The position numbers were made by a program, and so were the translations under genes. Of a stretch of DNA of 13,167 nucleotides, positions 1-13,167 are shown piece after piece. The notes beneath the pieces are model-generated. The model did not search any database, was not told the DNA's origin, and worked only from the letters and a program-made list of their open reading frames with translations. This DNA comes from a virus. Where the stretch lies: positions 1-13,167 of IMG/VR virus record IMGVR_UViG_3300021387_000118, one strand, 5' to 3'. How positions within the stretch are numbered: position 1 is the first letter of the stretch; each line of letters begins with the position of its first letter.

Positions 1-191
1 AAGTGCAAAAATCATTAGAAGTACAACTTGCTATGGAAGAGTTATCAAATCACATAAAAGAACAACAACTAAAAACATGCCACGAAATATTGCAAACAAA
101 AAATAGTCCGCTAACTTATTTAAGAAAACCCAGGTTCAGGTTTGGAAAGAAGAAAGATTATGATAGAGTTGCCGAAGTAAAGGAGATATAA
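1..191 (+). CDS. 3' end of a gene that starts upstream of the window; hypothetical protein (C-terminal 62 aa visible)
   Basis: The open frame runs off the 5' edge in frame 3 and stops with TAA at 189-191. There is no start context inside the window other than a possible internal ATG at 37. Confidence 0.45.
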   Translation, partial: VQKSLEVQLAMEELSNHIKEQQLKTCHEILQTKNSPLTYLRKPRFRFGKKKDYDRVAEVKEI

Positions 192-218
192 ATAGAGTTT
201 TTGGTTGGAGGAAAACCT

Positions 219-431
219 ATGACCGAGAAAAAATTATATACTTGTGATATTTGCAAAACCGATTATGCCAGTAAAGAAAAAGCTATTCAATGTGAAAAGA
301 ATCATAAGCTGTTAGAAACCGCGACAATAGTTGGAGTTTATAAATCTATGAACTCCATCAAAGAGGGTGTTCCCACAAAAATAAGAGTTAAATTTAAAGG
401 CATGGATGAGTTCATAGAATATGGGAGGTAA
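219..431 (+). CDS. small hypothetical protein (70 aa) with Cys-rich N-terminus (CDIC...C..C), possible zinc ribbon
   Basis: GGAGG at 207-211 lies 7 nt before ATG 219. The stop TAA at 429-431 overlaps the RBS of the next gene. Confidence 0.6.
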   Translation: MTEKKLYTCDICKTDYASKEKAIQCEKNHKLLETATIVGVYKSMNSIKEGVPTKIRVKFKGMDEFIEYGR

Positions 432-433
432 AG

Positions 434-661
434 ATGAATAATTATAATACAGCAACCACAGAAGAAATATCTCTTGCATTAAGAAAAGTTAAAGAACTTG
501 CCACAATGAGTCTTGTTTGGTCAAGACCTGTTTGTAAGCAGTGTGAATTTTATGATTTTAATGAGATGTCGGACGAATCATATTGTATAGCTAAAGATTA
601 TGAACCAATTCATCTTTATAGAAAGCATCGTCCTGATTGGTGTCCGAGATTGAACAAATAA
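434..661 (+). CDS. small hypothetical Cys-containing protein (75 aa; CKQC...C...C)
   Basis: GGGAGG at 423-428 lies 5 nt before ATG 434. Matches the ORF track. Confidence 0.65.
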   Translation: MNNYNTATTEEISLALRKVKELATMSLVWSRPVCKQCEFYDFNEMSDESYCIAKDYEPIHLYRKHRPDWCPRLNK

Positions 662-769
662 AATAAGTTTGTGAACGGAGATATAATTGCTCCTGTTGGA
701 TGGTTTGGACTTTGCGGGATGAAAAAACCGTGATGAAAACAGGAGTATGTATTACAGCTAGGAGACAGA

Positions 770-967
770 ATGAAACATACAAAACAAGAATATATTGATT
801 TCTTTACCCATATGGAACAAGAAGAAATTCACAATGGGCCTCTGGATGGACAGGCTTGGGACGAAGTTGATTGGTGGATCTATTATGCAGTAGATGTAGA
901 CAAGACACTCACAGAGGATGAACTAAAGGGCATGTTTCCGAACTTGTTCAGATGGGAGGACGAATGA
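770..967 (+). CDS. hypothetical acidic small protein (65 aa)
   Basis: AGGAGA at 760-765 precedes ATG 770. The stop overlaps the next start in an ATGA arrangement at 964-967. Confidence 0.6.
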   Translation: MKHTKQEYIDFFTHMEQEEIHNGPLDGQAWDEVDWWIYYAVDVDKTLTEDELKGMFPNLFRWEDE

Positions 968-1491
968 AAGTTATAACTGCACCGGAGTATTATGAGCCAC
1001 ATGATAAAGATATTTCAGTGTTTCTGGCTGGTGGTATTACGAATTGTCCTGATTGGCAGTCACGGGTAATTAAAACTATAAAAGATGACTATAGTGTAAT
1101 TAGTGATTCACTTGTATTATTTAATCCACGTCGTGAAAATTTTCCAATTCATGATAAACTCGCGGCAATACAGCAAATATTATGGGAGTTTGATATGATT
1201 GAAAAGTGCAATATTTTTTCAATTTATTTTTCATCTGGGGATAGTGATCAGCCGATTTGTATGTATGAACTTGGACGCAATATTTTGAGAATGCAGATGA
1301 GATTCCCATCTGATTGGGAAGACAGAATTATTATCAGTGTCGAAGATGGCTATAGACGCAAACAGGATGTGTTAATTCAGACCGAATTGGCAACAAATAG
1401 TAAGATTTTTGTTAATACACAAGTTTCTAAAGACATAGGTATGGAGTATCACATTCAAAATATAATGAGAGCGTTTAAGAAATTCAGATAG
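964..1491 (+). CDS. nucleoside 2-deoxyribosyltransferase-like protein (PF05014/DUF4406-like Rossmann fold)
   Basis: N-terminal VFLAGGIT resembles the NDT IYFGAGWF motif. DSDQPICMYELGRN resembles the NDT catalytic-Glu motif (G.GMELGYA). GGAGG at 955-959 precedes ATG 964. The alternative start is ATG 952. Confidence 0.55.
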   Translation: MKVITAPEYYEPHDKDISVFLAGGITNCPDWQSRVIKTIKDDYSVISDSLVLFNPRRENFPIHDKLAAIQQILWEFDMIEKCNIFSIYFSSGDSDQPICMYELGRNILRMQMRFPSDWEDRIIISVEDGYRRKQDVLIQTELATNSKIFVNTQVSKDIGMEYHIQNIMRAFKKFR

Positions 1492-1527
1492 TGGATTATT
1501 AATGAGTTTTTGATAGGAGAGAATAAA

Positions 1528-1761
1528 ATGGATTTTTCGCTAGGTGGAATACCAATTTATAACGCAAGAAATATAGAGTGGAAATCAAATGGCGATGGTA
1601 CTGGGCAGCTCTGGTTTAATACTGTGGTTGCAGATAAAAACGGCAAAGAGCAAGATGTAAGATTTCATATATTCAGATTAAAGTTTGATGACCCGTTAAT
1701 ATCTATTGAATCAGTTGATAATAAATTATACGAGATTGAAACGGTAGATCATTCATTCTAA
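1528..1761 (+). CDS. hypothetical protein (77 aa)
   Basis: The conserved junction cassette TTTTGATAGGAGAG ends 8 nt before ATG 1528. The track ORF begins at an upstream TTG in the same frame. Confidence 0.6.
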   Translation: MDFSLGGIPIYNARNIEWKSNGDGTGQLWFNTVVADKNGKEQDVRFHIFRLKFDDPLISIESVDNKLYEIETVDHSF

Positions 1762-1787
1762 TAAAAAGATAATTTAATGGTAAATAA

Positions 1788-1985
1788 ATGATAGGTAAAT
1801 GTCTAAACAACTGTGATAATAAAACCAAAGATGGATATTGCAAAACTACTGGATGTATAAACTCTCAATACCGACAATATCTAACTACGGGTATCGAAGA
1901 TGGATGGATTAAAGTTGATAAACAAACATGGAGAGAGTATCAAATGATGAAAGATCCAGACTACGGAGTTGGAAAATTTAGTTAA
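1788..1985 (+). CDS. small Cys-rich hypothetical protein (65 aa; C..NC...C...C)
   Basis: It is a track ORF with only a weak RBS, but it fits the co-directional packing. Confidence 0.4.
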   Translation: MIGKCLNNCDNKTKDGYCKTTGCINSQYRQYLTTGIEDGWIKVDKQTWREYQMMKDPDYGVGKFS

Positions 1986-2147
1986 TAAATAACTTTTTAT
2001 GCCTGAGATGGTATGCGATTGAGGAAATGAACTCATGATTTAAAAACTAATCATTTAAGCGGTGGGTTAGGATTAGCTCCGAAAGGTAACCATGTCCAAG
2101 GATGAAGCAACTACCGCATAAGAAGACTATTTAATGAGGATCATTGA

Positions 2148-2360
2148 ATGCGTTTATATGAAATCGAAGCAGATTATCGACCGAAGAATCCAAAGAAGCC
2201 CAAATATTATGTCTGGGCAGACACGACTAAAGATGCAAAATTGGTTTTTAACAATATAATCAGTTGGCTTACGATTTATAATGTCGCTCCAATGAACAAA
2301 GAAGACTCTGATAAGATATGTAATGAACCAGATAAGTATATAATCATAGGAAAAAAGTAA
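2148..2360 (+). CDS. hypothetical basic protein (70 aa)
   Basis: GAGGA at 2134-2138 lies 9 nt before ATG 2148. The stop overlaps the start of the next gene (TAATG). Confidence 0.55.
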   Translation: MRLYEIEADYRPKNPKKPKYYVWADTTKDAKLVFNNIISWLTIYNVAPMNKEDSDKICNEPDKYIIIGKK

Positions 2361-2791
2361 TGTATAAACAAATAATCATAGTTCGTAAAGACTTAAATAT
2401 GGGCCACGGCAAGATGGCTGCGCAAGTTGCACATGCTTCAATGTCGTTCTTATCATGGTTTGTAAGAGATAATGCTGACCAAGATGGTCATATTGACGCT
2501 TGGTTTGACAAGGATATCTTAGATAACTGGCTGAATGGCATTTATACTAAGGTTGTGTTACAGGCCAAGAATAAGGGTCAACTAGAGAAAGCAATTATCC
2601 TAGCTAATGAAATAGGCTTGGTGGAGGGGAAAGATTATTTTTTAATCAAAGATAACTGCCTTACAGAGCTTGAGCCGGAAGAAGTTGATGAATATGGTGT
2701 TGGTAGAACATTGACTTGTATTGGATTTAAACCGATGGATTCCGAAGTAATAGACAAGGTTGCCAAGAAGTTTCATATTTATGTAGATTAA
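2360..2791 (+). CDS. pth2: peptidyl-tRNA hydrolase, PTH2 family
   Basis: IIIVRKDLNMGHGKMAAQVAHAS matches the PTH2 signature (VVRxDLxMGKGKxAAQCxHAA). The C-terminal GRTLTCIGFKP...IDKV matches PTH2 (QTVLGIGPGP..IDKV). The TAATG overlap links it to the upstream gene. Confidence 0.85.
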   Translation: MYKQIIIVRKDLNMGHGKMAAQVAHASMSFLSWFVRDNADQDGHIDAWFDKDILDNWLNGIYTKVVLQAKNKGQLEKAIILANEIGLVEGKDYFLIKDNCLTELEPEEVDEYGVGRTLTCIGFKPMDSEVIDKVAKKFHIYVD

Positions 2792-2835
2792 CCAATAAAT
2801 AAGAGTAATACAAGTTGTATTGAAGGATTGTGAGA

Positions 2836-3018
2836 ATGAACAATAAAATAATCTTAGACAATAAAGAAATGTTTGTCGCAGTACAAGAGTATTTATCTAA
2901 AAGAAATATTGAATTACCAGAAGATGTTTCTGTTACTATGAAACTAAAGAAAAGATTGCCAGGAGATCCATTTCCAGATGATTATATTCCGTATATAGAG
3001 GTTGAATATAATGTATGA
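2836..3018 (+). CDS. hypothetical protein (60 aa)
   Basis: AAGGA at 2822-2826 precedes ATG 2836. The track ORF starts at an upstream GTG in the same frame. Confidence 0.5.
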   Translation: MNNKIILDNKEMFVAVQEYLSKRNIELPEDVSVTMKLKKRLPGDPFPDDYIPYIEVEYNV

Positions 3019-3244
3019 ATATATAAATTGTCCCGTCTGCGGAACGCGCAATGAATATACTACTTATTCTGAATTGGGGTTCGGAATAATCGAGCGACAT
3101 TATCATTGTCCTAGATGTACATATTTCGTTGAACAAGCATATAGTCCAGTATGTGTCGGAATTAGTACAGACTGTCCAGAAGAATATCTTGAAAGAGCCA
3201 AAGAGTTGAAATTGGATTTTTATCAGCCGGATGAGATACCGTGA
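3011..3244 (+). CDS. zinc-ribbon protein (CPVCG ... CPRC), 77 aa
   Basis: GAGG at 2998-3001 lies 9 nt before ATG 3011. It carries two CxxC pairs. It overlaps the 3' end of the upstream gene by 8 nt. Confidence 0.6.
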   Translation: MYEYINCPVCGTRNEYTTYSELGFGIIERHYHCPRCTYFVEQAYSPVCVGISTDCPEEYLERAKELKLDFYQPDEIP

Positions 3245-3312
3245 AAGTATGTTGGGTGTAAATCCTAACTCACAGAAAATATTGGGAATGTATGGATTGA
3301 AAGAAGTGTTTT

Positions 3313-3564
3313 ATGAGTAAGAGAAGAAAAGGCCGATCAATTGACCATCATTGGCAATTTGTAAAATATAAAGGTGACGGAGCGTTCTATGCTAAATGCA
3401 GTTGCGGATTTCATTATGGATGTGATAAGCCAAAATACGAAAATTCTAGTATCCCAACAGTCCCATCACCTGAGAAGTTATATAACTACTGCCCACATTG
3501 TGGAGCGAGAAAAACAAGATATTATGATGAACCAATATATATTGATAAGTATTGGTTTGAGTAA
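3313..3564 (+). CDS. zinc-finger-like protein (CSCG ... CPHCG), 83 aa, basic N-terminus
   Basis: It is a track ORF with a weak SD. The overlapping frame at 3374..3568 is less gene-like. Confidence 0.5.
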   Translation: MSKRRKGRSIDHHWQFVKYKGDGAFYAKCSCGFHYGCDKPKYENSSIPTVPSPEKLYNYCPHCGARKTRYYDEPIYIDKYWFE

Positions 3565-3576
3565 ATGAGGATTGAT

Positions 3577-3774
3577 ATGAGTGTTGAAGGATTTTTGCTT
3601 AAAAGAAGAAGGTTTAGAACTACTCACAACATGTATCAACTAACTTGCGACGATGAACATTTTGATTTGGATATGGCGGTTAGCTTATTGGAAAATATTG
3701 GGAAAGTGGCAGAAGATGGTAAAGAGATGTGGACAATAGTTCCACCAGGATATAAATGGAGTGTTGTAAAATGA
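3577..3774 (+). CDS. hypothetical protein (65 aa; 69 aa if started at ATG 3565)
   Basis: GAGGA at 3567-3571 lies 5 nt before ATG 3577. The in-frame ATG 3565 abuts the upstream stop and is the alternative start. Confidence 0.5.
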   Translation: MSVEGFLLKRRRFRTTHNMYQLTCDDEHFDLDMAVSLLENIGKVAEDGKEMWTIVPPGYKWSVVK

Positions 3775-4145
3775 CAAGAGTAATAATTGCGGGGAGCAGA
3801 CAGTTTAATGATTATCATAAGATGTTAACAGAATTGGACAACCTTGGAATTCATTTTATCAATACCATAGATCCAATAGAGATTGTTAGTGGTCATGCTT
3901 CTGGTGCTGATGCTCTTGGCGAAAGATTTGCTAAAGAATATAATTATCCGCTCAAGACATTCCCCGCCGAATGGAATAAATACGGGAAAGCTGCCGGACC
4001 AATCCGCAATGAACAGATGGCTAAATATGCAGCAGAGGCTGATCGAGGGATTTTGATTGCGTTCCCAATTGGAGAGAGTAGGGGAACTAACAATATGATT
4101 AAACTAGCAAAACAGTATGGCCTAGAAGTAAACGTGGTGTATTGA
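3771..4145 (+). CDS. SLOG-superfamily (DprA/LOG-like; DUF2493-like) Rossmann protein
   Basis: VIIAGSRQF is a Rossmann beta1 strand. GHASGADALGERFA matches the GxARGxDxxA motif. AGPIRNEQM matches the GPxRNxxM motif. ATGA overlaps the upstream stop. The alternative start is ATG 3756 with AGGA at 3747-3750. Confidence 0.55.
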   Translation: MTRVIIAGSRQFNDYHKMLTELDNLGIHFINTIDPIEIVSGHASGADALGERFAKEYNYPLKTFPAEWNKYGKAAGPIRNEQMAKYAAEADRGILIAFPIGESRGTNNMIKLAKQYGLEVNVVY

Positions 4146-4166
4146 TTAAATACTTTTATACTACTA

Positions 4167-4195
4167 TTGACAACAAGTAGATAAAAAAGTATAAT
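4167..4195 (+). promoter_or_regulatory. perfect sigma-A/sigma-70 consensus promoter TTGACA-N17-TATAAT
   Basis: TTGACA sits at 4167-4172, the spacer is exactly 17 nt, and TATAAT sits at 4190-4195. It lies in the 79-nt gap before the gene at 4225. Confidence 0.75.
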
Positions 4196-4224
4196 CAATA
4201 TAAATTATTAAAAGGAGAAAACCA

Positions 4225-4584
4225 ATGGCTGGATTAGAAGAACTTAAAACTGTTTACAAAATGATTAAGAATTATTATGGATATAAATGTACAGATGTAA
4301 TTTTCCGCAAAGATGAAGATGACGAATTCTGTGAGTTAGTTTTTGAGTATCAGGGGTTCCCAGTAAAGACAATATTCTCTTATGGGTTTTGCACTAATGT
4401 GATATACCCTAATAATGATGAAGTAACTATCATTGGCAATGATGAAAAGAATGGGGCAGTTCTTTCGACCACGGTTTATTTCGCTATCTGCGATTTTATT
4501 AAGACTATTAATAAGAATAGATTCGATAATGAAGCTATAAATGCATTCATTGATTATCTGTGGGATGATGTTATAAATGTATAA
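4225..4584 (+). CDS. hypothetical protein (119 aa)
   Basis: AAAGGAG lies about 7 nt before ATG 4225. It is the first gene downstream of the consensus promoter. Confidence 0.65.
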   Translation: MAGLEELKTVYKMIKNYYGYKCTDVIFRKDEDDEFCELVFEYQGFPVKTIFSYGFCTNVIYPNNDEVTIIGNDEKNGAVLSTTVYFAICDFIKTINKNRFDNEAINAFIDYLWDDVINV

Positions 4585-4604
4585 TTAAATGAAGAGGAAT
4601 GAAT

Positions 4605-5099
4605 ATGCTATCTCAATCCAACATTGATAAACTTCATGTAAATGGTATTTATAAATGCGAACCCGTATTGAGTTGGTTACCATTCTATAAACGAGATAAT
4701 CCTTACTGGTGTCGCAACTGGACGTTTAAGGTTAAAGAATATAAAGGTCACTATGCTATGTATGATACTTACTGGTCAACAGGTGACGATTATCCAATAG
4801 AACTTACAGATGAGAATTTTGATAAATTTGAATATCTGTTTGATTTGGATGATATTCGGTATATACATGATTATGAAAGCTGGCTTGAATATCCAGAAGA
4901 AGATAGATGGAGAGTGCCACTAGATTCTGGCGGCACCAATCATGCAAAATATGTTGTTCGGCGTGGAGCCAAGAGGGTTAAGGAACGAGTTATCGAGAGA
5001 ATGCAGCGTGATATTGATTGCTTAAAGCATGAGTTATCTCAGAAAGGGCGGATCCTCGAAGGGATTATCAATGGTAGTATTGATTGGAATATATGCTGA
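4605..5099 (+). CDS. hypothetical protein (164 aa), Trp/Tyr-rich
   Basis: GAGG at 4594-4597 lies 7 nt before ATG 4605. ATG 4599 is too close to the SD. Confidence 0.6.
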   Translation: MLSQSNIDKLHVNGIYKCEPVLSWLPFYKRDNPYWCRNWTFKVKEYKGHYAMYDTYWSTGDDYPIELTDENFDKFEYLFDLDDIRYIHDYESWLEYPEEDRWRVPLDSGGTNHAKYVVRRGAKRVKERVIERMQRDIDCLKHELSQKGRILEGIINGSIDWNIC

Positions 5100-5162
5100 T
5101 GGAGAGTGTGATGTGGGATCCAGAAACTGATGCTTGCGATTATTGAAAGGAGAGGACAACTC

Positions 5163-5324
5163 ATGGATCAAGCACATATGATAAAAGACCTTGAAATTGC
5201 AAAATGCATACTGAGTAATTTAAACACCCCACTTGATGGGATGATGAGAGTCTGTATTGGGCAAATTATATCGGAAGCAATTGACGCATTAAAAATAGAG
5301 GAGAAACATAATGAGGATAATTAA
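5163..5324 (+). CDS. small hypothetical protein (53 aa)
   Basis: AAAGGAGAGG at 5146-5155 lies 7 nt before ATG 5163. The track ORF from 5130 lacks an RBS. Confidence 0.5.
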   Translation: MDQAHMIKDLEIAKCILSNLNTPLDGMMRVCIGQIISEAIDALKIEEKHNEDN

Positions 5325-5712
5325 TCGAAATGAATTAGCAAAGATGCCAAATGGCACGGTGTTCTCATCATTTGATGGTTATAGTGTTGACGGATTTGAA
5401 ATTATAACAGGCAGCCATGGTGATGGATTTAATGGTACGCTTGATCTGGAACCAAGTTTTAATTGGGATAGTGATCATGCGGAACGTATTACTAACTGGT
5501 CAACTGTAGATACCGCCGATTATGATTTTGATGAGGATGCCAAGTTCGTTGTTTATAGTAAGAATGAAATACGTGAAATAATTCAGTGGCTAAAATGGGC
5601 CATTGACGAAGACGGACATCCTGATATGGAAAAGTATTTTTATAAAAACCAAGTAATGTCGGAGGGGGAAGCTTCAAAATATACTAATGGTCATGGCTTA
5701 TGGTGGGGATAA
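5311..5712 (+). CDS. hypothetical protein (133 aa)
   Basis: GAGGAG at 5298-5303 lies 7 nt before ATG 5311. Confidence 0.65.
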   Translation: MRIINRNELAKMPNGTVFSSFDGYSVDGFEIITGSHGDGFNGTLDLEPSFNWDSDHAERITNWSTVDTADYDFDEDAKFVVYSKNEIREIIQWLKWAIDEDGHPDMEKYFYKNQVMSEGEASKYTNGHGLWWG

Positions 5713-5724
5713 AACAAGATTTCA

Positions 5725-5904
5725 ATGCCTAATTATGTAAGATGCATTCAGTTAGAACCTGGATTAAAATTATATTATAGTAATAAAGAACAATGTTTAA
5801 GAACATCGGAAGAATTAACAAATGCCGGATTTAAGAATCGTGTTGCATATAATTATGACGGTGATTTTTGGAGTATATATGTATTAGATGAAACAAGTCT
5901 TTGA
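5725..5904 (+). CDS. small hypothetical protein (59 aa), below the ORF-track cutoff
   Basis: It fills an otherwise empty gap. It ends ...DETSL with its stop inside the conserved junction cassette (AAGTCTTTGATAGGAG). The SD is weak. Confidence 0.4.
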   Translation: MPNYVRCIQLEPGLKLYYSNKEQCLRTSEELTNAGFKNRVAYNYDGDFWSIYVLDETSL

Positions 5905-5919
5905 TAGGAGAAAAAATAT

Positions 5920-6120
5920 ATGTACGATCCTGAAGAAATAAATAAAAATCCTTGGTGGTGGATAAGAAATAGAGGAAAAATTAATGATGCTCTTGAAGTA
6001 ATAGATCTTGCTTTAGAAGAATATGATGAGGGACGCGGGTTGGCATTTTCTGATATTCCAGATAAATTTAAAGATATCAAAAATTTCTTTAATGATGTTT
6101 GCTATCCTGATTGGAAGTGA
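5920..6120 (+). CDS. hypothetical Trp-rich protein (66 aa)
   Basis: The junction cassette TTTGATAGGAGAAAAAATAT precedes ATG 5920. Confidence 0.6.
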   Translation: MYDPEEINKNPWWWIRNRGKINDALEVIDLALEEYDEGRGLAFSDIPDKFKDIKNFFNDVCYPDWK

Positions 6121-6144
6121 AAATTAGATTTTATTGGAGAATTT

Positions 6145-6429
6145 ATGAAGAAGATTGATGAAGGAAATATGAGTGGACTTCGTGATTGGTGTGCTATGCA
6201 TGGTATAATATACGTGCAATGGTATCCATATGATAATTGTTCTGGTTATTACATAGAGAATCCATCAGAGGATGCATTGGAAAAATTCTATGAAAATGTT
6301 AATGCGTCTGATCCATATCATAGATCTTTTGTTTTAATATTGGGGAAGACTGAAACTCATAATAATTTGAACATGAGAACTATTGATGAATATATACAAC
6401 ATGGTATATTACCTTTTCTATTTTGTTGA
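6145..6429 (+). CDS. hypothetical protein (94 aa) carrying an LRDWC motif
   Basis: The cassette TTTTATTGGAGAATTT precedes ATG 6145. It contains a 17-nt exact repeat shared with the gene at 7415. Confidence 0.6.
   Translation: MKKIDEGNMSGLRDWCAMHGIIYVQWYPYDNCSGYYIENPSEDALEKFYENVNASDPYHRSFVLILGKTETHNNLNMRTIDEYIQHGILPFLFC
6177..6193 (+). repeat. 17-nt exact repeat ACTTCGTGATTGGTGTG (copy 1, inside the gene at 6145)
   Basis: The identical 17-mer recurs at 7558-7574 inside the gene at 7415. Both copies encode LRDWC. Confidence 0.8.
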
Positions 6430-6455
6430 AAAACTGAATTTGATTGGAGAAAAAT

Positions 6456-6791
6456 ATGAGTTATAACGAGAACGGTATTTGTAAATTCGCAATAGAACGA
6501 GAAGACGGTCATGGTGAGCAGCAACGTCATCCGTTACAGCTGGTGGCAAGAATAGATGTTGATGACCTGGTAAAGCTATTCGATGAAGCCCCGACAAATT
6601 TTGATGGCGAGAACCCCATTTGTAAAGTAAAAGATCCAATTAAATTTACGAAGTTTGTCATCAGGAGATTATGGGACGATGCACCATATGAAGCTGATGA
6701 TGTTGTTTGGGCACAGCCGTTGACTTATATCTTTGAACAATTACTAGAAGATTATAGGCCGGAGTTTCTGGAGTATTTTGATGAGGTATGA
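6456..6791 (+). CDS. hypothetical acidic protein (111 aa)
   Basis: The cassette TTTGATTGGAGAAAAAT precedes ATG 6456. The track ORF starts at an upstream TTG in the same frame. Confidence 0.6.
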   Translation: MSYNENGICKFAIEREDGHGEQQRHPLQLVARIDVDDLVKLFDEAPTNFDGENPICKVKDPIKFTKFVIRRLWDDAPYEADDVVWAQPLTYIFEQLLEDYRPEFLEYFDEV

Positions 6792-6821
6792 AATTGAGGT
6801 TTTATCGGAAAAGAGGTAAAA

Positions 6822-6989
6822 ATGTTTAAATTTGAAAAAATAGCCGAAATAAGGACTGTTAGCGGGAAAGTGACAAAAGAGGTTGTTGAAGCCCTCATAG
6901 ATAAAGGGTTTTATTTATGCCTTGACGGAAATTATGCAATGGATGGATGCGATTTTATTGTAATGAAAAAAGCATCTGATGAAAACTAA
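6822..6989 (+). CDS. small hypothetical protein (55 aa), below the ORF-track cutoff
   Basis: AAGAGG at 6811-6816 lies 5 nt before ATG 6822. It fills a 190-nt gap in the same orientation. Confidence 0.5.
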   Translation: MFKFEKIAEIRTVSGKVTKEVVEALIDKGFYLCLDGNYAMDGCDFIVMKKASDEN

Positions 6990-7017
6990 GTTTTATTGGA
7001 ATTTTGAAGTGATATTT

Positions 7018-7197
7018 ATGAAGAAAATACTAATAGTTAAAAATGGCAATACCCCAATGGGAATATTCGAGACAGAAAGAGTTGAAGAACACTGGAGTTG
7101 GGGAAAGCATTGGTTTGACTTTCAATTGAAAGATGGAAGTAGATCAGTAGATTATCAGATGCCTTTATGCCACTACTATATTTTGAAAAAGAAATAA
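7018..7197 (+). CDS. small hypothetical protein (59 aa)
   Basis: A cassette variant AAGTTTTATTGGAATTTTGAAGTGA precedes ATG 7018. The in-frame ATG 6979 is the alternative start, but it lies inside the upstream small ORF. Confidence 0.45.
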   Translation: MKKILIVKNGNTPMGIFETERVEEHWSWGKHWFDFQLKDGSRSVDYQMPLCHYYILKKK

Positions 7198-7214
7198 GTT
7201 TTATGGGAAGTAAT

Positions 7215-7394
7215 ATGGATATATATAAACTAATAGATTACTACATTGACAAATATTTAGAAGAAAAGGAACATCAAACAGATGGTTATACTCGTGCTGG
7301 GATGTTACAGGGATTATTATGGATTTGTCGCTTTGGTGGCGTAACAGATGAGAACCTTGGTGATGATAGATTAATAAAGATATCTAGCAAATGA
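7215..7394 (+). CDS. small hypothetical protein (59 aa)
   Basis: The cassette variant AAGTTTTATGGGAAG ends 5 nt before ATG 7215. The alternative start is ATG 7203. Confidence 0.5.
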   Translation: MDIYKLIDYYIDKYLEEKEHQTDGYTRAGMLQGLLWICRFGGVTDENLGDDRLIKISSK

Positions 7395-7414
7395 AATAAA
7401 CGCTTGGAGGCACT

Positions 7415-7594
7415 ATGACAAATTTTGAAAAATATATAAATAGCTTAACACAGGATAAGTTCATAGATTCGATGATACTAAACTGCGATGGTTGTCCAGC
7501 GTATCCATGTAATGATGAAAATATTACAGAAGACAATGGGCTTGATTGCGAAGAAAAACTTCGTGATTGGTGTGAAACTGAAAGAAGTCTTTGA
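7415..7594 (+). CDS. small Cys-rich protein (59 aa; CDGCPAYPC ... LRDWC), below the track cutoff
   Basis: GGAGG at 7406-7410 lies 4 nt before ATG 7415. Its stop sits inside the junction cassette. It shares the 17-nt repeat with the gene at 6145. It is preferred over the overlapping ORFs at 7384..7698 (-) and 7488..7796 (+). Confidence 0.55.
   Translation: MTNFEKYINSLTQDKFIDSMILNCDGCPAYPCNDENITEDNGLDCEEKLRDWCETERSL
7558..7574 (+). repeat. 17-nt exact repeat ACTTCGTGATTGGTGTG (copy 2, inside the gene at 7415)
   Basis: See copy 1. Confidence 0.8.
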
Positions 7595-7606
7595 TGAGGA
7601 AAAAAT

Positions 7607-7888
7607 ATGTATAGAGAGATGCCACCAGATGCAATGCAACCACATGATACTTGGATTATTGCCTTTTGCCCAGATACAGATTCGTTCTTTGTCACCAATC
7701 AGAGGGCATTCTACTGGGAATCCGAAGAAGAATTTGAATCAGAAGAAGCTGGAATATATTTCTTTGAGCATCAGATTCAATACTTCATTGATGTAGAAGA
7801 AAAATTAATGAGCGACATGTTTATTAATGATTGGAATACTGATCGTGTTTTTCTGGAGAACACAAATAGACGATATCTTAAAAGCTAA
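7607..7888 (+). CDS. hypothetical acidic protein (93 aa)
   Basis: The cassette AAGTCTTTGATGAGGAAAAAATAT precedes ATG 7607. Confidence 0.6.
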   Translation: MYREMPPDAMQPHDTWIIAFCPDTDSFFVTNQRAFYWESEEEFESEEAGIYFFEHQIQYFIDVEEKLMSDMFINDWNTDRVFLENTNRRYLKS

Positions 7889-7906
7889 GTTTAATTGGAG
7901 AATGTA

Positions 7907-8230
7907 ATGGTAGCAAGATGTGGGAATACTGGTGTTACTGTTGGCAGCGAATGGTGTGGATTATGCCGAGTGCATGGATGCGAAGGATATAAATTATTTA
8001 AACAATCATGTAAGAATGGCGAACAATTTAATGAAGGAGAAGCTATGGTAGAAATTAATGATGTGAATCTTAACAAAGAACTTATGTGTGAGATTAGAAT
8101 TCCTATAGGAGTTAATAGAGAGACAATTACAAATCCTTTTAAGATACTTGGATTTGATGTAAGACAAATTGGCAGCCTTTCTAATGGTGATATTATTTAT
8201 GAGGTGGTTGATAAACCTAAGGTGAGATAA
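7907..8230 (+). CDS. Cys-rich (C..C..C...C) hypothetical protein (107 aa)
   Basis: The cassette AAGTTTAATTGGAGAATGTA precedes ATG 7907. The track ORF starts at an upstream TTG in the same frame. Confidence 0.6.
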   Translation: MVARCGNTGVTVGSEWCGLCRVHGCEGYKLFKQSCKNGEQFNEGEAMVEINDVNLNKELMCEIRIPIGVNRETITNPFKILGFDVRQIGSLSNGDIIYEVVDKPKVR

Positions 8231-8252
8231 TTATGAATGGGAGATATTAGAT

Positions 8253-8606
8253 ATGAAGAGCTGTCCAAATTGTGGCGCACCATTTGAACCTTATAAATGC
8301 AAGTGTGAATTTTGCGGCACATGGTACTTTGATTTCACTGCATTTGATATGAGTGAGAATGTACCATACTATGTAAAGTTTAGAACGCCATATGGAATAA
8401 TTACTACATTGGCTAGACCGGAATTACAGACAATTGAAGTAAATGACGATTATTATTATGCCTGTAATTCAAGGGGTAATAAAATTGCTAAAATTGTTGG
8501 GAACAGAAGCTGTGATCTTAATGTAACATTTCATTCACAGATTGATCCAGAAACTGAAACGTTGTATCAGTTGGAAGTATCTAATGAAAATGGAATAGAA
8601 AAATGA
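8253..8606 (+). CDS. zinc-ribbon protein (CPNCG ... CKCEFCG N-terminus), 117 aa
   Basis: GGGAGA at 8239-8244 lies 8 nt before ATG 8253. It has an N-terminal Cys4-type ribbon. Confidence 0.65.
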   Translation: MKSCPNCGAPFEPYKCKCEFCGTWYFDFTAFDMSENVPYYVKFRTPYGIITTLARPELQTIEVNDDYYYACNSRGNKIAKIVGNRSCDLNVTFHSQIDPETETLYQLEVSNENGIEK

Positions 8607-8656
8607 TTTAATGAGTAAAAAAGAATGAATGAGGAGTAATCCTGAAGGAAATAATT

Positions 8657-8923
8657 ATGAGATATTTTAAATGTGCAGCGATTAGATACAAGACAGGTGA
8701 AGACATCTGGACAGAAAGACGAGGCAAAAGACATCATGAAATTATTAAAGCAATTCATGATGCTGGAGAAACAGAGCAGTATAAGAAATGTCATGTGGAT
8801 GGATTTATAATCGGAGAAAGTTGGACCGCAGAATTTGTAGACCGAGAAACTGCTACAGAAATCGCCAAAGAAATGGGGATTAAAATGCGAGGTTGTGTTC
8901 TAACATCTGAAGATTTGTGGTAA
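8657..8923 (+). CDS. hypothetical protein (88 aa)
   Basis: GAAGGA at 8643-8648 lies 8 nt before ATG 8657. Confidence 0.6.
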   Translation: MRYFKCAAIRYKTGEDIWTERRGKRHHEIIKAIHDAGETEQYKKCHVDGFIIGESWTAEFVDRETATEIAKEMGIKMRGCVLTSEDLW

Positions 8924-8946
8924 TAAGTTAATAAGAGGAGTCCATA

Positions 8947-9123
8947 ATGATGGAACGATGTGAATATTGTGAGTATCGTAATGGCTGGGAATGTAGTGAT
9001 GGATACTATAGAGTTTCTAATGATAAGATGTGCGAGAGGTTTAAGTTAGATTTCGACACGCTAAGTGATGGTGTTAAACGTCAGATCCAGAAGCGATTGA
9101 TTGGCGAGTTGGAATGGATTTAA
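8947..9123 (+). CDS. small zinc-binding-like protein (58 aa; CEYCEY ... C ... C), below the track cutoff
   Basis: AGAGGAG at 8934-8940 lies 6 nt before ATG 8947. It fills a gap and ends with TAA at 9121-9123. Confidence 0.5.
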   Translation: MMERCEYCEYRNGWECSDGYYRVSNDKMCERFKLDFDTLSDGVKRQIQKRLIGELEWI

Positions 9124-9127
9124 GAAA

Positions 9128-9436
9128 ATGATGAATTGTGATAATTGCAGATATTATGAATGGTATTATGATTATTGTAGTAAATGGAAATGCAAAGTAG
9201 ATTCGAGAGAGGTTCATGATTGTTTTAAACCCCGTGAAAATAATATGGTTAATAAAATATTAAGAAAAGACTTTAGCAATCCGAATAAGTTGGTTGCTGG
9301 ATATGAAGTAGTAGATGAAGAGCCGGAAGAAATAACTTTTAAGTATTCAGATTTCGAAGTATTCCACAGTGGAAACGCTGCAATCTGGTCTCCGTTGGTT
9401 TGGCAACTAAGATATAATTATGGATTGTATAAATGA
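9128..9436 (+). CDS. Cys-rich hypothetical protein (102 aa; CDNC ... C..C.C)
   Basis: ATG 9128 is 4 nt after the upstream stop, suggesting translational coupling. The SD is weak. The track ORF starts at an upstream TTG in the same frame. Confidence 0.5.
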   Translation: MMNCDNCRYYEWYYDYCSKWKCKVDSREVHDCFKPRENNMVNKILRKDFSNPNKLVAGYEVVDEEPEEITFKYSDFEVFHSGNAAIWSPLVWQLRYNYGLYK

Positions 9437-9446
9437 GGAAATAACA

Positions 9447-9755
9447 ATGTTATTAGATATTATAACTTCGACAAAGATTGGCATTTTTTATTTAGATAAA
9501 GGTTGGAAAGACGATGTTTATGAGAAAATTAGAGCCGATGCTTTAAAGTGTGAGACTCTTAAGTATTTCAATAAAAATGAAATATGCTTTGCTGACAAGC
9601 ATATAAAGATATGTATTTATTTTTATCCGGTAGATAATAATGTTAGAGGATGCAGATTTGATCGAGTTTATTATCAGCAGGGCATAGATAGAGATGTTTT
9701 ATTAAGTCGAGCTGCACCAAAGATATTAACAAGGATGTATCCGCTAGATGTTTAA
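9447..9755 (+). CDS. hypothetical protein (102 aa)
   Basis: GAGGAA at 9433-9438 lies 8 nt before ATG 9447. Confidence 0.55.
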   Translation: MLLDIITSTKIGIFYLDKGWKDDVYEKIRADALKCETLKYFNKNEICFADKHIKICIYFYPVDNNVRGCRFDRVYYQQGIDRDVLLSRAAPKILTRMYPLDV

Positions 9756-9768
9756 TAGGAGGAAAATA

Positions 9769-9966
9769 ATGAAGAAAAAAGAACATATGAGAATTATGAA
9801 TAAGGCAACTATTAAGGTATTCTTTAAAGATGGTAACGTTGATGAGATCCCGTCCAGGATCTGGGATGACTATCAGTATATTGATAGGCTGTTTGTTGTT
9901 AAGAGACGTGGAGTTTGGATTGGAATTTACAACATGGATGGAGTAGATTGTATTACCATCGGATAA
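9769..9966 (+). CDS. small basic hypothetical protein (65 aa)
   Basis: AGGAGG at 9756-9761 lies 7 nt before ATG 9769. Confidence 0.6.
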   Translation: MKKKEHMRIMNKATIKVFFKDGNVDEIPSRIWDDYQYIDRLFVVKRRGVWIGIYNMDGVDCITIG

Positions 9967-9984
9967 GAAGAATGGAGTATTGTA

Positions 9985-10644
9985 ATGAGTAATTATGTAA
10001 TTCACGCTTGCCCTAAGAGATTGTGGTATGTAGAAGAATTTCTCGTACCATCACTCAAAGAACAGGGCATAGAGAATATTGACGTAAGATGTGACAACTT
10101 TAAGCGTGGTAATCTTTTGTATTGTATGGATATCTTTGGAAGAATGACCGGAGATGGTGGCAGTTGGCACATACAGGACGATGTGGTTATTTGCCGAGAT
10201 TTCGCTCAACGTACTGCTAAGTATGATGGCAAGAATGAAATAGTGTGTGGCTTTGCTTGGGATAAAGATCCTAACATAGACAAAATCGACCATGTGCAGC
10301 AATCTGATATGTGGTACTCATTTCCTTGTATATATATCCCTAACTACATTGCCAAGGAATGTTCTGAATGGTTTTTCAATAAAGGACGATATGATGGAAG
10401 ATATTTATCATTTAGCGTTAAAGGCCAGTTCGATGATTATTTCTTCCAGAAGTATCTGATGGAGTATTATCCAGAACTTCCCGTTCTACATATTAAGCCG
10501 AGTCTTGTTGATCATATTGATTACCTAATTGGTGGAACAACAGTGGAAGCTATTGGCAGAGACGAGGTTAGTAGAGCAAAGTGGTTTGATGATCCTGATC
10601 TTGTTAATCAATTAAAGGAGAGGTTAAAATACAGAAATGGCTAA
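9985..10644 (+). CDS. first copy of a tandem paralog pair: GT-A-fold/DxD-like putative glycosyltransferase (219 aa)
   Basis: GGAG at 9974-9977 lies 7 nt before ATG 9985. DGGSWHIQDDVVI resembles the GT-A (h)GG(v)Y(l)DxDhh motif. The C-terminal LVDHIDYLIGG has an H-x-D pair. It is clearly paralogous to the ORF at 10637..11302. Confidence 0.6.
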   Translation: MSNYVIHACPKRLWYVEEFLVPSLKEQGIENIDVRCDNFKRGNLLYCMDIFGRMTGDGGSWHIQDDVVICRDFAQRTAKYDGKNEIVCGFAWDKDPNIDKIDHVQQSDMWYSFPCIYIPNYIAKECSEWFFNKGRYDGRYLSFSVKGQFDDYFFQKYLMEYYPELPVLHIKPSLVDHIDYLIGGTTVEAIGRDEVSRAKWFDDPDLVNQLKERLKYRNG

Positions 10645-11302
10645 TTATTTAATTCATGCTTGTCCAGAACGAATGTGGTATGTGGATAATTATCTGGTGC
10701 CATCACTTCGTAATCAGGGTATTAATAATATTATTGTCAGTTGTGATCAGTTACATTTGGGGAATCTAGAAAGTTGTATGAAGATTTTCGGTTCTCTGGA
10801 AGACGATGGTTATGGTACATGGCATCTGCAAGATGATGTGATTATATGCCGGAACTTTCGGGAAATTACCGAGAGATATGATTATGGTGTTGTTTGCGGT
10901 TTCACTCATTCACGATCTGCTAACACTGGATTTGTTTTACCGGATAAGATGTGGTACTCATTTCCATGTATTAGAATATCTAACGGGATAGCCAAAGAAT
11001 GTTCACAGTGGTACTATTCGTTCGCTAAGAAATATGCTAAATATTATGAATGGGTTCATATGGGGAAATGTGATGATAATTTCTTCTATGAATTCATGAA
11101 TAAGTATTGTTCTACATTAGATGTATTAAATCTAGTTCCTAATTTGGTTGATCATATTGATTACCTTCTGGGAGGATCAATGGTTAACCAATACAGGAAT
11201 GGCGAACAATTTAGATCAGCTTACTTTGAGGATGTTGATCTTGTAGATCAATTAGCTAATGATATAAGGAGAAATAATAATGGTACGAATGCTTCATTAT
11301 GA
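10637..11302 (+). CDS. second copy of the tandem paralog pair: GT-A-fold/DxD-like putative glycosyltransferase (221 aa)
   Basis: It shares with the upstream ORF the blocks YxIHACPxRxWYV..LVPSL, WHxQDDVxICRxF, MWYSFPCI, IAKECSxW and LVDHIDYLxGG. It overlaps the upstream stop by 8 nt. AAGGAGAGG lies upstream. Confidence 0.6.
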   Translation: MANYLIHACPERMWYVDNYLVPSLRNQGINNIIVSCDQLHLGNLESCMKIFGSLEDDGYGTWHLQDDVIICRNFREITERYDYGVVCGFTHSRSANTGFVLPDKMWYSFPCIRISNGIAKECSQWYYSFAKKYAKYYEWVHMGKCDDNFFYEFMNKYCSTLDVLNLVPNLVDHIDYLLGGSMVNQYRNGEQFRSAYFEDVDLVDQLANDIRRNNNGTNASL

Positions 11303-11591
11303 TGATCGTAAAGAAGAACGTCAATCGCATGAGATCTATTTTCAACTGTCTGGCGATGATGATTTTAAAAACTTCTTTGGGGCTGAAGGTGATGGTCATG
11401 TGACTGAATTGAGTTTGGCAAGTCTACGTGCATATGGGGCAACTAAGGAAGAAGCTCTCAAGAACATGGAACCTATCATGGAATGGTTAGCTGCCGAAAT
11501 CCAGGCAATCTACCTTCTCTATCAAGATGGATTTTATGATAAAAATGTTATTGACGTTGATGCTGCTGGTATACCTATAGGAGAAGAATGA
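11280..11591 (+). CDS. HicB/UPF0150-like domain protein (103 aa)
   Basis: AGGAG at 11266-11270 lies 9 nt before ATG 11280. ELSLASLRAYGATKEEALKNMEPIMEWL resembles the UPF0150/HicB N-domain motif (PxLPG..a.G.T.EEAL.N..EAi..wl). Confidence 0.4.
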   Translation: MVRMLHYDDRKEERQSHEIYFQLSGDDDFKNFFGAEGDGHVTELSLASLRAYGATKEEALKNMEPIMEWLAAEIQAIYLLYQDGFYDKNVIDVDAAGIPIGEE

Positions 11592-11914
11592 TGAAATATC
11601 GTATTAAAGAAATCCTTCATAGCGGCAGAAAAGATACTAGGAATAAGCCAGTTGACTCACCTAAGTTTGATGGCATGATTGGTTCTATTATCGAACTCAA
11701 GTATATAGAAGATCCCAATATGAATATAACTGAGATTGATAATATAGAAGATATTAAACAGTTTAGTTTAGTTGGATGGGATTTTTTATCTGGAGATGCT
11801 CCGTATGAGTATTGGGAAACTACTGCCGTTATAGCGATTTATCTGGATTATAATGATGTGTATCACATCGAAACTGCTAATACTATTTATAAACTGGAAA
11901 AAATCGAAGACTAA
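11588..11914 (+). CDS. hypothetical protein (108 aa)
   Basis: AGGAGAAG precedes the ATGATG at 11588/11591. ATGA overlaps the upstream stop. Confidence 0.55.
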   Translation: MMKYRIKEILHSGRKDTRNKPVDSPKFDGMIGSIIELKYIEDPNMNITEIDNIEDIKQFSLVGWDFLSGDAPYEYWETTAVIAIYLDYNDVYHIETANTIYKLEKIED

Positions 11915-11943
11915 TTTATTGAAAATATATAAAATGTGTCAGA

Positions 11944-11972
11944 TTGTCATTCTAGTATGTGAGTAGTATAAT
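11944..11972 (+). promoter_or_regulatory. near-consensus sigma-A promoter TTGTCA-N17-TATAAT
   Basis: TTGTCA sits at 11944-11949, the spacer is 17 nt, and TATAAT sits at 11967-11972. It lies in the 98-nt gap upstream of the HPr-like gene. Confidence 0.7.
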
Positions 11973-11980
11973 TAATTTCG

Positions 11981-11998
11981 TTAATAATTAATTATTAA
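11981..11998. promoter_or_regulatory. perfect 18-bp palindrome TTAATAATTAATTATTAA directly downstream of the -10; candidate operator
   Basis: The 18 bases are exactly self-complementary. They sit between the TATAAT box and the RBS of the gene at 12013. Confidence 0.4.
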
Positions 11999-12012
11999 AC
12001 AAGAGGTAACAT

Positions 12013-12255
12013 ATGAGAATTCTATTGGACTTGGATCTGGAAAAAATCAACGATCTATGCAAGATTTGCGACACATCATCATTAGATGTTAATGTTGTTT
12101 CTGGCAGTTTGATTGTTGACGGTTGTTCAGTGATGGGTGTCATGGGGTTGTGCGATAGAGTTGTTGAATTAAAACCTGTAACAACAGATCCCATGGAAAT
12201 TGCAGCATTTTTTGAAAGAGTAAAGCCGTTAGGCGCATATTTCAGTAAGGAGTAA
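12013..12255 (+). CDS. HPr/Crh-like phosphocarrier-fold protein lacking the His15 active site
   Basis: DVNVVSGSLIVDGCSVMGVMGLCDRVVEL aligns to the HPr segment [32 protein letters not shown], so the Ser46 region is conserved. The N-terminal LDLEKINDL has no equivalent of the GIHARPA His15 loop. AGAGG lies 6 nt before ATG 12013. Confidence 0.5.
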   Translation: MRILLDLDLEKINDLCKICDTSSLDVNVVSGSLIVDGCSVMGVMGLCDRVVELKPVTTDPMEIAAFFERVKPLGAYFSKE

Positions 12256-12260
12256 AAATT

Positions 12261-12686
12261 ATGAAGAGAAAGAGTATTCAGAACAAAAATTTTAAGATTA
12301 TCCCCGAAGCAAAGCTTGTACAGGGCGAAATGCCGGAAAAGCTTATTGCGTATGATTTGACTGCTGGAATTAAGAGTAAGTATAAGGATCTTATTTTAGC
12401 GGCATCATTTGAATATGAAGATGACTGGTTCCCGTGTGACAATGTAATTACCGCTAATGCTTACTGCGATGAAAAGGATGAGTGGGATGAGAAGGTTGGC
12501 ACCGATGTTTGTGCTGCCAAGTTGGAACTGAAGAATCACCAGAAGCTCGCTAAGAAGTACGATAGAATTGCTAGAGATCTTCAGGAAGCCTGTCTGATCG
12601 CCCAGAGTTATTGCATTCGACATGAAGCAAAGGCTATGTCTATTGAGGATGATCTGATACAGTATCACGGAAGGTTGCCGATGTGA
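12261..12686 (+). CDS. hypothetical protein (141 aa)
   Basis: AAGGAG at 12244-12249 lies upstream of ATG 12261. Matches the ORF track. Confidence 0.6.
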   Translation: MKRKSIQNKNFKIIPEAKLVQGEMPEKLIAYDLTAGIKSKYKDLILAASFEYEDDWFPCDNVITANAYCDEKDEWDEKVGTDVCAAKLELKNHQKLAKKYDRIARDLQEACLIAQSYCIRHEAKAMSIEDDLIQYHGRLPM

Positions 12687-12697
12687 GGAGGAACTAA

Positions 12698-13167
12698 ATG
12701 GAGTTTGTAAATGAAATCATTAACAATATCTGGAAAGACAGATATAGAAAGAATAATGAAACACTTGAGGGTAATTTTAGAAGAGTTGCGAAGTTTTGTG
12801 CGAAAGATAAAAATGATGAAAATGACTTTTTTAATGTTATGGACAGAGGTCTTTTTTATCCGGCTGGAAGAACTATGAGTAATTCTGGTGTTGGTACAAA
12901 ACTAACTCTTAATAATTGCTTTACGGCTCCCCAAATTGGAGATAGCTACGATGAAATATTTGACAGAGTAAGACTTGGGGCAGTTACTCATCAGCGCGGT
13001 GGAGGTATTGGATATGATTTCTCGCAGCTTCGTCCTAAAGGATCTCCTACTTCTAATAACGCAGTTGCTTCTGGACCAGTGAGTTTTATGGATGTTTTTA
13101 ATGCACAGACAGAGACTACAATCCAGGGGCAACGCCGTGGAGCAAATATGGGTATTATGAATGTATA
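12698..13167 (+). CDS. nrdJ: ribonucleotide reductase catalytic subunit, N-terminal part (runs off the window); most consistent with class II adenosylcobalamin-dependent NrdJ
   Basis: GAGGAGG at 12685-12691 lies 6 nt before ATG 12698. LNNCF, RGGGIGYDFSQLRPKGS, ASGPVSFMDVF and QRRGANMG match the RNR active-site and N-terminal signatures (compare Thermotoga NrdJ: LSACFV, GGGTGFSFSRLRPKG, ASGPVSFMRVFD, KRRGANM). It is absent from the ORF track because there is no stop in the window. Confidence 0.8.
   Translation, partial: MEFVNEIINNIWKDRYRKNNETLEGNFRRVAKFCAKDKNDENDFFNVMDRGLFYPAGRTMSNSGVGTKLTLNNCFTAPQIGDSYDEIFDRVRLGAVTHQRGGGIGYDFSQLRPKGSPTSNNAVASGPVSFMDVFNAQTETTIQGQRRGANMGIMNV

Follow-up and report, generated by a model that had tools for sequence, protein, structure and literature searches.

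Two genetically unlinked phage genes coding for a predicted NDT-like N-glycosidase and a small SLOG domain

The DNPH1 enzyme works through the triad Y24/D80/E104 and holds the phosphate by S98 and S128', and in MilB the position of Y24 is taken by F17, which admits ribose, with the F17Y change reversing the preference (PMC10603095). Among SLOG proteins, the GxD/E motif of YpsA is required for function (PMC6459960), and in ThsA, E403 of the GTxxE motif binds the ribose diol while G289 and S290 bind phosphate (10.1101/2022.05.07.491051). Both superfamilies are sisters within the TIR-DrHyd-SLOG clade, a role in immune signaling has already been predicted for viral SLOG domains, and YAcAr domains have HNH, exonuclease, and helicase domains as fusion partners (PMC9503650). 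The two proteins described here belong to PF15891 and PF10686, families in which the literature reports no measured activity or ligand.

We have analyzed a stretch of 13,167 nucleotides (IMGVR_UViG_3300021387_000118:1-13167, the window), whose source is probably a large, low-GC phage of a gut or rumen Firmicute. It codes for one protein of each superfamily, protein A (964..1491) and protein B (3771..4145), both on the plus strand and at the positions given by the first-pass annotation, which had joined them with a PTH2 gene and an RNR in one nucleotide-centered module. The reading that we prefer, with moderate confidence, is that they are separate single-domain accessory genes that are swapped independently, A being likely a ribosyl N-glycosidase and B likely a non-catalytic binder.

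Protein A and its active site

Protein A (175 aa) has a good ribosome-binding site, GGGAGGA, 5' of its ATG at 964, and is a member of PF15891 (Nuc_deoxyri_tr2; E 8.7e-13, 49 bits, cut-off 30), in the NDT/"DrHyd" superfamily, with an NDT-like N-glycosidase fold. The family is present in all 120 homologs among the matches listed, while canonical NDT (PF05014) gave no Pfam match to protein A even at an E value of ≤1. The AF2 model (pLDDT 90.2) has the three-layer alpha/beta fold of 4MCJ and the NDTs, with 4MCJ as the best Foldseek match (E 4e-6, probability 1.0, TM 0.57-0.63), followed by BlsM, NDTs, DNPH1, and YtoQ; the TM scores against characterized enzymes are modest (0.45-0.5). The sequence profile of the family (A3) also matched 4MCJ over residues 16-134 (E 1.2e-15), so the NDT-like assignment made from the sequence stands. 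Some homologs are fused to a mixed set of partners (NUDIX, GDSL, pentapeptide repeats, and a Ras-like GTPase), which indicates no single substrate.

Three motifs stand out in the protein, FLAGG (residues 20-24), an NPRR loop (54-57), and MYELG (100-104), and we counted their columns in 80 diverse homologs. E102, the nucleophile-type Glu (xYExG) that opens the helix following strand 3, is found in 80/80 and aligns with DNPH1 E104, which bears out the earlier description of MYELG as the motif of the catalytic Glu. G104, D135, and Q71 are equally constant (80/80 each), E75 and R56 are kept in 78/80 and R57 in 74/80, and Q139 is invariant together with D135. Position 20, where NDT and DNPH1 have a catalytic Tyr, is a Phe in 79 of the 80 homologs; F20 aligns with the Tyr of DNPH1 and of a canonical PF05014 NDT from a relative of the phage (L003), so protein A has no counterpart of the catalytic strand-1 Tyr (LlNDT Y7), while the L003 enzyme retains both the Tyr (IYLAGG) and GTxxE. 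These residue equivalences come from motif and profile alignments and not from structural superposition. In hhalign, with a probability of only 4% against a single DNPH1 sequence, the pairs are F20-Y24, E102-E104, and D135-S128, and at this low confidence the phosphate serines S98 and S128' of DNPH1 correspond to Q96/I98 and D135. The position of the general acid is ambiguous, as hhalign points to Q71 and the ungapped register to E75. From the Tyr-Asp-Glu triad of DNPH1, protein A thus keeps the Glu, with Phe for the Tyr and either Q71 or E75 for the Asp.

Protein A appears to be catalytically intact, judging from these columns. As it has Phe for the catalytic Tyr, like MilB, and lacks the DNPH1 phosphate serines, we infer a ribosyl rather than a deoxyribosyl N-glycosidase. 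The dNMP N-glycosidase or Rcl-type chemistry favored by the first-pass annotation finds no support in the same residues (Phe for Tyr, and Q96/I98 plus D135 for the serines). Protein A would most likely be an active retaining N-glycosidase with a preference for ribose, in which Glu102, where helix 3 begins, would attack C1' of a nucleotide with ribose, not 2'-deoxyribose, and expel the base, forming a covalent ribosyl-enzyme that would then be cleaved by water. Phe20 would replace a Tyr that would clash with the 2'-OH, the NPRR loop would probably hold the phosphate, and D135 would probably enter the active site from the partner subunit. The predicted substrate class is a ribonucleoside 5'-phosphate-like molecule, either an NMP or a compound derived from NAD or ADP-ribose.

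Protein B and its ligand site

Protein B (124 aa) starts with an ATGA overlap with the ORF upstream and is a small SLOG/DUF2493-type domain, a stand-alone PF10686 YAcAr (formerly DUF2493, "D29 gp61-like"; E 1.3e-14, 54.2 bits, cut-off 28.2), a family carried by every listed homolog. Its model has the SLOG Rossmannoid fold and matches ShosA/DprA, YpsA, and the SLOG domain of ThsA, with ShosA and DprA as the best structural and sequence matches. The profile searches and structure prediction that had been proposed as a check of both assignments upheld the named family for each protein. PF15891 and PF10686 count >1,500 homologs each, and the Pfam matches of A, B, and PTH2, like the profile match of the RNR, are far past chance.

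Both of the SLOG motifs listed earlier for protein B are present, GPxRNxxM as GPIRNEQM (76-83) and GxxSGAD within SGHASGADALG (40-50), with the trivial correction that the longer form GxxSGADxxA ends here in G50 and not in Ala. The motif residues are G8-S9-R10, S40-G41...G45-A46-D47, R79-N80, and S103-x-G105-T106; across diverse homologs G8, R10, G41, D47, R79, N80, and G105 never vary, and at least 90% keep G45. The predicted nucleotide site therefore has the Gly-rich loop after strand 1 and the GxD/E motif. M109 (ca. 97% conserved) lies within G105-T106-N-N-M109 and, in the predicted motif register, takes the place of the Glu of LOG and ThsA. The Glu that ends the PGGxGTxxE motif is catalytic in LOG. 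We rejected protein B as a LOG-type phosphoribohydrolase, as Met109 replaces this Glu and there is no match to PF03641. A ThsA-type cADPR sensor was rejected as well, at the level of motifs: the G8-S9 loop is kept, but Met109 stands for the Glu and there is no fused effector.

The protein keeps the GSR and GxD elements of the DprA/YpsA type but has Met for the LOG/ThsA Glu, and from this we infer a non-catalytic binder, most likely a DprA/YpsA-type SLOG domain. A phosphate would be held by the GSR loop and a ribose or base by the GxD motif, so that protein B may bind or sequester a nucleotide-derived ligand or a nucleic acid end. As its nearest folds include the ssDNA-binding DprA and ShosA, the ligand may be DNA and not a small molecule.

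Another reading is an independent counterdefense in which A would cleave the N-glycosidic bond of an NAD-derived immune signal (such as cADPR isomers or His-ADPR) or of NAD, and B would act as a SLOG decoy or sponge that takes up such a signal in mimicry of the ThsA sensor. We regard this as unlikely. Protein B has Met109 where E403 of ThsA holds the distal ribose, no Macro or NADAR genes of the kind reported next to viral SLOG genes were found as neighbors, neither protein was matched in PADLOC, no known sponge or anti-defense family in Pfam or PHROGs matches A or B, and there is no experimental report in the literature. Besides, the family of protein B occurs in 1,478 of 50,697 phage records (ca. 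3%), 610 of them from mycobacteriophages, a breadth that is not obviously tied to Thoeris-bearing hosts.

Gene neighborhood and linkage of the two genes

Proteins A and B are parted by eight other ORFs. The slot of A has as its conserved left flank a 65-aa ORF (770..967, plus strand), whose stop overlaps the start of A (ATGA), and as its conserved right flank the ORF at 1510-1761. This ORF and the next two (1788-1985 and 2148-2360), all three on the plus strand, have no family match in Pfam or PHROG, and the 162-nt gap at 1986-2147 gave no Rfam match and folds unremarkably (z, -0.85). Next comes the PTH2-type peptidyl-tRNA hydrolase (143 aa; 2360..2791, plus strand), correctly recognized in the first-pass annotation (PF01981, E 9.1e-24; NCBIfam Pth2, 1.9e-22, under the curated cut-off of that model). 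It sits between A and B and is conserved with neither, a homolog being found in only one (L146) of all 189 fetched loci. Four small plus-strand ORFs with tight spacing and overlaps (2830..3774) lie just 5' of protein B, of which the last (3565-3774) overlaps its start and two (3002-3244 and 3313-3564) are Cys-rich and zinc-ribbon-like, with sub-threshold zinc-ribbon matches only; none of the four is a conserved partner of protein B.

A perfect sigma-70-type promoter-like site on the plus strand, TTGACA-17-TATAAT (4167..4195, 12/12), occupies the gap just after protein B and probably starts the next transcription unit. A second one (11944-11972, 11/12) precedes the unit containing the RNR, a class II (B12-dependent) enzyme of which the N-terminal 156 codons (12698..13167, plus strand) are in the window before it runs off the end. 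Both sites are consensus matches only. The RNR reported earlier is real, with NrdJ models matching from 12698 to the end (PRK08665, 1.9e-33; NrdJ_Z, 7.9e-32); only part of the enzyme is in the window, which keeps the scores under the full-length cut-offs. Tandem putative glycosyltransferases at 9985-11302 give a weak hint of a modified genome.

Co-occurrence of A and B was counted within ±10 kb of each gene, and the genome-wide figure in large phages could be higher. Among 107 loci of A, B was found in three distinct phages (L003/L004, L166, and L037), and A was found near B in 1 of 80 loci of B (L134). The genes are never adjacent in the loci examined, the order is reversed in L166, and L003, whose protein A is 90% identical to that of the window, has no PTH2 between its A and B (it does encode a true PF05014 NDT, 7 kb 5' of its own A). 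Another relative, L084, keeps B and both flanks of A, the homologs of 770-967 (at 4529-4720, 93% identical) and 1510-1761 (at 6063-6284, 83% identical), with four unrelated small ORFs filling the slot. A 78%-identical protein A is encoded without B in a 40-kb temperate phage, between tail and lysis (holin/amidase) genes. Neither gene has a conserved neighbor in its set of loci. A and B thus have no genetic linkage, and we rejected a two-gene system on co-occurrence and adjacency in these 107 and 80 loci at 10 kb.

A single nucleotide operon of A, B, PTH2, and RNR, in which for instance A would free a base or ribosyl-phosphate and B would bind or process it, fits with the four genes being on one strand, with the lack of a predicted strong promoter or terminator between A and B, with the sister relationship of their superfamilies, and with the recurrence of the pair in L003/L004, L166, and the distant L037 and L134. 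Against it, the co-occurrence is ca. 3% within 10 kb in either direction, adjacency is never seen, the order in L166 and the missing PTH2 of L003 break the arrangement, L084 swaps out A while keeping B, A stands alone in the temperate phage, and the RNR is 8.5 kb past protein B behind two strong promoter-like sites. This module is largely refuted and in our view very improbable; the recurrence across related phages, proposed earlier as its check, did not bear it out.

Housekeeping functions are unlikely too. A would then be a pool N-glycosidase or transferase for salvage, sanitation, or base modification (DNPH1-, MilB-, or NDT-like), and B would assist replication or recombination as a minimal DprA-like ssDNA-binding protein. 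In large phages, replication genes, for instance those for primase, DnaB, SbcCD, and Pol III alpha, are often neighbors of A, the same region of relatives has ThyA-family, DUF1599, canonical NDT, ThyX, and NrdDG genes, and the window itself contains an RNR and, as a weak pointer, the tandem putative glycosyltransferases. For B, its closest matches to ShosA, an ssDNA binder (PMC11961720), and DprA point the same way, as do the fusion of YAcAr with an SF1B helicase in ICP1 HelB and its fusions with HNH, exonuclease, and helicase domains (PMC9503650). However, A has neither the Tyr nor the phosphate serines of the dNMP enzymes, can be dispensed with or swapped in close relatives, and in the temperate phage lies far from any nucleotide genes, and B is about charge-neutral (14 K/R versus 14 D/E), without the extra domains of DprA and, as a single 124-aa domain, under the Pfam threshold for DprA (PF02481; 13.7 bits, threshold 29.6). 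On the reading that we prefer, A and B would share one long rightward array of small genes by coincidence and would not form a two-component system.

Comparison with known enzymes and SLOG domains

The closest structure to protein A, 4MCJ (PF15891), is BDI_0649 of Parabacteroides distasonis, a structural genomics entry of no assigned function that is mentioned in no paper in the literature. Both share FLAG(G/T)I, FNPRR, Q..WE, P-I-x-x-(Y)-E-x-G, and Y-R-x-D-x-V at an identity of only ca. 20%, and protein A differs by a longer segment from helix 3 to strand 4 and a C-terminal helix (156-174). DNPH1/Rcl has the same fold (Foldseek matches 8RPT, 8RQD, and 2KHZ), an identical YELGR nucleophile motif, and the glycine-rich strand-1 loop, but protein A adds the invariant NPRR loop and has F20 for Y24. 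The CMP and hmCMP N-glycosidases MilB and BlsM belong to the same superfamily, with BlsM as the first characterized enzyme among the Foldseek matches (rank 12). Protein A has Phe at the Tyr position, as does MilB, in which it lets in the ribose 2'-OH (PMC10603095), but there is no match at the sequence level, the MilB phosphate contacts S97 and R23 are not evident, and the context is a phage and not antibiotic biosynthesis. Canonical NDTs (PF05014, e.g., 1F8X of L. leichmannii) have the fold and Glu nucleophile in common with protein A, which differs in its Phe for Tyr and in lacking the D..GTxxE motif.

DprA and ShosA are twice the size of protein B, which has neither SAM nor winged-helix domains nor a net positive charge, and the SLOG sensor of ThsA in Thoeris (7UXS) has E403 where protein B has Met109. 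PF10686 YAcAr/DUF2493 is the family of "Mycobacteriophage D29 gp61" and also forms the C-terminal domain of ICP1 HelB. Proteins A and B are new members of families that are already known but uncharacterized, and protein B, at 45-52% identity to Cellulophaga, Bacillus, and Vibrio phage proteins, is a full-length, typical stand-alone member of PF10686 with no qualitative difference.

Gene array and transcription units

The window is a rightward array of about 45 mostly small genes, all on the + strand, with a GC content of about 0.35 and a strongly positive GC skew, and megablast with its full length against INPHARED showed no close relative in that set of deposited phages; an exact 51-mer search in IMG/VR likewise gave no match. 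Both ORFs singled out by the first-pass annotation are present with the motifs that it quoted: protein A (964-1491, +; 175 amino acids), whose ATG at 964 is preceded by GGGAGGA, and protein B (3771-4145, +; 124 amino acids), whose start at 3771 overlaps the end of the preceding ORF (ATGA). A look-up of identical proteins gave none for A and, for B, only contigs of less than 2 kb. The other two components of the nucleotide-centered module that had been proposed are also there, namely a PTH2 protein identified by Pfam (2360-2791, +) and the N-terminus of a B12-dependent (class II, adenosylcobalamin-dependent) ribonucleotide reductase (RNR), which starts at 12698 (+) and runs past the window end at 13167.

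As no strong promoter or terminator was predicted between A and B, their cotranscription is possible. A sigma-70 consensus promoter-like site with a perfect 12/12 match (TTGACA-17-TATAAT; 4167-4195, +) is located just after B, and a near-perfect one (11/12; 11944-11972, +) precedes the unit containing RNR, which probably puts RNR in a transcription unit separate from that of A and B. These two sites occupy the two largest intergenic gaps and seem to split the window into three or more units of rightward transcription. The 162-nt gap at 1986-2147 contains no Rfam family and no tRNA, and its folding z-score is -0.85.

The PTH2 homolog has 143 amino acids against a 115-position model, which implies insertions of about 25 residues; elsewhere it was found in 1 of 189 loci (L146), and it is absent from the closest fetched relatives. 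A large A-bearing relative (L166) codes for anaerobic NrdD/NrdG and ThyX where the window has the class II RNR, so that nucleotide-synthesis gene sets vary within the group. Small Cys-rich, zinc-ribbon-like proteins (CxxC...CxxC) are scattered through the array (201-431, 3002-3244, 3313-3564, and 8253-8606), the last of which recurs near B homologs of other IMG/VR phages (e.g., L094). Two tandem overlapping paralogs (9985-10644 and 10637-11302, both +; 219 and 221 amino acids, 47% identical) belong to a family of 705 metagenomic homologs without a Pfam or PHROG model, with W62-H63-x-Q65-D66-D67 and H173-x-D175 as invariants. The profile of this family gave a weak match (E 0.046) to the GT-A glycosyltransferase A197 of STIV, with the DxD aligned, and judging from sequence these paralogs may be glycosyltransferases, perhaps involved in DNA or surface modification. 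The remaining ORFs of the window had no family match other than weak zinc-ribbon signals. PADLOC returned no match for A, B, PTH2, or the tandem paralogs, and NCBIfam returned none for A or B. Macro, NADAR, or Nudix neighbors have been reported for viral SLOG genes (PMC9503650), and no gene of these three types is present in the window.

Genomic neighborhoods of A and B

We scanned 10 kb on each side of A in 107 loci (76 IMG/VR loci around A homologs plus further contigs) with a narrow and a broad HMM of B. Only one phage whose A is 90% identical (L003/L004), two other loci (L166 and L037), and one marginal match had B within this distance, and an A homolog was found near B in 1 of the 80 IMG/VR B loci (L134). 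No neighboring gene accompanies either A or B in more than about 10% of loci. The proposal that A and B form a module, which is central to the first-pass interpretation, fails, as the two genes are rarely together at these loci. When both are present, the arrangement also varies: the A-B interval is 1.3 kb in L003, with PTH2 absent, while the order seen in the window is reversed in L166, with B 2.5 kb upstream of A. The most informative case is a close relative (L084), which retains the ORF overlapping the start of A (93% identical), the ORF after A (83%), and B (83%), with the slot of A (4720-6063) occupied by four unrelated small ORFs (90, 56, 82, and 81 amino acids) and no A. The slot of A is thus a site of variable cassettes, and none of the ORFs that take its place has a known function.

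A temperate phage of about 40 kb (L164/L165), which codes for two integrases, HicB, and an S24-peptidase/CI-like repressor, carries an A homolog (10001-10528, 78% identical) between the tail genes and the holin/amidase, with no B. This placement is moron-like and very unlike that in the window, where the context is that of a large phage; a search for a moron-type promoter or terminator around A in L164 found nothing convincing. Each of the two genes is a cassette that moves independently of the other, and they are not a system; given this non-linkage the pair should not be taken as one in guilt-by-association screens. The cassette behavior of both genes and the moron-like placement argue for a role in counter-defense or host manipulation. 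The replication and nucleotide-metabolism neighborhoods found in large phages, on the other hand, point to ordinary nucleotide and DNA housekeeping, and we give the two roles about equal weight.

Families, folds, and conservation

Protein A is a member of PF15891 (Nuc_deoxyri_tr2; 49 bits in Pfam against a cut-off of 30) and of the NDT/DrHyd superfamily. Its AlphaFold model, built from a 58-sequence alignment, is confident (pLDDT 90.2, pTM 0.88), and its closest Foldseek neighbor is 4MCJ, an uncharacterized solved structure from Parabacteroides described as a "putative nucleoside deoxyribosyltransferase," followed by BlsM, bona fide NDTs, DNPH1/Rcl, and YtoQ. A profile of 80 diverse homologs compared with solved proteins matched 4MCJ (E 1.2e-15) and no other significantly, and literature searches found no papers on PF15891 or 4MCJ. 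A database search gave 1578 homologs, nearly all of them unnamed metagenomic proteins, and an exhaustive search for PF15891 gave 1436 matches (E <= 0.001) among 50%-identity cluster representatives. The family is concentrated in large phages of the gut, the rumen, and the environment. In a scan of genome contigs, relatives of A appeared only on contigs of metagenome-assembled genomes (MAGs), mostly short but several of >60 kb, the best being from a Lachnospiraceae MAG (57% identity), and none in an isolate genome; these contigs hint at a possible host. Ten residues are invariant in the 80 homologs (G23, W31, N54, P55, Q71, F89, E102, G104, D135, and Q139), and others nearly so (Phe at F20 in 79/80, E75 and R56 in 78/80, and R57 in 74/80); the conserved NPRR loop is the family's own addition. 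Rare fusions (P0266, P0267, P0296, P0318, and P0335) join PF15891 to NUDIX, GDSL hydrolase, pentapeptide repeats, or a Ras-like GTPase, partners too heterogeneous to point to one substrate, and one homolog (P0377) has the domain duplicated in tandem.

Protein B belongs to PF10686 (YAcAr, formerly DUF2493; 54.2 bits in Pfam against a cut-off of 28.2) and is typical of the stand-alone proteins of this family, and Foldseek agrees. Sequence and profile searches with B against the PDB gave no significant match; Streptococcus pneumoniae DprA was the sole solved sequence-level relative to surface (borderline, E 0.047), with GSR and SGxAxGxD aligned, and matches to SETD2, USP, and uS3 were spurious. 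Diverse IMG/VR homologs share G8, R10, G41, D47, A66, R79, N80, F98, and G105 as invariants, with G45 conserved in at least 90% and M109 in about 97%. By tblastn, YAcAr occurs in 1478 of 50,697 phage records (about 3%). Among these are 610 records of Mycobacterium phages (the "D29 gp61" family) and the Basilisk-like phages of Bacillus; in ICP1 the match is the C-terminal part of HelB, an accessory helicase. The DprA-like motifs of B and the fusions of YAcAr with helicase and nuclease favor the housekeeping role, and the prediction of the Aravind group for viral SLOG domains favors counter-defense; literature searches turned up no experiments on SLOG proteins of viruses.

As observed in their membership, folds, conservation patterns, and non-linkage, A and B are real, rightly classified, and ordinary, that is, new members of known uncharacterized phage families with no joint system. 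At present the analysis amounts to a correct annotation of two domain families common in phages, and its value is that of a pointer for study; the ligand of YAcAr, once learned, would annotate thousands of genes.

Predicted chemistry and comparison with known systems

The profile of A was aligned by hhalign to human DNPH1, whose numbering agrees with Y24, D80, E104, S98, and S128 of PMC10603095; residue equivalences for both A and B are based on hhalign and motif register. F20 of A pairs with Y24, E102 with E104 (YELGR-YELGR), and D135 with S128, while the counterpart of D80 is Q71 by hhalign and E75 by ungapped helix register. Y24, D80, and E104 form the catalytic triad of DNPH1, in which S98 and S128' hold the 5'-phosphate, and in MilB a Phe at the Tyr position accommodates ribose, a preference reversed by F17Y (PMC10603095). 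The families and folds named in the first-pass annotation stand, but its suggested dNMP activity does not fit well. A is neither a DNPH1/Rcl-type dNMP hydrolase, as it lacks the Tyr and the phosphate serines of dNMP enzymes, nor a canonical NDT, as it has neither a PF05014 match nor the Tyr. The relative L003 codes for a canonical PF05014 NDT of its own, with Tyr and GTxxE intact, so A is no substitute for that enzyme and the lineage encodes two different NDT-superfamily proteins. That NDT belongs to a group of genes at 223-1667 of L003, 7 kb upstream of its A, with DUF1599 and a thymidylate-synthase-family gene, whose ThyA-family product could be a hydroxymethylase.

We infer for A the activity of a retaining N-glycosidase with a ribosyl substrate that is probably phosphorylated, and "2-deoxyribosyltransferase-like" is probably a misleading name as regards chemistry. 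Glu102 would attack a ribosyl nucleotide at C1', the base would depart, and water would then resolve the ribosyl-enzyme, with the NPRR loop and D135 of the partner subunit shaping the sugar-phosphate site. For PF15891 as a whole, the conserved Glu and the Phe for Tyr give a sharp and cheap hypothesis of a ribo-specific N-glycosidase. The ribose-permissive Phe also speaks for counter-defense. In its boldest form, which we consider improbable, the PF15891 phage clade would be an unrecognized viral NDT/DrHyd branch that acts on NAD+ or on an NAD-derived immune messenger by hydrolysis of a ribosyl N-glycosidic bond, with B separately a sensor-mimicking sponge. If true, this would be a new enzymatic class of anti-TIR/Thoeris counter-defense and of considerable interest; in a published survey, viral DrHyd domains are only of the ADP-ribosyl-cyclase type (PMC9503650).

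The ribosyl N-glycosidase predicted for A thus resembles DNPH1 in keeping the covalent-catalysis Glu, departs from it in the Phe for Tyr and the absence of the dNMP-type phosphate serines, and resembles MilB in the Phe at the Tyr position. Protein B is neither a LOG enzyme, nor a full DprA, nor a ThsA-type sensor-effector. The Glu that ends PGGxGTxxE in LOG is catalytic, and by motif register B has Met109 at this residue. In ThsA the ligand diphosphate touches the G289-S290 loop and the distal ribose touches E403 (10.1101/2022.05.07.491051), and YpsA is inactivated by mutation of its GxD motif (PMC6459960). By the same register, the G-S(-R) loop of ThsA is retained in B, where Met109 takes the place of the Glu of G-T-x-x-E; the GxD motif of YpsA is retained as well. 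This combination suggests that B belongs to the DprA/YpsA branch and is a binding domain without catalysis, whose GSR and GxD pocket may hold a phosphate-bearing, nucleotide-derived ligand or a nucleic acid end without turnover.

Follow-up and report, generated by a model that had tools for sequence, protein, structure and literature searches.

Why should small genes that bear no resemblance to one another be joined by the same sequence? The question is raised by a 13,167-nt stretch of DNA (hereafter, the window) from an uncultured gut phage, in which an earlier note had described one stop-to-start cassette, AAGTyTTwATwGGAGAA, at eight gene junctions and read it either as the binding site of a translational regulator or as a recombination linker. 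We analyzed the window within ~32 kb of its source contig (genome of at least 142 kb), together with 5-20 kb pieces of relatives. The source phage recodes TAG in its late genes.

A repeated element at gene junctions

The repeated junction is real and larger than first described. All eight reported junctions were confirmed upstream of ATGs 1528, 5920, 6145, 6456, 7018, 7215, 7607 and 7907, two further clear copies precede ATG 6822 and ATG 9769 (both new relative to the earlier note), and one degenerate copy precedes ATG 219 (Table 1). The element is ~24 nt long, with the consensus TGAAAAnTAAG-TTTNAT-N-GGAGAA, and reaches farther 5' than had been described (TGAAAAnTAAGTTTNATNGGAGAA). It is laid out as stop codon(s), an A/U-rich leader and a GGAG ribosome site, and its invariant core is TTT-N-AT-N-GGA(G). 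Between 5904 and 7907 it occupies eight of nine consecutive junctions, that of ATG 7415 being the sole exception. The original consensus was off owing to a one-base register shift between subfamilies, and a literal search for it with up to two mismatches finds just four sites, two of them irrelevant; a de novo repeat search of the window recovered the element as families D3, D6, D9, D15 and D17.

Between GGAGAA and ATG there are 3-14 nt rather than the 4-9 nt first given; in the majority of copies, GGAG and the ATG are separated by 3-9 nt. GGAG stands at Shine-Dalgarno (SD) distance in 6/10 window copies and GGAA in the other four (6822, 7018, 7215 and 7607). Conservation is confined to GGAG and the sequence 5' of it; the spacer and first codons are unconserved. 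Where the upstream stop codon is embedded in the element, it takes one of three places: the TGA that opens TGAAA, the middle TAA or TAG, or the TGA or TAA inside TTTGAT or TTTAAT. In other copies it lies 5' of the motif.

Table 1. Copies of the junction element and the promoter upstream of the motif-rich gene array (window coordinates)
Feature	Position	Strand	Sequence	Upstream stop and start context	Evidence
Degenerate copy before g2	192..218	+	ATAGAGTTTTTGGTTGGAGGAA	then ATG 219	sequence
Junction g5/g6, subfamily B	1498..1527	+	ATTAATGAGTTTTTGATAGGAGAG	g5 stop TAG at 1489-1491, in frame, 5' of element; then ATG 1528	
Promoter, consensus sigma-70 type	4167..4195	+	TTGACA, 17 nt, TATAAT		12/12 matches
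Junction g19/g20, subfamily A	5889..5919	+	TGAAACAAGTCTTTGATAGGAGAA	g19 stop TGA within TTTGAT	repeat D15; profile 13.6 bits
Junction g20/g21, subfamily C	6118..6144	+	TGAAAATTAGATTTTATTGGAGAA	g20 stop, leading TGA	repeats D3, D6, D17; profile match
Junction g21/g22	6427..6455	+	TGAAAAACTGAATTTGATTGGAGAA	g21 stop, leading TGA	repeat D3; profile match
Junction g22/g23	6789..6821	+	TGAAATTGAGGTTTTATCGGAAAA	separate SD AGAGGT after motif; ATG 6822	repeat D6; profile 12.1 bits
Junction g23/g24	6980..7017	+	TGAAAACTAAGTTTTATTGGAA	g23 stop, internal TAA; 14-nt spacer to ATG 7018	repeats D6, D9; profile match
Junction g24/g25	7188..7214	+	AAGAAATAAGTTTTATGGGAAG	g24 stop, internal TAA	repeat D9; profile match
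Junction g26/g27, subfamily A + 1-nt insertion	7579..7606	+	TGAAAGAAGTCTTTGATGAGGAAAA		repeat D15; profile match
Junction g27/g28	7878..7906	+	TTAAAAGCTAAGTTTAATTGGAGAA	g27 stop, internal TAA	repeats D3, D9, D17; profile match
Junction g33/g34, core only	9745..9768	+	TAGATGTTTAATAGGAGGAAAATA		

Specificity and transcriptional setting

Some likeness between junctions is to be expected in a genome of 35% G+C, where an obligatory stop codon and an SD sequence meet, and copies clustered at almost every junction of one array could be leftovers of tandem duplication of a gene with its ribosome site. Such an unremarkable origin, by chance or by duplication, is barely credible and was rejected, since the shuffle, control-DNA, flank and paralogy tests were all contrary to it. 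In the window, TTTNATNGGA occurs once on the - strand and nine times on the + strand, each of the nine directly upstream of an ORF start, which is a ten-fold excess over 1000 dinucleotide shuffles (mean 0.89, maximum 5). Over the 14 nt 5' of the core, copies agree at 5.57/14 positions, significantly above control SD flanks (3.98 +/- 0.17; maximum of 2000 resamples, 4.62). A profile built from the window copies was searched, at a cut-off of at least 8 bits, against the clade loci and 676 kb of control phage loci. It gave 21 matches, all at junctions and on the gene strand of clade loci, 11 of which lie outside the training set in related phage contigs, where the motif stands beside other genes; the equally AT-rich control DNA yielded zero on both strands.

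Neither of the findings that the earlier note had named as refuting it was obtained. Enrichment greatly exceeds the compositional expectation, and most genes in the region are without the motif, which occurs at ~14 of the roughly 85 junctions within the 32 kb that surround the window. Averaged over ~75 genes, conservation 5' of GGA was nil, and the element differs from the general ribosome-site context. The flanked genes are tiny, unrelated ORFans: they fell into no Pfam or PHROG family, and no paralogy was detected among them, which speaks against a duplication origin. Regarding the temporal class of the genes, a check proposed earlier, the answer is partial: the early-type array carries the motif, and neither the ~11 kb of late genes sampled (region L065) nor those stretches of the 32-kb region that hold enzyme genes gave a match.

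The promoter scan gave two consensus promoters, at 4167 and 11944, both outside the copies. The motif-rich array lies downstream of the former, with no terminator-like site before ~11.9 kb, and the ORFans appear to form a single long early operon driven by this host-type promoter. Terminator-like sites were absent from the element copies, as were inverted repeats and RNA structure from the junctions, whose minimum free energies (-0.7 to -5.9 kcal/mol, z about 0) indicate an unstructured leader. Were the element itself a promoter, used by an RNA polymerase or sigma factor of the phage's own and with its start at GGAG, each ORFan would have its own middle-class transcript. T7-type promoters end in GGGAGA, the ~18 nt 5' of GGAG are strand-specific and intergenic before individual small genes, and a promoter for each ORFan has a precedent in such regions, namely the promoter-early stem-loop (PeSL) cassettes of other phages. 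We nevertheless consider this account highly unlikely: the element is far more degenerate than single-subunit polymerase promoters, the sigma-70-like signal in the copies (9/12 matches overlapping two of them) is no more than in shuffles, a transcript begun at a GGAG placed at SD distance would bear its SD at the extreme 5' end, and no phage RNA polymerase was found in the sequences examined.

The orientation of the copies also recalls the stoperators of cluster A mycobacteriophages, which are near-identical, asymmetric, transcription-oriented 13-mers spread over the whole genome (PMC9283540). Read in this way, the element would be a DNA site for a repressor that blocks elongating RNA polymerase and silences the ORFan array in the lysogen. 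It is likewise asymmetric, present in many copies, and placed in short intergenic spaces in the direction of transcription (21/21 profile matches); moreover, the phage encodes a tyrosine recombinase (L008 16734-17930), making a temperate lifestyle possible. Unlike stoperators, which are bound as DNA by the immunity repressor and also occur in late operons, the element is degenerate and clustered in one ORFan array, with none in the partial sample of late and enzyme regions. The SD and stop codons inside it fit an RNA-level role better, no repressor was identified in the sequences examined, and we hold a stoperator-like function to be very unlikely.

Exchange of single genes among relatives

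Homology to relatives takes the form of single-gene blocks whose order differs between contigs, and several block ends fall within junctions (starts at 6437-6443 and 6800; ends at 1522, 6801-6805 and 7901). Near-identical junction variants, with 20-23 of 25 positions identical, have non-homologous genes on both sides. The g22/g23 junction matches one at L059 3938 in 23/25 positions between unrelated genes, and variants of the g20/g21 junction occur at L060 9422 and L064 9974 with other genes flanking. The same gene may be found in different genomes with a junction element, without one, or with one of another subfamily; homologs of g2 in L005, L057 and L061 have clearer copies than the window's own.

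Comparison of the relatives shows that the left half of a junction stays with the gene before it and the right half with the gene after it. The right half before g22 is kept in seven relatives, joined to at least six different left halves; the left half after g27 is kept in L060 and L062, with three different right halves and different downstream genes; and the left half of the g5/g6 junction recurs in L005 before another gene. The g26/g27 junction recurs in L062, where it follows both a different gene, homologous to g18, and a leftover 35 nt of g26; in L064 two element copies directly adjoin, without an intervening gene. Downstream of g5 there are three alternative genes, each beginning at the g5 stop codon; one of these variants co-occurs in the same sample series, and that assembly breaks there.

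The reordered single genes, the junction variants between unrelated genes and the alternative neighbors of g5 lend support to the recombination-linker reading of the earlier note, and the comparison with related phages that it had called for did find conserved junctions flanking non-homologous genes. On balance we lean towards a dual role, as a shared termination/re-initiation cassette and as a crossover point for the shuffling of gene cassettes. The element would be a clade-specific cassette of one or two stops in an A-rich stretch, TTTNAT, a free base and GGAG(AA) at SD distance. On the mRNA it would end translation of the upstream gene and begin that of the downstream gene, a role that we infer from its position, its SD spacing and the lack of structure. 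On the DNA, single-gene cassettes would be exchanged, inserted or deleted there, presumably through short-homology recombination; that the copies are exchange sites is suggested by there being many of them, near-identical and co-directional, 200-350 bp apart between unrelated genes.

Several points weigh against this dual role. For homologous recombination, ~24 nt with copies 70-90% alike puts the repeat at the lower end. Breakpoints would fall near junctions even if selection did no more than keep genes intact, and microhomology alone does not explain the pattern of fixed and free positions described below. In addition, g9, g12 and g18, whose junctions are without the motif, are likewise shuffled between relatives, so the motif is dispensable for mosaicism.

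Sequence-specific constraint and known systems

Among orthologous g22 junctions, TTT, AT and GGAG are fixed while the free positions vary, a pattern of sequence-specific selection that suggests recognition by something. Furthermore, the motif is kept at 6822 despite the separate SD, and in two relatives' copies despite the absence of GGAG (L060 before the g24 homolog, L064 before the g26 homolog), so it has an identity beyond the SD. A trans-acting regulator that binds TTTNATNGGAG may be considered, as a candidate only. The alternative to which this leads is an mRNA operator for a phage post-transcriptional regulator, either a RegA-like translational repressor or an endonuclease that, like RegB, cuts at GGAG, by which a subset of early ORFan messages would be switched off or processed jointly; shuffling would then be a by-product of site conservation. 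The two free positions in TTT-N-AT-N-GGAG, the strict co-direction of copies and genes, and the restriction of the motif to part of an early-type operon, with none in the sampled late genes, all agree with it, as does the location of the signal in translation-initiation regions of an early-gene subset, as for RegA and RegB of T4. In T4, the sites of RegA are AU-rich, show loose conservation and span the spacer and AUG, and RegB cuts within GGAG SD sequences, requiring little beyond GGAG. Here, by contrast, an ordered stretch of ~18 nt is conserved 5' of GGAG and not over the spacer and AUG, so that the RegA-like operator proposed earlier gains from the fixed positions and loses by their placement. 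No candidate regulator was found, the RegA (Pfam Translat_reg) and RegB families being absent, unlike in T4, from Pfam hits on the 32-kb region of this genome of at least 142 kb. Subfamilies that share idiosyncratic variants between unrelated genes point to common descent over convergence, although the two are compatible. We therefore regard an operator as a tentative and rather unlikely alternative.

The same recognition could instead act in exchange. A dedicated minimal cassette-exchange site doubling as a ribosome-binding region, with TTTNATNGGAG recognized by a phage recombination function or an RNA/DNA-binding protein, seems to us quite improbable. If true, it would give a TAG-recoding gut phage clade an integron-like means of capturing, reordering and co-regulating ORFans.

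Integron attC sites are imperfect inverted repeats of 57-141 bp with RYYYAAC ... GTTRRRY core sites. They were rejected as a match, given the lack of an inverted repeat or structure and the misfit of the GTTTTAT and GTTTGAT stretches to GTTRRRY. An integron cassette array was rejected as well, as no IntI-type integrase was found beside the array; the tyrosine recombinase, the only one seen, has weak generic Xer-type matches far below cut-offs, and none of the integron-integrase models reached its cut-off. The T7 gene 10 leader carries an 'epsilon' translational enhancer upstream of the SD (TTAACTTTAAGAAGGAGA), a U/A-rich TAAnTTTAA block a few bases 5' of GGAG that may resemble CTAAGTTTAATTGGAGAA at 7881-7898. 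Unlike the element, however, that leader is a lone one and belongs to another phage, and the host ribosome may differ here.

The dual role that we favor also has a counterpart in linkers, in line with the modular theory reportedly due to Susskind and Botstein. In mosaic phage genomes, conserved gene-boundary linkers are proposed to direct homologous recombination (PMC3974807), and the element is likewise a short conserved sequence at gene boundaries, flanked by non-homologous genes and proposed as a crossover point. In classic lambdoid and mycobacteriophage comparisons linkers are rare and most junctions look illegitimate, whereas here one family fills ~14 junctions in 32 kb and recurs clade-wide.

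PeSL cassettes of T4-type phages (Arbiol et al. 2010, PMC2839356; Comeau et al. 2014, PMC4122927) have the upstream stop in an AT-rich stretch at their start and the downstream SD and start codon at their end; between neighboring copies, recombination yields mini-circles (PMC2839356). Their early promoter is strong and sigma-70-like, with -35/-10 elements and AT-rich sequence upstream, and a stable stem-loop serves as terminator or attenuator (PMC2839356). Lacking both promoter and stem-loop, the element was rejected as a PeSL; it is also shorter, occurs in an uncultured TAG-recoding gut phage rather than a T4-type myovirus, and precedes genes that share one upstream promoter instead of having one each. 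Like PeSLs, however, it is a repeated intergenic cassette concentrated before ORFans in hyperplastic regions, is bounded by an upstream stop codon and a downstream SD and start, and marks indel and replacement breakpoints at which unrelated genes are exchanged between related phages. By analogy, it would be a functional parallel of the PeSL, reduced to a translation signal.

Architecture and specificity of the junction element

All eight junctions at which an earlier note had described a shared cassette are present in the window. The cassette is real, although it was described as too short: aligned on GGA, the conserved block reads TGAAAA-n-TAAG-TTTNAT-N-GGAGAA and covers ~24 nt. Because of a register shift, the consensus in that note failed to retrieve most copies when used as a literal search string, and copies were located instead with a core regular expression and a profile. 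Two additional clear copies precede ATG 6822 and ATG 9769, and a degenerate copy precedes ATG 219. Between 5904 and 7907, the element is found at 8 of 9 consecutive junctions. The point at which the upstream gene stops varies: three copies have its stop codon as the leading TGA, three as the central TAA and three as the TGA or TAA inside TTTGAT/TTTAAT, and in one copy the stop lies 5' of the element. The element is thus not just the end of a coding sequence. Subfamilies and coordinates are collected in the table.

The core TTTNATNGGA occurs nine times on the + strand, each time directly 5' of an ORF start, compared with a single occurrence on the - strand; across 1000 dinucleotide shuffles, the mean count was 0.89 and the highest 5. 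Over the 14 nt that precede the core, 5.57 positions are identical among copies versus 3.98 +/- 0.17 in control Shine-Dalgarno (SD) flanks, a significant difference. An nhmmer profile trained on the ten window copies (cut-off at least 8 bits) yielded 21 matches, every one on the gene strand of this phage or its relatives, and 11 of these came from relatives outside the training set. When both strands of 676 kb from 41 ribonucleotide reductase (RNR)-related phage contigs of similar composition were searched with the same profile, there was no match, and core matches number 0-2 per 20 kb in RNR-related phages of similar G+C. A general ribosome-site context of the phage or host was rejected, since conservation 5' of GGA was absent when averaged over ~75 genes of a 32-kb region around the window. 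The element occurs at roughly 14 of the ~85 junctions of this region and is therefore confined to a subset of genes. No copy was found in the ligase, thymidylate synthase, RNR, dUTPase and integrase parts of the region, nor in ~11 kb of late genes of L065, a 98%-identical relative.

No Rfam families or tRNAs were found, and RNA folding of the junctions gave neither a stable nor a common structure (MFE -0.7 to -5.9 kcal/mol, z ~0). An AAAAC/GTTTT hairpin with one compensatory change (6145 versus 7018) fails in the other copies. A sigma-70 promoter was rejected because the copies contain no sigma-70 promoter-like signal; they contain no terminator-like signal either. Promoters for a phage polymerase are a less likely reading of the copies, as are stoperator-like DNA sites (PMC9283540). 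None of the ten genes that the cluster flanks has a Pfam or PHROG family, and no similarity among them was detectable. On this absence of paralogy, recent tandem gene duplication was rejected as the source of the repeat. An integron-like attC was rejected on structure and core sites, and the phage integrase is not IntI-like.

Features of the window, of the contig around it and of related sequences (in the subfamily rows, window copies are named by the downstream ATG)
Feature	Position	Remark
Element, subfamily A	5920, 7607
Element, subfamily B	1528; 145 nt upstream of window
Element, subfamily C	6145, 6456, 6822, 7018, 7215, 7907
Junction variant TGAAATTGAGGTTTTATCGGA	window 6789; L059 3938; L060 10567; L062 10543	L059 copy 23/25 identical
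Junction variant AAATTAGATTTNATTGGAG	window 6120; L060 9422; L064 9974
Back-to-back copies	L064 9955-9997	A-type, then C-type
Scaffold overlap at g5 end	window 1345-1545	L004 end, L002 start
Repeat CTTCGTGATTGGTGTG	window 6178-6193, 7559-7574; L062 10921	exact, 16 nt (LRDWC)
TAG at subfamily-B junction	window 1489-1527; 32-kb region 9626-9655
Evidence for TAG recoding	L008 19084-20426 (- strand); L008 18299-19069 (- strand); L065 1-11341; L058 6155-6483
Sigma-70-type promoter	window 4167-4195	consensus, 12/12 matches
Sigma-70-type promoter	window 11944-11972	near-consensus, 11/12 matches
Tandem paralogous genes	window 9985-10644, 10637-11302	8-nt overlap
Stretch with no plausible ORF	window 1986-2147	162 nt
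Pfam hits on contig record	window 964-1491, 2360-2791, 3771-4145, 8657-8923	nucleoside 2-deoxyribosyltransferase-like, archaeal/eukaryotic-type peptidyl-tRNA hydrolase (PTH2), YAcAr-domain, T4_Y16D-family

The phage, its probable early operon and apparent TAG recoding

The window (13,167 nt, 35% G+C) carries ~40 small genes, all on the + strand, with a class II RNR gene at its end. Positions 41,512-54,678 of NODE_139 (ENA ERZ12302816), a 142,374-bp human-gut metagenome contig, match it with 100% identity, and 32.5 kb of this contig around the window were assembled for analysis. Near-identical pieces of the phage are present in other assemblies (99.7-100% identity), and SNP depletion was uninformative at this identity. 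Among cultured phages, megablast of the window found no DNA-level relative and tblastn no homolog of a 219-aa window protein, and the window RNR is at most 35% identical to the RNR of any phage isolate. An exact-match search of IMG/VR with a 38-mer gave no match. The sole match of a host search in bacterial genomes was L069 (CAZCZD010000002.1, 54 kb), a contig of a 'Candidatus Saccharibacteria' MAG. Long stretches of it match the IMG/VR phage contig behind the relative L063 at 87-98% identity, and it is probably a mis-binned phage contig, or else a hint of the host.

Two sigma-70-type promoters, which sit in the two largest intergenic gaps of the window, probably define early transcription units. 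There is no terminator-like site between them, so the motif-rich genes appear to lie within one long early-type operon. Elsewhere in the window are two tandem paralogous genes (~220 aa each, 47% identical) for which cultured phages yielded no homolog, four Pfam hits among the ORFans, and a stretch lacking any plausible ORF, tRNA or Rfam match whose fold is no better than that of shuffles (z -0.85).

In late genes of the phage, TAG appears to be read as a sense codon. An amidase/glucosaminidase/SPOR lysin-like gene has six in-frame TAGs and stops at TAA, late ORFs of L065 have up to 12 in-frame TAGs, and the NODE_139 gene calls end in TAA (37) or TGA (35) and never in TAG. The homolog of gene g22 in the relative L058 has TAG in place of the CAG (Gln) of the window. 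Only two early-region genes are TAG-terminated, g5 and an upstream 48-aa ORF. Both are in frame with the next gene via a subfamily-B junction, and read-through would give fusions of 265 and 163 aa, as the NODE_139 gene calls have them. This arrangement is not conserved (at the g5 stop, sequence piece L005 reads TAG-TGA and L004 reads TGA) and may therefore be a coincidence.

Mosaicism at the element among relatives

Relatives L053-L064 were reached via homologs of g22 (6456-6791); their source contigs, in ENA, Logan and IMG/VR, measure up to 206 kb. They have single window genes at 70-97% DNA identity in a completely different gene order, and element copies are common at their junctions as well. 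Near-identical junction variants are flanked by unrelated genes on both sides, and the idiosyncratic bases that such copies have in common argue for common descent rather than convergence. The right half of the element (TTTNATNGGAG plus spacer) is constant with g22 in seven relatives and the left half varies with the upstream gene; with g27, the left half is constant and the right half varies with three different downstream genes. Upstream of one g33-like gene, the left half differs between L059 and L060. Because the halves segregate with their own neighbor genes, crossovers map inside the element.

Genes g5 and g26 lack the element in the window, but L005 and L064 have a copy at these genes; conversely, g6 and g24 carry it in the window, with a degenerate copy or none elsewhere. 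The gene that follows g5 is g6 in the window, a g2 homolog in L005 and a third gene in scaffold 342 of the SHIW14-1 assembly, where divergence begins at the g5 stop codon, the exact assembly break point. This assembly splits the phage into scaffolds 342 and 391, which overlap across the end of g5. Beyond g5, scaffold 342 has a different junction and gene, and the final 90 nt of g5 contain a cluster of five SNPs; this indicates that recombinant variants coexist in one sample series. The variants between unrelated genes, the segregating halves and the alternative g5 neighbors give comparative support to the recombination linker proposed in the earlier note. Directly upstream of the g22 homolog of L064, two copies adjoin each other without an intervening gene, as expected after loss of a cassette or at an empty insertion site.

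The repeat CTTCGTGATTGGTGTG is found in g21 and g26, which are otherwise unrelated. In the relative L062, homology to the window begins exactly at this repeat, with a 35-nt g26 remnant followed by a junction and g27, and the repeat is an apparent second crossover point, within coding sequence.

Proposed roles and comparison with PeSL cassettes

The element is a specific, oriented, unstructured repeat at a subset of gene junctions; it is associated with mosaic breakpoints and overlaps stop codons as well as a functionally spaced SD. On a polycistronic early mRNA, it would end translation of the upstream ORF, and its open A/U-rich leader and GGAG would serve initiation or reinitiation at the next ORF. 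In DNA, its many co-directional copies could provide short homology for recombination, which would swap, insert or delete single-gene cassettes. Phage recombinases are known to act on short, diverged homology. Several points limit this reading: the copies have little length and resemble each other at just 70-90%, element-free junctions also border shuffled genes, and breakpoints near junctions would be expected from selection for intact genes alone.

The earlier note had also proposed that the cassette is a binding site for a translational regulator, which it may be. TTT, AT and GGAG are fixed and two positions are free, even among orthologous g22 junctions, a pattern that predicts sequence-specific recognition. 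Copy 6822 retains the motif despite a separate SD 3' of it, and two relatives' copies retain it without GGAG. Taken together, the pattern and this retention beyond SD function suggest recognition by the ribosome or a trans-acting factor and so keep a regulator in play, although the site geometry is unlike that of RegA operators.

With respect to the linker, the element is reduced to a stop codon, an A/U-rich leader and an SD, and our comparison suggests that a bare translation junction can be the portable linker between ORFan cassettes in this clade of uncultured gut phages with apparent TAG recoding. If confirmed, this would mean that a portable linker needs nothing beyond a translation signal, and the element would offer a sequence handle for delimiting accessory-gene cassettes in metagenomic phage genomes, for tracking cassette turnover in one person's gut over time and for the search for a cognate regulator.

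It has long been asked how phages acquire and reshuffle their numerous small genes of unknown function. To our knowledge, the promoter-early stem-loop (PeSL) cassette of T4-type phages is the only well-documented dedicated vehicle for such shuffling. PeSL cassettes begin with a stop codon and end with an SD and start codon (PMC2839356). The dual role proposed for the present element is what PeSL cassettes do, but the element has neither the promoter nor the stem-loop that define a PeSL and is thus an analogue rather than a member. PeSL-like behavior, that is, a repeated junction between unrelated ORFans with gene exchange at that junction, appears to occur in an unrelated clade of uncultured gut phages.

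Follow-up and report, generated by a model that had tools for sequence, protein, structure and literature searches.

A divergent PTH2-family gene in a large uncultured phage: catalytic positions, gene neighbourhood and a possible role in tRNA recycling

Bacterial Pth1 is the host's essential peptidyl-tRNA hydrolase and catalyses the same reaction as the PTH2 enzymes of archaea and eukaryotes. An open reading frame (ORF) on the stretch of viral DNA analysed here, 13,167 nt long and referred to as the window, was read in an initial annotation as a phage-encoded PTH2, with the small ORF directly upstream as a possible partner. This raises the question of what such a gene does in a phage. We asked whether the protein is a PTH2 that keeps the catalytic positions of the family, whether it belongs together with the upstream ORF, here called ORF70, and which role it may have during infection. 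The features of the locus are listed in Table 1.

Table 1. Positions of the PTH2 gene, ORF70 and associated sequence features in the window
Feature	Position	Strand	Basis
ORF70, 70-aa ORFan with a 1-nt overlap with the PTH2 gene	2148..2360	+	dN/dS; homolog distribution
AGGA, Shine-Dalgarno-like motif 8 nt 5' of the PTH2 ATG, within the 3' end of ORF70	2348..2351	+	read from sequence
Predicted PTH2-family peptidyl-tRNA hydrolase gene, 143 aa	2360..2791 (incl. stop codon)	+	ORF, PF01981, PHROG 1866, PDB matches, AF2 model, dN/dS
Codon AAG, Lys18 (aligns with Lys18 of S. solfataricus Pth2)	2411..2413	+	alignments; invariant among relatives
Insertion 1, about aa 36-50, RDNADQDGHIDAWFD, between helices alpha1 and alpha2	2465..2509	+	gaps vs solved PTH2s
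Putative catalytic loop D98-N-C100-L-T102, counterpart of D-A-G-x-T (D98 codon, 2651-2653)	2651..2665	+	alignments; Asp and Thr retained, Gly replaced by Cys
Insertion 2, aa 108-116, EVDEYGVGR, immediately C-terminal to the catalytic loop	2681..2707	+	nine-residue gap in all solved PTH2s

Family assignment and catalytic positions

The PTH2 ORF starts with ATG, ends with TAA and codes for the segments GKMAAQVAHAS and GRTLTCIGFKP...IDKV. The protein matched the Pfam family PTH2 (PF01981) with E=9.1e-24 and 84.3 bits, the gathering score being 23, and its residues 2-140 covered positions 1-114 of the 115 in the profile. The initial annotation had described the similarity as essentially end to end, and this holds. 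No other family was matched in the Pfam search, and all of the closest homologs (120/120) also carry PF01981. PHROG 1866, which bears the label 'unknown function', matched the protein with E=5e-20. Seven solved PTH2 proteins were found by sequence alone, among them Ta0108 of T. acidophilum (1rlk, E=1.7e-10) and the Pth2 of Sulfolobus solfataricus (1xty, 1e-8), and a profile of relatives raised the matches to solved PTH2s to 4e-16. Judged by these scores, the family match is far above chance level.

The PTH2 gene is under strong purifying selection, with a dN/dS of 0.036 against an 88%-identical relative, a comparison in which synonymous sites are saturated. The AGGA motif upstream of its start codon is Shine-Dalgarno-like and may serve as its ribosome-binding site.

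An AlphaFold2 model built from 27 relatives had a mean pLDDT of 89.7 and a pTM of 0.84. A Foldseek search of this model against the PDB gave 14 matches with E<=1e-3, all of them PTH2 chains (best E about 1e-8; target-normalised TM of the crystal-structure matches 0.77-0.84), and no near match outside PTH2 structures. Viral matches in BFVD bear the annotation peptidyl-tRNA hydrolase.

In HMMER alignments K18, D98 and T102 of the protein align with K18, D86 and T90 of S. solfataricus Pth2, residues to which catalytic roles were reportedly assigned in 2005 by Fromant and co-workers. The initial annotation had singled out the Asp of the IKD segment as equivalent to the DAG(R/K)T region of PTH2. 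The alignment with the solved PTH2s supports this for D98, which falls on the Asp of their DAGxT motif, and the catalytic positions are kept. An alignment of 25 subfamily members with identities as low as 37% leaves no column invariant other than K18, D98, T102, F123 and P125. Since the catalytic positions are among only five invariant columns, the pattern is the one expected if the chemistry has been retained. In yeast Pth2 the exchanges D174A or D174N abolish hydrolase activity. This residue probably corresponds to the Asp of the DAGxT motif, as it lies 34 residues from the C-terminus in the yeast and Sulfolobus proteins alike. At the level of alignment and modelled fold, we regard the identity as a PTH2-fold protein with the catalytic positions kept as confirmed.

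Divergence from canonical Pth2

The protein scored below the cutoffs of both NCBIfam Pth2 equivalogs, NF003314 (79.6 vs 126 bits) and TIGR00283 (63.5 vs 82). Scores under both cutoffs point to a divergent subfamily and against orthology with archaeal Pth2. In place of DAGxT the loop has the sequence DNCLT, with Cys100 at the canonical Gly position. Cys100 is invariant in 27 close relatives and alternates with Gly in more distant subfamily members. As Gly is back in these distant members, the loop Gly position is not essential to the PTH2 family.

The protein also differs from the solved PTH2s by two insertions. In brief, insertion 1 adds ~12 residues with a net charge of -4, and the pLDDT of 75-83 in this segment is lower than elsewhere in the model. 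Its site is a variable hot spot, with 60-75 extra residues in many relatives of ~200 aa. A Pfam search of the long inserts and N-terminal extensions of relatives found no domain except for one Aldolase_II fusion. Insertion 2, according to the secondary structure of the model, lengthens the loop or hairpin that precedes the final strand of the core, and segment 105-116 has a net charge of -4. The pI of the whole protein is 5.2 and that of the core minus the insertions 8.5, compared with a pI of about 9 in the enzymes of Sulfolobus and Pyrococcus. The two acidic insertions thus turn a basic core into an acidic protein. This is unusual for an enzyme that binds tRNA, and the substrate or the binding mode may therefore differ from that of canonical Pth2. 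On the strength of profile scores and alignments, we assign the protein to a divergent, phage-associated subfamily of PTH2.

It could be argued from this divergence that the insertions and the exchange of Gly for Cys have re-purposed the PTH2 fold, either for another ester substrate or for binding or regulation, e.g. at the ribosome or at a host protein, and that it does not hydrolyse peptidyl-tRNA. We consider this very improbable, given that the catalytic positions are among the five columns left invariant in the subfamily, that Cys100 reverts to Gly in several members and that the core minus its insertions is basic like archaeal Pth2. Such a change of function would be in keeping with the scores under the equivalog cutoffs, with the position of the acidic insertions, one by the catalytic loop and the other at a hot spot that takes inserts of 60-75 aa, with the invariance of Cys100 among the 27 close relatives, and with the label 'unknown function' of PHROG 1866.

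Genomic setting, host and ORF70

The window is part of a 142-kb phage-like contig with genes on one strand, and an identical PTH2 protein is found on two metagenomic contigs, ENA ERZ12302816 NODE_139 with 142,374 bp and another of 99.5 kb. For at least 28 kb the genes are small, tightly packed and all on one strand. Beyond this run follow genes for a ribonucleotide reductase, a dUTPase, a Band_7 protein and a tyrosine integrase, and after the integrase, on the opposite strand, a peptidoglycan hydrolase with Amidase_2, Glucosaminidase and SPOR domains. The latter favours a bacterial rather than an archaeal host. We found no near-identical DNA of the window in a collection of 50,697 phage records, and the phage is therefore uncultured.

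The PTH2 subfamily has 136 confirmed matches in IMG/VR, on contigs that are mostly 90-190 kb in size. A homolog of 52% identity in the genome of Lacrimispora amygdalina, the sole genome matched by a single-sequence query of genome contigs, adjoins a phage-family gene. A homolog of 70% identity is found in RefSeq as 'aminoacyl-tRNA hydrolase [uncultured Eubacterium sp.]'. Based on these two hints, the host is probably a member of the Clostridia. That the PTH2 gene is phage-encoded, as the initial annotation had it, is well supported; sequence, fold, residue conservation, selection and genomic context all back the reading as a phage-encoded, PTH2-type peptidyl-tRNA hydrolase. The clade is one of uncultured gut and rumen phages of ~90-190 kb, distinct from the annotated phage PTH2s. 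In a hypervariable region made up of small genes on a single strand, PTH2 seems to behave as an accessory cassette that moves independently.

The GC content of the window is uniform at ~35%, with a strong strand skew, and a recent horizontal acquisition of PTH2 is not indicated by composition. A search for PTH2 promoters and terminators gave only weak matches (9 of 12 consensus positions) and no terminator on the + strand. The gene probably lies within a long polycistronic unit. No Rfam family was found across the window, including the 160-nt gap 5' of ORF70. In locus L004 this gap holds a 60-aa gene. The PADLOC models matched none of the PTH2, ORF70, NDT-like, SLOG and paralogue-pair proteins.

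The initial annotation suggested that ORF70 may be a translationally coupled partner of PTH2. The overlap that it noted is present: the TAA stop codon of ORF70 shares one base with the ATG of PTH2 (TAATG, 2358-2362), and ORF70 is mildly basic as described, with a pI of 9.0. ORF70 is a real coding gene, with a dN/dS of 0.09-0.17 against relatives of 70-81% identity. It had no match in Pfam or PHROG. Its homologs form only 10 clusters, all at least 75% identical, i.e. the gene is lineage-restricted.

The partnership itself does not stand. ORF70 is found beside PTH2 in only four contigs, and as the PTH2 proteins of all four are 100% identical, the adjacency there carries no evolutionary signal. 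PTH2 homologs of 88%, 76%, 65% and ~50% identity have other genes upstream, and ORF70 is absent. Conversely, ORF70 homologs of 75-84% identity occur in five related contigs (L023-L027) that have no PTH2 within 4 kb. Each gene thus occurs without the other in related phages. A two-gene module of translationally coupled functional partners could draw on the TAATG overlap, on an adjacency kept in the four contigs even with different downstream genes, and on the pairing of a basic ORF70 with an acidic PTH2. One-base overlaps are common throughout the window, and together with the separate distributions this leaves the module next to no probability. ORF70 and PTH2 are independent cassettes in a mosaic region.

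tRNA repair genes near PTH2 in relatives, possible role and known systems

Neighbours within 5 kb of PTH2 were clustered over 101 loci, which represent 27 PTH2 lineages when grouped at 90% identity. HMMs were made from the top neighbour clusters and used to count genes within 10 kb per lineage (n=27). The most frequent neighbour was a calcineurin-like metallophosphoesterase of ~190-240 aa (Metallophos_2; 12/27 lineages), followed by an AAA_33 P-loop kinase of the polynucleotide-kinase type (8/27), a DUF7788/DUF2828 protein (7/27), Thg1 (5/27) and an RNA ligase (PF09414, with the PHA02142 OB fold; 5/27). A gene of repair type, i.e. the metallophosphoesterase, the AAA_33 kinase, the RNA ligase or Thg1, lies within 10 kb of PTH2 in 16 of the 27 lineages and within 1 kb in nine of them. 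In two loci (L085 and L086) a 723-aa Pnkp-Rnl1 fusion, consisting of an AAA_33 kinase, a Metallophos domain and a T4 Rnl1-type ligase, is encoded ~200 nt upstream of PTH2, and in Lacrimispora such a fusion is found 2.3 kb from PTH2. In the nearest sister lineages, a metallophosphoesterase lies 0.9 kb upstream of the 88% homolog and Thg1 0.8 kb downstream of the 76% homolog. Another PTH2 relative stands between replication genes and an NAD-salvage cluster.

It should be noted that a linkage control, with uniform placement within +-10 kb of the fetched 20 kb, was underpowered and not significant (3/7 lineages, P=0.26), the lineages being non-independent. Phage genomes are modular in any case, which bears on such linkage. 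In the ~30 kb covered for the window's own lineage, made up of the window together with L001, L021 and L022, the neighbour HMMs detected no heal-and-seal gene, be it for an RNA ligase, a kinase, a phosphoesterase or Thg1. ARAGORN found no tRNA or tmRNA genes in the window or in 26 related loci. We regard the linkage in relatives, with a heal-and-seal tRNA repair toolkit nearby, as suggestive.

Based on these observations, we think it likely that the gene encodes an active PTH2-type esterase for ribosome rescue and tRNA recycling, which forms one arm of a tRNA-repair and counter-defence toolkit. Its activity, substrate, timing of expression and link to defence are what we infer here. The protein would be a catalytically competent esterase of the PTH2 fold that cleaves the ester bond of peptidyl-tRNA during infection, and, given the substrates known for Pth enzymes, it would probably also act on N-blocked aminoacyl-tRNA. 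Free tRNA would be returned to the pool, alongside the action of host Pth1, and translation could be kept running when ribosomes stall and peptidyl-tRNA accumulates. PTH2 would then be the ribosome-rescue arm of the toolkit with which large phages may counter anticodon nucleases and other tRNA-targeting defences. The role suggested in the initial annotation, tRNA recycling against defences that target tRNA or translation, is plausible. The genes found around PTH2 in relatives lead in this direction as well.

Four other readings, ranked from the likeliest down, are a housekeeping boost, an antidote to GNAT toxins, the re-purposed fold and the ORF70 module. The housekeeping boost keeps the same chemistry and ascribes the benefit to a higher capacity for recycling, needed either because strongly expressed AT-rich phage mRNAs and many very short ORFs cause more drop-off of peptidyl-tRNA or because host Pth1 becomes limiting after shut-off. 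The window is full of very small ORFs at 35% GC, and no repair or defence-related gene is visible beside PTH2 in this phage. In cluster C mycobacteriophages PTH2 lies in tRNA arrays, which has been read as translation support, and the growth of phage lambda is sensitive to host Pth activity, as known from the bar minigenes. We hold this explanation to be possible but rather unlikely. Relatives of the gene repeatedly adjoin heal-and-seal or NAD-salvage genes, which are contexts of the counter-defence type, and PTH2 is a patchy accessory cassette, not a core gene.

Toxins of the GNAT type (TacT, AtaT, ItaT) acylate or block tRNA, and PTH2 could act as an antidote that strips N-acetyl-amino acids from aminoacyl-tRNAs. 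N-acetyl-aminoacyl-tRNA is a substrate of Pth, which reverses tRNA acetylation by TacT in vitro, and the catalytic positions of the phage protein are intact. No GNAT or antitoxin gene was linked to PTH2 in any locus examined, nothing indicates that such toxins serve as anti-phage defences in the hosts concerned, and host Pth1 already performs the reaction. The antidote is for these reasons improbable.

The recycling and rescue role that we prefer can be taken one step further. We speculate, as a doubtful extension, that the PTH2 subfamily with acidic insertions and a Cys loop is a dedicated counter-defence enzyme of large gut and rumen phages of Clostridia. It would work together with tRNA repair enzymes of the Pnkp, Rnl and Thg1 type, and its insertions would make it specific in a way that host Pth1 is not, e.g. 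for peptidyl- or aminoacyl-tRNAs that defence effectors have cleaved or chemically blocked. It would thereby supply the step that is missing between the stalling of ribosomes and the repair of tRNA.

If the protein is active, large phages that infect gut Clostridia bring along their own peptidyl-tRNA recycling enzyme of non-bacterial type, as do jumbo phages of Proteobacteria and some mycobacteriophages. This would fit the view of translation and tRNA integrity as a major battleground between phage and host. The literature searched contained no biochemical, genetic or other experimental work on a PTH2 from a phage. The protein is a compact, well-modelled candidate for first biochemistry on a phage PTH2, including the role of the two acidic insertions. 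The finding opens no new class of system, and its practical value is modest. In uncultured phages the gene can serve as a marker for accessory or counter-defence regions.

Compared with archaeal and eukaryotic Pth2, i.e. 1xty, 1rlk, the Pyrococcus horikoshii enzyme (1wn2/2d3k), human PTRH2/Bit1 (1q7s) and the yeast enzyme, the protein shares the alpha/beta fold as well as Lys18 and both the Asp and the Thr of the D-x-x-x-T loop. It differs from them in being only 26-30% identical and below the equivalog cutoffs, in having Cys for the Gly of DAGxT and acidic insertions of ~12 and 9 residues, and in being encoded by a phage with a bacterial host and lacking a membrane anchor. Bacterial Pth1 would share substrates with the phage PTH2 and is unrelated to it in fold and sequence.

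The gene neighbourhoods of relatives resemble the tRNA repair of phage T4, in which Pnkp/PseT and Rnl1 act against the anticodon nuclease PrrC, in that their PTH2 genes stand beside Pnkp-Rnl1 fusions, kinases, phosphoesterases, ligases and Thg1. This suggests, by neighbourhood only, that PTH2 and the repair genes of relatives form one functional island for restoring tRNA. The classical pathway of T4 is without PTH2, and no such repair gene is visible in ~30 kb of the phage of the window.

The closest counterparts are the PTH2 genes of other phages. We found homologs in 40 phage records, with identities of at most 38%. Many of these are already annotated as peptidyl-tRNA hydrolase, including those of Xanthomonas phages XacN1 and Xoo-sp13, Agrobacterium phage Atu_ph07, Sinorhizobium phages phiM12 and phiN3, and mycobacteriophages Myrna and Baka. 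Annotated PTH2 genes are also known from mycobacteriophage Sandalphon and from Enterococcus phages. BFVD holds further annotated viral homologs, including those of Klebsiella phage RaK2 and of giant viruses. The novelty of a phage PTH2 that the initial annotation implied was thus overstated. Iyer et al. 2021 (PMC7824862) have described, with ribosome rescue as the rationale, that phages of hosts with Pth1 have a PTH2 of the archaeo-eukaryotic type, and in jumbo phages PTH2 has been placed among the genes for RNA repair and ribosome rescue. The annotated phage PTH2s are alike in being found in large phages and in their proposed role in peptidyl-tRNA hydrolysis, ribosome rescue and tRNA repair; they are at most 38% identical to the protein of the window, whose clade is separate. 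The cluster C mycobacteriophages differ further in that tRNA genes stand beside their PTH2, whereas none is found near the PTH2 of the window. Phage PTH2s and their proposed role are in this sense known already, and what is specific here is the clade, the acidic insertions and the Cys variant of the loop.

RNA-repair genes beside PTH2 relatives

The neighbours of the window gene encoding PTH2, a PTH2-family peptidyl-tRNA hydrolase, were compared with those in related loci. Some of these loci carry a gene for a 723-aa fusion protein, which in two viral contigs (L085 and L086) is located approximately 200 nt upstream of PTH2. Judged by its domains, this single polypeptide is predicted to be a complete heal-and-seal enzyme. 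Homologs of a 540-aa DUF2828 and DUF7788 protein (L096, 10050-11672) are found near PTH2 in 7 of the 27 lineages, defined at 90% identity. This protein may be kin of the ROT/TROVE RNA-repair platform proteins named by Iyer et al.

Features of the window and of related loci (L-numbers)
Feature	Locus	Position	Strand	Details
NDT-like (nucleoside 2-deoxyribosyltransferase-like) gene	window	952-1491	+	PF15891, E=9e-13
Second NDT-family gene	L001	244-669		PF05014; same contig, ~8 kb upstream of the 952-1491 gene
YspA/YAcAr SLOG-domain protein	window	3756-4145	+	PF10686, E=1.5e-14; phrog_289 'GTP-binding domain'
Small Cys-rich ORFs (CxxC-pair, zinc-ribbon-like)	window	201-431, 434-661, 3002-3244, 3313-3564, 8253-8606, 8947-9123, 9101-9436	+
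Paralogous gene pair	window	9985-10644, 10637-11302	+	219 aa and 221 aa; tandem, 8-nt overlap
Tad8-family gene	L024	1204-1425		PF25189; related phage contig, 0.5 kb upstream of the ORF70 homolog
P-loop polynucleotide kinase (AAA_33), calcineurin-like phosphoesterase and T4 Rnl1-type RNA ligase fusion	L085	1626-3824		723 aa
The same fusion	L086	7602-9800		723 aa
The same fusion	L014	554-2725	-	723 aa

Nucleotide-related and counter-defence-type genes

In locus L108 (8524-13284) the PTH2 is 68% identical, and it is followed by genes encoding an isochorismatase (nicotinamidase-like), NAMPT, a faint Macro match and NAD synthase. From their family matches, the genes after PTH2 are predicted to constitute a cluster for NAD+ salvage by the phage; such clusters serve to counter defences that deplete NAD. 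Another related contig, L024, encodes a member of Tad8, which from its name we take to be an anti-defence family. Its position near a homolog of ORF70, the 70-aa ORF upstream of PTH2 in the window, is what would be expected if this region were an island of accessory or counter-defence genes.

The SLOG-domain gene of the window is located approximately 1 kb downstream of PTH2, and homologs of its product are present in 1,246 phage records. SLOG or YpsA genes are found again 1-2.5 kb from PTH2 in L015, L017 and L018. Homologs of the NDT-like gene recur in the related phages L026 and L027; candidate roles of the gene are to salvage nucleotides, to modify DNA or to break down nucleotides that act as signals.

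Small Cys-rich ORFs, a putative promoter and a tandem gene pair

Among the seven small Cys-rich ORFs, 3002-3244 alone gave matches, which were weak, sub-threshold and to zinc-ribbons, and the family search gave no match for the other six. A putative promoter (TTGACA, 17 nt, TATAAT; 4167-4195, plus strand) is located directly upstream of the ORF at 4225, and is the sole 12/12 match to the sigma-70 consensus within window positions 1400-4300. The products of the tandem pair share 47% identity (E=3e-73) and gave no matches in Pfam, PHROG or PADLOC; the pair is retained in L021 and L022.

Insertions, extensions and a matching PDB entry

PTH2 relatives of approximately 200 aa (P0121-P0123 and P0129; L012, 5001-5618; L013, 5001-5595) have an extra 60-75 residues between helices alpha1 and alpha2, at the site of the small acidic insertion in the window PTH2. 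Further relatives have N-terminal extensions of 150-220 aa, for which a Pfam search gave no match. Among PDB entries, the second-best sequence match of the window PTH2 is 24bt chain A (127 aa), titled 'peptidyl-tRNA hydrolase', with E=1e-9, or 2.5e-14 when a profile was used. This entry was deposited recently. Its N-terminus, YKQVILIRTDLKMS, is like that of the phage PTH2 subfamily, whereas it differs from the window PTH2 in having neither insertion.

Follow-up and report, generated by a model that had tools for sequence, protein, structure and literature searches.

The analyzed window, a stretch of 13,167 nucleotides, is part of a contig of ~142 kb from an uncultivated phage, and the region of interest within it is a run of small accessory genes of this large phage. 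Two independent assemblies carry the identical window sequence without variant joints, so the repeats described here are not an assembly artefact. Four genes, all on the + strand and named hereafter by their first nucleotide, recur throughout the analysis: a 59-aa gene (5725–5904) that is uncalled in the source annotation and has homologues of 84–88% identity in two related contigs (L135 and L153), a 94-aa gene (6145–6429), a 59-aa Cys-rich gene (7415–7594), and a 93-aa gene (7607–7888). The only consensus promoters in the window are located at 4167–4195 and 11944–11972, and the region is probably part of one long transcription unit downstream of the former. A megablast search of positions 5300–8300 against 50,697 phage records returned no match, none of the ten small proteins of the region matched a PHROG or Pfam family, and the ribonucleotide reductase encoded downstream is at most 36% identical to that of any cultured phage. 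A clade of related uncultivated phages is known from contigs of roughly 100–215 kb.

Two repeats had drawn attention to this region. The first, the 17-mer ACTTCGTGATTGGTGTG, was confirmed to occur exactly twice in the window, at 6177–6193 and 7558–7574 and both times on the + strand, with no further site in the window even when two mismatches were allowed. Both copies begin at codon position 3 and encode LRDWC, as residues 12–16 of protein 6145 (copy 1) and residues 49–53 of protein 7415 (copy 2). Each copy lies at a gene edge. Copy 2 closes the conserved body of 7415 on its 3' side, with a variable tail following it in that family, and copy 1 lies at the 5' edge of long-form 6145, its right end 2 nt before an internal ATG (M18). 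The 6145 family also includes short forms, and these start within one codon of M18. Chance recurrence of such a 17-mer had been called negligible in the original prediction. When codons were shuffled within genes 1000 times and the direct repeats of at least 17 nt were counted per window, 0.033 repeats were expected (P = 0.032 for at least one, P = 0.001 for at least two), which makes recurrence by chance unlikely but not negligible; repeats of 14 nt were expected 1.7 times per window. Four direct repeats of at least 17 nt are present in the window, two of them within a pair of tandem paralogues; another in-frame orphan 17-mer pair is located at 8014/11197. The probability of the same codons, given the same LRDWC peptide, is 0.026.

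The 17-mer or a near-copy of it is present in each of the two gene families in relatives of 68–77% protein identity, and the repeat is therefore old rather than recent. Concerted evolution of the two copies was not seen: in L003 they differ at four of 17 positions and do not co-vary. Close homologues of 6145 have CAT in place of CGT within the LRDWC codons, indicating that the exact identity is lineage-specific and sits atop a shorter shared core; given both ancestral motifs, only a core of 13–14 nt is securely ancient in the 6145 family. Among 7415 homologues, L49, W52, and C53 are nearly invariant even in members of only 54–62% identity, which establishes the motif as a genuine protein constraint in that family, and at the DNA level the 17-mer is the second-longest nearly invariant stretch of the family, synonymous sites included. 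No wider similarity accompanies it. Gene pair 7415 plus 7607 had been proposed as a rearranged relative of 6145, but BLASTP shows nothing beyond LRDWC, the hhalign profile–profile probabilities among 6145, 7415, and 7607 are 8% (over 13 columns at the motif), 0.1%, and 0.1%, and the DNA flanking the two copies shows no similarity in excess of shuffled sequence (P = 0.23 and 0.80). Extended homology or duplication among the three genes was consequently rejected by pairwise, profile–profile, and DNA-flank tests alike. A 17-mer that was the only similarity and was absent from related genomes had been named beforehand as evidence against shuffling; no other similarity was indeed found, but related genomes do contain the 17-mer.

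In the 17-mer, two unrelated genes have an old and conserved motif of five codons at their edges, and the repeat is most likely the scar of an ancient edge capture. In such an event, a short-form 6145 gene would have acquired, fused in frame to its translation-initiation region, the end of a 7415-type gene. The initiation region of the short forms contains ATTGGTG in the same codon phase as in the 17-mer, and this heptamer would have been the microhomology shared with the captured end; selection on both proteins may have kept the 17-mer afterwards. It is possible instead, though we consider it the less probable account, that the identity is a coincidence, with two unrelated proteins each needing L-R-D-W-C and encoding it with biased codons, and with no recombinational history behind it. 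A coincidence would fit the constraint on L49, W52, and C53, the unrelated flanks, the CAT codon of close 6145 homologues, and the expected frequency of 14-nt repeats. Furthermore, the exact 17-mer also encodes LRDWC in unrelated genes of public data, for example in a serine-recombinase-like ORF, in roughly the number of occurrences expected from database size. Set against a coincidence are the low probabilities of identical codons, of a repeat of at least 17 nt, and of two orphan pairs, together with the location of both copies at gene edges and the end of copy 1 near the short-form start. A further argument comes from L008 and L009, in which the 17-mer forms the very start of a remnant of gene 7415, placing an independent break-point at the left end of copy 2; the gene upstream of this remnant occurs in those two contigs only, and its spacer matches nothing else. 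Capture has its own difficulties, as the flanks are dissimilar and the profile comparison is weak, the securely ancient core of 6145 is of a length that recurs readily in shuffled windows, and the same 17-mer exists in unrelated genes. Moreover, no 7415–6145 fusion intermediate was found among 23 protein clusters for 6145 and 22 for 7415, and 74 exact metagenome matches to the 17-mer contained neither such a fusion nor a hybrid joint.

A role of the 17-mer as a widespread mobile boundary element was considered and rejected, as exact scans of viral and metagenome collections revealed no contexts other than the two gene families, the remnant in L008 and L009, and unrelated chance contexts. A likeness between the 17-mer and GATTGGAGGTGTGAAT-ATG, located upstream of distant 7607 homologues, was judged too weak for use.

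The second repeat, ~26 nt shared between the 3' ends of genes 5725 and 7415, proved to be real but not a private link between these two genes. Positions 5889–5915 and 7579–7605 align gap-free over 27 nt at 81% identity and include the exact core AAGTCTTTGAT, and the two sites are copies of one subtype, AAGTCTTTGAT-GGAG, of a cassette found at gene junctions. The elements of the cassette are, in order, a stop codon, an A-run, a T-run, GGAG, an A-rich spacer, and ATG, with the consensus TGAAA(A)yTrA-GTTT(T/G)AT(T/A)GGAG-A-rich spacer-ATG and a length of ~25–30 nt. It is present at no fewer than 12 gene junctions of the window (12 were aligned) and at many junctions in related phages. All 12 copies are on the + strand, and nine of them occupy consecutive junctions from 5889 to 7906. 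The first of these, at 5889–5919, is of the AAGTCTTTGAT subtype and contains the stop codon of gene 5725. It is followed by copies at 6118–6144 (TGAAAATTAGATTTTATTGGAGAATTT), before gene 6145 and in L087 after a different upstream gene; at 6427–6455, before gene 6456; at 6789–6821, before gene 6822; at 6980–7017, before gene 7018 and with a mid-cassette TAA that is the stop codon of gene 6822; and at 7190–7214, before gene 7215. A weaker copy at 7385–7414 precedes gene 7415 and, in L088, a 6145 homologue; the last two are at 7579–7606, again of the AAGTCTTTGAT subtype, and at 7880–7906, before gene 7907. The copies at 196–218, 1500–1527, and 9745–9768 are located outside the region. The cassettes of 5725 and 7415, at 73% identity, are not the most similar two; those at 1500–1527 and 5889–5919, which have the exact 12-mer TTTGATAGGAGA in common, are 85% identical.

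Proteins 5725 and 7415 end in ETSL and ERSL, respectively, and have no similarity otherwise, as had been noticed at the outset. Both tails come from the cassette, into which translation of the upstream gene continues until it meets a stop codon, ETSL being a translation of the copy at 5889–5919 and ERSL of the copy at 7579–7606. The AAGTCTTTRAT subtype is found between other gene pairs in relatives, where the tails read ETSL, KTSL, ERSL, or RKSF. A search with AAGTTTTATTGGAG, allowing up to three mismatches, gave 12 matches in the window compared to 3.0 expected, and none of 200 shuffles reached 12. In 13 close relatives the matches numbered 69 on the coding strand and 13 on the opposite one, and an ATG follows most of them. 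Distant relatives have 0.2 cassettes per kb, mostly within genes, and the cassette is common in this clade only.

Judged from its sequence, the cassette appears to be a translation signal that would provide a stop codon to the gene upstream, a Shine-Dalgarno site to the gene downstream, and a stretch rich in U. GGAG and ATG are separated by 5–9 nt. Conservation reaches 15–20 nt upstream of the Shine-Dalgarno site, across the upstream stop, and the stop codon occurs at three different positions of the motif, which places the conservation at the nucleic-acid level. Several other roles were tested and rejected. Promoter-like sites numbered 68 in the window versus 62.5 in shuffles, with junctions attaining at best 9 of 12 matches, and no junction has a terminator-like site. 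Predicted RNA folds at the junctions range from -0.8 to -5.9 kcal/mol (z-scores of -1.0 to +1.0 relative to shuffles), junctions and 17-mer taken together have z-scores of -1.2 to +1.0, no more stable than shuffled sequence, and neither matched an entry in Rfam.

The original prediction that the small genes are shuffled cassettes is borne out by the relatives, every one of which has the same genes in a differing order, and chimeric or fused products were identified as well (P0045 and P0003). End-points of homology between the window and related phages are concentrated at junctions: 43 of 55, which are not independent events, fall within positions -32 to +5 relative to a gene start, which together account for 11.8% of the window (binomial P of 1e-29). 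Purifying selection alone would also leave break-points at gene boundaries, so this clustering does not prove use of the cassette. The exchange points between related phages lie in or adjoining the cassette, and neighbouring modules overlap inside its core at 6438–6451 (within the copy before gene 6456) and at 7878–7910 (around the copy before gene 7907). Other break-points are inside genes, at 6547, 7535, and 7558. The tail of 7415 with its cassette remains with 7415 while the downstream gene changes in L145 and L153, and it remains with 7607 while the upstream gene changes in L008, L009, and L010, in which 7607 travels with the last 45–60 nt of gene 7415. A 7018 homologue in L090 bears the tail of gene 5725. 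The recurrence of a core of 12–25 nt between unrelated genes gives recombination a patch of homology, and the pattern of exchanges suggests that recombination uses the cassette. The exchange point is sometimes a few codons inside the upstream gene, in which case the moved unit consists of the tail of the neighbour, the cassette, and the gene.

The cassette could also be a translation signal only, its copies held alike by selection for one optimum and gene-breaking recombinants being lost, with no part in recombination; we regard this as a credible but secondary explanation. GGAG or GAGG is found 4–13 nt before almost every start codon of the window, including junctions without the extended motif, the cassette has no special RNA structure or promoter, and some break-points are inside genes, all of which favor this explanation. 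However, conservation 15–20 nt upstream of the Shine-Dalgarno site exceeds the usual need for ribosome binding, modules on both sides of a junction include the cassette core, and relatives have one and the same cassette subtype at the junctions of differing gene pairs. A function for either the cassette or the 17-mer as a nucleic-acid element recognized by a phage factor, such as a hairpin with the stop codon in its loop or a site for an RNase, a repressor, or recombination, is improbable. In 28 junctions of the form AAA-N-loop-N-TTT, the two bases bordering the loop are associated as C–G and T–A combinations (Fisher P = 0.017, a count that ignores the shared ancestry of the copies, includes only the 28 of 102 junctions that fit this form, and was judged too weak to establish a mini-hairpin), and the near-invariance of the 17-mer in the 7415 family would also agree with such an element. 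Neither repeat folds more stably than shuffles or matches Rfam, however, and two collection scans found the 17-mer in no further phage gene family. Least probable is the proposal that both repeats are fresh illegitimate or microhomology-mediated joints formed in this phage, with 7415 plus 7607 a rearranged 6145: the 17-mer is improbable by chance and the region demonstrably mosaic, yet the 17-mer or near-copies of it are found in both families in diverged relatives, the two assemblies have no variant joints, 6145 lacks homology to 7607 or the rest of 7415, and the 26-nt repeat belongs to a cassette family of 12 or more copies.

On balance, we favor the reading in which a junction cassette has been reused and the genes around it reshuffled, with the older 17-mer as a likely capture scar. 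The closest analogues are the promoter-early stem-loops (PeSLs) of T4-type phages and the start-associated sequences (SAS) of mycobacteriophages. PeSLs combine a strong sigma-70 promoter with a stable, often G/C-rich terminating stem-loop (Arbiol et al. 2010, PMC2839356; Comeau et al. 2014, PMC4122927), and recombination between neighbouring copies releases mini-circles (PMC2839356; PMC4122927). Like PeSLs, the cassette is a repeated intergenic sequence concentrated among small genes without assigned function, here with 12 copies and nine of them consecutive; it has an A/T-rich start at the upstream stop and runs to the Shine-Dalgarno site and start codon of the gene that follows; and it is where indels and replacements between related phages end, as in the 43 of 55 end-points that fall in junction zones. 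Unlike PeSLs, it has neither a promoter nor a stable stem-loop and measures only ~25–30 nt. A bolder version of the favored reading, which we think unlikely, would make the cassette a linker dedicated to recombination, a reduced counterpart of the T4 PeSL without a promoter, that drives the shuffling of small accessory genes across this clade and may be recognized as a stop-in-loop hairpin, and the 17-mer a fossil of in-frame tail capture via an ATTGG core that created new termini.

SAS of Cluster K mycobacteriophages have the 13-bp consensus GGGATAGGAGCCC (Pope et al. 2011, PMC3203893), which has no match in the window with up to two mismatches. They resemble the cassette in being short motifs of one orientation with an AGGAG core, positioned a few nt upstream of the starts of a subset of non-structural genes; in both cases the associated genes are of different families and the upstream stop is sometimes within the motif. 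SAS have not been proposed as recombination points (PMC3203893). The motif described here also differs from SAS by extending upstream over the A-run, the T-run, and the stop region. Lambdoid phages exchange modules at gene boundaries, and short conserved sequences at some of these boundaries have been proposed to guide homologous recombination. Those phages are of another group and their sequences are different, whereas here one cassette family is found at nine consecutive junctions.

If the cassette is both a translation signal and a cross-over patch, the shuffling of small-gene cassettes is not special to T4-type coliphages, and a promoter–terminator unit is not needed, a linker of ~25 nt with a stop codon and a ribosome site being enough. 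The cassette also explains the common C-terminal tails and short in-frame patches in otherwise unrelated small phage proteins, and caution is warranted when homology or "motifs" are inferred from such shared tails. As it stands, the locus is a tidy example of known phage mosaicism rather than a new kind of system, with the PeSLs of T4-type phages and the SAS of mycobacteriophages as its nearest counterparts.

Both repeats described in the original prediction were recovered, namely a 17-mer (ACTTCGTGATTGGTGTG) at 6177–6193 and 7558–7574, and a match of about 26 nt between the 3′ ends of genes 5725 and 7415 (small genes are named by their start coordinates), which spans 27 nt with 81% identity (5889–5915 and 7579–7605) and contains the exact 11-mer AAGTCTTTGAT. 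The second repeat belongs to a family of junction cassettes, ~25–30-nt linkers between small genes that show strand and position bias and embed the upstream stop codon at a variable register. The cassette consists, in order, of TGAAA(A)yTrA, GTTT(T/G)AT(T/A)GGAG, an A-rich spacer, and ATG. Twelve gene junctions could be aligned as cassettes, nine of them consecutive (5889 to 7906), and the core pattern was matched 12 times versus 3.0 expected, a count reached by none of 200 shuffles. The upstream stop codon is found at three alternative places, the first TGA, a central TAA/TAG, or a late TGA, which argues that nucleic acid and not protein is conserved. An upstream frame entering the AAGTCTTTGAT subtype is forced to end in E-T/R-S-L, and the two proteins ending in ETSL and ERSL were, as predicted, devoid of further similarity. 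Identity in the aligned core is lower for the two cassettes at 5889 and 7579 (73%) than for 1500–1527 versus 5889–5919 (85%). In related phages, the AAGTCTTTGAT subtype is located between other gene pairs, with tails of ETSL, KTSL, ERSL, or RKSF. Across 13 close relatives, the coding strand carries 69 occurrences of the core and the opposite strand 13, mostly directly before an ATG; the core is largely missing from distant relatives. No promoter, stable hairpin, or Rfam family was found in the cassette; a mini-hairpin whose loop would hold the stop codon might possibly form.

Gene orders are scrambled in the relatives, with joints clustered at the cassette and modules overlapping in its core. 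Two independently assembled contigs, one of them metagenomic and 142 kb long, contain sequence identical to the window, which has no close cultured phage. All of its genes are on the + strand, and GGAG or GAGG precedes nearly every start codon. Recognizable genes nearby include nucleoside deoxyribosyltransferase-like, PTH2, SLOG-family, and T4_Y16D-family genes, with ribonucleotide reductase immediately downstream. The flagged genes are flanked by a perfect sigma-70 consensus promoter (TTGACA-17-TATAAT, 4167–4195), enclosed by a 20-nt inverted repeat (4140–4159/4181–4200), and by a near-consensus sigma-70 promoter (11944–11972), suggesting that the shuffled genes probably form one transcription unit delimited by these two predicted promoters. 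Homologues of the small genes are present in every related contig in differing orders and combinations, such as 7215 then 6145 in locus L088, 6145 then 5311 in L006, 7607 then 7415 in L003, and 5725 directly followed by a short 6145 in L153. When the internal ends of alignments of at least 80% identity between the window and non-redundant relatives were counted, 43 of 55 end-points (not all independent events) lay between −32 and +5 relative to a gene start, a zone covering 11.8% of the window. Modules on both sides have the cassette core in common (6118–6451 versus 6433–6801; 7558–7910 versus 7878–8233), the trace expected from cross-overs inside a shared patch. Gene 7415 keeps its own tail-plus-cassette next to a different downstream gene in L145 and L153, and this tail-plus-cassette is kept with 7607 behind a different upstream gene in L008, L009, and L010. 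In the latter three loci, non-coding remnants of the 7415 3′ end, the last 45 nt in L008 (5904–5999) and the same region of L009 and 60 nt in L010 (5925–5999), lie upstream of the 7607 homologue, the rest of 7415 having been replaced by other genes. Some joints are a few codons within the upstream gene; the 7018 homologue in L090 terminates in the gene 5725 tail, VLDKTSL. Among database proteins, P0045 is a chimera in which a neighbouring 50-aa 'MTNLEK' gene supplies the N-terminus and 7415 the C-terminus, and in P0003 the fusion runs across the junction, linking a Cys-rich upstream gene with a 6145 homologue. A frameshifted 7415 is present in L093 (668–850).

The 17-mer has exactly two copies in the window, with no third site when two mismatches were allowed. 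Each starts at codon position 3 and encodes LRDWC, at residues 12–16 of the 94-aa ORF 6145–6429 and residues 49–53 of the 59-aa ORF 7415–7594. With codons shuffled within genes as the null, a window is expected to hold 0.033 direct repeats of at least 17 nt, and the probability is 0.032 for one such repeat and 0.001 for two. Four were observed: two inside a tandem paralogue pair, the flagged pair, and a second orphan pair at 8014 and 11197. Within the 7415 family, L49, W52, and C53 are almost invariant, CTTCGT(G/A)ATTGGTG(T/C)G is kept in the DNA of six homologues found by protein similarity, and only one nearly invariant stretch of the gene is longer than the 17-mer; past the 17-mer, the tails diverge according to junction type. 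Long forms of 6145 have L-[RHQY]-[DN]-W-C at residues 12–16, encoded by ACTTCATGATTGGTGTG in L087 and L088, GCTGCGTGATTGGTGTG in L006, ACTACGTCATTGGTGTG in L089, and ACTTCATGATTTGTGTA in L003; short forms start at most one codon from M18. The DNA of these relatives indicates that the motif is old in both families, and not a marker of recent joints as had been proposed.

The 17-mer is old, isolated, and located at gene edges. The likeness of the flanks of the two copies is at shuffle level (P = 0.23 and 0.80), and profile-profile comparison of 6145 and 7415 aligned only 13 columns with 8% probability. We consider the chances about even that the 17-mer is the scar of an old capture. Coincidental identity seems rather unlikely. 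In its favour, the part of the 17-mer that can safely be called ancestral in the 6145 family is only ~14 nt long, a length at which 1.7 chance repeats per window are expected; against it, the window-level probability is ~3% and both copies are at gene edges. Moreover, copy 1 stops 2 nt short of M18, at most one codon from the short-form starts, and the left end of copy 2 is the exact beginning of the L008/L009 remnant. The short-form initiation region, AAGTCTTTAATTGGTGG-ATG, also has ATTGGTG in matching codon phase, so a microhomology joint with the 7415 end would be in frame. The two motif copies in L003 differ at 4 of 17 positions, without within-genome upkeep of identity. A nucleic-acid element is an improbable explanation. 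Exact scans of viral and metagenome collections matched only the 6145 and 7415 families, the L008/L009 remnant, and unrelated sequences in about the number predicted by chance, with no hybrid joint between the copies among these matches. The original interpretation therefore holds for shuffling, and fails both for recent joints and for the gene pair 7415 plus 7607 as a rearranged relative of 6145; the latter was dropped as 6145 and 7607 had no BLASTP match and profile probabilities were 0.1% for 6145 versus 7607 and 0.1% for 7415 versus 7607.

Other features of the window were also recorded. The orphan 17-mer (GAATGGCGAACAATTTA; 8014–8030 and 11197–11213) encodes NGEQF in frame in two unrelated genes, 7907–8230 and 10637–11302. 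In L088, whose homologue of 7907–8230 is 73% identical, a 9-nt shorter stretch stands in place of the site, suggesting that the patch in this gene arose by a lineage-specific insertion or template switch. The tandem paralogues 9985–10644 and 10637–11302 (219 and 221 aa, 47% protein identity, 8-nt overlap) contain the window's longest exact repeats, of 20 and 17 nt, and matched no Pfam family. The TAG stop of gene 952–1491 (1489–1491) is read through in the source annotation (L001 4820–5617), which joins 952–1491 and 1528–1761 into a 265-aa product; the L003 homologue is 178 aa. TAG terminates 1 of 40 complete genes in the window; gene calling on the contig may have been run under a genetic code with TAG recoded. 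The 59-aa ORFs 5725–5904 and 7018–7197 are missing from that annotation, have homologues in related contigs (84–88% and 64–69% identity, respectively), and probably represent real genes; an in-frame GTG at 7009, 7 nt after the cassette GGAA, may be the start of 7018. Gene 7607 (93 aa) is a member of a widespread family whose invariant core reads TWIIAFCPD...FF.T..R; the family is present in 70 of the loci fetched, mostly from ~100–200 kb contigs (at about 6001–6273 in L011–L073); L041 and L063 represent one contig with two copies.

Taken as the scar of an old capture, the 17-mer can be placed in a model in which the cassette would act as the stop-plus-ribosome-site signal of each small gene and its repetition would supply homology for exchanges. 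Occasional joints inside a neighbouring gene would yield chimeric tails, and one such joint may once have created the LRDWC start of the long 6145 form. We would class the cassette as a variation on phage junction motifs and gene-boundary mosaicism that are already known. Its position, its boundaries, and its link to indel joints recall the promoter-early stem-loops (PeSLs) of T4-type phages, but it lacks the promoter and stable stem-loop, two defining features of PeSLs. Like the start-associated sequence (SAS) of Cluster K mycobacteriophages, it is a conserved, one-orientation motif with a Shine-Dalgarno core just upstream of the starts of unrelated genes; its sequence, however, is different, and the SAS consensus was not found in the window.

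Follow-up and report, generated by a model that had tools for sequence, protein, structure and literature searches.

Closest described glycosyltransferases

To our knowledge, phage-encoded virion glycosylation was until recently known only in mycobacteriophages, in which it shields particles from antibodies. The cluster F1 mycobacteriophage Che8 carries three overlapping glycosyltransferase genes at the right end of its genome, and one of these encodes gp110, a PF01755/GT25 member. The Che8 capsid is reported to be O-glycosylated, with glycans sitting at the C-terminal ends of its capsid subunits and its tail-tube subunits (Freeman 2023, as related in PMC11256854, PMC12619734, and PMC13445384). 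The C-termini of the Che8 capsid and tail proteins are short and bear Ser/Thr residues (...FNKTGS and ...YSDGS). Other GT-A enzymes of interest here are mimivirus R655 (PDB 9crz), whose enzymatic activity is putative, and human GLT25D1/ColGalT1, which are GT25 collagen hydroxylysine galactosyltransferases, and POMGNT1 and GnT-I (GT13), which are eukaryotic Golgi enzymes with extra domains. Phages also encode DNA glycosyltransferases, often several per genome acting sequentially, and some of these are encoded far from the base-modifying enzyme. T4 alpha- and beta-glucosyltransferase and the RB69/DLP3 arabinosyltransferases have a GT-B fold, and the GT-A DNA enzymes of Pyle et al. are JGT/TarP-like with R..DDD..EDY/F motifs.

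A tandem pair of overlapping paralogs

The window, by which we mean the whole 13,167-nucleotide stretch of phage DNA analyzed here, contains two adjacent plus-strand genes. ORF A (positions 9985..10644; 219 aa; ATG start, TAA stop) belongs to a family that we call GTX and is of its conserved, position-1 type. Its paralog ORF B (10637..11302; 221 aa; ATG start, TGA stop) is of the variable, position-2 type. The two overlap by 8 nt, ATGGCTAA, as read directly from the DNA. BLASTP aligned the proteins over their full length with 104 identities in 219 positions (47%), 65% positives, and an E value of 3e-73, a similarity far above chance level. The lengths, the overlap, and the whole-length alignment given in the preliminary description were thus exact or reproduced, and the blocks it listed as shared (HACPxRxWYV..LVPSL, WHxQDDVxICRxF, CGF, MWYSFPCI, IAKECSxW, and LVDHIDYLxGG) were all found in the A-B alignment.

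Both genes are preceded by a Shine-Dalgarno sequence of their own. That of ORF A, GGAG (9974..9977, plus strand), was read from the sequence 7 nt before the start codon, and that of ORF B, AAGGAGAGG (10615..10623, plus strand), lies within the 3' end of ORF A, 13 nt before the ORF B start codon. The internal Shine-Dalgarno sequence and the 8-nt overlap suggest that the two genes are translationally coupled, and a search for terminator-like sites across positions 8500-12800 found none.

Fold and invariant residues

GTX is a large, unnamed, phage-specific GT-A family that is probably distantly related to GT25. The preliminary description had proposed a GT-A fold with a DxD-type motif, and Foldseek searches with AF2 models bore this out by retrieving GT-A fold transferases. 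The single Rossmann-like alpha/beta/alpha domain superposes on solved GT-A enzymes, and its structural neighbors include the GT25 members 9crz, 8xc8, and 8zgc_U. The ORF B model (pLDDT 91.2, pTM 0.87) has secondary-structure elements in the same order as ORF A; its top PDB match is R655, and its best matches also include cytidylyl- and guanylyl-transferases, which share the nucleotide-diphospho-sugar transferase fold.

In an alignment of 63 family sequences, D37, W61, H62, Q64, D65, D66, F73, C88, G89, F113, C115, D150, D151, H177, D179, G183, and G184 are invariant. These residues fall within the blocks shared by A and B, and every one of them is retained in both proteins. In the predicted structure, the DxD-type motif of ORF A, Q64-D65-D66 (codons 10174..10182, plus strand), falls between strand 59-64 and strand 67-69; it is a putative ligand for metal or for the phosphates of a nucleotide sugar. 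The C-terminal H-x-D of ORF A, H177-I178-D179 (codons 10513..10521, plus strand), lies in a PxLVDHxD block, where H177 and D179 may provide a second metal ligand or a catalytic residue. The equivalent motifs of ORF B, Q65-D66-D67 (codons 10829..10837) and H173-I174-D175 (codons 11153..11161), both on the plus strand, occupy invariant columns in an alignment led by ORF B. We take ORF A and ORF B to be metal-dependent GT-A glycosyltransferases that have diverged from one another and that probably are both active.

Relationship of GTX to known families

The closest described counterpart is Che8 gp110 together with its 85% identical homolog Ardmore gp87, which was a BFVD structural match (Foldseek E 1.5e-6). 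Like GTX, these are single-domain GT-A proteins of comparable size (211 versus 219 aa), and gp110 and GTX have four motif blocks in identical order with superposed invariant residues. In a profile-profile alignment, D37, QDD, F73, and PxLVDHxD of GTX match D36, EDD, F74, and the corresponding PxLVDHxD block of the gp110 family, so that Q64-D65-D66 faces invariant E65-D66-D67, and H177 and D179 face invariant H173 and D175 of PSLVDHAD. The statistics make homology marginal: the profile-profile alignment gave E 6.7e-4 over 131 columns but an hhalign probability of only 27%, and a GTX HMM found gp110 with E 1.2e-4 within a 6-sequence database. C9, W61-H62, C88-G89-F, MWYSFPC, and the GG that follows H-x-D are conserved in GTX and absent from gp110. 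The hosts also differ, being Bacillota, mostly Clostridia, for GTX phages and Actinobacteria for phages of the Che8 type.

Other families are more distant. R655 and ColGalT1 are ~10% identical to GTX in sequence, are bigger (311 aa, or multidomain), and act on collagen hydroxylysine, whereas Ser/Thr residues of capsid tails are the acceptors proposed below for GTX. POMGNT1 and GnT-I are 12-15% identical to GTX, have no sequence-level match to it, and differ from it in their extra domains. ORF A and ORF B have neither the GT-B fold of the T4 and RB69 enzymes nor the R..DDD..EDY/F motifs of the JGT/TarP-like GT-A enzymes. PF01755 (Glyco_transf_25) gave nothing with either protein even at E<=10, and its strongest score within the GTX family was 16.3 bits against a cut-off of 24 (P0146). 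Pfam, NCBIfam, and PHROG scans of the two proteins returned nothing usable, their only hits, to ShK (below threshold) and to one PHROG whose function is unknown, being judged spurious; an IF2 hit from a profile search of PDB sequences (E 0.33) was a chance match only. No relative turned up in the INPHARED phage collection at either the DNA or the protein level. We found no hhalign similarity between GTX and neighboring GT8 and GT2 proteins or Che8 gp109, which means that none of these is the source of GTX by divergence.

GTX genes in related phages

Context counts are restricted to 69 loci in which GTX was called, since a simple ORF caller missed GTX in 21 of 90 loci and preferred antisense shadow ORFs over some capsid genes. 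In 47 of the 69, GTX lies in the head or packaging module, in the order portal, VG15, GTX, scaffold, capsid or in the order TerL, GT2 (one to three copies), GTX, portal. The slot between TerL and portal serves as a general cargo site in which endolysin and HNH genes are found as well, so position alone is weak evidence. A 154-kb relative from the lineage of the window phage has a portal gene followed by GTX inside an SPbeta-type virion block, and this GTX gene contains five in-frame TAG=Gln codons, as do its structural neighbors. The window phage itself is possibly a large SPbeta-like temperate phage, perhaps TAG-recoded. Suppressor tRNA scans of six loci (L001, L107, L004, L006, L266, and L267) returned only tRNA-Pro and tRNA-Met, both in L266, and the presumed large terminase of L266 had no match among PDB sequences.

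Glycosyltransferase genes cluster in these phages, as a tandem pair in the window and with additional partners in relatives. There, GTX is fused to or lies beside GT8, GT2, a MobA-like nucleotidyltransferase, a methyltransferase-like protein, or a Stealth-like protein, companions that look like a glycan-building toolkit. The nucleotidyltransferase domain fused to GTX in L087/P0146 starts with the Gly-rich sequence MKYIIMCGG. In the large-phage clade, no conserved partner gene was found beside the pair beyond the pair itself.

Capsid tails accompany GTX

The main link between GTX and the virion is a covariation in relatives. First, the phrog_422 major head protein has a G/S/T-rich C-terminal tail in 15 of 17 GTX-positive loci compared to 2 of 21 GTX-negative loci (Fisher p 1.2e-6, with loci counted without phylogenetic correction). 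One such tail ends in ...TTETTETTETTETT. Long poly-Thr tails occur in many GTX phages and not in Che8, although the Ser/Thr-bearing C-termini of Che8 resemble those of GTX-bearing phages. Second, the pairing of GTX with a capsid tail was seen in at least four separate lineages. Third, L138, which is one of the two exceptions, carries a GTX fusion elsewhere on its contig, in a replication module 29 kb away, and a GTX gene outside the head module thus still accompanies a tailed capsid. Finally, in an SPP1-like group, S/T-rich tail-tube endings (8/13 versus 2/18) and a capsid LLTGxxP ending (13/17 versus 3/24) were associated with GTX; both motif definitions were chosen after inspection of the data, and the counts carry no phylogenetic correction. 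The support for virion acceptor sites from this group is weaker than that from phrog_422.

About 30 kb of the 142-kb contig of the window phage was read, its structural genes lie outside this part, and the capsid evidence comes from relatives only. A scan for ORFs with Ser/Thr-rich tails in the reachable parts of the large-phage contigs, which likewise exclude the structural genes, gave only spurious antisense ORFs.

Proposed O-glycosylation of the virion

We consider it somewhat more probable than otherwise that ORF A and ORF B O-glycosylate virion proteins, with the two copies performing different transfer steps. The preliminary description had named DNA, a host surface, and a protein as possible targets; the context of the relatives and the covariation favor virion proteins, with DNA a live rival in this phage. 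More specifically, the likely targets are the C-terminal ends of the capsid protein and of the tail-tube protein. By analogy with the relatives, a virion protein would also be the most likely acceptor in the window phage itself, and Che8 offers a parallel in that its overlapping tandem glycosyltransferase genes, like those of the window, lie amid small non-structural genes and away from the capsid gene.

We infer residue roles, a donor, and a division of labor as follows. Each enzyme would bind a nucleotide-activated sugar, with Asp37, after strand 2, touching the nucleotide and with the invariant Q-D-D and C-terminal His177/Asp179 coordinating a divalent cation at the diphosphate. The sugar would then pass to an acceptor hydroxyl group, most plausibly that of a Ser or Thr at the C-terminal end of the major capsid protein and possibly of the tail tube, or alternatively to a first sugar already present on such a C-terminus. 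A candidate acceptor peptide is QFNITDSGSTTTTETTETTETT. The conserved A-type and variable B-type enzymes could carry out different steps, such as initiation followed by extension, or could add two different sugars, and the particle would bear an O-linked glycan coat like that of Che8.

More broadly, and with slightly less than even confidence, we propose that GTX marks a widespread, undescribed capsid O-glycosylation system of phages of gut and rumen Clostridia. Such a system would combine a mucin-like poly-Thr tail, for example (TTE)n, with an orphan GT25-like enzyme and optional GT2, GT8, methyltransferase, and nucleotidyltransferase partners, and the window phage would have a two-enzyme version encoded apart from the structural genes. 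If so, sugar-coated capsids would be common in these phages and predictable from sequence as a GTX gene together with a Ser/Thr-rich capsid tail. Virion glycosylation would extend beyond actinobacteriophages to another phylum and to animal-associated ecosystems, with relevance to the contact of gut phages with mucus, host immunity, and bacterial surfaces and to therapeutic phage design. More than 500 clusters of "hypothetical proteins" would gain a function, and a new GT25-related GT-A family would be defined.

Alternative targets

Glycosylation of DNA is the main rival because a divergent thymidylate-synthase homolog is encoded 18 kb, about 55 genes, upstream of the pair on the same contig. 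ORF A and ORF B would then add one or two sugars to a 5-hydroxymethyl group of phage DNA and shield the genome from host nucleases, as in glucosylation of 5hmC in T-even phages or in base J. The homolog, at 1124-1909 of L107, adjoins DUF1599 and a nucleoside deoxyribosyltransferase-like gene and could make 5-hydroxymethyl-dUMP for incorporation into DNA. Its score of 135 bits falls well below every NCBIfam cut-off for the family (best, 174.55). Its catalytic Cys is conserved, and the position that recognizes the pyrimidine is occupied by Asn, which marks it as acting on dUMP. The distance is not without precedent, as the alpha-glucosyltransferase gene of T4 is likewise distant from the hydroxymethylase gene. 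The pair also sits outside any head module, surrounded by small early-type genes and genes of nucleotide metabolism, among them RNR, dUTPase, and another deoxyribosyltransferase-like gene; in three relatives (L030, L032, and L087) GTX lies between primase and PolA in the replication module, a common site of DNA-modification genes; and GT-A enzymes that glycosylate DNA exist. The association of GTX with GT8 does not separate the two targets, because glycans attached to DNA can likewise be extended by GT8-like enzymes (Pyle et al.).

Some observations fit less well with DNA as the substrate. GTX proteins are soluble, with a median pI of 5.4 and a net charge of -7, an acidity atypical of enzymes that bind DNA. 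Apart from the distant homolog in the window phage, GTX loci have no neighboring base-modifying thymidylate-synthase-family, TET, or methyltransferase genes, none being found in the other ~100 loci or in seven Pfam-annotated neighborhoods. Because GTX accompanies Thr-rich capsid tails in related phages, we favor coating of the virion and regard DNA modification as unlikely, although a DNA target would make GTX a new class of DNA glycosyltransferase.

If the pair modified an envelope polymer of the lysogenic or infected host, for instance wall teichoic acid or a cell-wall polysaccharide, this could alter the receptor and block superinfection, and prophage-encoded TarP carries out this kind of modification in Staphylococcus aureus. 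We judge this quite improbable for the two proteins. GTX lacks a membrane segment, and none of the annotated neighborhoods examined contained a flippase or GT-C partner. Most GTX copies are co-oriented within late head operons rather than beside lysogeny genes, and with an envelope target no covariation with capsid tails would be expected. In L266, moreover, both GTX and the structural genes contain TAG=Gln codons, which speak against a prophage expressing the gene in a host that uses the standard code.

It is very improbable that the pair act as effectors of host takeover by glycosylating a host protein in the manner of clostridial or Legionella toxins, or that they are sugar-phosphate nucleotidyltransferases of the same fold: the early-type position in the window would suit effectors, but the GT32, GT44 (clostridial), and GT88 (Legionella) families to which the preliminary description had linked the proteins gave no sequence or closest-structure match, the nearest relatives being GT25-like instead, and, despite the cytidylyl- and guanylyl-transferases among the best Foldseek matches for ORF B, GTX has I-H-A-C-P-x-R after strand 1, where a nucleotidyltransferase would be expected to have a GxGxR loop.

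Paralogous genes encode probable GT-A enzymes of an unnamed family

ORF A (9985–10644, plus strand, 219 amino acids) and ORF B (10637–11302, plus strand, 221 amino acids) have exactly the coordinates and lengths of the preliminary description, and the whole-length similarity that it reported was recovered by BLASTP (47% identity, E 3e-73), with every one of its motif blocks present in the alignment of both proteins. The window is 35% GC and carries ~40 small, co-oriented genes on the plus strand. ORF A ends AAT GGC TAA, the ATG of ORF B begins eight bases before the end of this stop codon, and each gene is preceded by a Shine-Dalgarno sequence. No terminator-like site was found between 8.5 and 12.8 kb of the window, and the sole strong promoter-like site (11944–11972) lies downstream of the pair. 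The two genes are therefore inside a longer operon, and their overlap suggests that they are probably translationally coupled.

Neither ORF matched a Pfam, NCBIfam, or PHROG family, and a profile of their phage family, which we call GTX, matched no PDB sequence. At 90% identity GTX forms 535 clusters, and at 50% it is covered by 369 representatives; nearly all members are 210–230 residues long and lack a name or domain assignment. An alignment of 63 members has 25 invariant columns, including D37, W61-H62-x-Q64-D65-D66, C88-G89, D150-D151, H177-x-D179, and G183-G184, and both ORFs retain all 25 residues. In the model of ORF A, the Q-D-D motif sits between strands 59–64 and 67–69, the canonical DxD position. 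When models were compared with solved structures using Foldseek, mimivirus R655, which is homologous to a protein O-glycosyltransferase, the GT25 collagen hydroxylysine galactosyltransferase, was the top match of ORF B and the second of ORF A; lower-ranked matches included chondroitin synthases, heparan synthases, and glycogenin. These results support the GT-A fold and the glycosyltransferase assignment proposed from sequence inspection; the accompanying comparison with GT32 and with clostridial and Legionella toxins is not supported, as those families were absent from every result list, and the likeness is to GT25 instead. GTX is not filed as a GT25 member because Pfam did not place it there, and we regard it as a new family with a distant relationship to GT25. 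Sugar-nucleotidyltransferases share the GTX fold and appeared among the structure matches, but this reading was rejected: GTX has DxD and H-x-D motifs instead of a Gly-rich loop, and some relatives fuse GTX to a separate nucleotidyltransferase domain.

Tandem GTX pairs occur across the whole large-phage clade, where the pair has no other conserved neighbour gene. In a neighbour-joining tree calculated without bootstrap, upstream copies (ORF A, position 1 of locus L004, and proteins P0003, P0005, P0007, and P0009) form one clade, and their downstream partners are scattered over several subclades. From this pattern the duplication looks old, with the A-type enzyme apparently conserved and the second enzyme exchangeable, which fits two different transfer steps and glycan diversification.

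GTX genes lie among virion genes in most relatives

The preliminary description left DNA, host surface, and protein open as targets; relatives narrow the likely target to virion proteins, which we propose with moderate confidence and which, at the window locus, would rest on relatives 45–60% identical. Three lines of evidence bear on this proposal.

First, we fetched 80 viral loci with the GTX profile, called ORFs, clustered neighbours, and annotated recurrent clusters. ORF calling retrieved the GTX gene in 69 loci, and in 47 of them GTX itself lies in a head or packaging module. Architecture A (26 loci) runs TerL, SPP1-type portal, VG15 minor head protein, GTX, scaffold, and major capsid protein, sometimes with a methyltransferase-like protein or a GT8 enzyme between VG15 and GTX. 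Architecture B (21 loci) runs TerS, TerL, one to three GT2 genes, one or two GTX genes, portal, minor capsid protein 2, scaffold, and major head protein. In L266, a 154-kb relative from the lineage of the window phage, GTX directly follows the portal gene. Other settings are GT8–GTX pairs in larger phages, primase–GTX–PolA (3 loci), and tandem GTX genes among early genes, as in the window. GTX is also found fused to GT8 (in both orders), a MobA-like nucleotidyltransferase, or another GTX.

Several observations concern these neighbourhoods. The nucleotidyltransferase fusions (L087 9347–10657, L262 528–1829, P0146, P0156, and P0167) lie in DNA replication modules ordered helicase loader, DnaB, primase, fusion, PolA, and beta-clamp, and would let a single polypeptide both activate the donor and transfer the sugar. 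A 166-residue protein with weak likeness to SAM-methyltransferases (L022 9495–9992) represents a type frequent between VG15 and GTX in architecture A, and one architecture-A cassette encodes a 247-residue protein with a weak match to Stealth sugar-phosphate transferases (L033 5440–6180); these neighbours hint at methylated or phosphodiester-linked glycans. In L007, a ~34-kb siphovirus, a fusion of VG15 to an Ntox50 toxin domain (8070–9209) just upstream of GTX may be a virion-delivered toxin. The TerL–portal gap of architecture B is a cargo hot spot, holding glycosyltransferase cassettes, endolysins, or HNH endonucleases depending on the phage (for example L019 6246–7715, L089 8095–9396, and L024 5041–5670).

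GTX covaries with Thr-rich capsid tails

Second, the major head protein of architecture B (phrog_422, E 1.5e-100) ends in a Thr-rich appendage beyond its conserved fold (for example ...QFNITDSGSTTTTETTETTETTETT and ...SGATTSTTQTTATTATTATTQTTT). We fetched 80 homologs of this capsid irrespective of glycosyltransferase content and, for dereplicated, scorable loci, recorded which kind of tail follows the conserved QFN motif and whether GTX is present. Thr-rich tails were found in 15 GTX-positive and 2 GTX-negative loci and were missing from 2 GTX-positive loci, which have the short tails GGTTT and GGSGTGT, and from 19 GTX-negative loci, which end at the core (ITE, VAA, VEA, ITA, or similar) or bear other extensions (Fisher's exact test, p 1.2e-6). 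In the capsid tree, loci with both GTX and the tail fall into at least four separate lineages, among which relatives with neither feature are interspersed. One of the two tailed exceptions, L138, belongs to the same 64.8-kb contig as L087, whose nucleotidyltransferase–GTX fusion belongs to the replication module and is separated from the capsid gene by 29 kb; thus, a GTX gene remote from the head genes, which is how the window pair is placed, also accompanies a tail. Of the 17 cassette loci, every one carries GTX but only 8 carry GT2, and in L137/L090 the TerL–portal gap holds an HNH gene and GTX alone, with the capsid tail nonetheless long; this distribution suggests that GTX is probably the initiating enzyme. 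Covariation in architecture A has the same direction but is weaker. Two or more Ser/Thr residues follow HYEYI in the tail tube of 8/13 GTX-positive versus 2/18 GTX-negative loci (p 0.006), and the capsid ends in LLTGxxP in 13/17 versus 3/24 (p 6e-5), both with motifs set post hoc and phylogeny ignored.

Some relatives of the Thr-tailed capsid come from loci lacking glycosyltransferases (L173 and L179, with capsid matches at 10001–10888 and 10001–10909, and L169, L174, L177, and L178) and carry a folded-looking C-terminal extension of ~140 or ~55 residues at the attachment point of the Thr tail. The capsid C-terminus thus seems to be a general surface-decoration site for glycans or protein domains.

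Third, Foldseek searches of viral models matched annotated actinobacteriophage glycosyltransferases, including Ardmore gp87, which is 85% identical to gp110 (PF01755/GT25) of mycobacteriophage Che8. When the GTX and gp110-family profiles were aligned with each other, the match covered 131 columns (E 6.7e-4, probability 27%) and superposed invariant residues of the two families: D37/D36, QDD/EDD, F73/F74, and PxLVDHxD/PSLVDHxD. Che8 gp108–110 are encoded by three overlapping glycosyltransferase genes in the small-gene right end, far from the capsid gene, an organisation closely resembling the overlapping pair in the window. The C-termini of the Che8 capsid and tail-tube proteins bear O-linked glycans (Freeman et al., 2023, as cited in PMC11256854, PMC12619734, and PMC13445384). 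The sequence of the Che8 capsid protein ends ...FNKTGS and that of its tail protein ...YSDGS.

Alternative targets

The main rival, which we consider unlikely, is that ORFs A and B glycosylate 5hmU in phage DNA, a model that depends on a thymidylate-synthase homolog being a dUMP hydroxymethylase. This divergent 261-residue homolog is encoded ~18 kb upstream of ORF A on the same contig, followed by DUF1599 and nucleoside 2-deoxyribosyltransferase (PF05014) genes (L107 1124–2595), and the three may form a non-canonical pyrimidine pathway. It scores below every NCBIfam thymidylate-synthase cut-off, and a CMP hydroxymethylase ranks second among its PDB matches. The catalytic Cys is retained and the pyrimidine-recognition (N177-equivalent) residue is Asn, so its substrate is dUMP; its activity may be either genuine dTMP synthesis or dUMP hydroxymethylation. 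A DNA target would also suit the placement of the pair among early-type genes and the three loci with GTX in replication modules. However, no such homolog lies near GTX in the other ~100 loci, seven Pfam-annotated GTX neighbourhoods contain no thymidylate-synthase, TET, or methyltransferase domains, known DNA-acting GT-A enzymes differ from GTX in motifs and structural neighbours, GTX proteins are acidic, and modification of DNA leaves the capsid covariation unexplained. Modification of the cell envelope by the pair is improbable, and the remaining readings are very improbable.

Phage and host

A 142-kb metagenome contig, L001, contains a stretch identical to the window; there, the neighbours of the pair encode a PF15891 nucleoside deoxyribosyltransferase-like protein (window 952–1491; the second on the contig), a PTH2 peptidyl-tRNA hydrolase (2360–2791), a YAcAr/SLOG-family protein (3756–4145), and a T4 Y16D-like protein (8657–8923); the other window ORFs mostly have no family assignment. 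Ribonucleotide reductase, dUTPase, and integrase genes follow further downstream. L267, a 131-kb relative, shares this arrangement (DNA ligase, GTX pair, ribonucleotide reductase, dUTPase, integrase), L266 carries SPbeta-type Yon/Yom virion genes, and all 16 matches in named genomes are Bacillota MAGs, nearly all Clostridia (Oscillospiraceae, Lachnospiraceae, and others), sampled from ruminant guts where a site is named. These features point to a large, SPbeta-like phage of a gut or rumen Firmicutes host. The phage had been called virulent, but it is probably temperate, given a tyrosine integrase ~8 kb downstream of the pair (L001 19010–20206) and another at the matching position in L267 (17810–18991).

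TAG terminates only 1 of 41 window ORFs and does not occur in frame within ORF A or ORF B. The source gene caller read through TAG at two sites on this contig (window 1489–1491; L001 980–1777 and 18190–18633). Both could be genuine stops, the first because a Shine-Dalgarno sequence and an ATG come after it, at 1528, and the second because its TAGs sit at the extreme C-terminus. In L266 (1–20654), all 46 in-frame stops within gene calls are TAG, indicating that TAG is Gln in at least one relative; those in its GTX gene align with Q27 and the invariant Q64 of the family.

Follow-up and report, generated by a model that had tools for sequence, protein, structure and literature searches.

HPr is a hub of carbon and energy signaling in Firmicutes. 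Canonical HPr and Crh contact CcpA via positions of the Arg17 region, and in the CcpA-HPr-Ser-P structures the His15 and Arg17 positions face acidic CcpA residues. Crh is an HPr paralogue, in which position 15 is non-phosphorylatable and which acts only via Ser46 (PMC2788870). Ser46 of HPr and of Crh is the target of the kinase HprK/P, the two proteins bind CcpA in their Ser-P state, and variants that cannot be phosphorylated are able to trap HprK/P (PMC2788870). Our literature searches turned up no account of a phage protein that acts on the HPr hub and nothing relevant on phage-encoded or His-less HPr-like proteins; one match for "HPr-like" stood for "hyperplastic regions" and was irrelevant. 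Here, we analyzed a 13,167-nt stretch of viral DNA (positions 1-13,167 of IMG/VR record IMGVR_UViG_3300021387_000118), which is referred to as the window.

On the plus strand of the window, positions 12013..12255 (ATG at 12013, TAA at 12253-12255) encode an HPr-like protein of 80 amino acids with the predicted sequence MRILLDLDLEKINDLCKICDTSSLDVNVVSGSLIVDGCSVMGVMGLCDRVVELKPVTTDPMEIAAFFERVKPLGAYFSKE. A ribosome-binding site (AGAGG, 12002..12006, plus strand) can be read directly from the sequence 6 nt 5' of the ATG. The translation confirmed the SVMGVMGLC motif and does not contain a single histidine. When the gene was compared with its homologue at locus L004, 29 synonymous and 19 non-synonymous codon differences were counted, which indicates purifying selection.

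A previous inspection of the letters alone (the sequence-only reading) had aligned the product of this reading frame to the HPr core and had proposed a comparison of its predicted structure with the HPr fold. The AlphaFold2 model (pLDDT 91.6, pTM 0.79) adopts the open-faced beta-sandwich and follows the order beta-alpha-beta-beta-alpha-beta-alpha. The best 34 Foldseek matches in the PDB were all HPr (probability 0.97-1.00, TM 0.57-0.68), with Crh entries ranking below HPr, and the best 3 matches of a structural search in BFVD were gut-phage "HPr domain" proteins (TM 0.73-0.75). Searched alone, the protein had no match in Pfam or among PDB sequences even at E ≤ 10, none in NCBIfam and none in PHROGs, the latter being empty for all 121 family members as well, and a 9-sequence profile did not match any PDB sequence either. 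However, a profile of the 121-sequence family recovered HPr among PDB sequences at 4.3e-8 and Crh at 1.3e-5. Individually, 60 of the 121 members matched Pfam PTS-HPr (PF00381), while PRK13782, which we take to be the Crh model, was matched by 35 of them and was the best NCBIfam model for family members. When the clade of the window protein was aligned with B. subtilis HPr and Crh by hhalign (probability 93%, E 3e-7), the homology spanned about HPr residue 19 to the C-terminus. The resemblance of this reading frame to HPr exceeds chance, and model and profiles support both the HPr fold of its product and its homology to HPr. This homology was reached indirectly, through the family profile, the PF00381 matches of the relatives and hhalign, and not from the single sequence. 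Together with the model and the Foldseek matches, these comparisons bear out the alignment to the HPr core.

The window protein cannot be considered a one-off phage invention. Our profile searches show it as a divergent member of a family of short (about 72-90 aa) His-less HPr-like proteins, which comprises at least 2017 clusters and is found both on chromosomes of Clostridia and among Clostridia phages. Among its members are annotated genes: the chromosomal ones bear the database name "HPr family phosphocarrier protein", and the member of Enterocloster phage PMBT24 (WDQ45469.1) is annotated as "phosphocarrier protein HPR". The architecture of the window protein matches that of the PMBT24 protein and of the bacterial protein P0197. 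In the A2-profile search, for which the window protein itself formed the first row of the alignment, the closest homologues (56-96% identical to it) were retrieved at E-values of 1e-25 to 2e-21. Neither megablast of the whole window nor tblastn of the HPr-like protein yielded a match among 50,697 phage records. Scanning GTDB genomes with the close clade gave a sole match, which lay in a sigma-factor-like reading frame and was spurious. The profile matches P0035, P0066 and P0080 were identified as spurious by Pfam scan, and the long matches P0027 and P0030 look spurious likewise by their resemblance to these three. Cultured phage relatives infect Enterocloster bolteae and the bacterial members come from Clostridia, which provides a regulatory reading with a link to the host. 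The bacterial homologues examined stood in neither a PTS nor a ccpA/hprK context, a setting that speaks against such a reading.

As to the functional surfaces, hhalign placed Ser39 on Ser46 of HPr (aligned segment VDGCSVMGVMGL), and 119 of the 121 family members carry a serine there. The sequence-only reading was therefore right that the Ser46 equivalent is kept. The family's most conserved part is the Ser46 loop plus helix alpha2 (D-G-x-S-[IVL]-[LM]-G-[VI]), with D36 conserved in 114/121 and G42 in 113/121 members. In the window protein D36, G37, S39 and G42 are all present, the local motif reads C-S-V-M-G-V-M compared with K-S-[IV]-M-G-[VL]-M at the start of helix alpha2 in the Firmicute type, and HPr Ile47, Met48 and Met51 have their equivalents in Val40, Met41 and Met44. 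SVMGVMG is of the Gram-positive HPr/Crh type (SIMGVMS, SIMGLMS), unlike the E. coli type. Since Thr, Asp and Asn, which are equally good helix caps, almost never replace Ser39, its conservation favors a phosphorylation site, but it could be structural instead.

The N-terminal half of the interaction surface has been rebuilt. Compared with HPr, the window protein has lost about 7 residues of the beta1-alpha1 loop, and the His15 loop is deleted rather than substituted. With an offset of 7, Asp8 occupies the His15 position and Glu10 the Arg17 position, which is acidic (E or D) in 83/121 relatives, and an H-x-R-P motif occurs in none of the 121 family members. That the N-terminus lacks the phospho-accepting loop had been seen correctly in the sequence-only reading, and phosphotransfer through His15 is refuted for a protein with no histidine in 80 residues; together with the shortened loop this makes phosphate carriage in the sugar phosphotransferase system impossible. 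In contrast, the description as a Crh that is only more degenerate does not fit, since Crh retains its G-L-Q-A-R-P-A loop. The loop deletion and Glu10 would do away with contacts to CcpA that are made by canonical HPr and Crh, and with Asp8 and Glu10 lying opposite acidic CcpA residues repulsion is to be expected. A glutamate at the Arg17 position argues against a canonical CcpA co-repressor. Because of this rebuilt surface, canonical CcpA co-repression by the HPr-like protein appears unlikely, and its recognition by HprK/P is uncertain.

The clade to which the window protein belongs carries a conserved Cys-x-x-Cys pair and is missed by Pfam and PHROGs. Across the 21 sequences of this clade, whose identity falls as low as 34%, C19 never varies and C16 is kept in at least 90%, and some members have CxxCxxC plus additional cysteines. 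Cys16 and Cys19 fall on Val23 and Ala26 of HPr, which are buried core positions. Among the 121 members of the wider family, position 16 is V in 51 and C in 39, and position 19 is C in 96 and A in 11; both cysteines alternate with Val, Ala or Ile, and bacterial members have Val at both positions. In the AlphaFold2 model the pair lies mid-helix (helix 9-21). Because a CxxC pair is encoded here beside a ribonucleotide reductase gene, we also considered a redoxin of the thioredoxin, glutaredoxin or NrdH type and rejected it: the fold is that of HPr and not of thioredoxin, the CxxC sits mid-helix and not at the N-terminus of helix 1, and the idea is weakened further by the location of both cysteines at core positions with Val or Ala in relatives. 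Taken together, the Cys pair looks like core packing, not like a redox or metal site.

Downstream, 5 nt after the stop codon of the HPr-like gene, follows p141 (12261..12686, plus strand), which encodes a conserved 141-aa protein without annotated homologue. Another 11 nt after the p141 stop begins the 5' part of a gene for the large subunit of ribonucleotide reductase (RNR; 12698..13167, plus strand), which runs off the window. This last reading frame matches Pfam Ribonuc_red_lgN (8.4e-10) and Ribonuc_red_lgC (1.1e-16) and is 31% identical to the NrdJ of locus L001 (tblastn). For p141 we found 32 homologues, 0 of them annotated. Its AlphaFold2 model (pLDDT 90.5) consists of a beta-sheet followed by a 60-residue helix, and there was no match in Pfam, among PDB sequences or in the fold search, where PprA was best at a probability of 0.38. 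The coordinates show the HPr-like gene as the first of a tightly packed three-gene unit with p141 and the RNR gene, and no terminator was predicted within this unit. PTS genes are not found near the HPr-like gene; its neighbors are p141, RNR and small phage ORFs.

The gap upstream of the HPr-like gene (11915-12012, 98 nt, 20% GC) contains a predicted SigA/sigma-70-type promoter, TTGTCA-N17-TATAAT (11944..11972, plus strand), which has 11/12 consensus matches, is the second best such site in the window and is identical in L001. Two sites with at least 11/12 matches were observed compared with a mean of 1.13 per shuffled window and this count alone is not significant, but each of them is on the coding strand and occupies one of the few gaps between genes. 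The sequence-only reading had given the HPr-like gene its own promoter. The promoter-like site is there but it is not private: as the three genes are spaced by just 5 and 11 nt and no terminator is predicted, it most likely drives the whole HPr-like/p141/RNR operon.

Between the -10 element and the ribosome-binding site, at about +2 to +19, lies the perfect 18-bp palindrome TTAATAATTAATTATTAA (11981..11998). It is the longest palindrome of the window and occurs a single time even when 3 mismatches are allowed. Its reading as an operator, through which a dimeric repressor of phage or host origin would silence the promoter, is doubtful, and we lean away from it more than toward it. At this position a bound repressor would block RNA polymerase. 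As an RNA hairpin the palindrome reaches -1.2 kcal/mol (z = +1.0), no better than shuffles; this rejects a hairpin or attenuator, and any function would lie at the DNA level. In addition, a further copy of the half-site AATTATTAA follows the other consensus promoter at a distance of 8 nt (4203-4211), and the half-site is over-represented in the window (5 vs. 0.96 expected) and in L001 (9 vs. 1.5), although the whole-locus shuffles behind these figures ignore local AT-richness. On the other hand, its significance is modest, since 37 out of 500 dinucleotide-shuffled versions of the window (7.4%) also contained a perfect palindrome of at least 18 bp. Furthermore, this one consists of A and T only and sits in a gap of 20% GC. 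Among the family loci it is retained only in the 96%-identical L001, the others having no intergenic space or no palindrome, and L001 differs from the window at just 3 intergenic positions, which is not enough to demonstrate constraint. The palindrome matches the consensus of neither the NrdR box nor cre, there is no cre near the promoter, and no riboswitch or other Rfam family was found. The sequence-only reading had thus described the palindrome and its location properly, but the tight repressor control deduced from it does not follow when only L001 shares the element.

The linkage with ribonucleotide reductase had escaped the sequence-only reading. We examined 12 distinct loci of the CxxC clade (the window, L001, L002, L003, L004, L006, L011, L014, L015, L017, L019 and L030), whose HPr-like proteins are 43-96% identical to that of the window, and in 12/12 the start of an RNR gene is reached no more than about 0.9 kb downstream. 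It is a class II NrdJ at some loci and a class III NrdD at others, and the upstream neighbor varies. The usual gene between the HPr-like gene and RNR is p141. Window and L001 share 96-97% identity over the HPr-like gene and p141, and the p141 stop marks the exact point beyond which this similarity is lost; L002 and L003 differ by having NrdJ vs. NrdD. The linkage of the HPr-like gene to RNR survives such RNR cassette swaps. An RNR within this distance, of whichever class, points to a role in nucleotide metabolism rather than in carbon control.

What does such a protein do? Our best explanation, to which we give somewhat less than even credence, is a purely regulatory, protein-binding HPr module that acts on host HprK/P and/or HPr/Crh partners. 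The Ser46 loop/helix alpha2 surface, which is the HprK/P phosphorylation and partner-binding face in Firmicute HPr and Crh, is the best conserved part of the family, and for this reason a purely regulatory binding module is the most likely function; that the protein may regulate through this surface is plausible. According to this explanation, it would be phosphorylated by host HprK/P, or would bind to the kinase and/or to further HPr/Crh partners. At an early stage of infection, as the phage builds up its dNTP supply, host HPr-based carbon and energy signaling may be tapped or disturbed. The decoy or mimic for carbon catabolite control that the sequence-only reading had envisaged is possible.

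A serious rival to a regulatory module acting on host partners is an accessory factor of the phage RNR/dNTP module, working with or without p141 and using the HPr fold as scaffold only, although we consider it rather unlikely. The protein could serve the reductase as a chaperone or regulatory subunit, or act as a metal/redox partner via Cys16-x-x-Cys19, and host carbon control would not be targeted. The constant RNR neighborhood of the clade, which holds for both reductase classes while the upstream neighbor changes and which outlasts the cassette swaps (the break after p141 between window and L001, NrdJ or NrdD in L002 and L003), argues for such a role. So do the near-constant cysteines of the clade and the fact that p141 is RNR-linked even without the HPr-like gene. 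However, adjacency can be neutral, since related phages share the module and the flanking genes are possible recombination anchors for RNR swaps. The cysteines fall on buried positions that are Val, Ala or Ile in the wider family and Val in bacterial members, and their mid-helix location is unlike a thioredoxin-type CxxC. Beyond the clade the linkage loosens: in L008, a more distant member, the RNR is 1.9 kb away, and no RNR was found in the 5-8 kb flanks examined around the PMBT24, L020 and L021 members. That both AdoCbl-dependent and glycyl-radical enzymes are served argues against a class-specific chemical role.

A bolder version, which we regard as improbable, would make the CxxC clade a dedicated partner of phage RNRs of classes II and III that has so far escaped notice and usually works together with p141. 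Such a partner would either sense host energy via HprK/P-phosphorylated Ser39 and relay this signal to dNTP synthesis, or serve as a metal/redox accessory. If this were true, a sugar-signaling fold would have been recruited to control nucleotide reduction.

A Crh-like function in the strict sense is more doubtful still, and we assign it only a slim chance. HprK/P would phosphorylate Ser39, and the P-Ser form would bind CcpA as co-repressor or decoy and rewire carbon catabolite repression. Clostridia hosts are assumed to use CcpA and HprK/P, and the relatives of the window protein occur in Clostridia and their phages. The HPr/Crh fold with its Ser46 helix is kept, including Val40, Met41 and Met44, and PRK13782 is the best NCBIfam model for family members. 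However, Crh retains the Arg17 loop that is deleted here, where Asp8 and Glu10 should repel CcpA. No cre site lies near the promoter, and the gene stands in a context of nucleotide metabolism and not of carbon metabolism. An ordinary auxiliary metabolic gene for a working PTS phosphocarrier HPr, which would raise host sugar uptake, has as its only support the label "phosphocarrier protein" of its relatives and can practically be dismissed in view of the missing histidine, the deleted active-site loop, the lack of H-x-R-P in all 121 relatives and the absence of PTS genes nearby.

His-less HPr-fold proteins are common in Clostridia and in gut and rumen phages of Clostridia (at least 2017 clusters), and we found no paper describing them. 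Two testable ideas emerge from the present data: phage interference with HprK/P or HPr-partner signaling, and an HPr-fold accessory of phage dNTP synthesis. Even if neither of them holds, a misleading annotation is corrected because the members of this family cannot be "phosphocarriers".

Four groups of proteins invite comparison with the window protein. Phage HPr-domain proteins (PMBT24 WDQ45469.1 and the gut-virome proteins A0A8S5S213, A0A8S5S9E0 and A0A8S5PSI8) have 79-88 aa and the HPr fold; no study of any of the four was found, and the PMBT24 paper does not mention the HPr gene. In structure, the three virome proteins come closest to the window protein among BFVD entries, being the matches mentioned above. 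The PMBT24 protein shows the same shortening and has no canonical His15 loop, but its gene adjoins no RNR and it lacks the Cys pair. The short His-less HPr proteins of Clostridia (the 76-aa P0197 of Thermoclostridium stercorarium and proteins from Acetivibrionales and Clostridiaceae MAGs) belong to the same HMM family and share the shortened architecture, the D-[GA]-K-S-I-M-G-I motif and the lack of a loop histidine; we found no literature on their function. In contrast to the phage gene they are chromosomal single genes beside a MiaB-like radical-SAM gene and ireB, they are Pfam-detectable, and they carry Val-x-x-Val where the phage clade has Cys-x-x-Cys, at about 29-35% identity to the window protein.

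Crh of Bacillus (PRK13782; PDB 1MU4, 1ZVV) resembles the window protein at an hhalign probability of 93% and has a similar C-terminal motif (LAAYVQEE compared with LGAYFSKE). Crh has replaced His15 by Gln within a full G-L-Q-A-R-P-A loop and has kept Arg17, whereas the window protein lacks this loop and has an acidic residue in place of Arg17. HPr itself (PtsH; PF00381, TIGR01003; B. subtilis, PDB 2HPR, 1KKL, 2FEP) has the same fold and the same order of secondary structure elements, and its Ser46 and the Gram-positive S-[IV]-M-G-V-M helix alpha2 are kept in the window protein. HPr possesses His15 and Arg17, whereas the window protein has no His15, a loop about 7 residues shorter and Glu at the Arg17 position; its sequence is missed by PF00381 and its gene resides in a phage RNR operon, not with ptsI.

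Searched as a single sequence, the HPr-like protein of the window (80 amino acids, ORF 12013-12255) matched no entry of Pfam, PHROGs or PDB with E up to 10, and a 9-sequence profile likewise gave no match. When the corresponding 9-sequence alignment was modeled with AlphaFold2, a pLDDT of 91.6 and the order beta-alpha-beta-beta-alpha-beta-alpha were obtained. Structure prediction had been proposed as a check, and in a Foldseek comparison of this model with PDB the first 34 matches were all HPr (probability 0.97-1.00, TM 0.57-0.68), followed by entries for its Bacillus paralogue Crh. Among 1.8 billion representative proteins searched exhaustively by HMM, 122 reached E<=0.001; a few long ones, of which three were examined by Pfam, were set aside as artefacts. 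The family profile matched HPr (4.3e-8) and Crh (1.3e-5) in PDB, with the alignment beginning only at about HPr residue 19. Similarly, when the 21-sequence clade was aligned with B. subtilis HPr and Crh in hhalign, the probability was 93% (E 3e-7), and Leu15 was paired with Leu22 and Ser39 with Ser46. Because of this offset of 7 and the start of helix alpha1 at residue 9 of the model, Asp8 is placed at the His15 position and Glu10 at the Arg17 position, and Cys16 and Cys19 fall on the HPr core positions Val23 and Ala26. Taken together, these comparisons show that the protein has the HPr fold and is homologous to HPr. The sequence-only reading had postulated this kinship, the loss of His15 and a Ser46 equivalent; the fold matches, family profile and hhalign agree with the first, the lack of any histidine in the 80 residues with the second and the aligned Ser39 with the third.

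When the family profile was run in a word-indexed search, at least 2017 clusters reached E<=1e-8. In the 121 aligned short sequences, the H-x-R-P active-site motif was found 0 times; 60 members match Pfam PTS-HPr by themselves, 35 match NCBIfam PRK13782, and PHROGs holds no family for any of them. The best conserved columns form the Ser46 loop (Asp36 in 114/121, Ser39 in 119/121, Gly42 in 113/121). Position 8 holds a residue typical of helix caps (T, D, S or N) and position 10 is acidic in 83 members, while position 16 carries Val (51) or Cys (39) and position 19 Cys (96) or Ala (11). Many bacterial members are metagenomic, and several are encoded on Clostridia chromosomes (Thermoclostridium stercorarium, MAGs of Acetivibrionales and Clostridiaceae) and named 'HPr family phosphocarrier protein' by NCBI. 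These proteins of 76-77 amino acids (e.g., MKTFNIMLKSINDVKDFVNIVNKYDFDVDLTSGRYIVDAKSIMGIFSLDL...) have an equally shortened N-terminus and a loop without histidine, and their genes are single, outside PTS operons, adjoining a MiaB-like radical-SAM gene and ireB. At the loci from T. stercorarium (L023, 7001-7231) and an Acetivibrionales MAG (L026, 7001-7234), the gene is divergent to the radical-SAM methylthiotransferase gene and ireB, a neighbourhood kept in two lineages. Cultured Enterocloster bolteae phages also encode family members. The PMBT24 member is annotated 'phosphocarrier protein HPR', and the PMBT24 genome paper does not discuss the HPr gene. The three best structural matches in BFVD were gut-virome 'HPr domain' proteins, and we found no literature study on phage-encoded or His-less HPr-like proteins. 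One metagenomic protein (P0059, 157 amino acids) proved to be a real member in which the His-less HPr-like domain is duplicated in tandem within a single polypeptide (Pfam PTS-HPr 2e-14, two stretches).

The nearest relatives of the window protein form eight clusters (56-96% identity), all metagenomic and one located on a 154-kb phage contig. Among more distant relatives (to 34% identity), Cys19 is invariant and Cys16 is kept in at least 90%. The window ends within a ribonucleotide reductase (RNR) gene starting at 12698, and the unit therefore comprises the predicted promoter, HPr-like gene, p141 (12261-12686, 141 amino acids) after a 5-nt gap, and RNR after an 11-nt gap, with no terminator predicted. 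At all 12 distinct Cys-x-x-Cys loci compared, the RNR gene begins at most about 0.9 kb downstream of the HPr-like gene; it encodes NrdJ (class II) in the window, L001, L002, L004, L006, L011, L015 and L017, and NrdD (class III) in L003, L014, L019 and L030. As a rule p141 separates the two genes, and what precedes the HPr-like gene varies. The window and L001 share 96-97% DNA identity across the HPr-like gene and p141; this similarity ends exactly past the p141 stop, and the RNR N-termini (window 12687-13167, L001 9997-10480) have only about 31% protein identity. Between the conserved flanks of L002 and L003, one locus carries NrdJ and the other NrdD. The window/L001 pair shows an RNR cassette swap, and the linkage of HPr-like gene and RNR survives such swaps. 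For members without the Cys pair this linkage is looser: the L008 member is found 1.9 kb 5' of NrdJ, within a cluster of ThyX, deoxyribosyltransferase, NrdJ and dUTPase, and no RNR was present in the 5-8 kb flanks examined of PMBT24, L020 and L021.

Interruptions are frequent in the RNR genes 3' of the HPr-like gene. In L015 (4435-6972) and L017 (8949-12194), stretches of 0.3-1 kb break up the tblastn matches to NrdJ, and NrdD of L019 (8529-11795) contains an intein bearing a LAGLIDADG homing endonuclease. L001 has two additional genes at 6755-8901 (375 amino acids, faint LAGLIDADG match; 340 amino acids, RlaP-like) between its 103-aa and 108-aa ORFs; in the window these two ORFs overlap directly (cf. 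11591-11588). Elsewhere in the window we found a nucleoside 2-deoxyribosyltransferase-like protein (952-1491, Pfam 9e-13), a PTH2-type peptidyl-tRNA hydrolase (2360-2791, 9e-24) and a YAcAr/SLOG-family protein (3756-4145, 1.5e-14); the remaining ORFs scanned had no significant Pfam match.

The p141 family comprises 32 clusters of 141-148 amino acids, none annotated, with the motif ANAYCDExDEFDEKxGxxVCxxKLELKNH (further genes: L001 9571-9996, L028 5001-5426, L030 5001-5447). Its AlphaFold model is confident (pLDDT 90.5), and no match was found in Pfam, PDB sequences or a fold search. p141 always lies directly 5' of a phage RNR (NrdJ or NrdD), whether the HPr-like gene is present or not, and it also precedes NrdD where that gene is absent. 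In L014, p141 and a class III RNR with ATP-cone are separated by a phage gene (5499-6104) for a formate/nitrite-transporter-like protein (Pfam Form_Nir_trans, 7e-29); many class III reductases use formate as their reductant.

Upstream of the HPr-like gene, 3' of the 108-aa ORF, there is a 98-nt intergenic gap (11915-12012, 20% GC). When we read this region, the layout proposed from the sequence was confirmed: a promoter-like site TTGTCA-N17-TATAAT (11944-11972; 11/12 consensus positions, second best in the window), the perfect palindrome TTAATAATTAATTATTAA (11981-11998, longest in the window), the ribosome-binding site AGAGG (12002-12006) and the ORF. As an RNA hairpin the palindrome is weak (-1.2 kcal/mol) and does not exceed shuffles in stability, and it matched neither an NrdR box, a cre site nor an Rfam family element. 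Statistical support for both elements is modest: the window has 2 promoter matches of at least 11/12 against 1.13 expected per window (dinucleotide shuffles), and a perfect palindrome of at least 18 bp is present in 7.4% of shuffles. Both promoter matches are on the coding strand, each in a different one of the few gaps between genes that this densely coding window has. The other (TTGACA-N17-TATAAT, 12/12, 4167-4195) precedes the ORF at 4225, and the palindrome half-site AATTATTAA recurs at 4203-4211, 8 nt past its -10 hexamer. This 9-mer is over-represented (window 5 vs. 0.96 expected; L001 9 vs. 1.5, with copies at 289, 2198 and 4991) against whole-locus shuffles, which ignore AT-rich intergenic composition; several copies lie just 5' of ribosome-binding sites. 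L001, 96% identical overall, has the same promoter and palindrome, and its three intergenic differences are all elsewhere, for which the chance is about one in three. In L002, L003, L004, L006, L008, L010, L011, L017 and L019, either the ORF upstream adjoins or overlaps the gene or no such site is present, and L014 has its own 10/12 promoter and no palindrome. We consider the palindrome a possible candidate operator.

The HPr-like gene is under purifying selection (29 synonymous vs. 19 non-synonymous codon differences against L004). It stands in an operon with p141 and RNR, and its product keeps the Ser46 loop without the phosphotransfer histidine. Since Thr, Asp and Asn, equally good helix caps, hardly ever replace the near-absolute Ser39, we infer that the protein may act as a regulatory protein-binding module via its Ser46 and alpha2 surface. 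Such regulation through HPr partners is our tentative choice, at a likelihood somewhat below one half. An accessory role for RNR, by which the protein would serve the dNTP module, is suggested by the strict linkage to RNR genes; however, the Cys pair occupies buried positions where relatives have Val or Ala, gene adjacency can last for neutral reasons, and we regard this role as less likely. The specific version in which the protein mimics HPr toward CcpA is disfavoured, since the His15 and Arg17 positions touch CcpA in known complexes, whereas here the His15 loop is missing and the Arg17 position acidic. What likelihood is left beyond HPr partners and RNR falls to something else. For regulation through HPr partners, the Gram-positive-type motif S-[IV]-M-G-V-M would fit an HprK/P substrate like Crh (general background in PMC2788870).

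Compared with known systems, the window protein belongs to the HPr superfamily, in an unnamed, unstudied His-less subfamily already database-labelled 'HPr family'. Identity as a PTS phosphocarrier is rejected, as the histidine is absent and none of the 121 relatives has the H-x-R-P motif. The description as a more degenerate Crh did not hold, and a Crh orthologue is rejected, because the active-site loop is substituted in Crh but deleted here. New are a clade that escapes detection by Pfam and PHROGs, its conserved Cys-x-x-Cys pair and, in the 12 loci compared, a gene position that is invariably the first in phage RNR operons.
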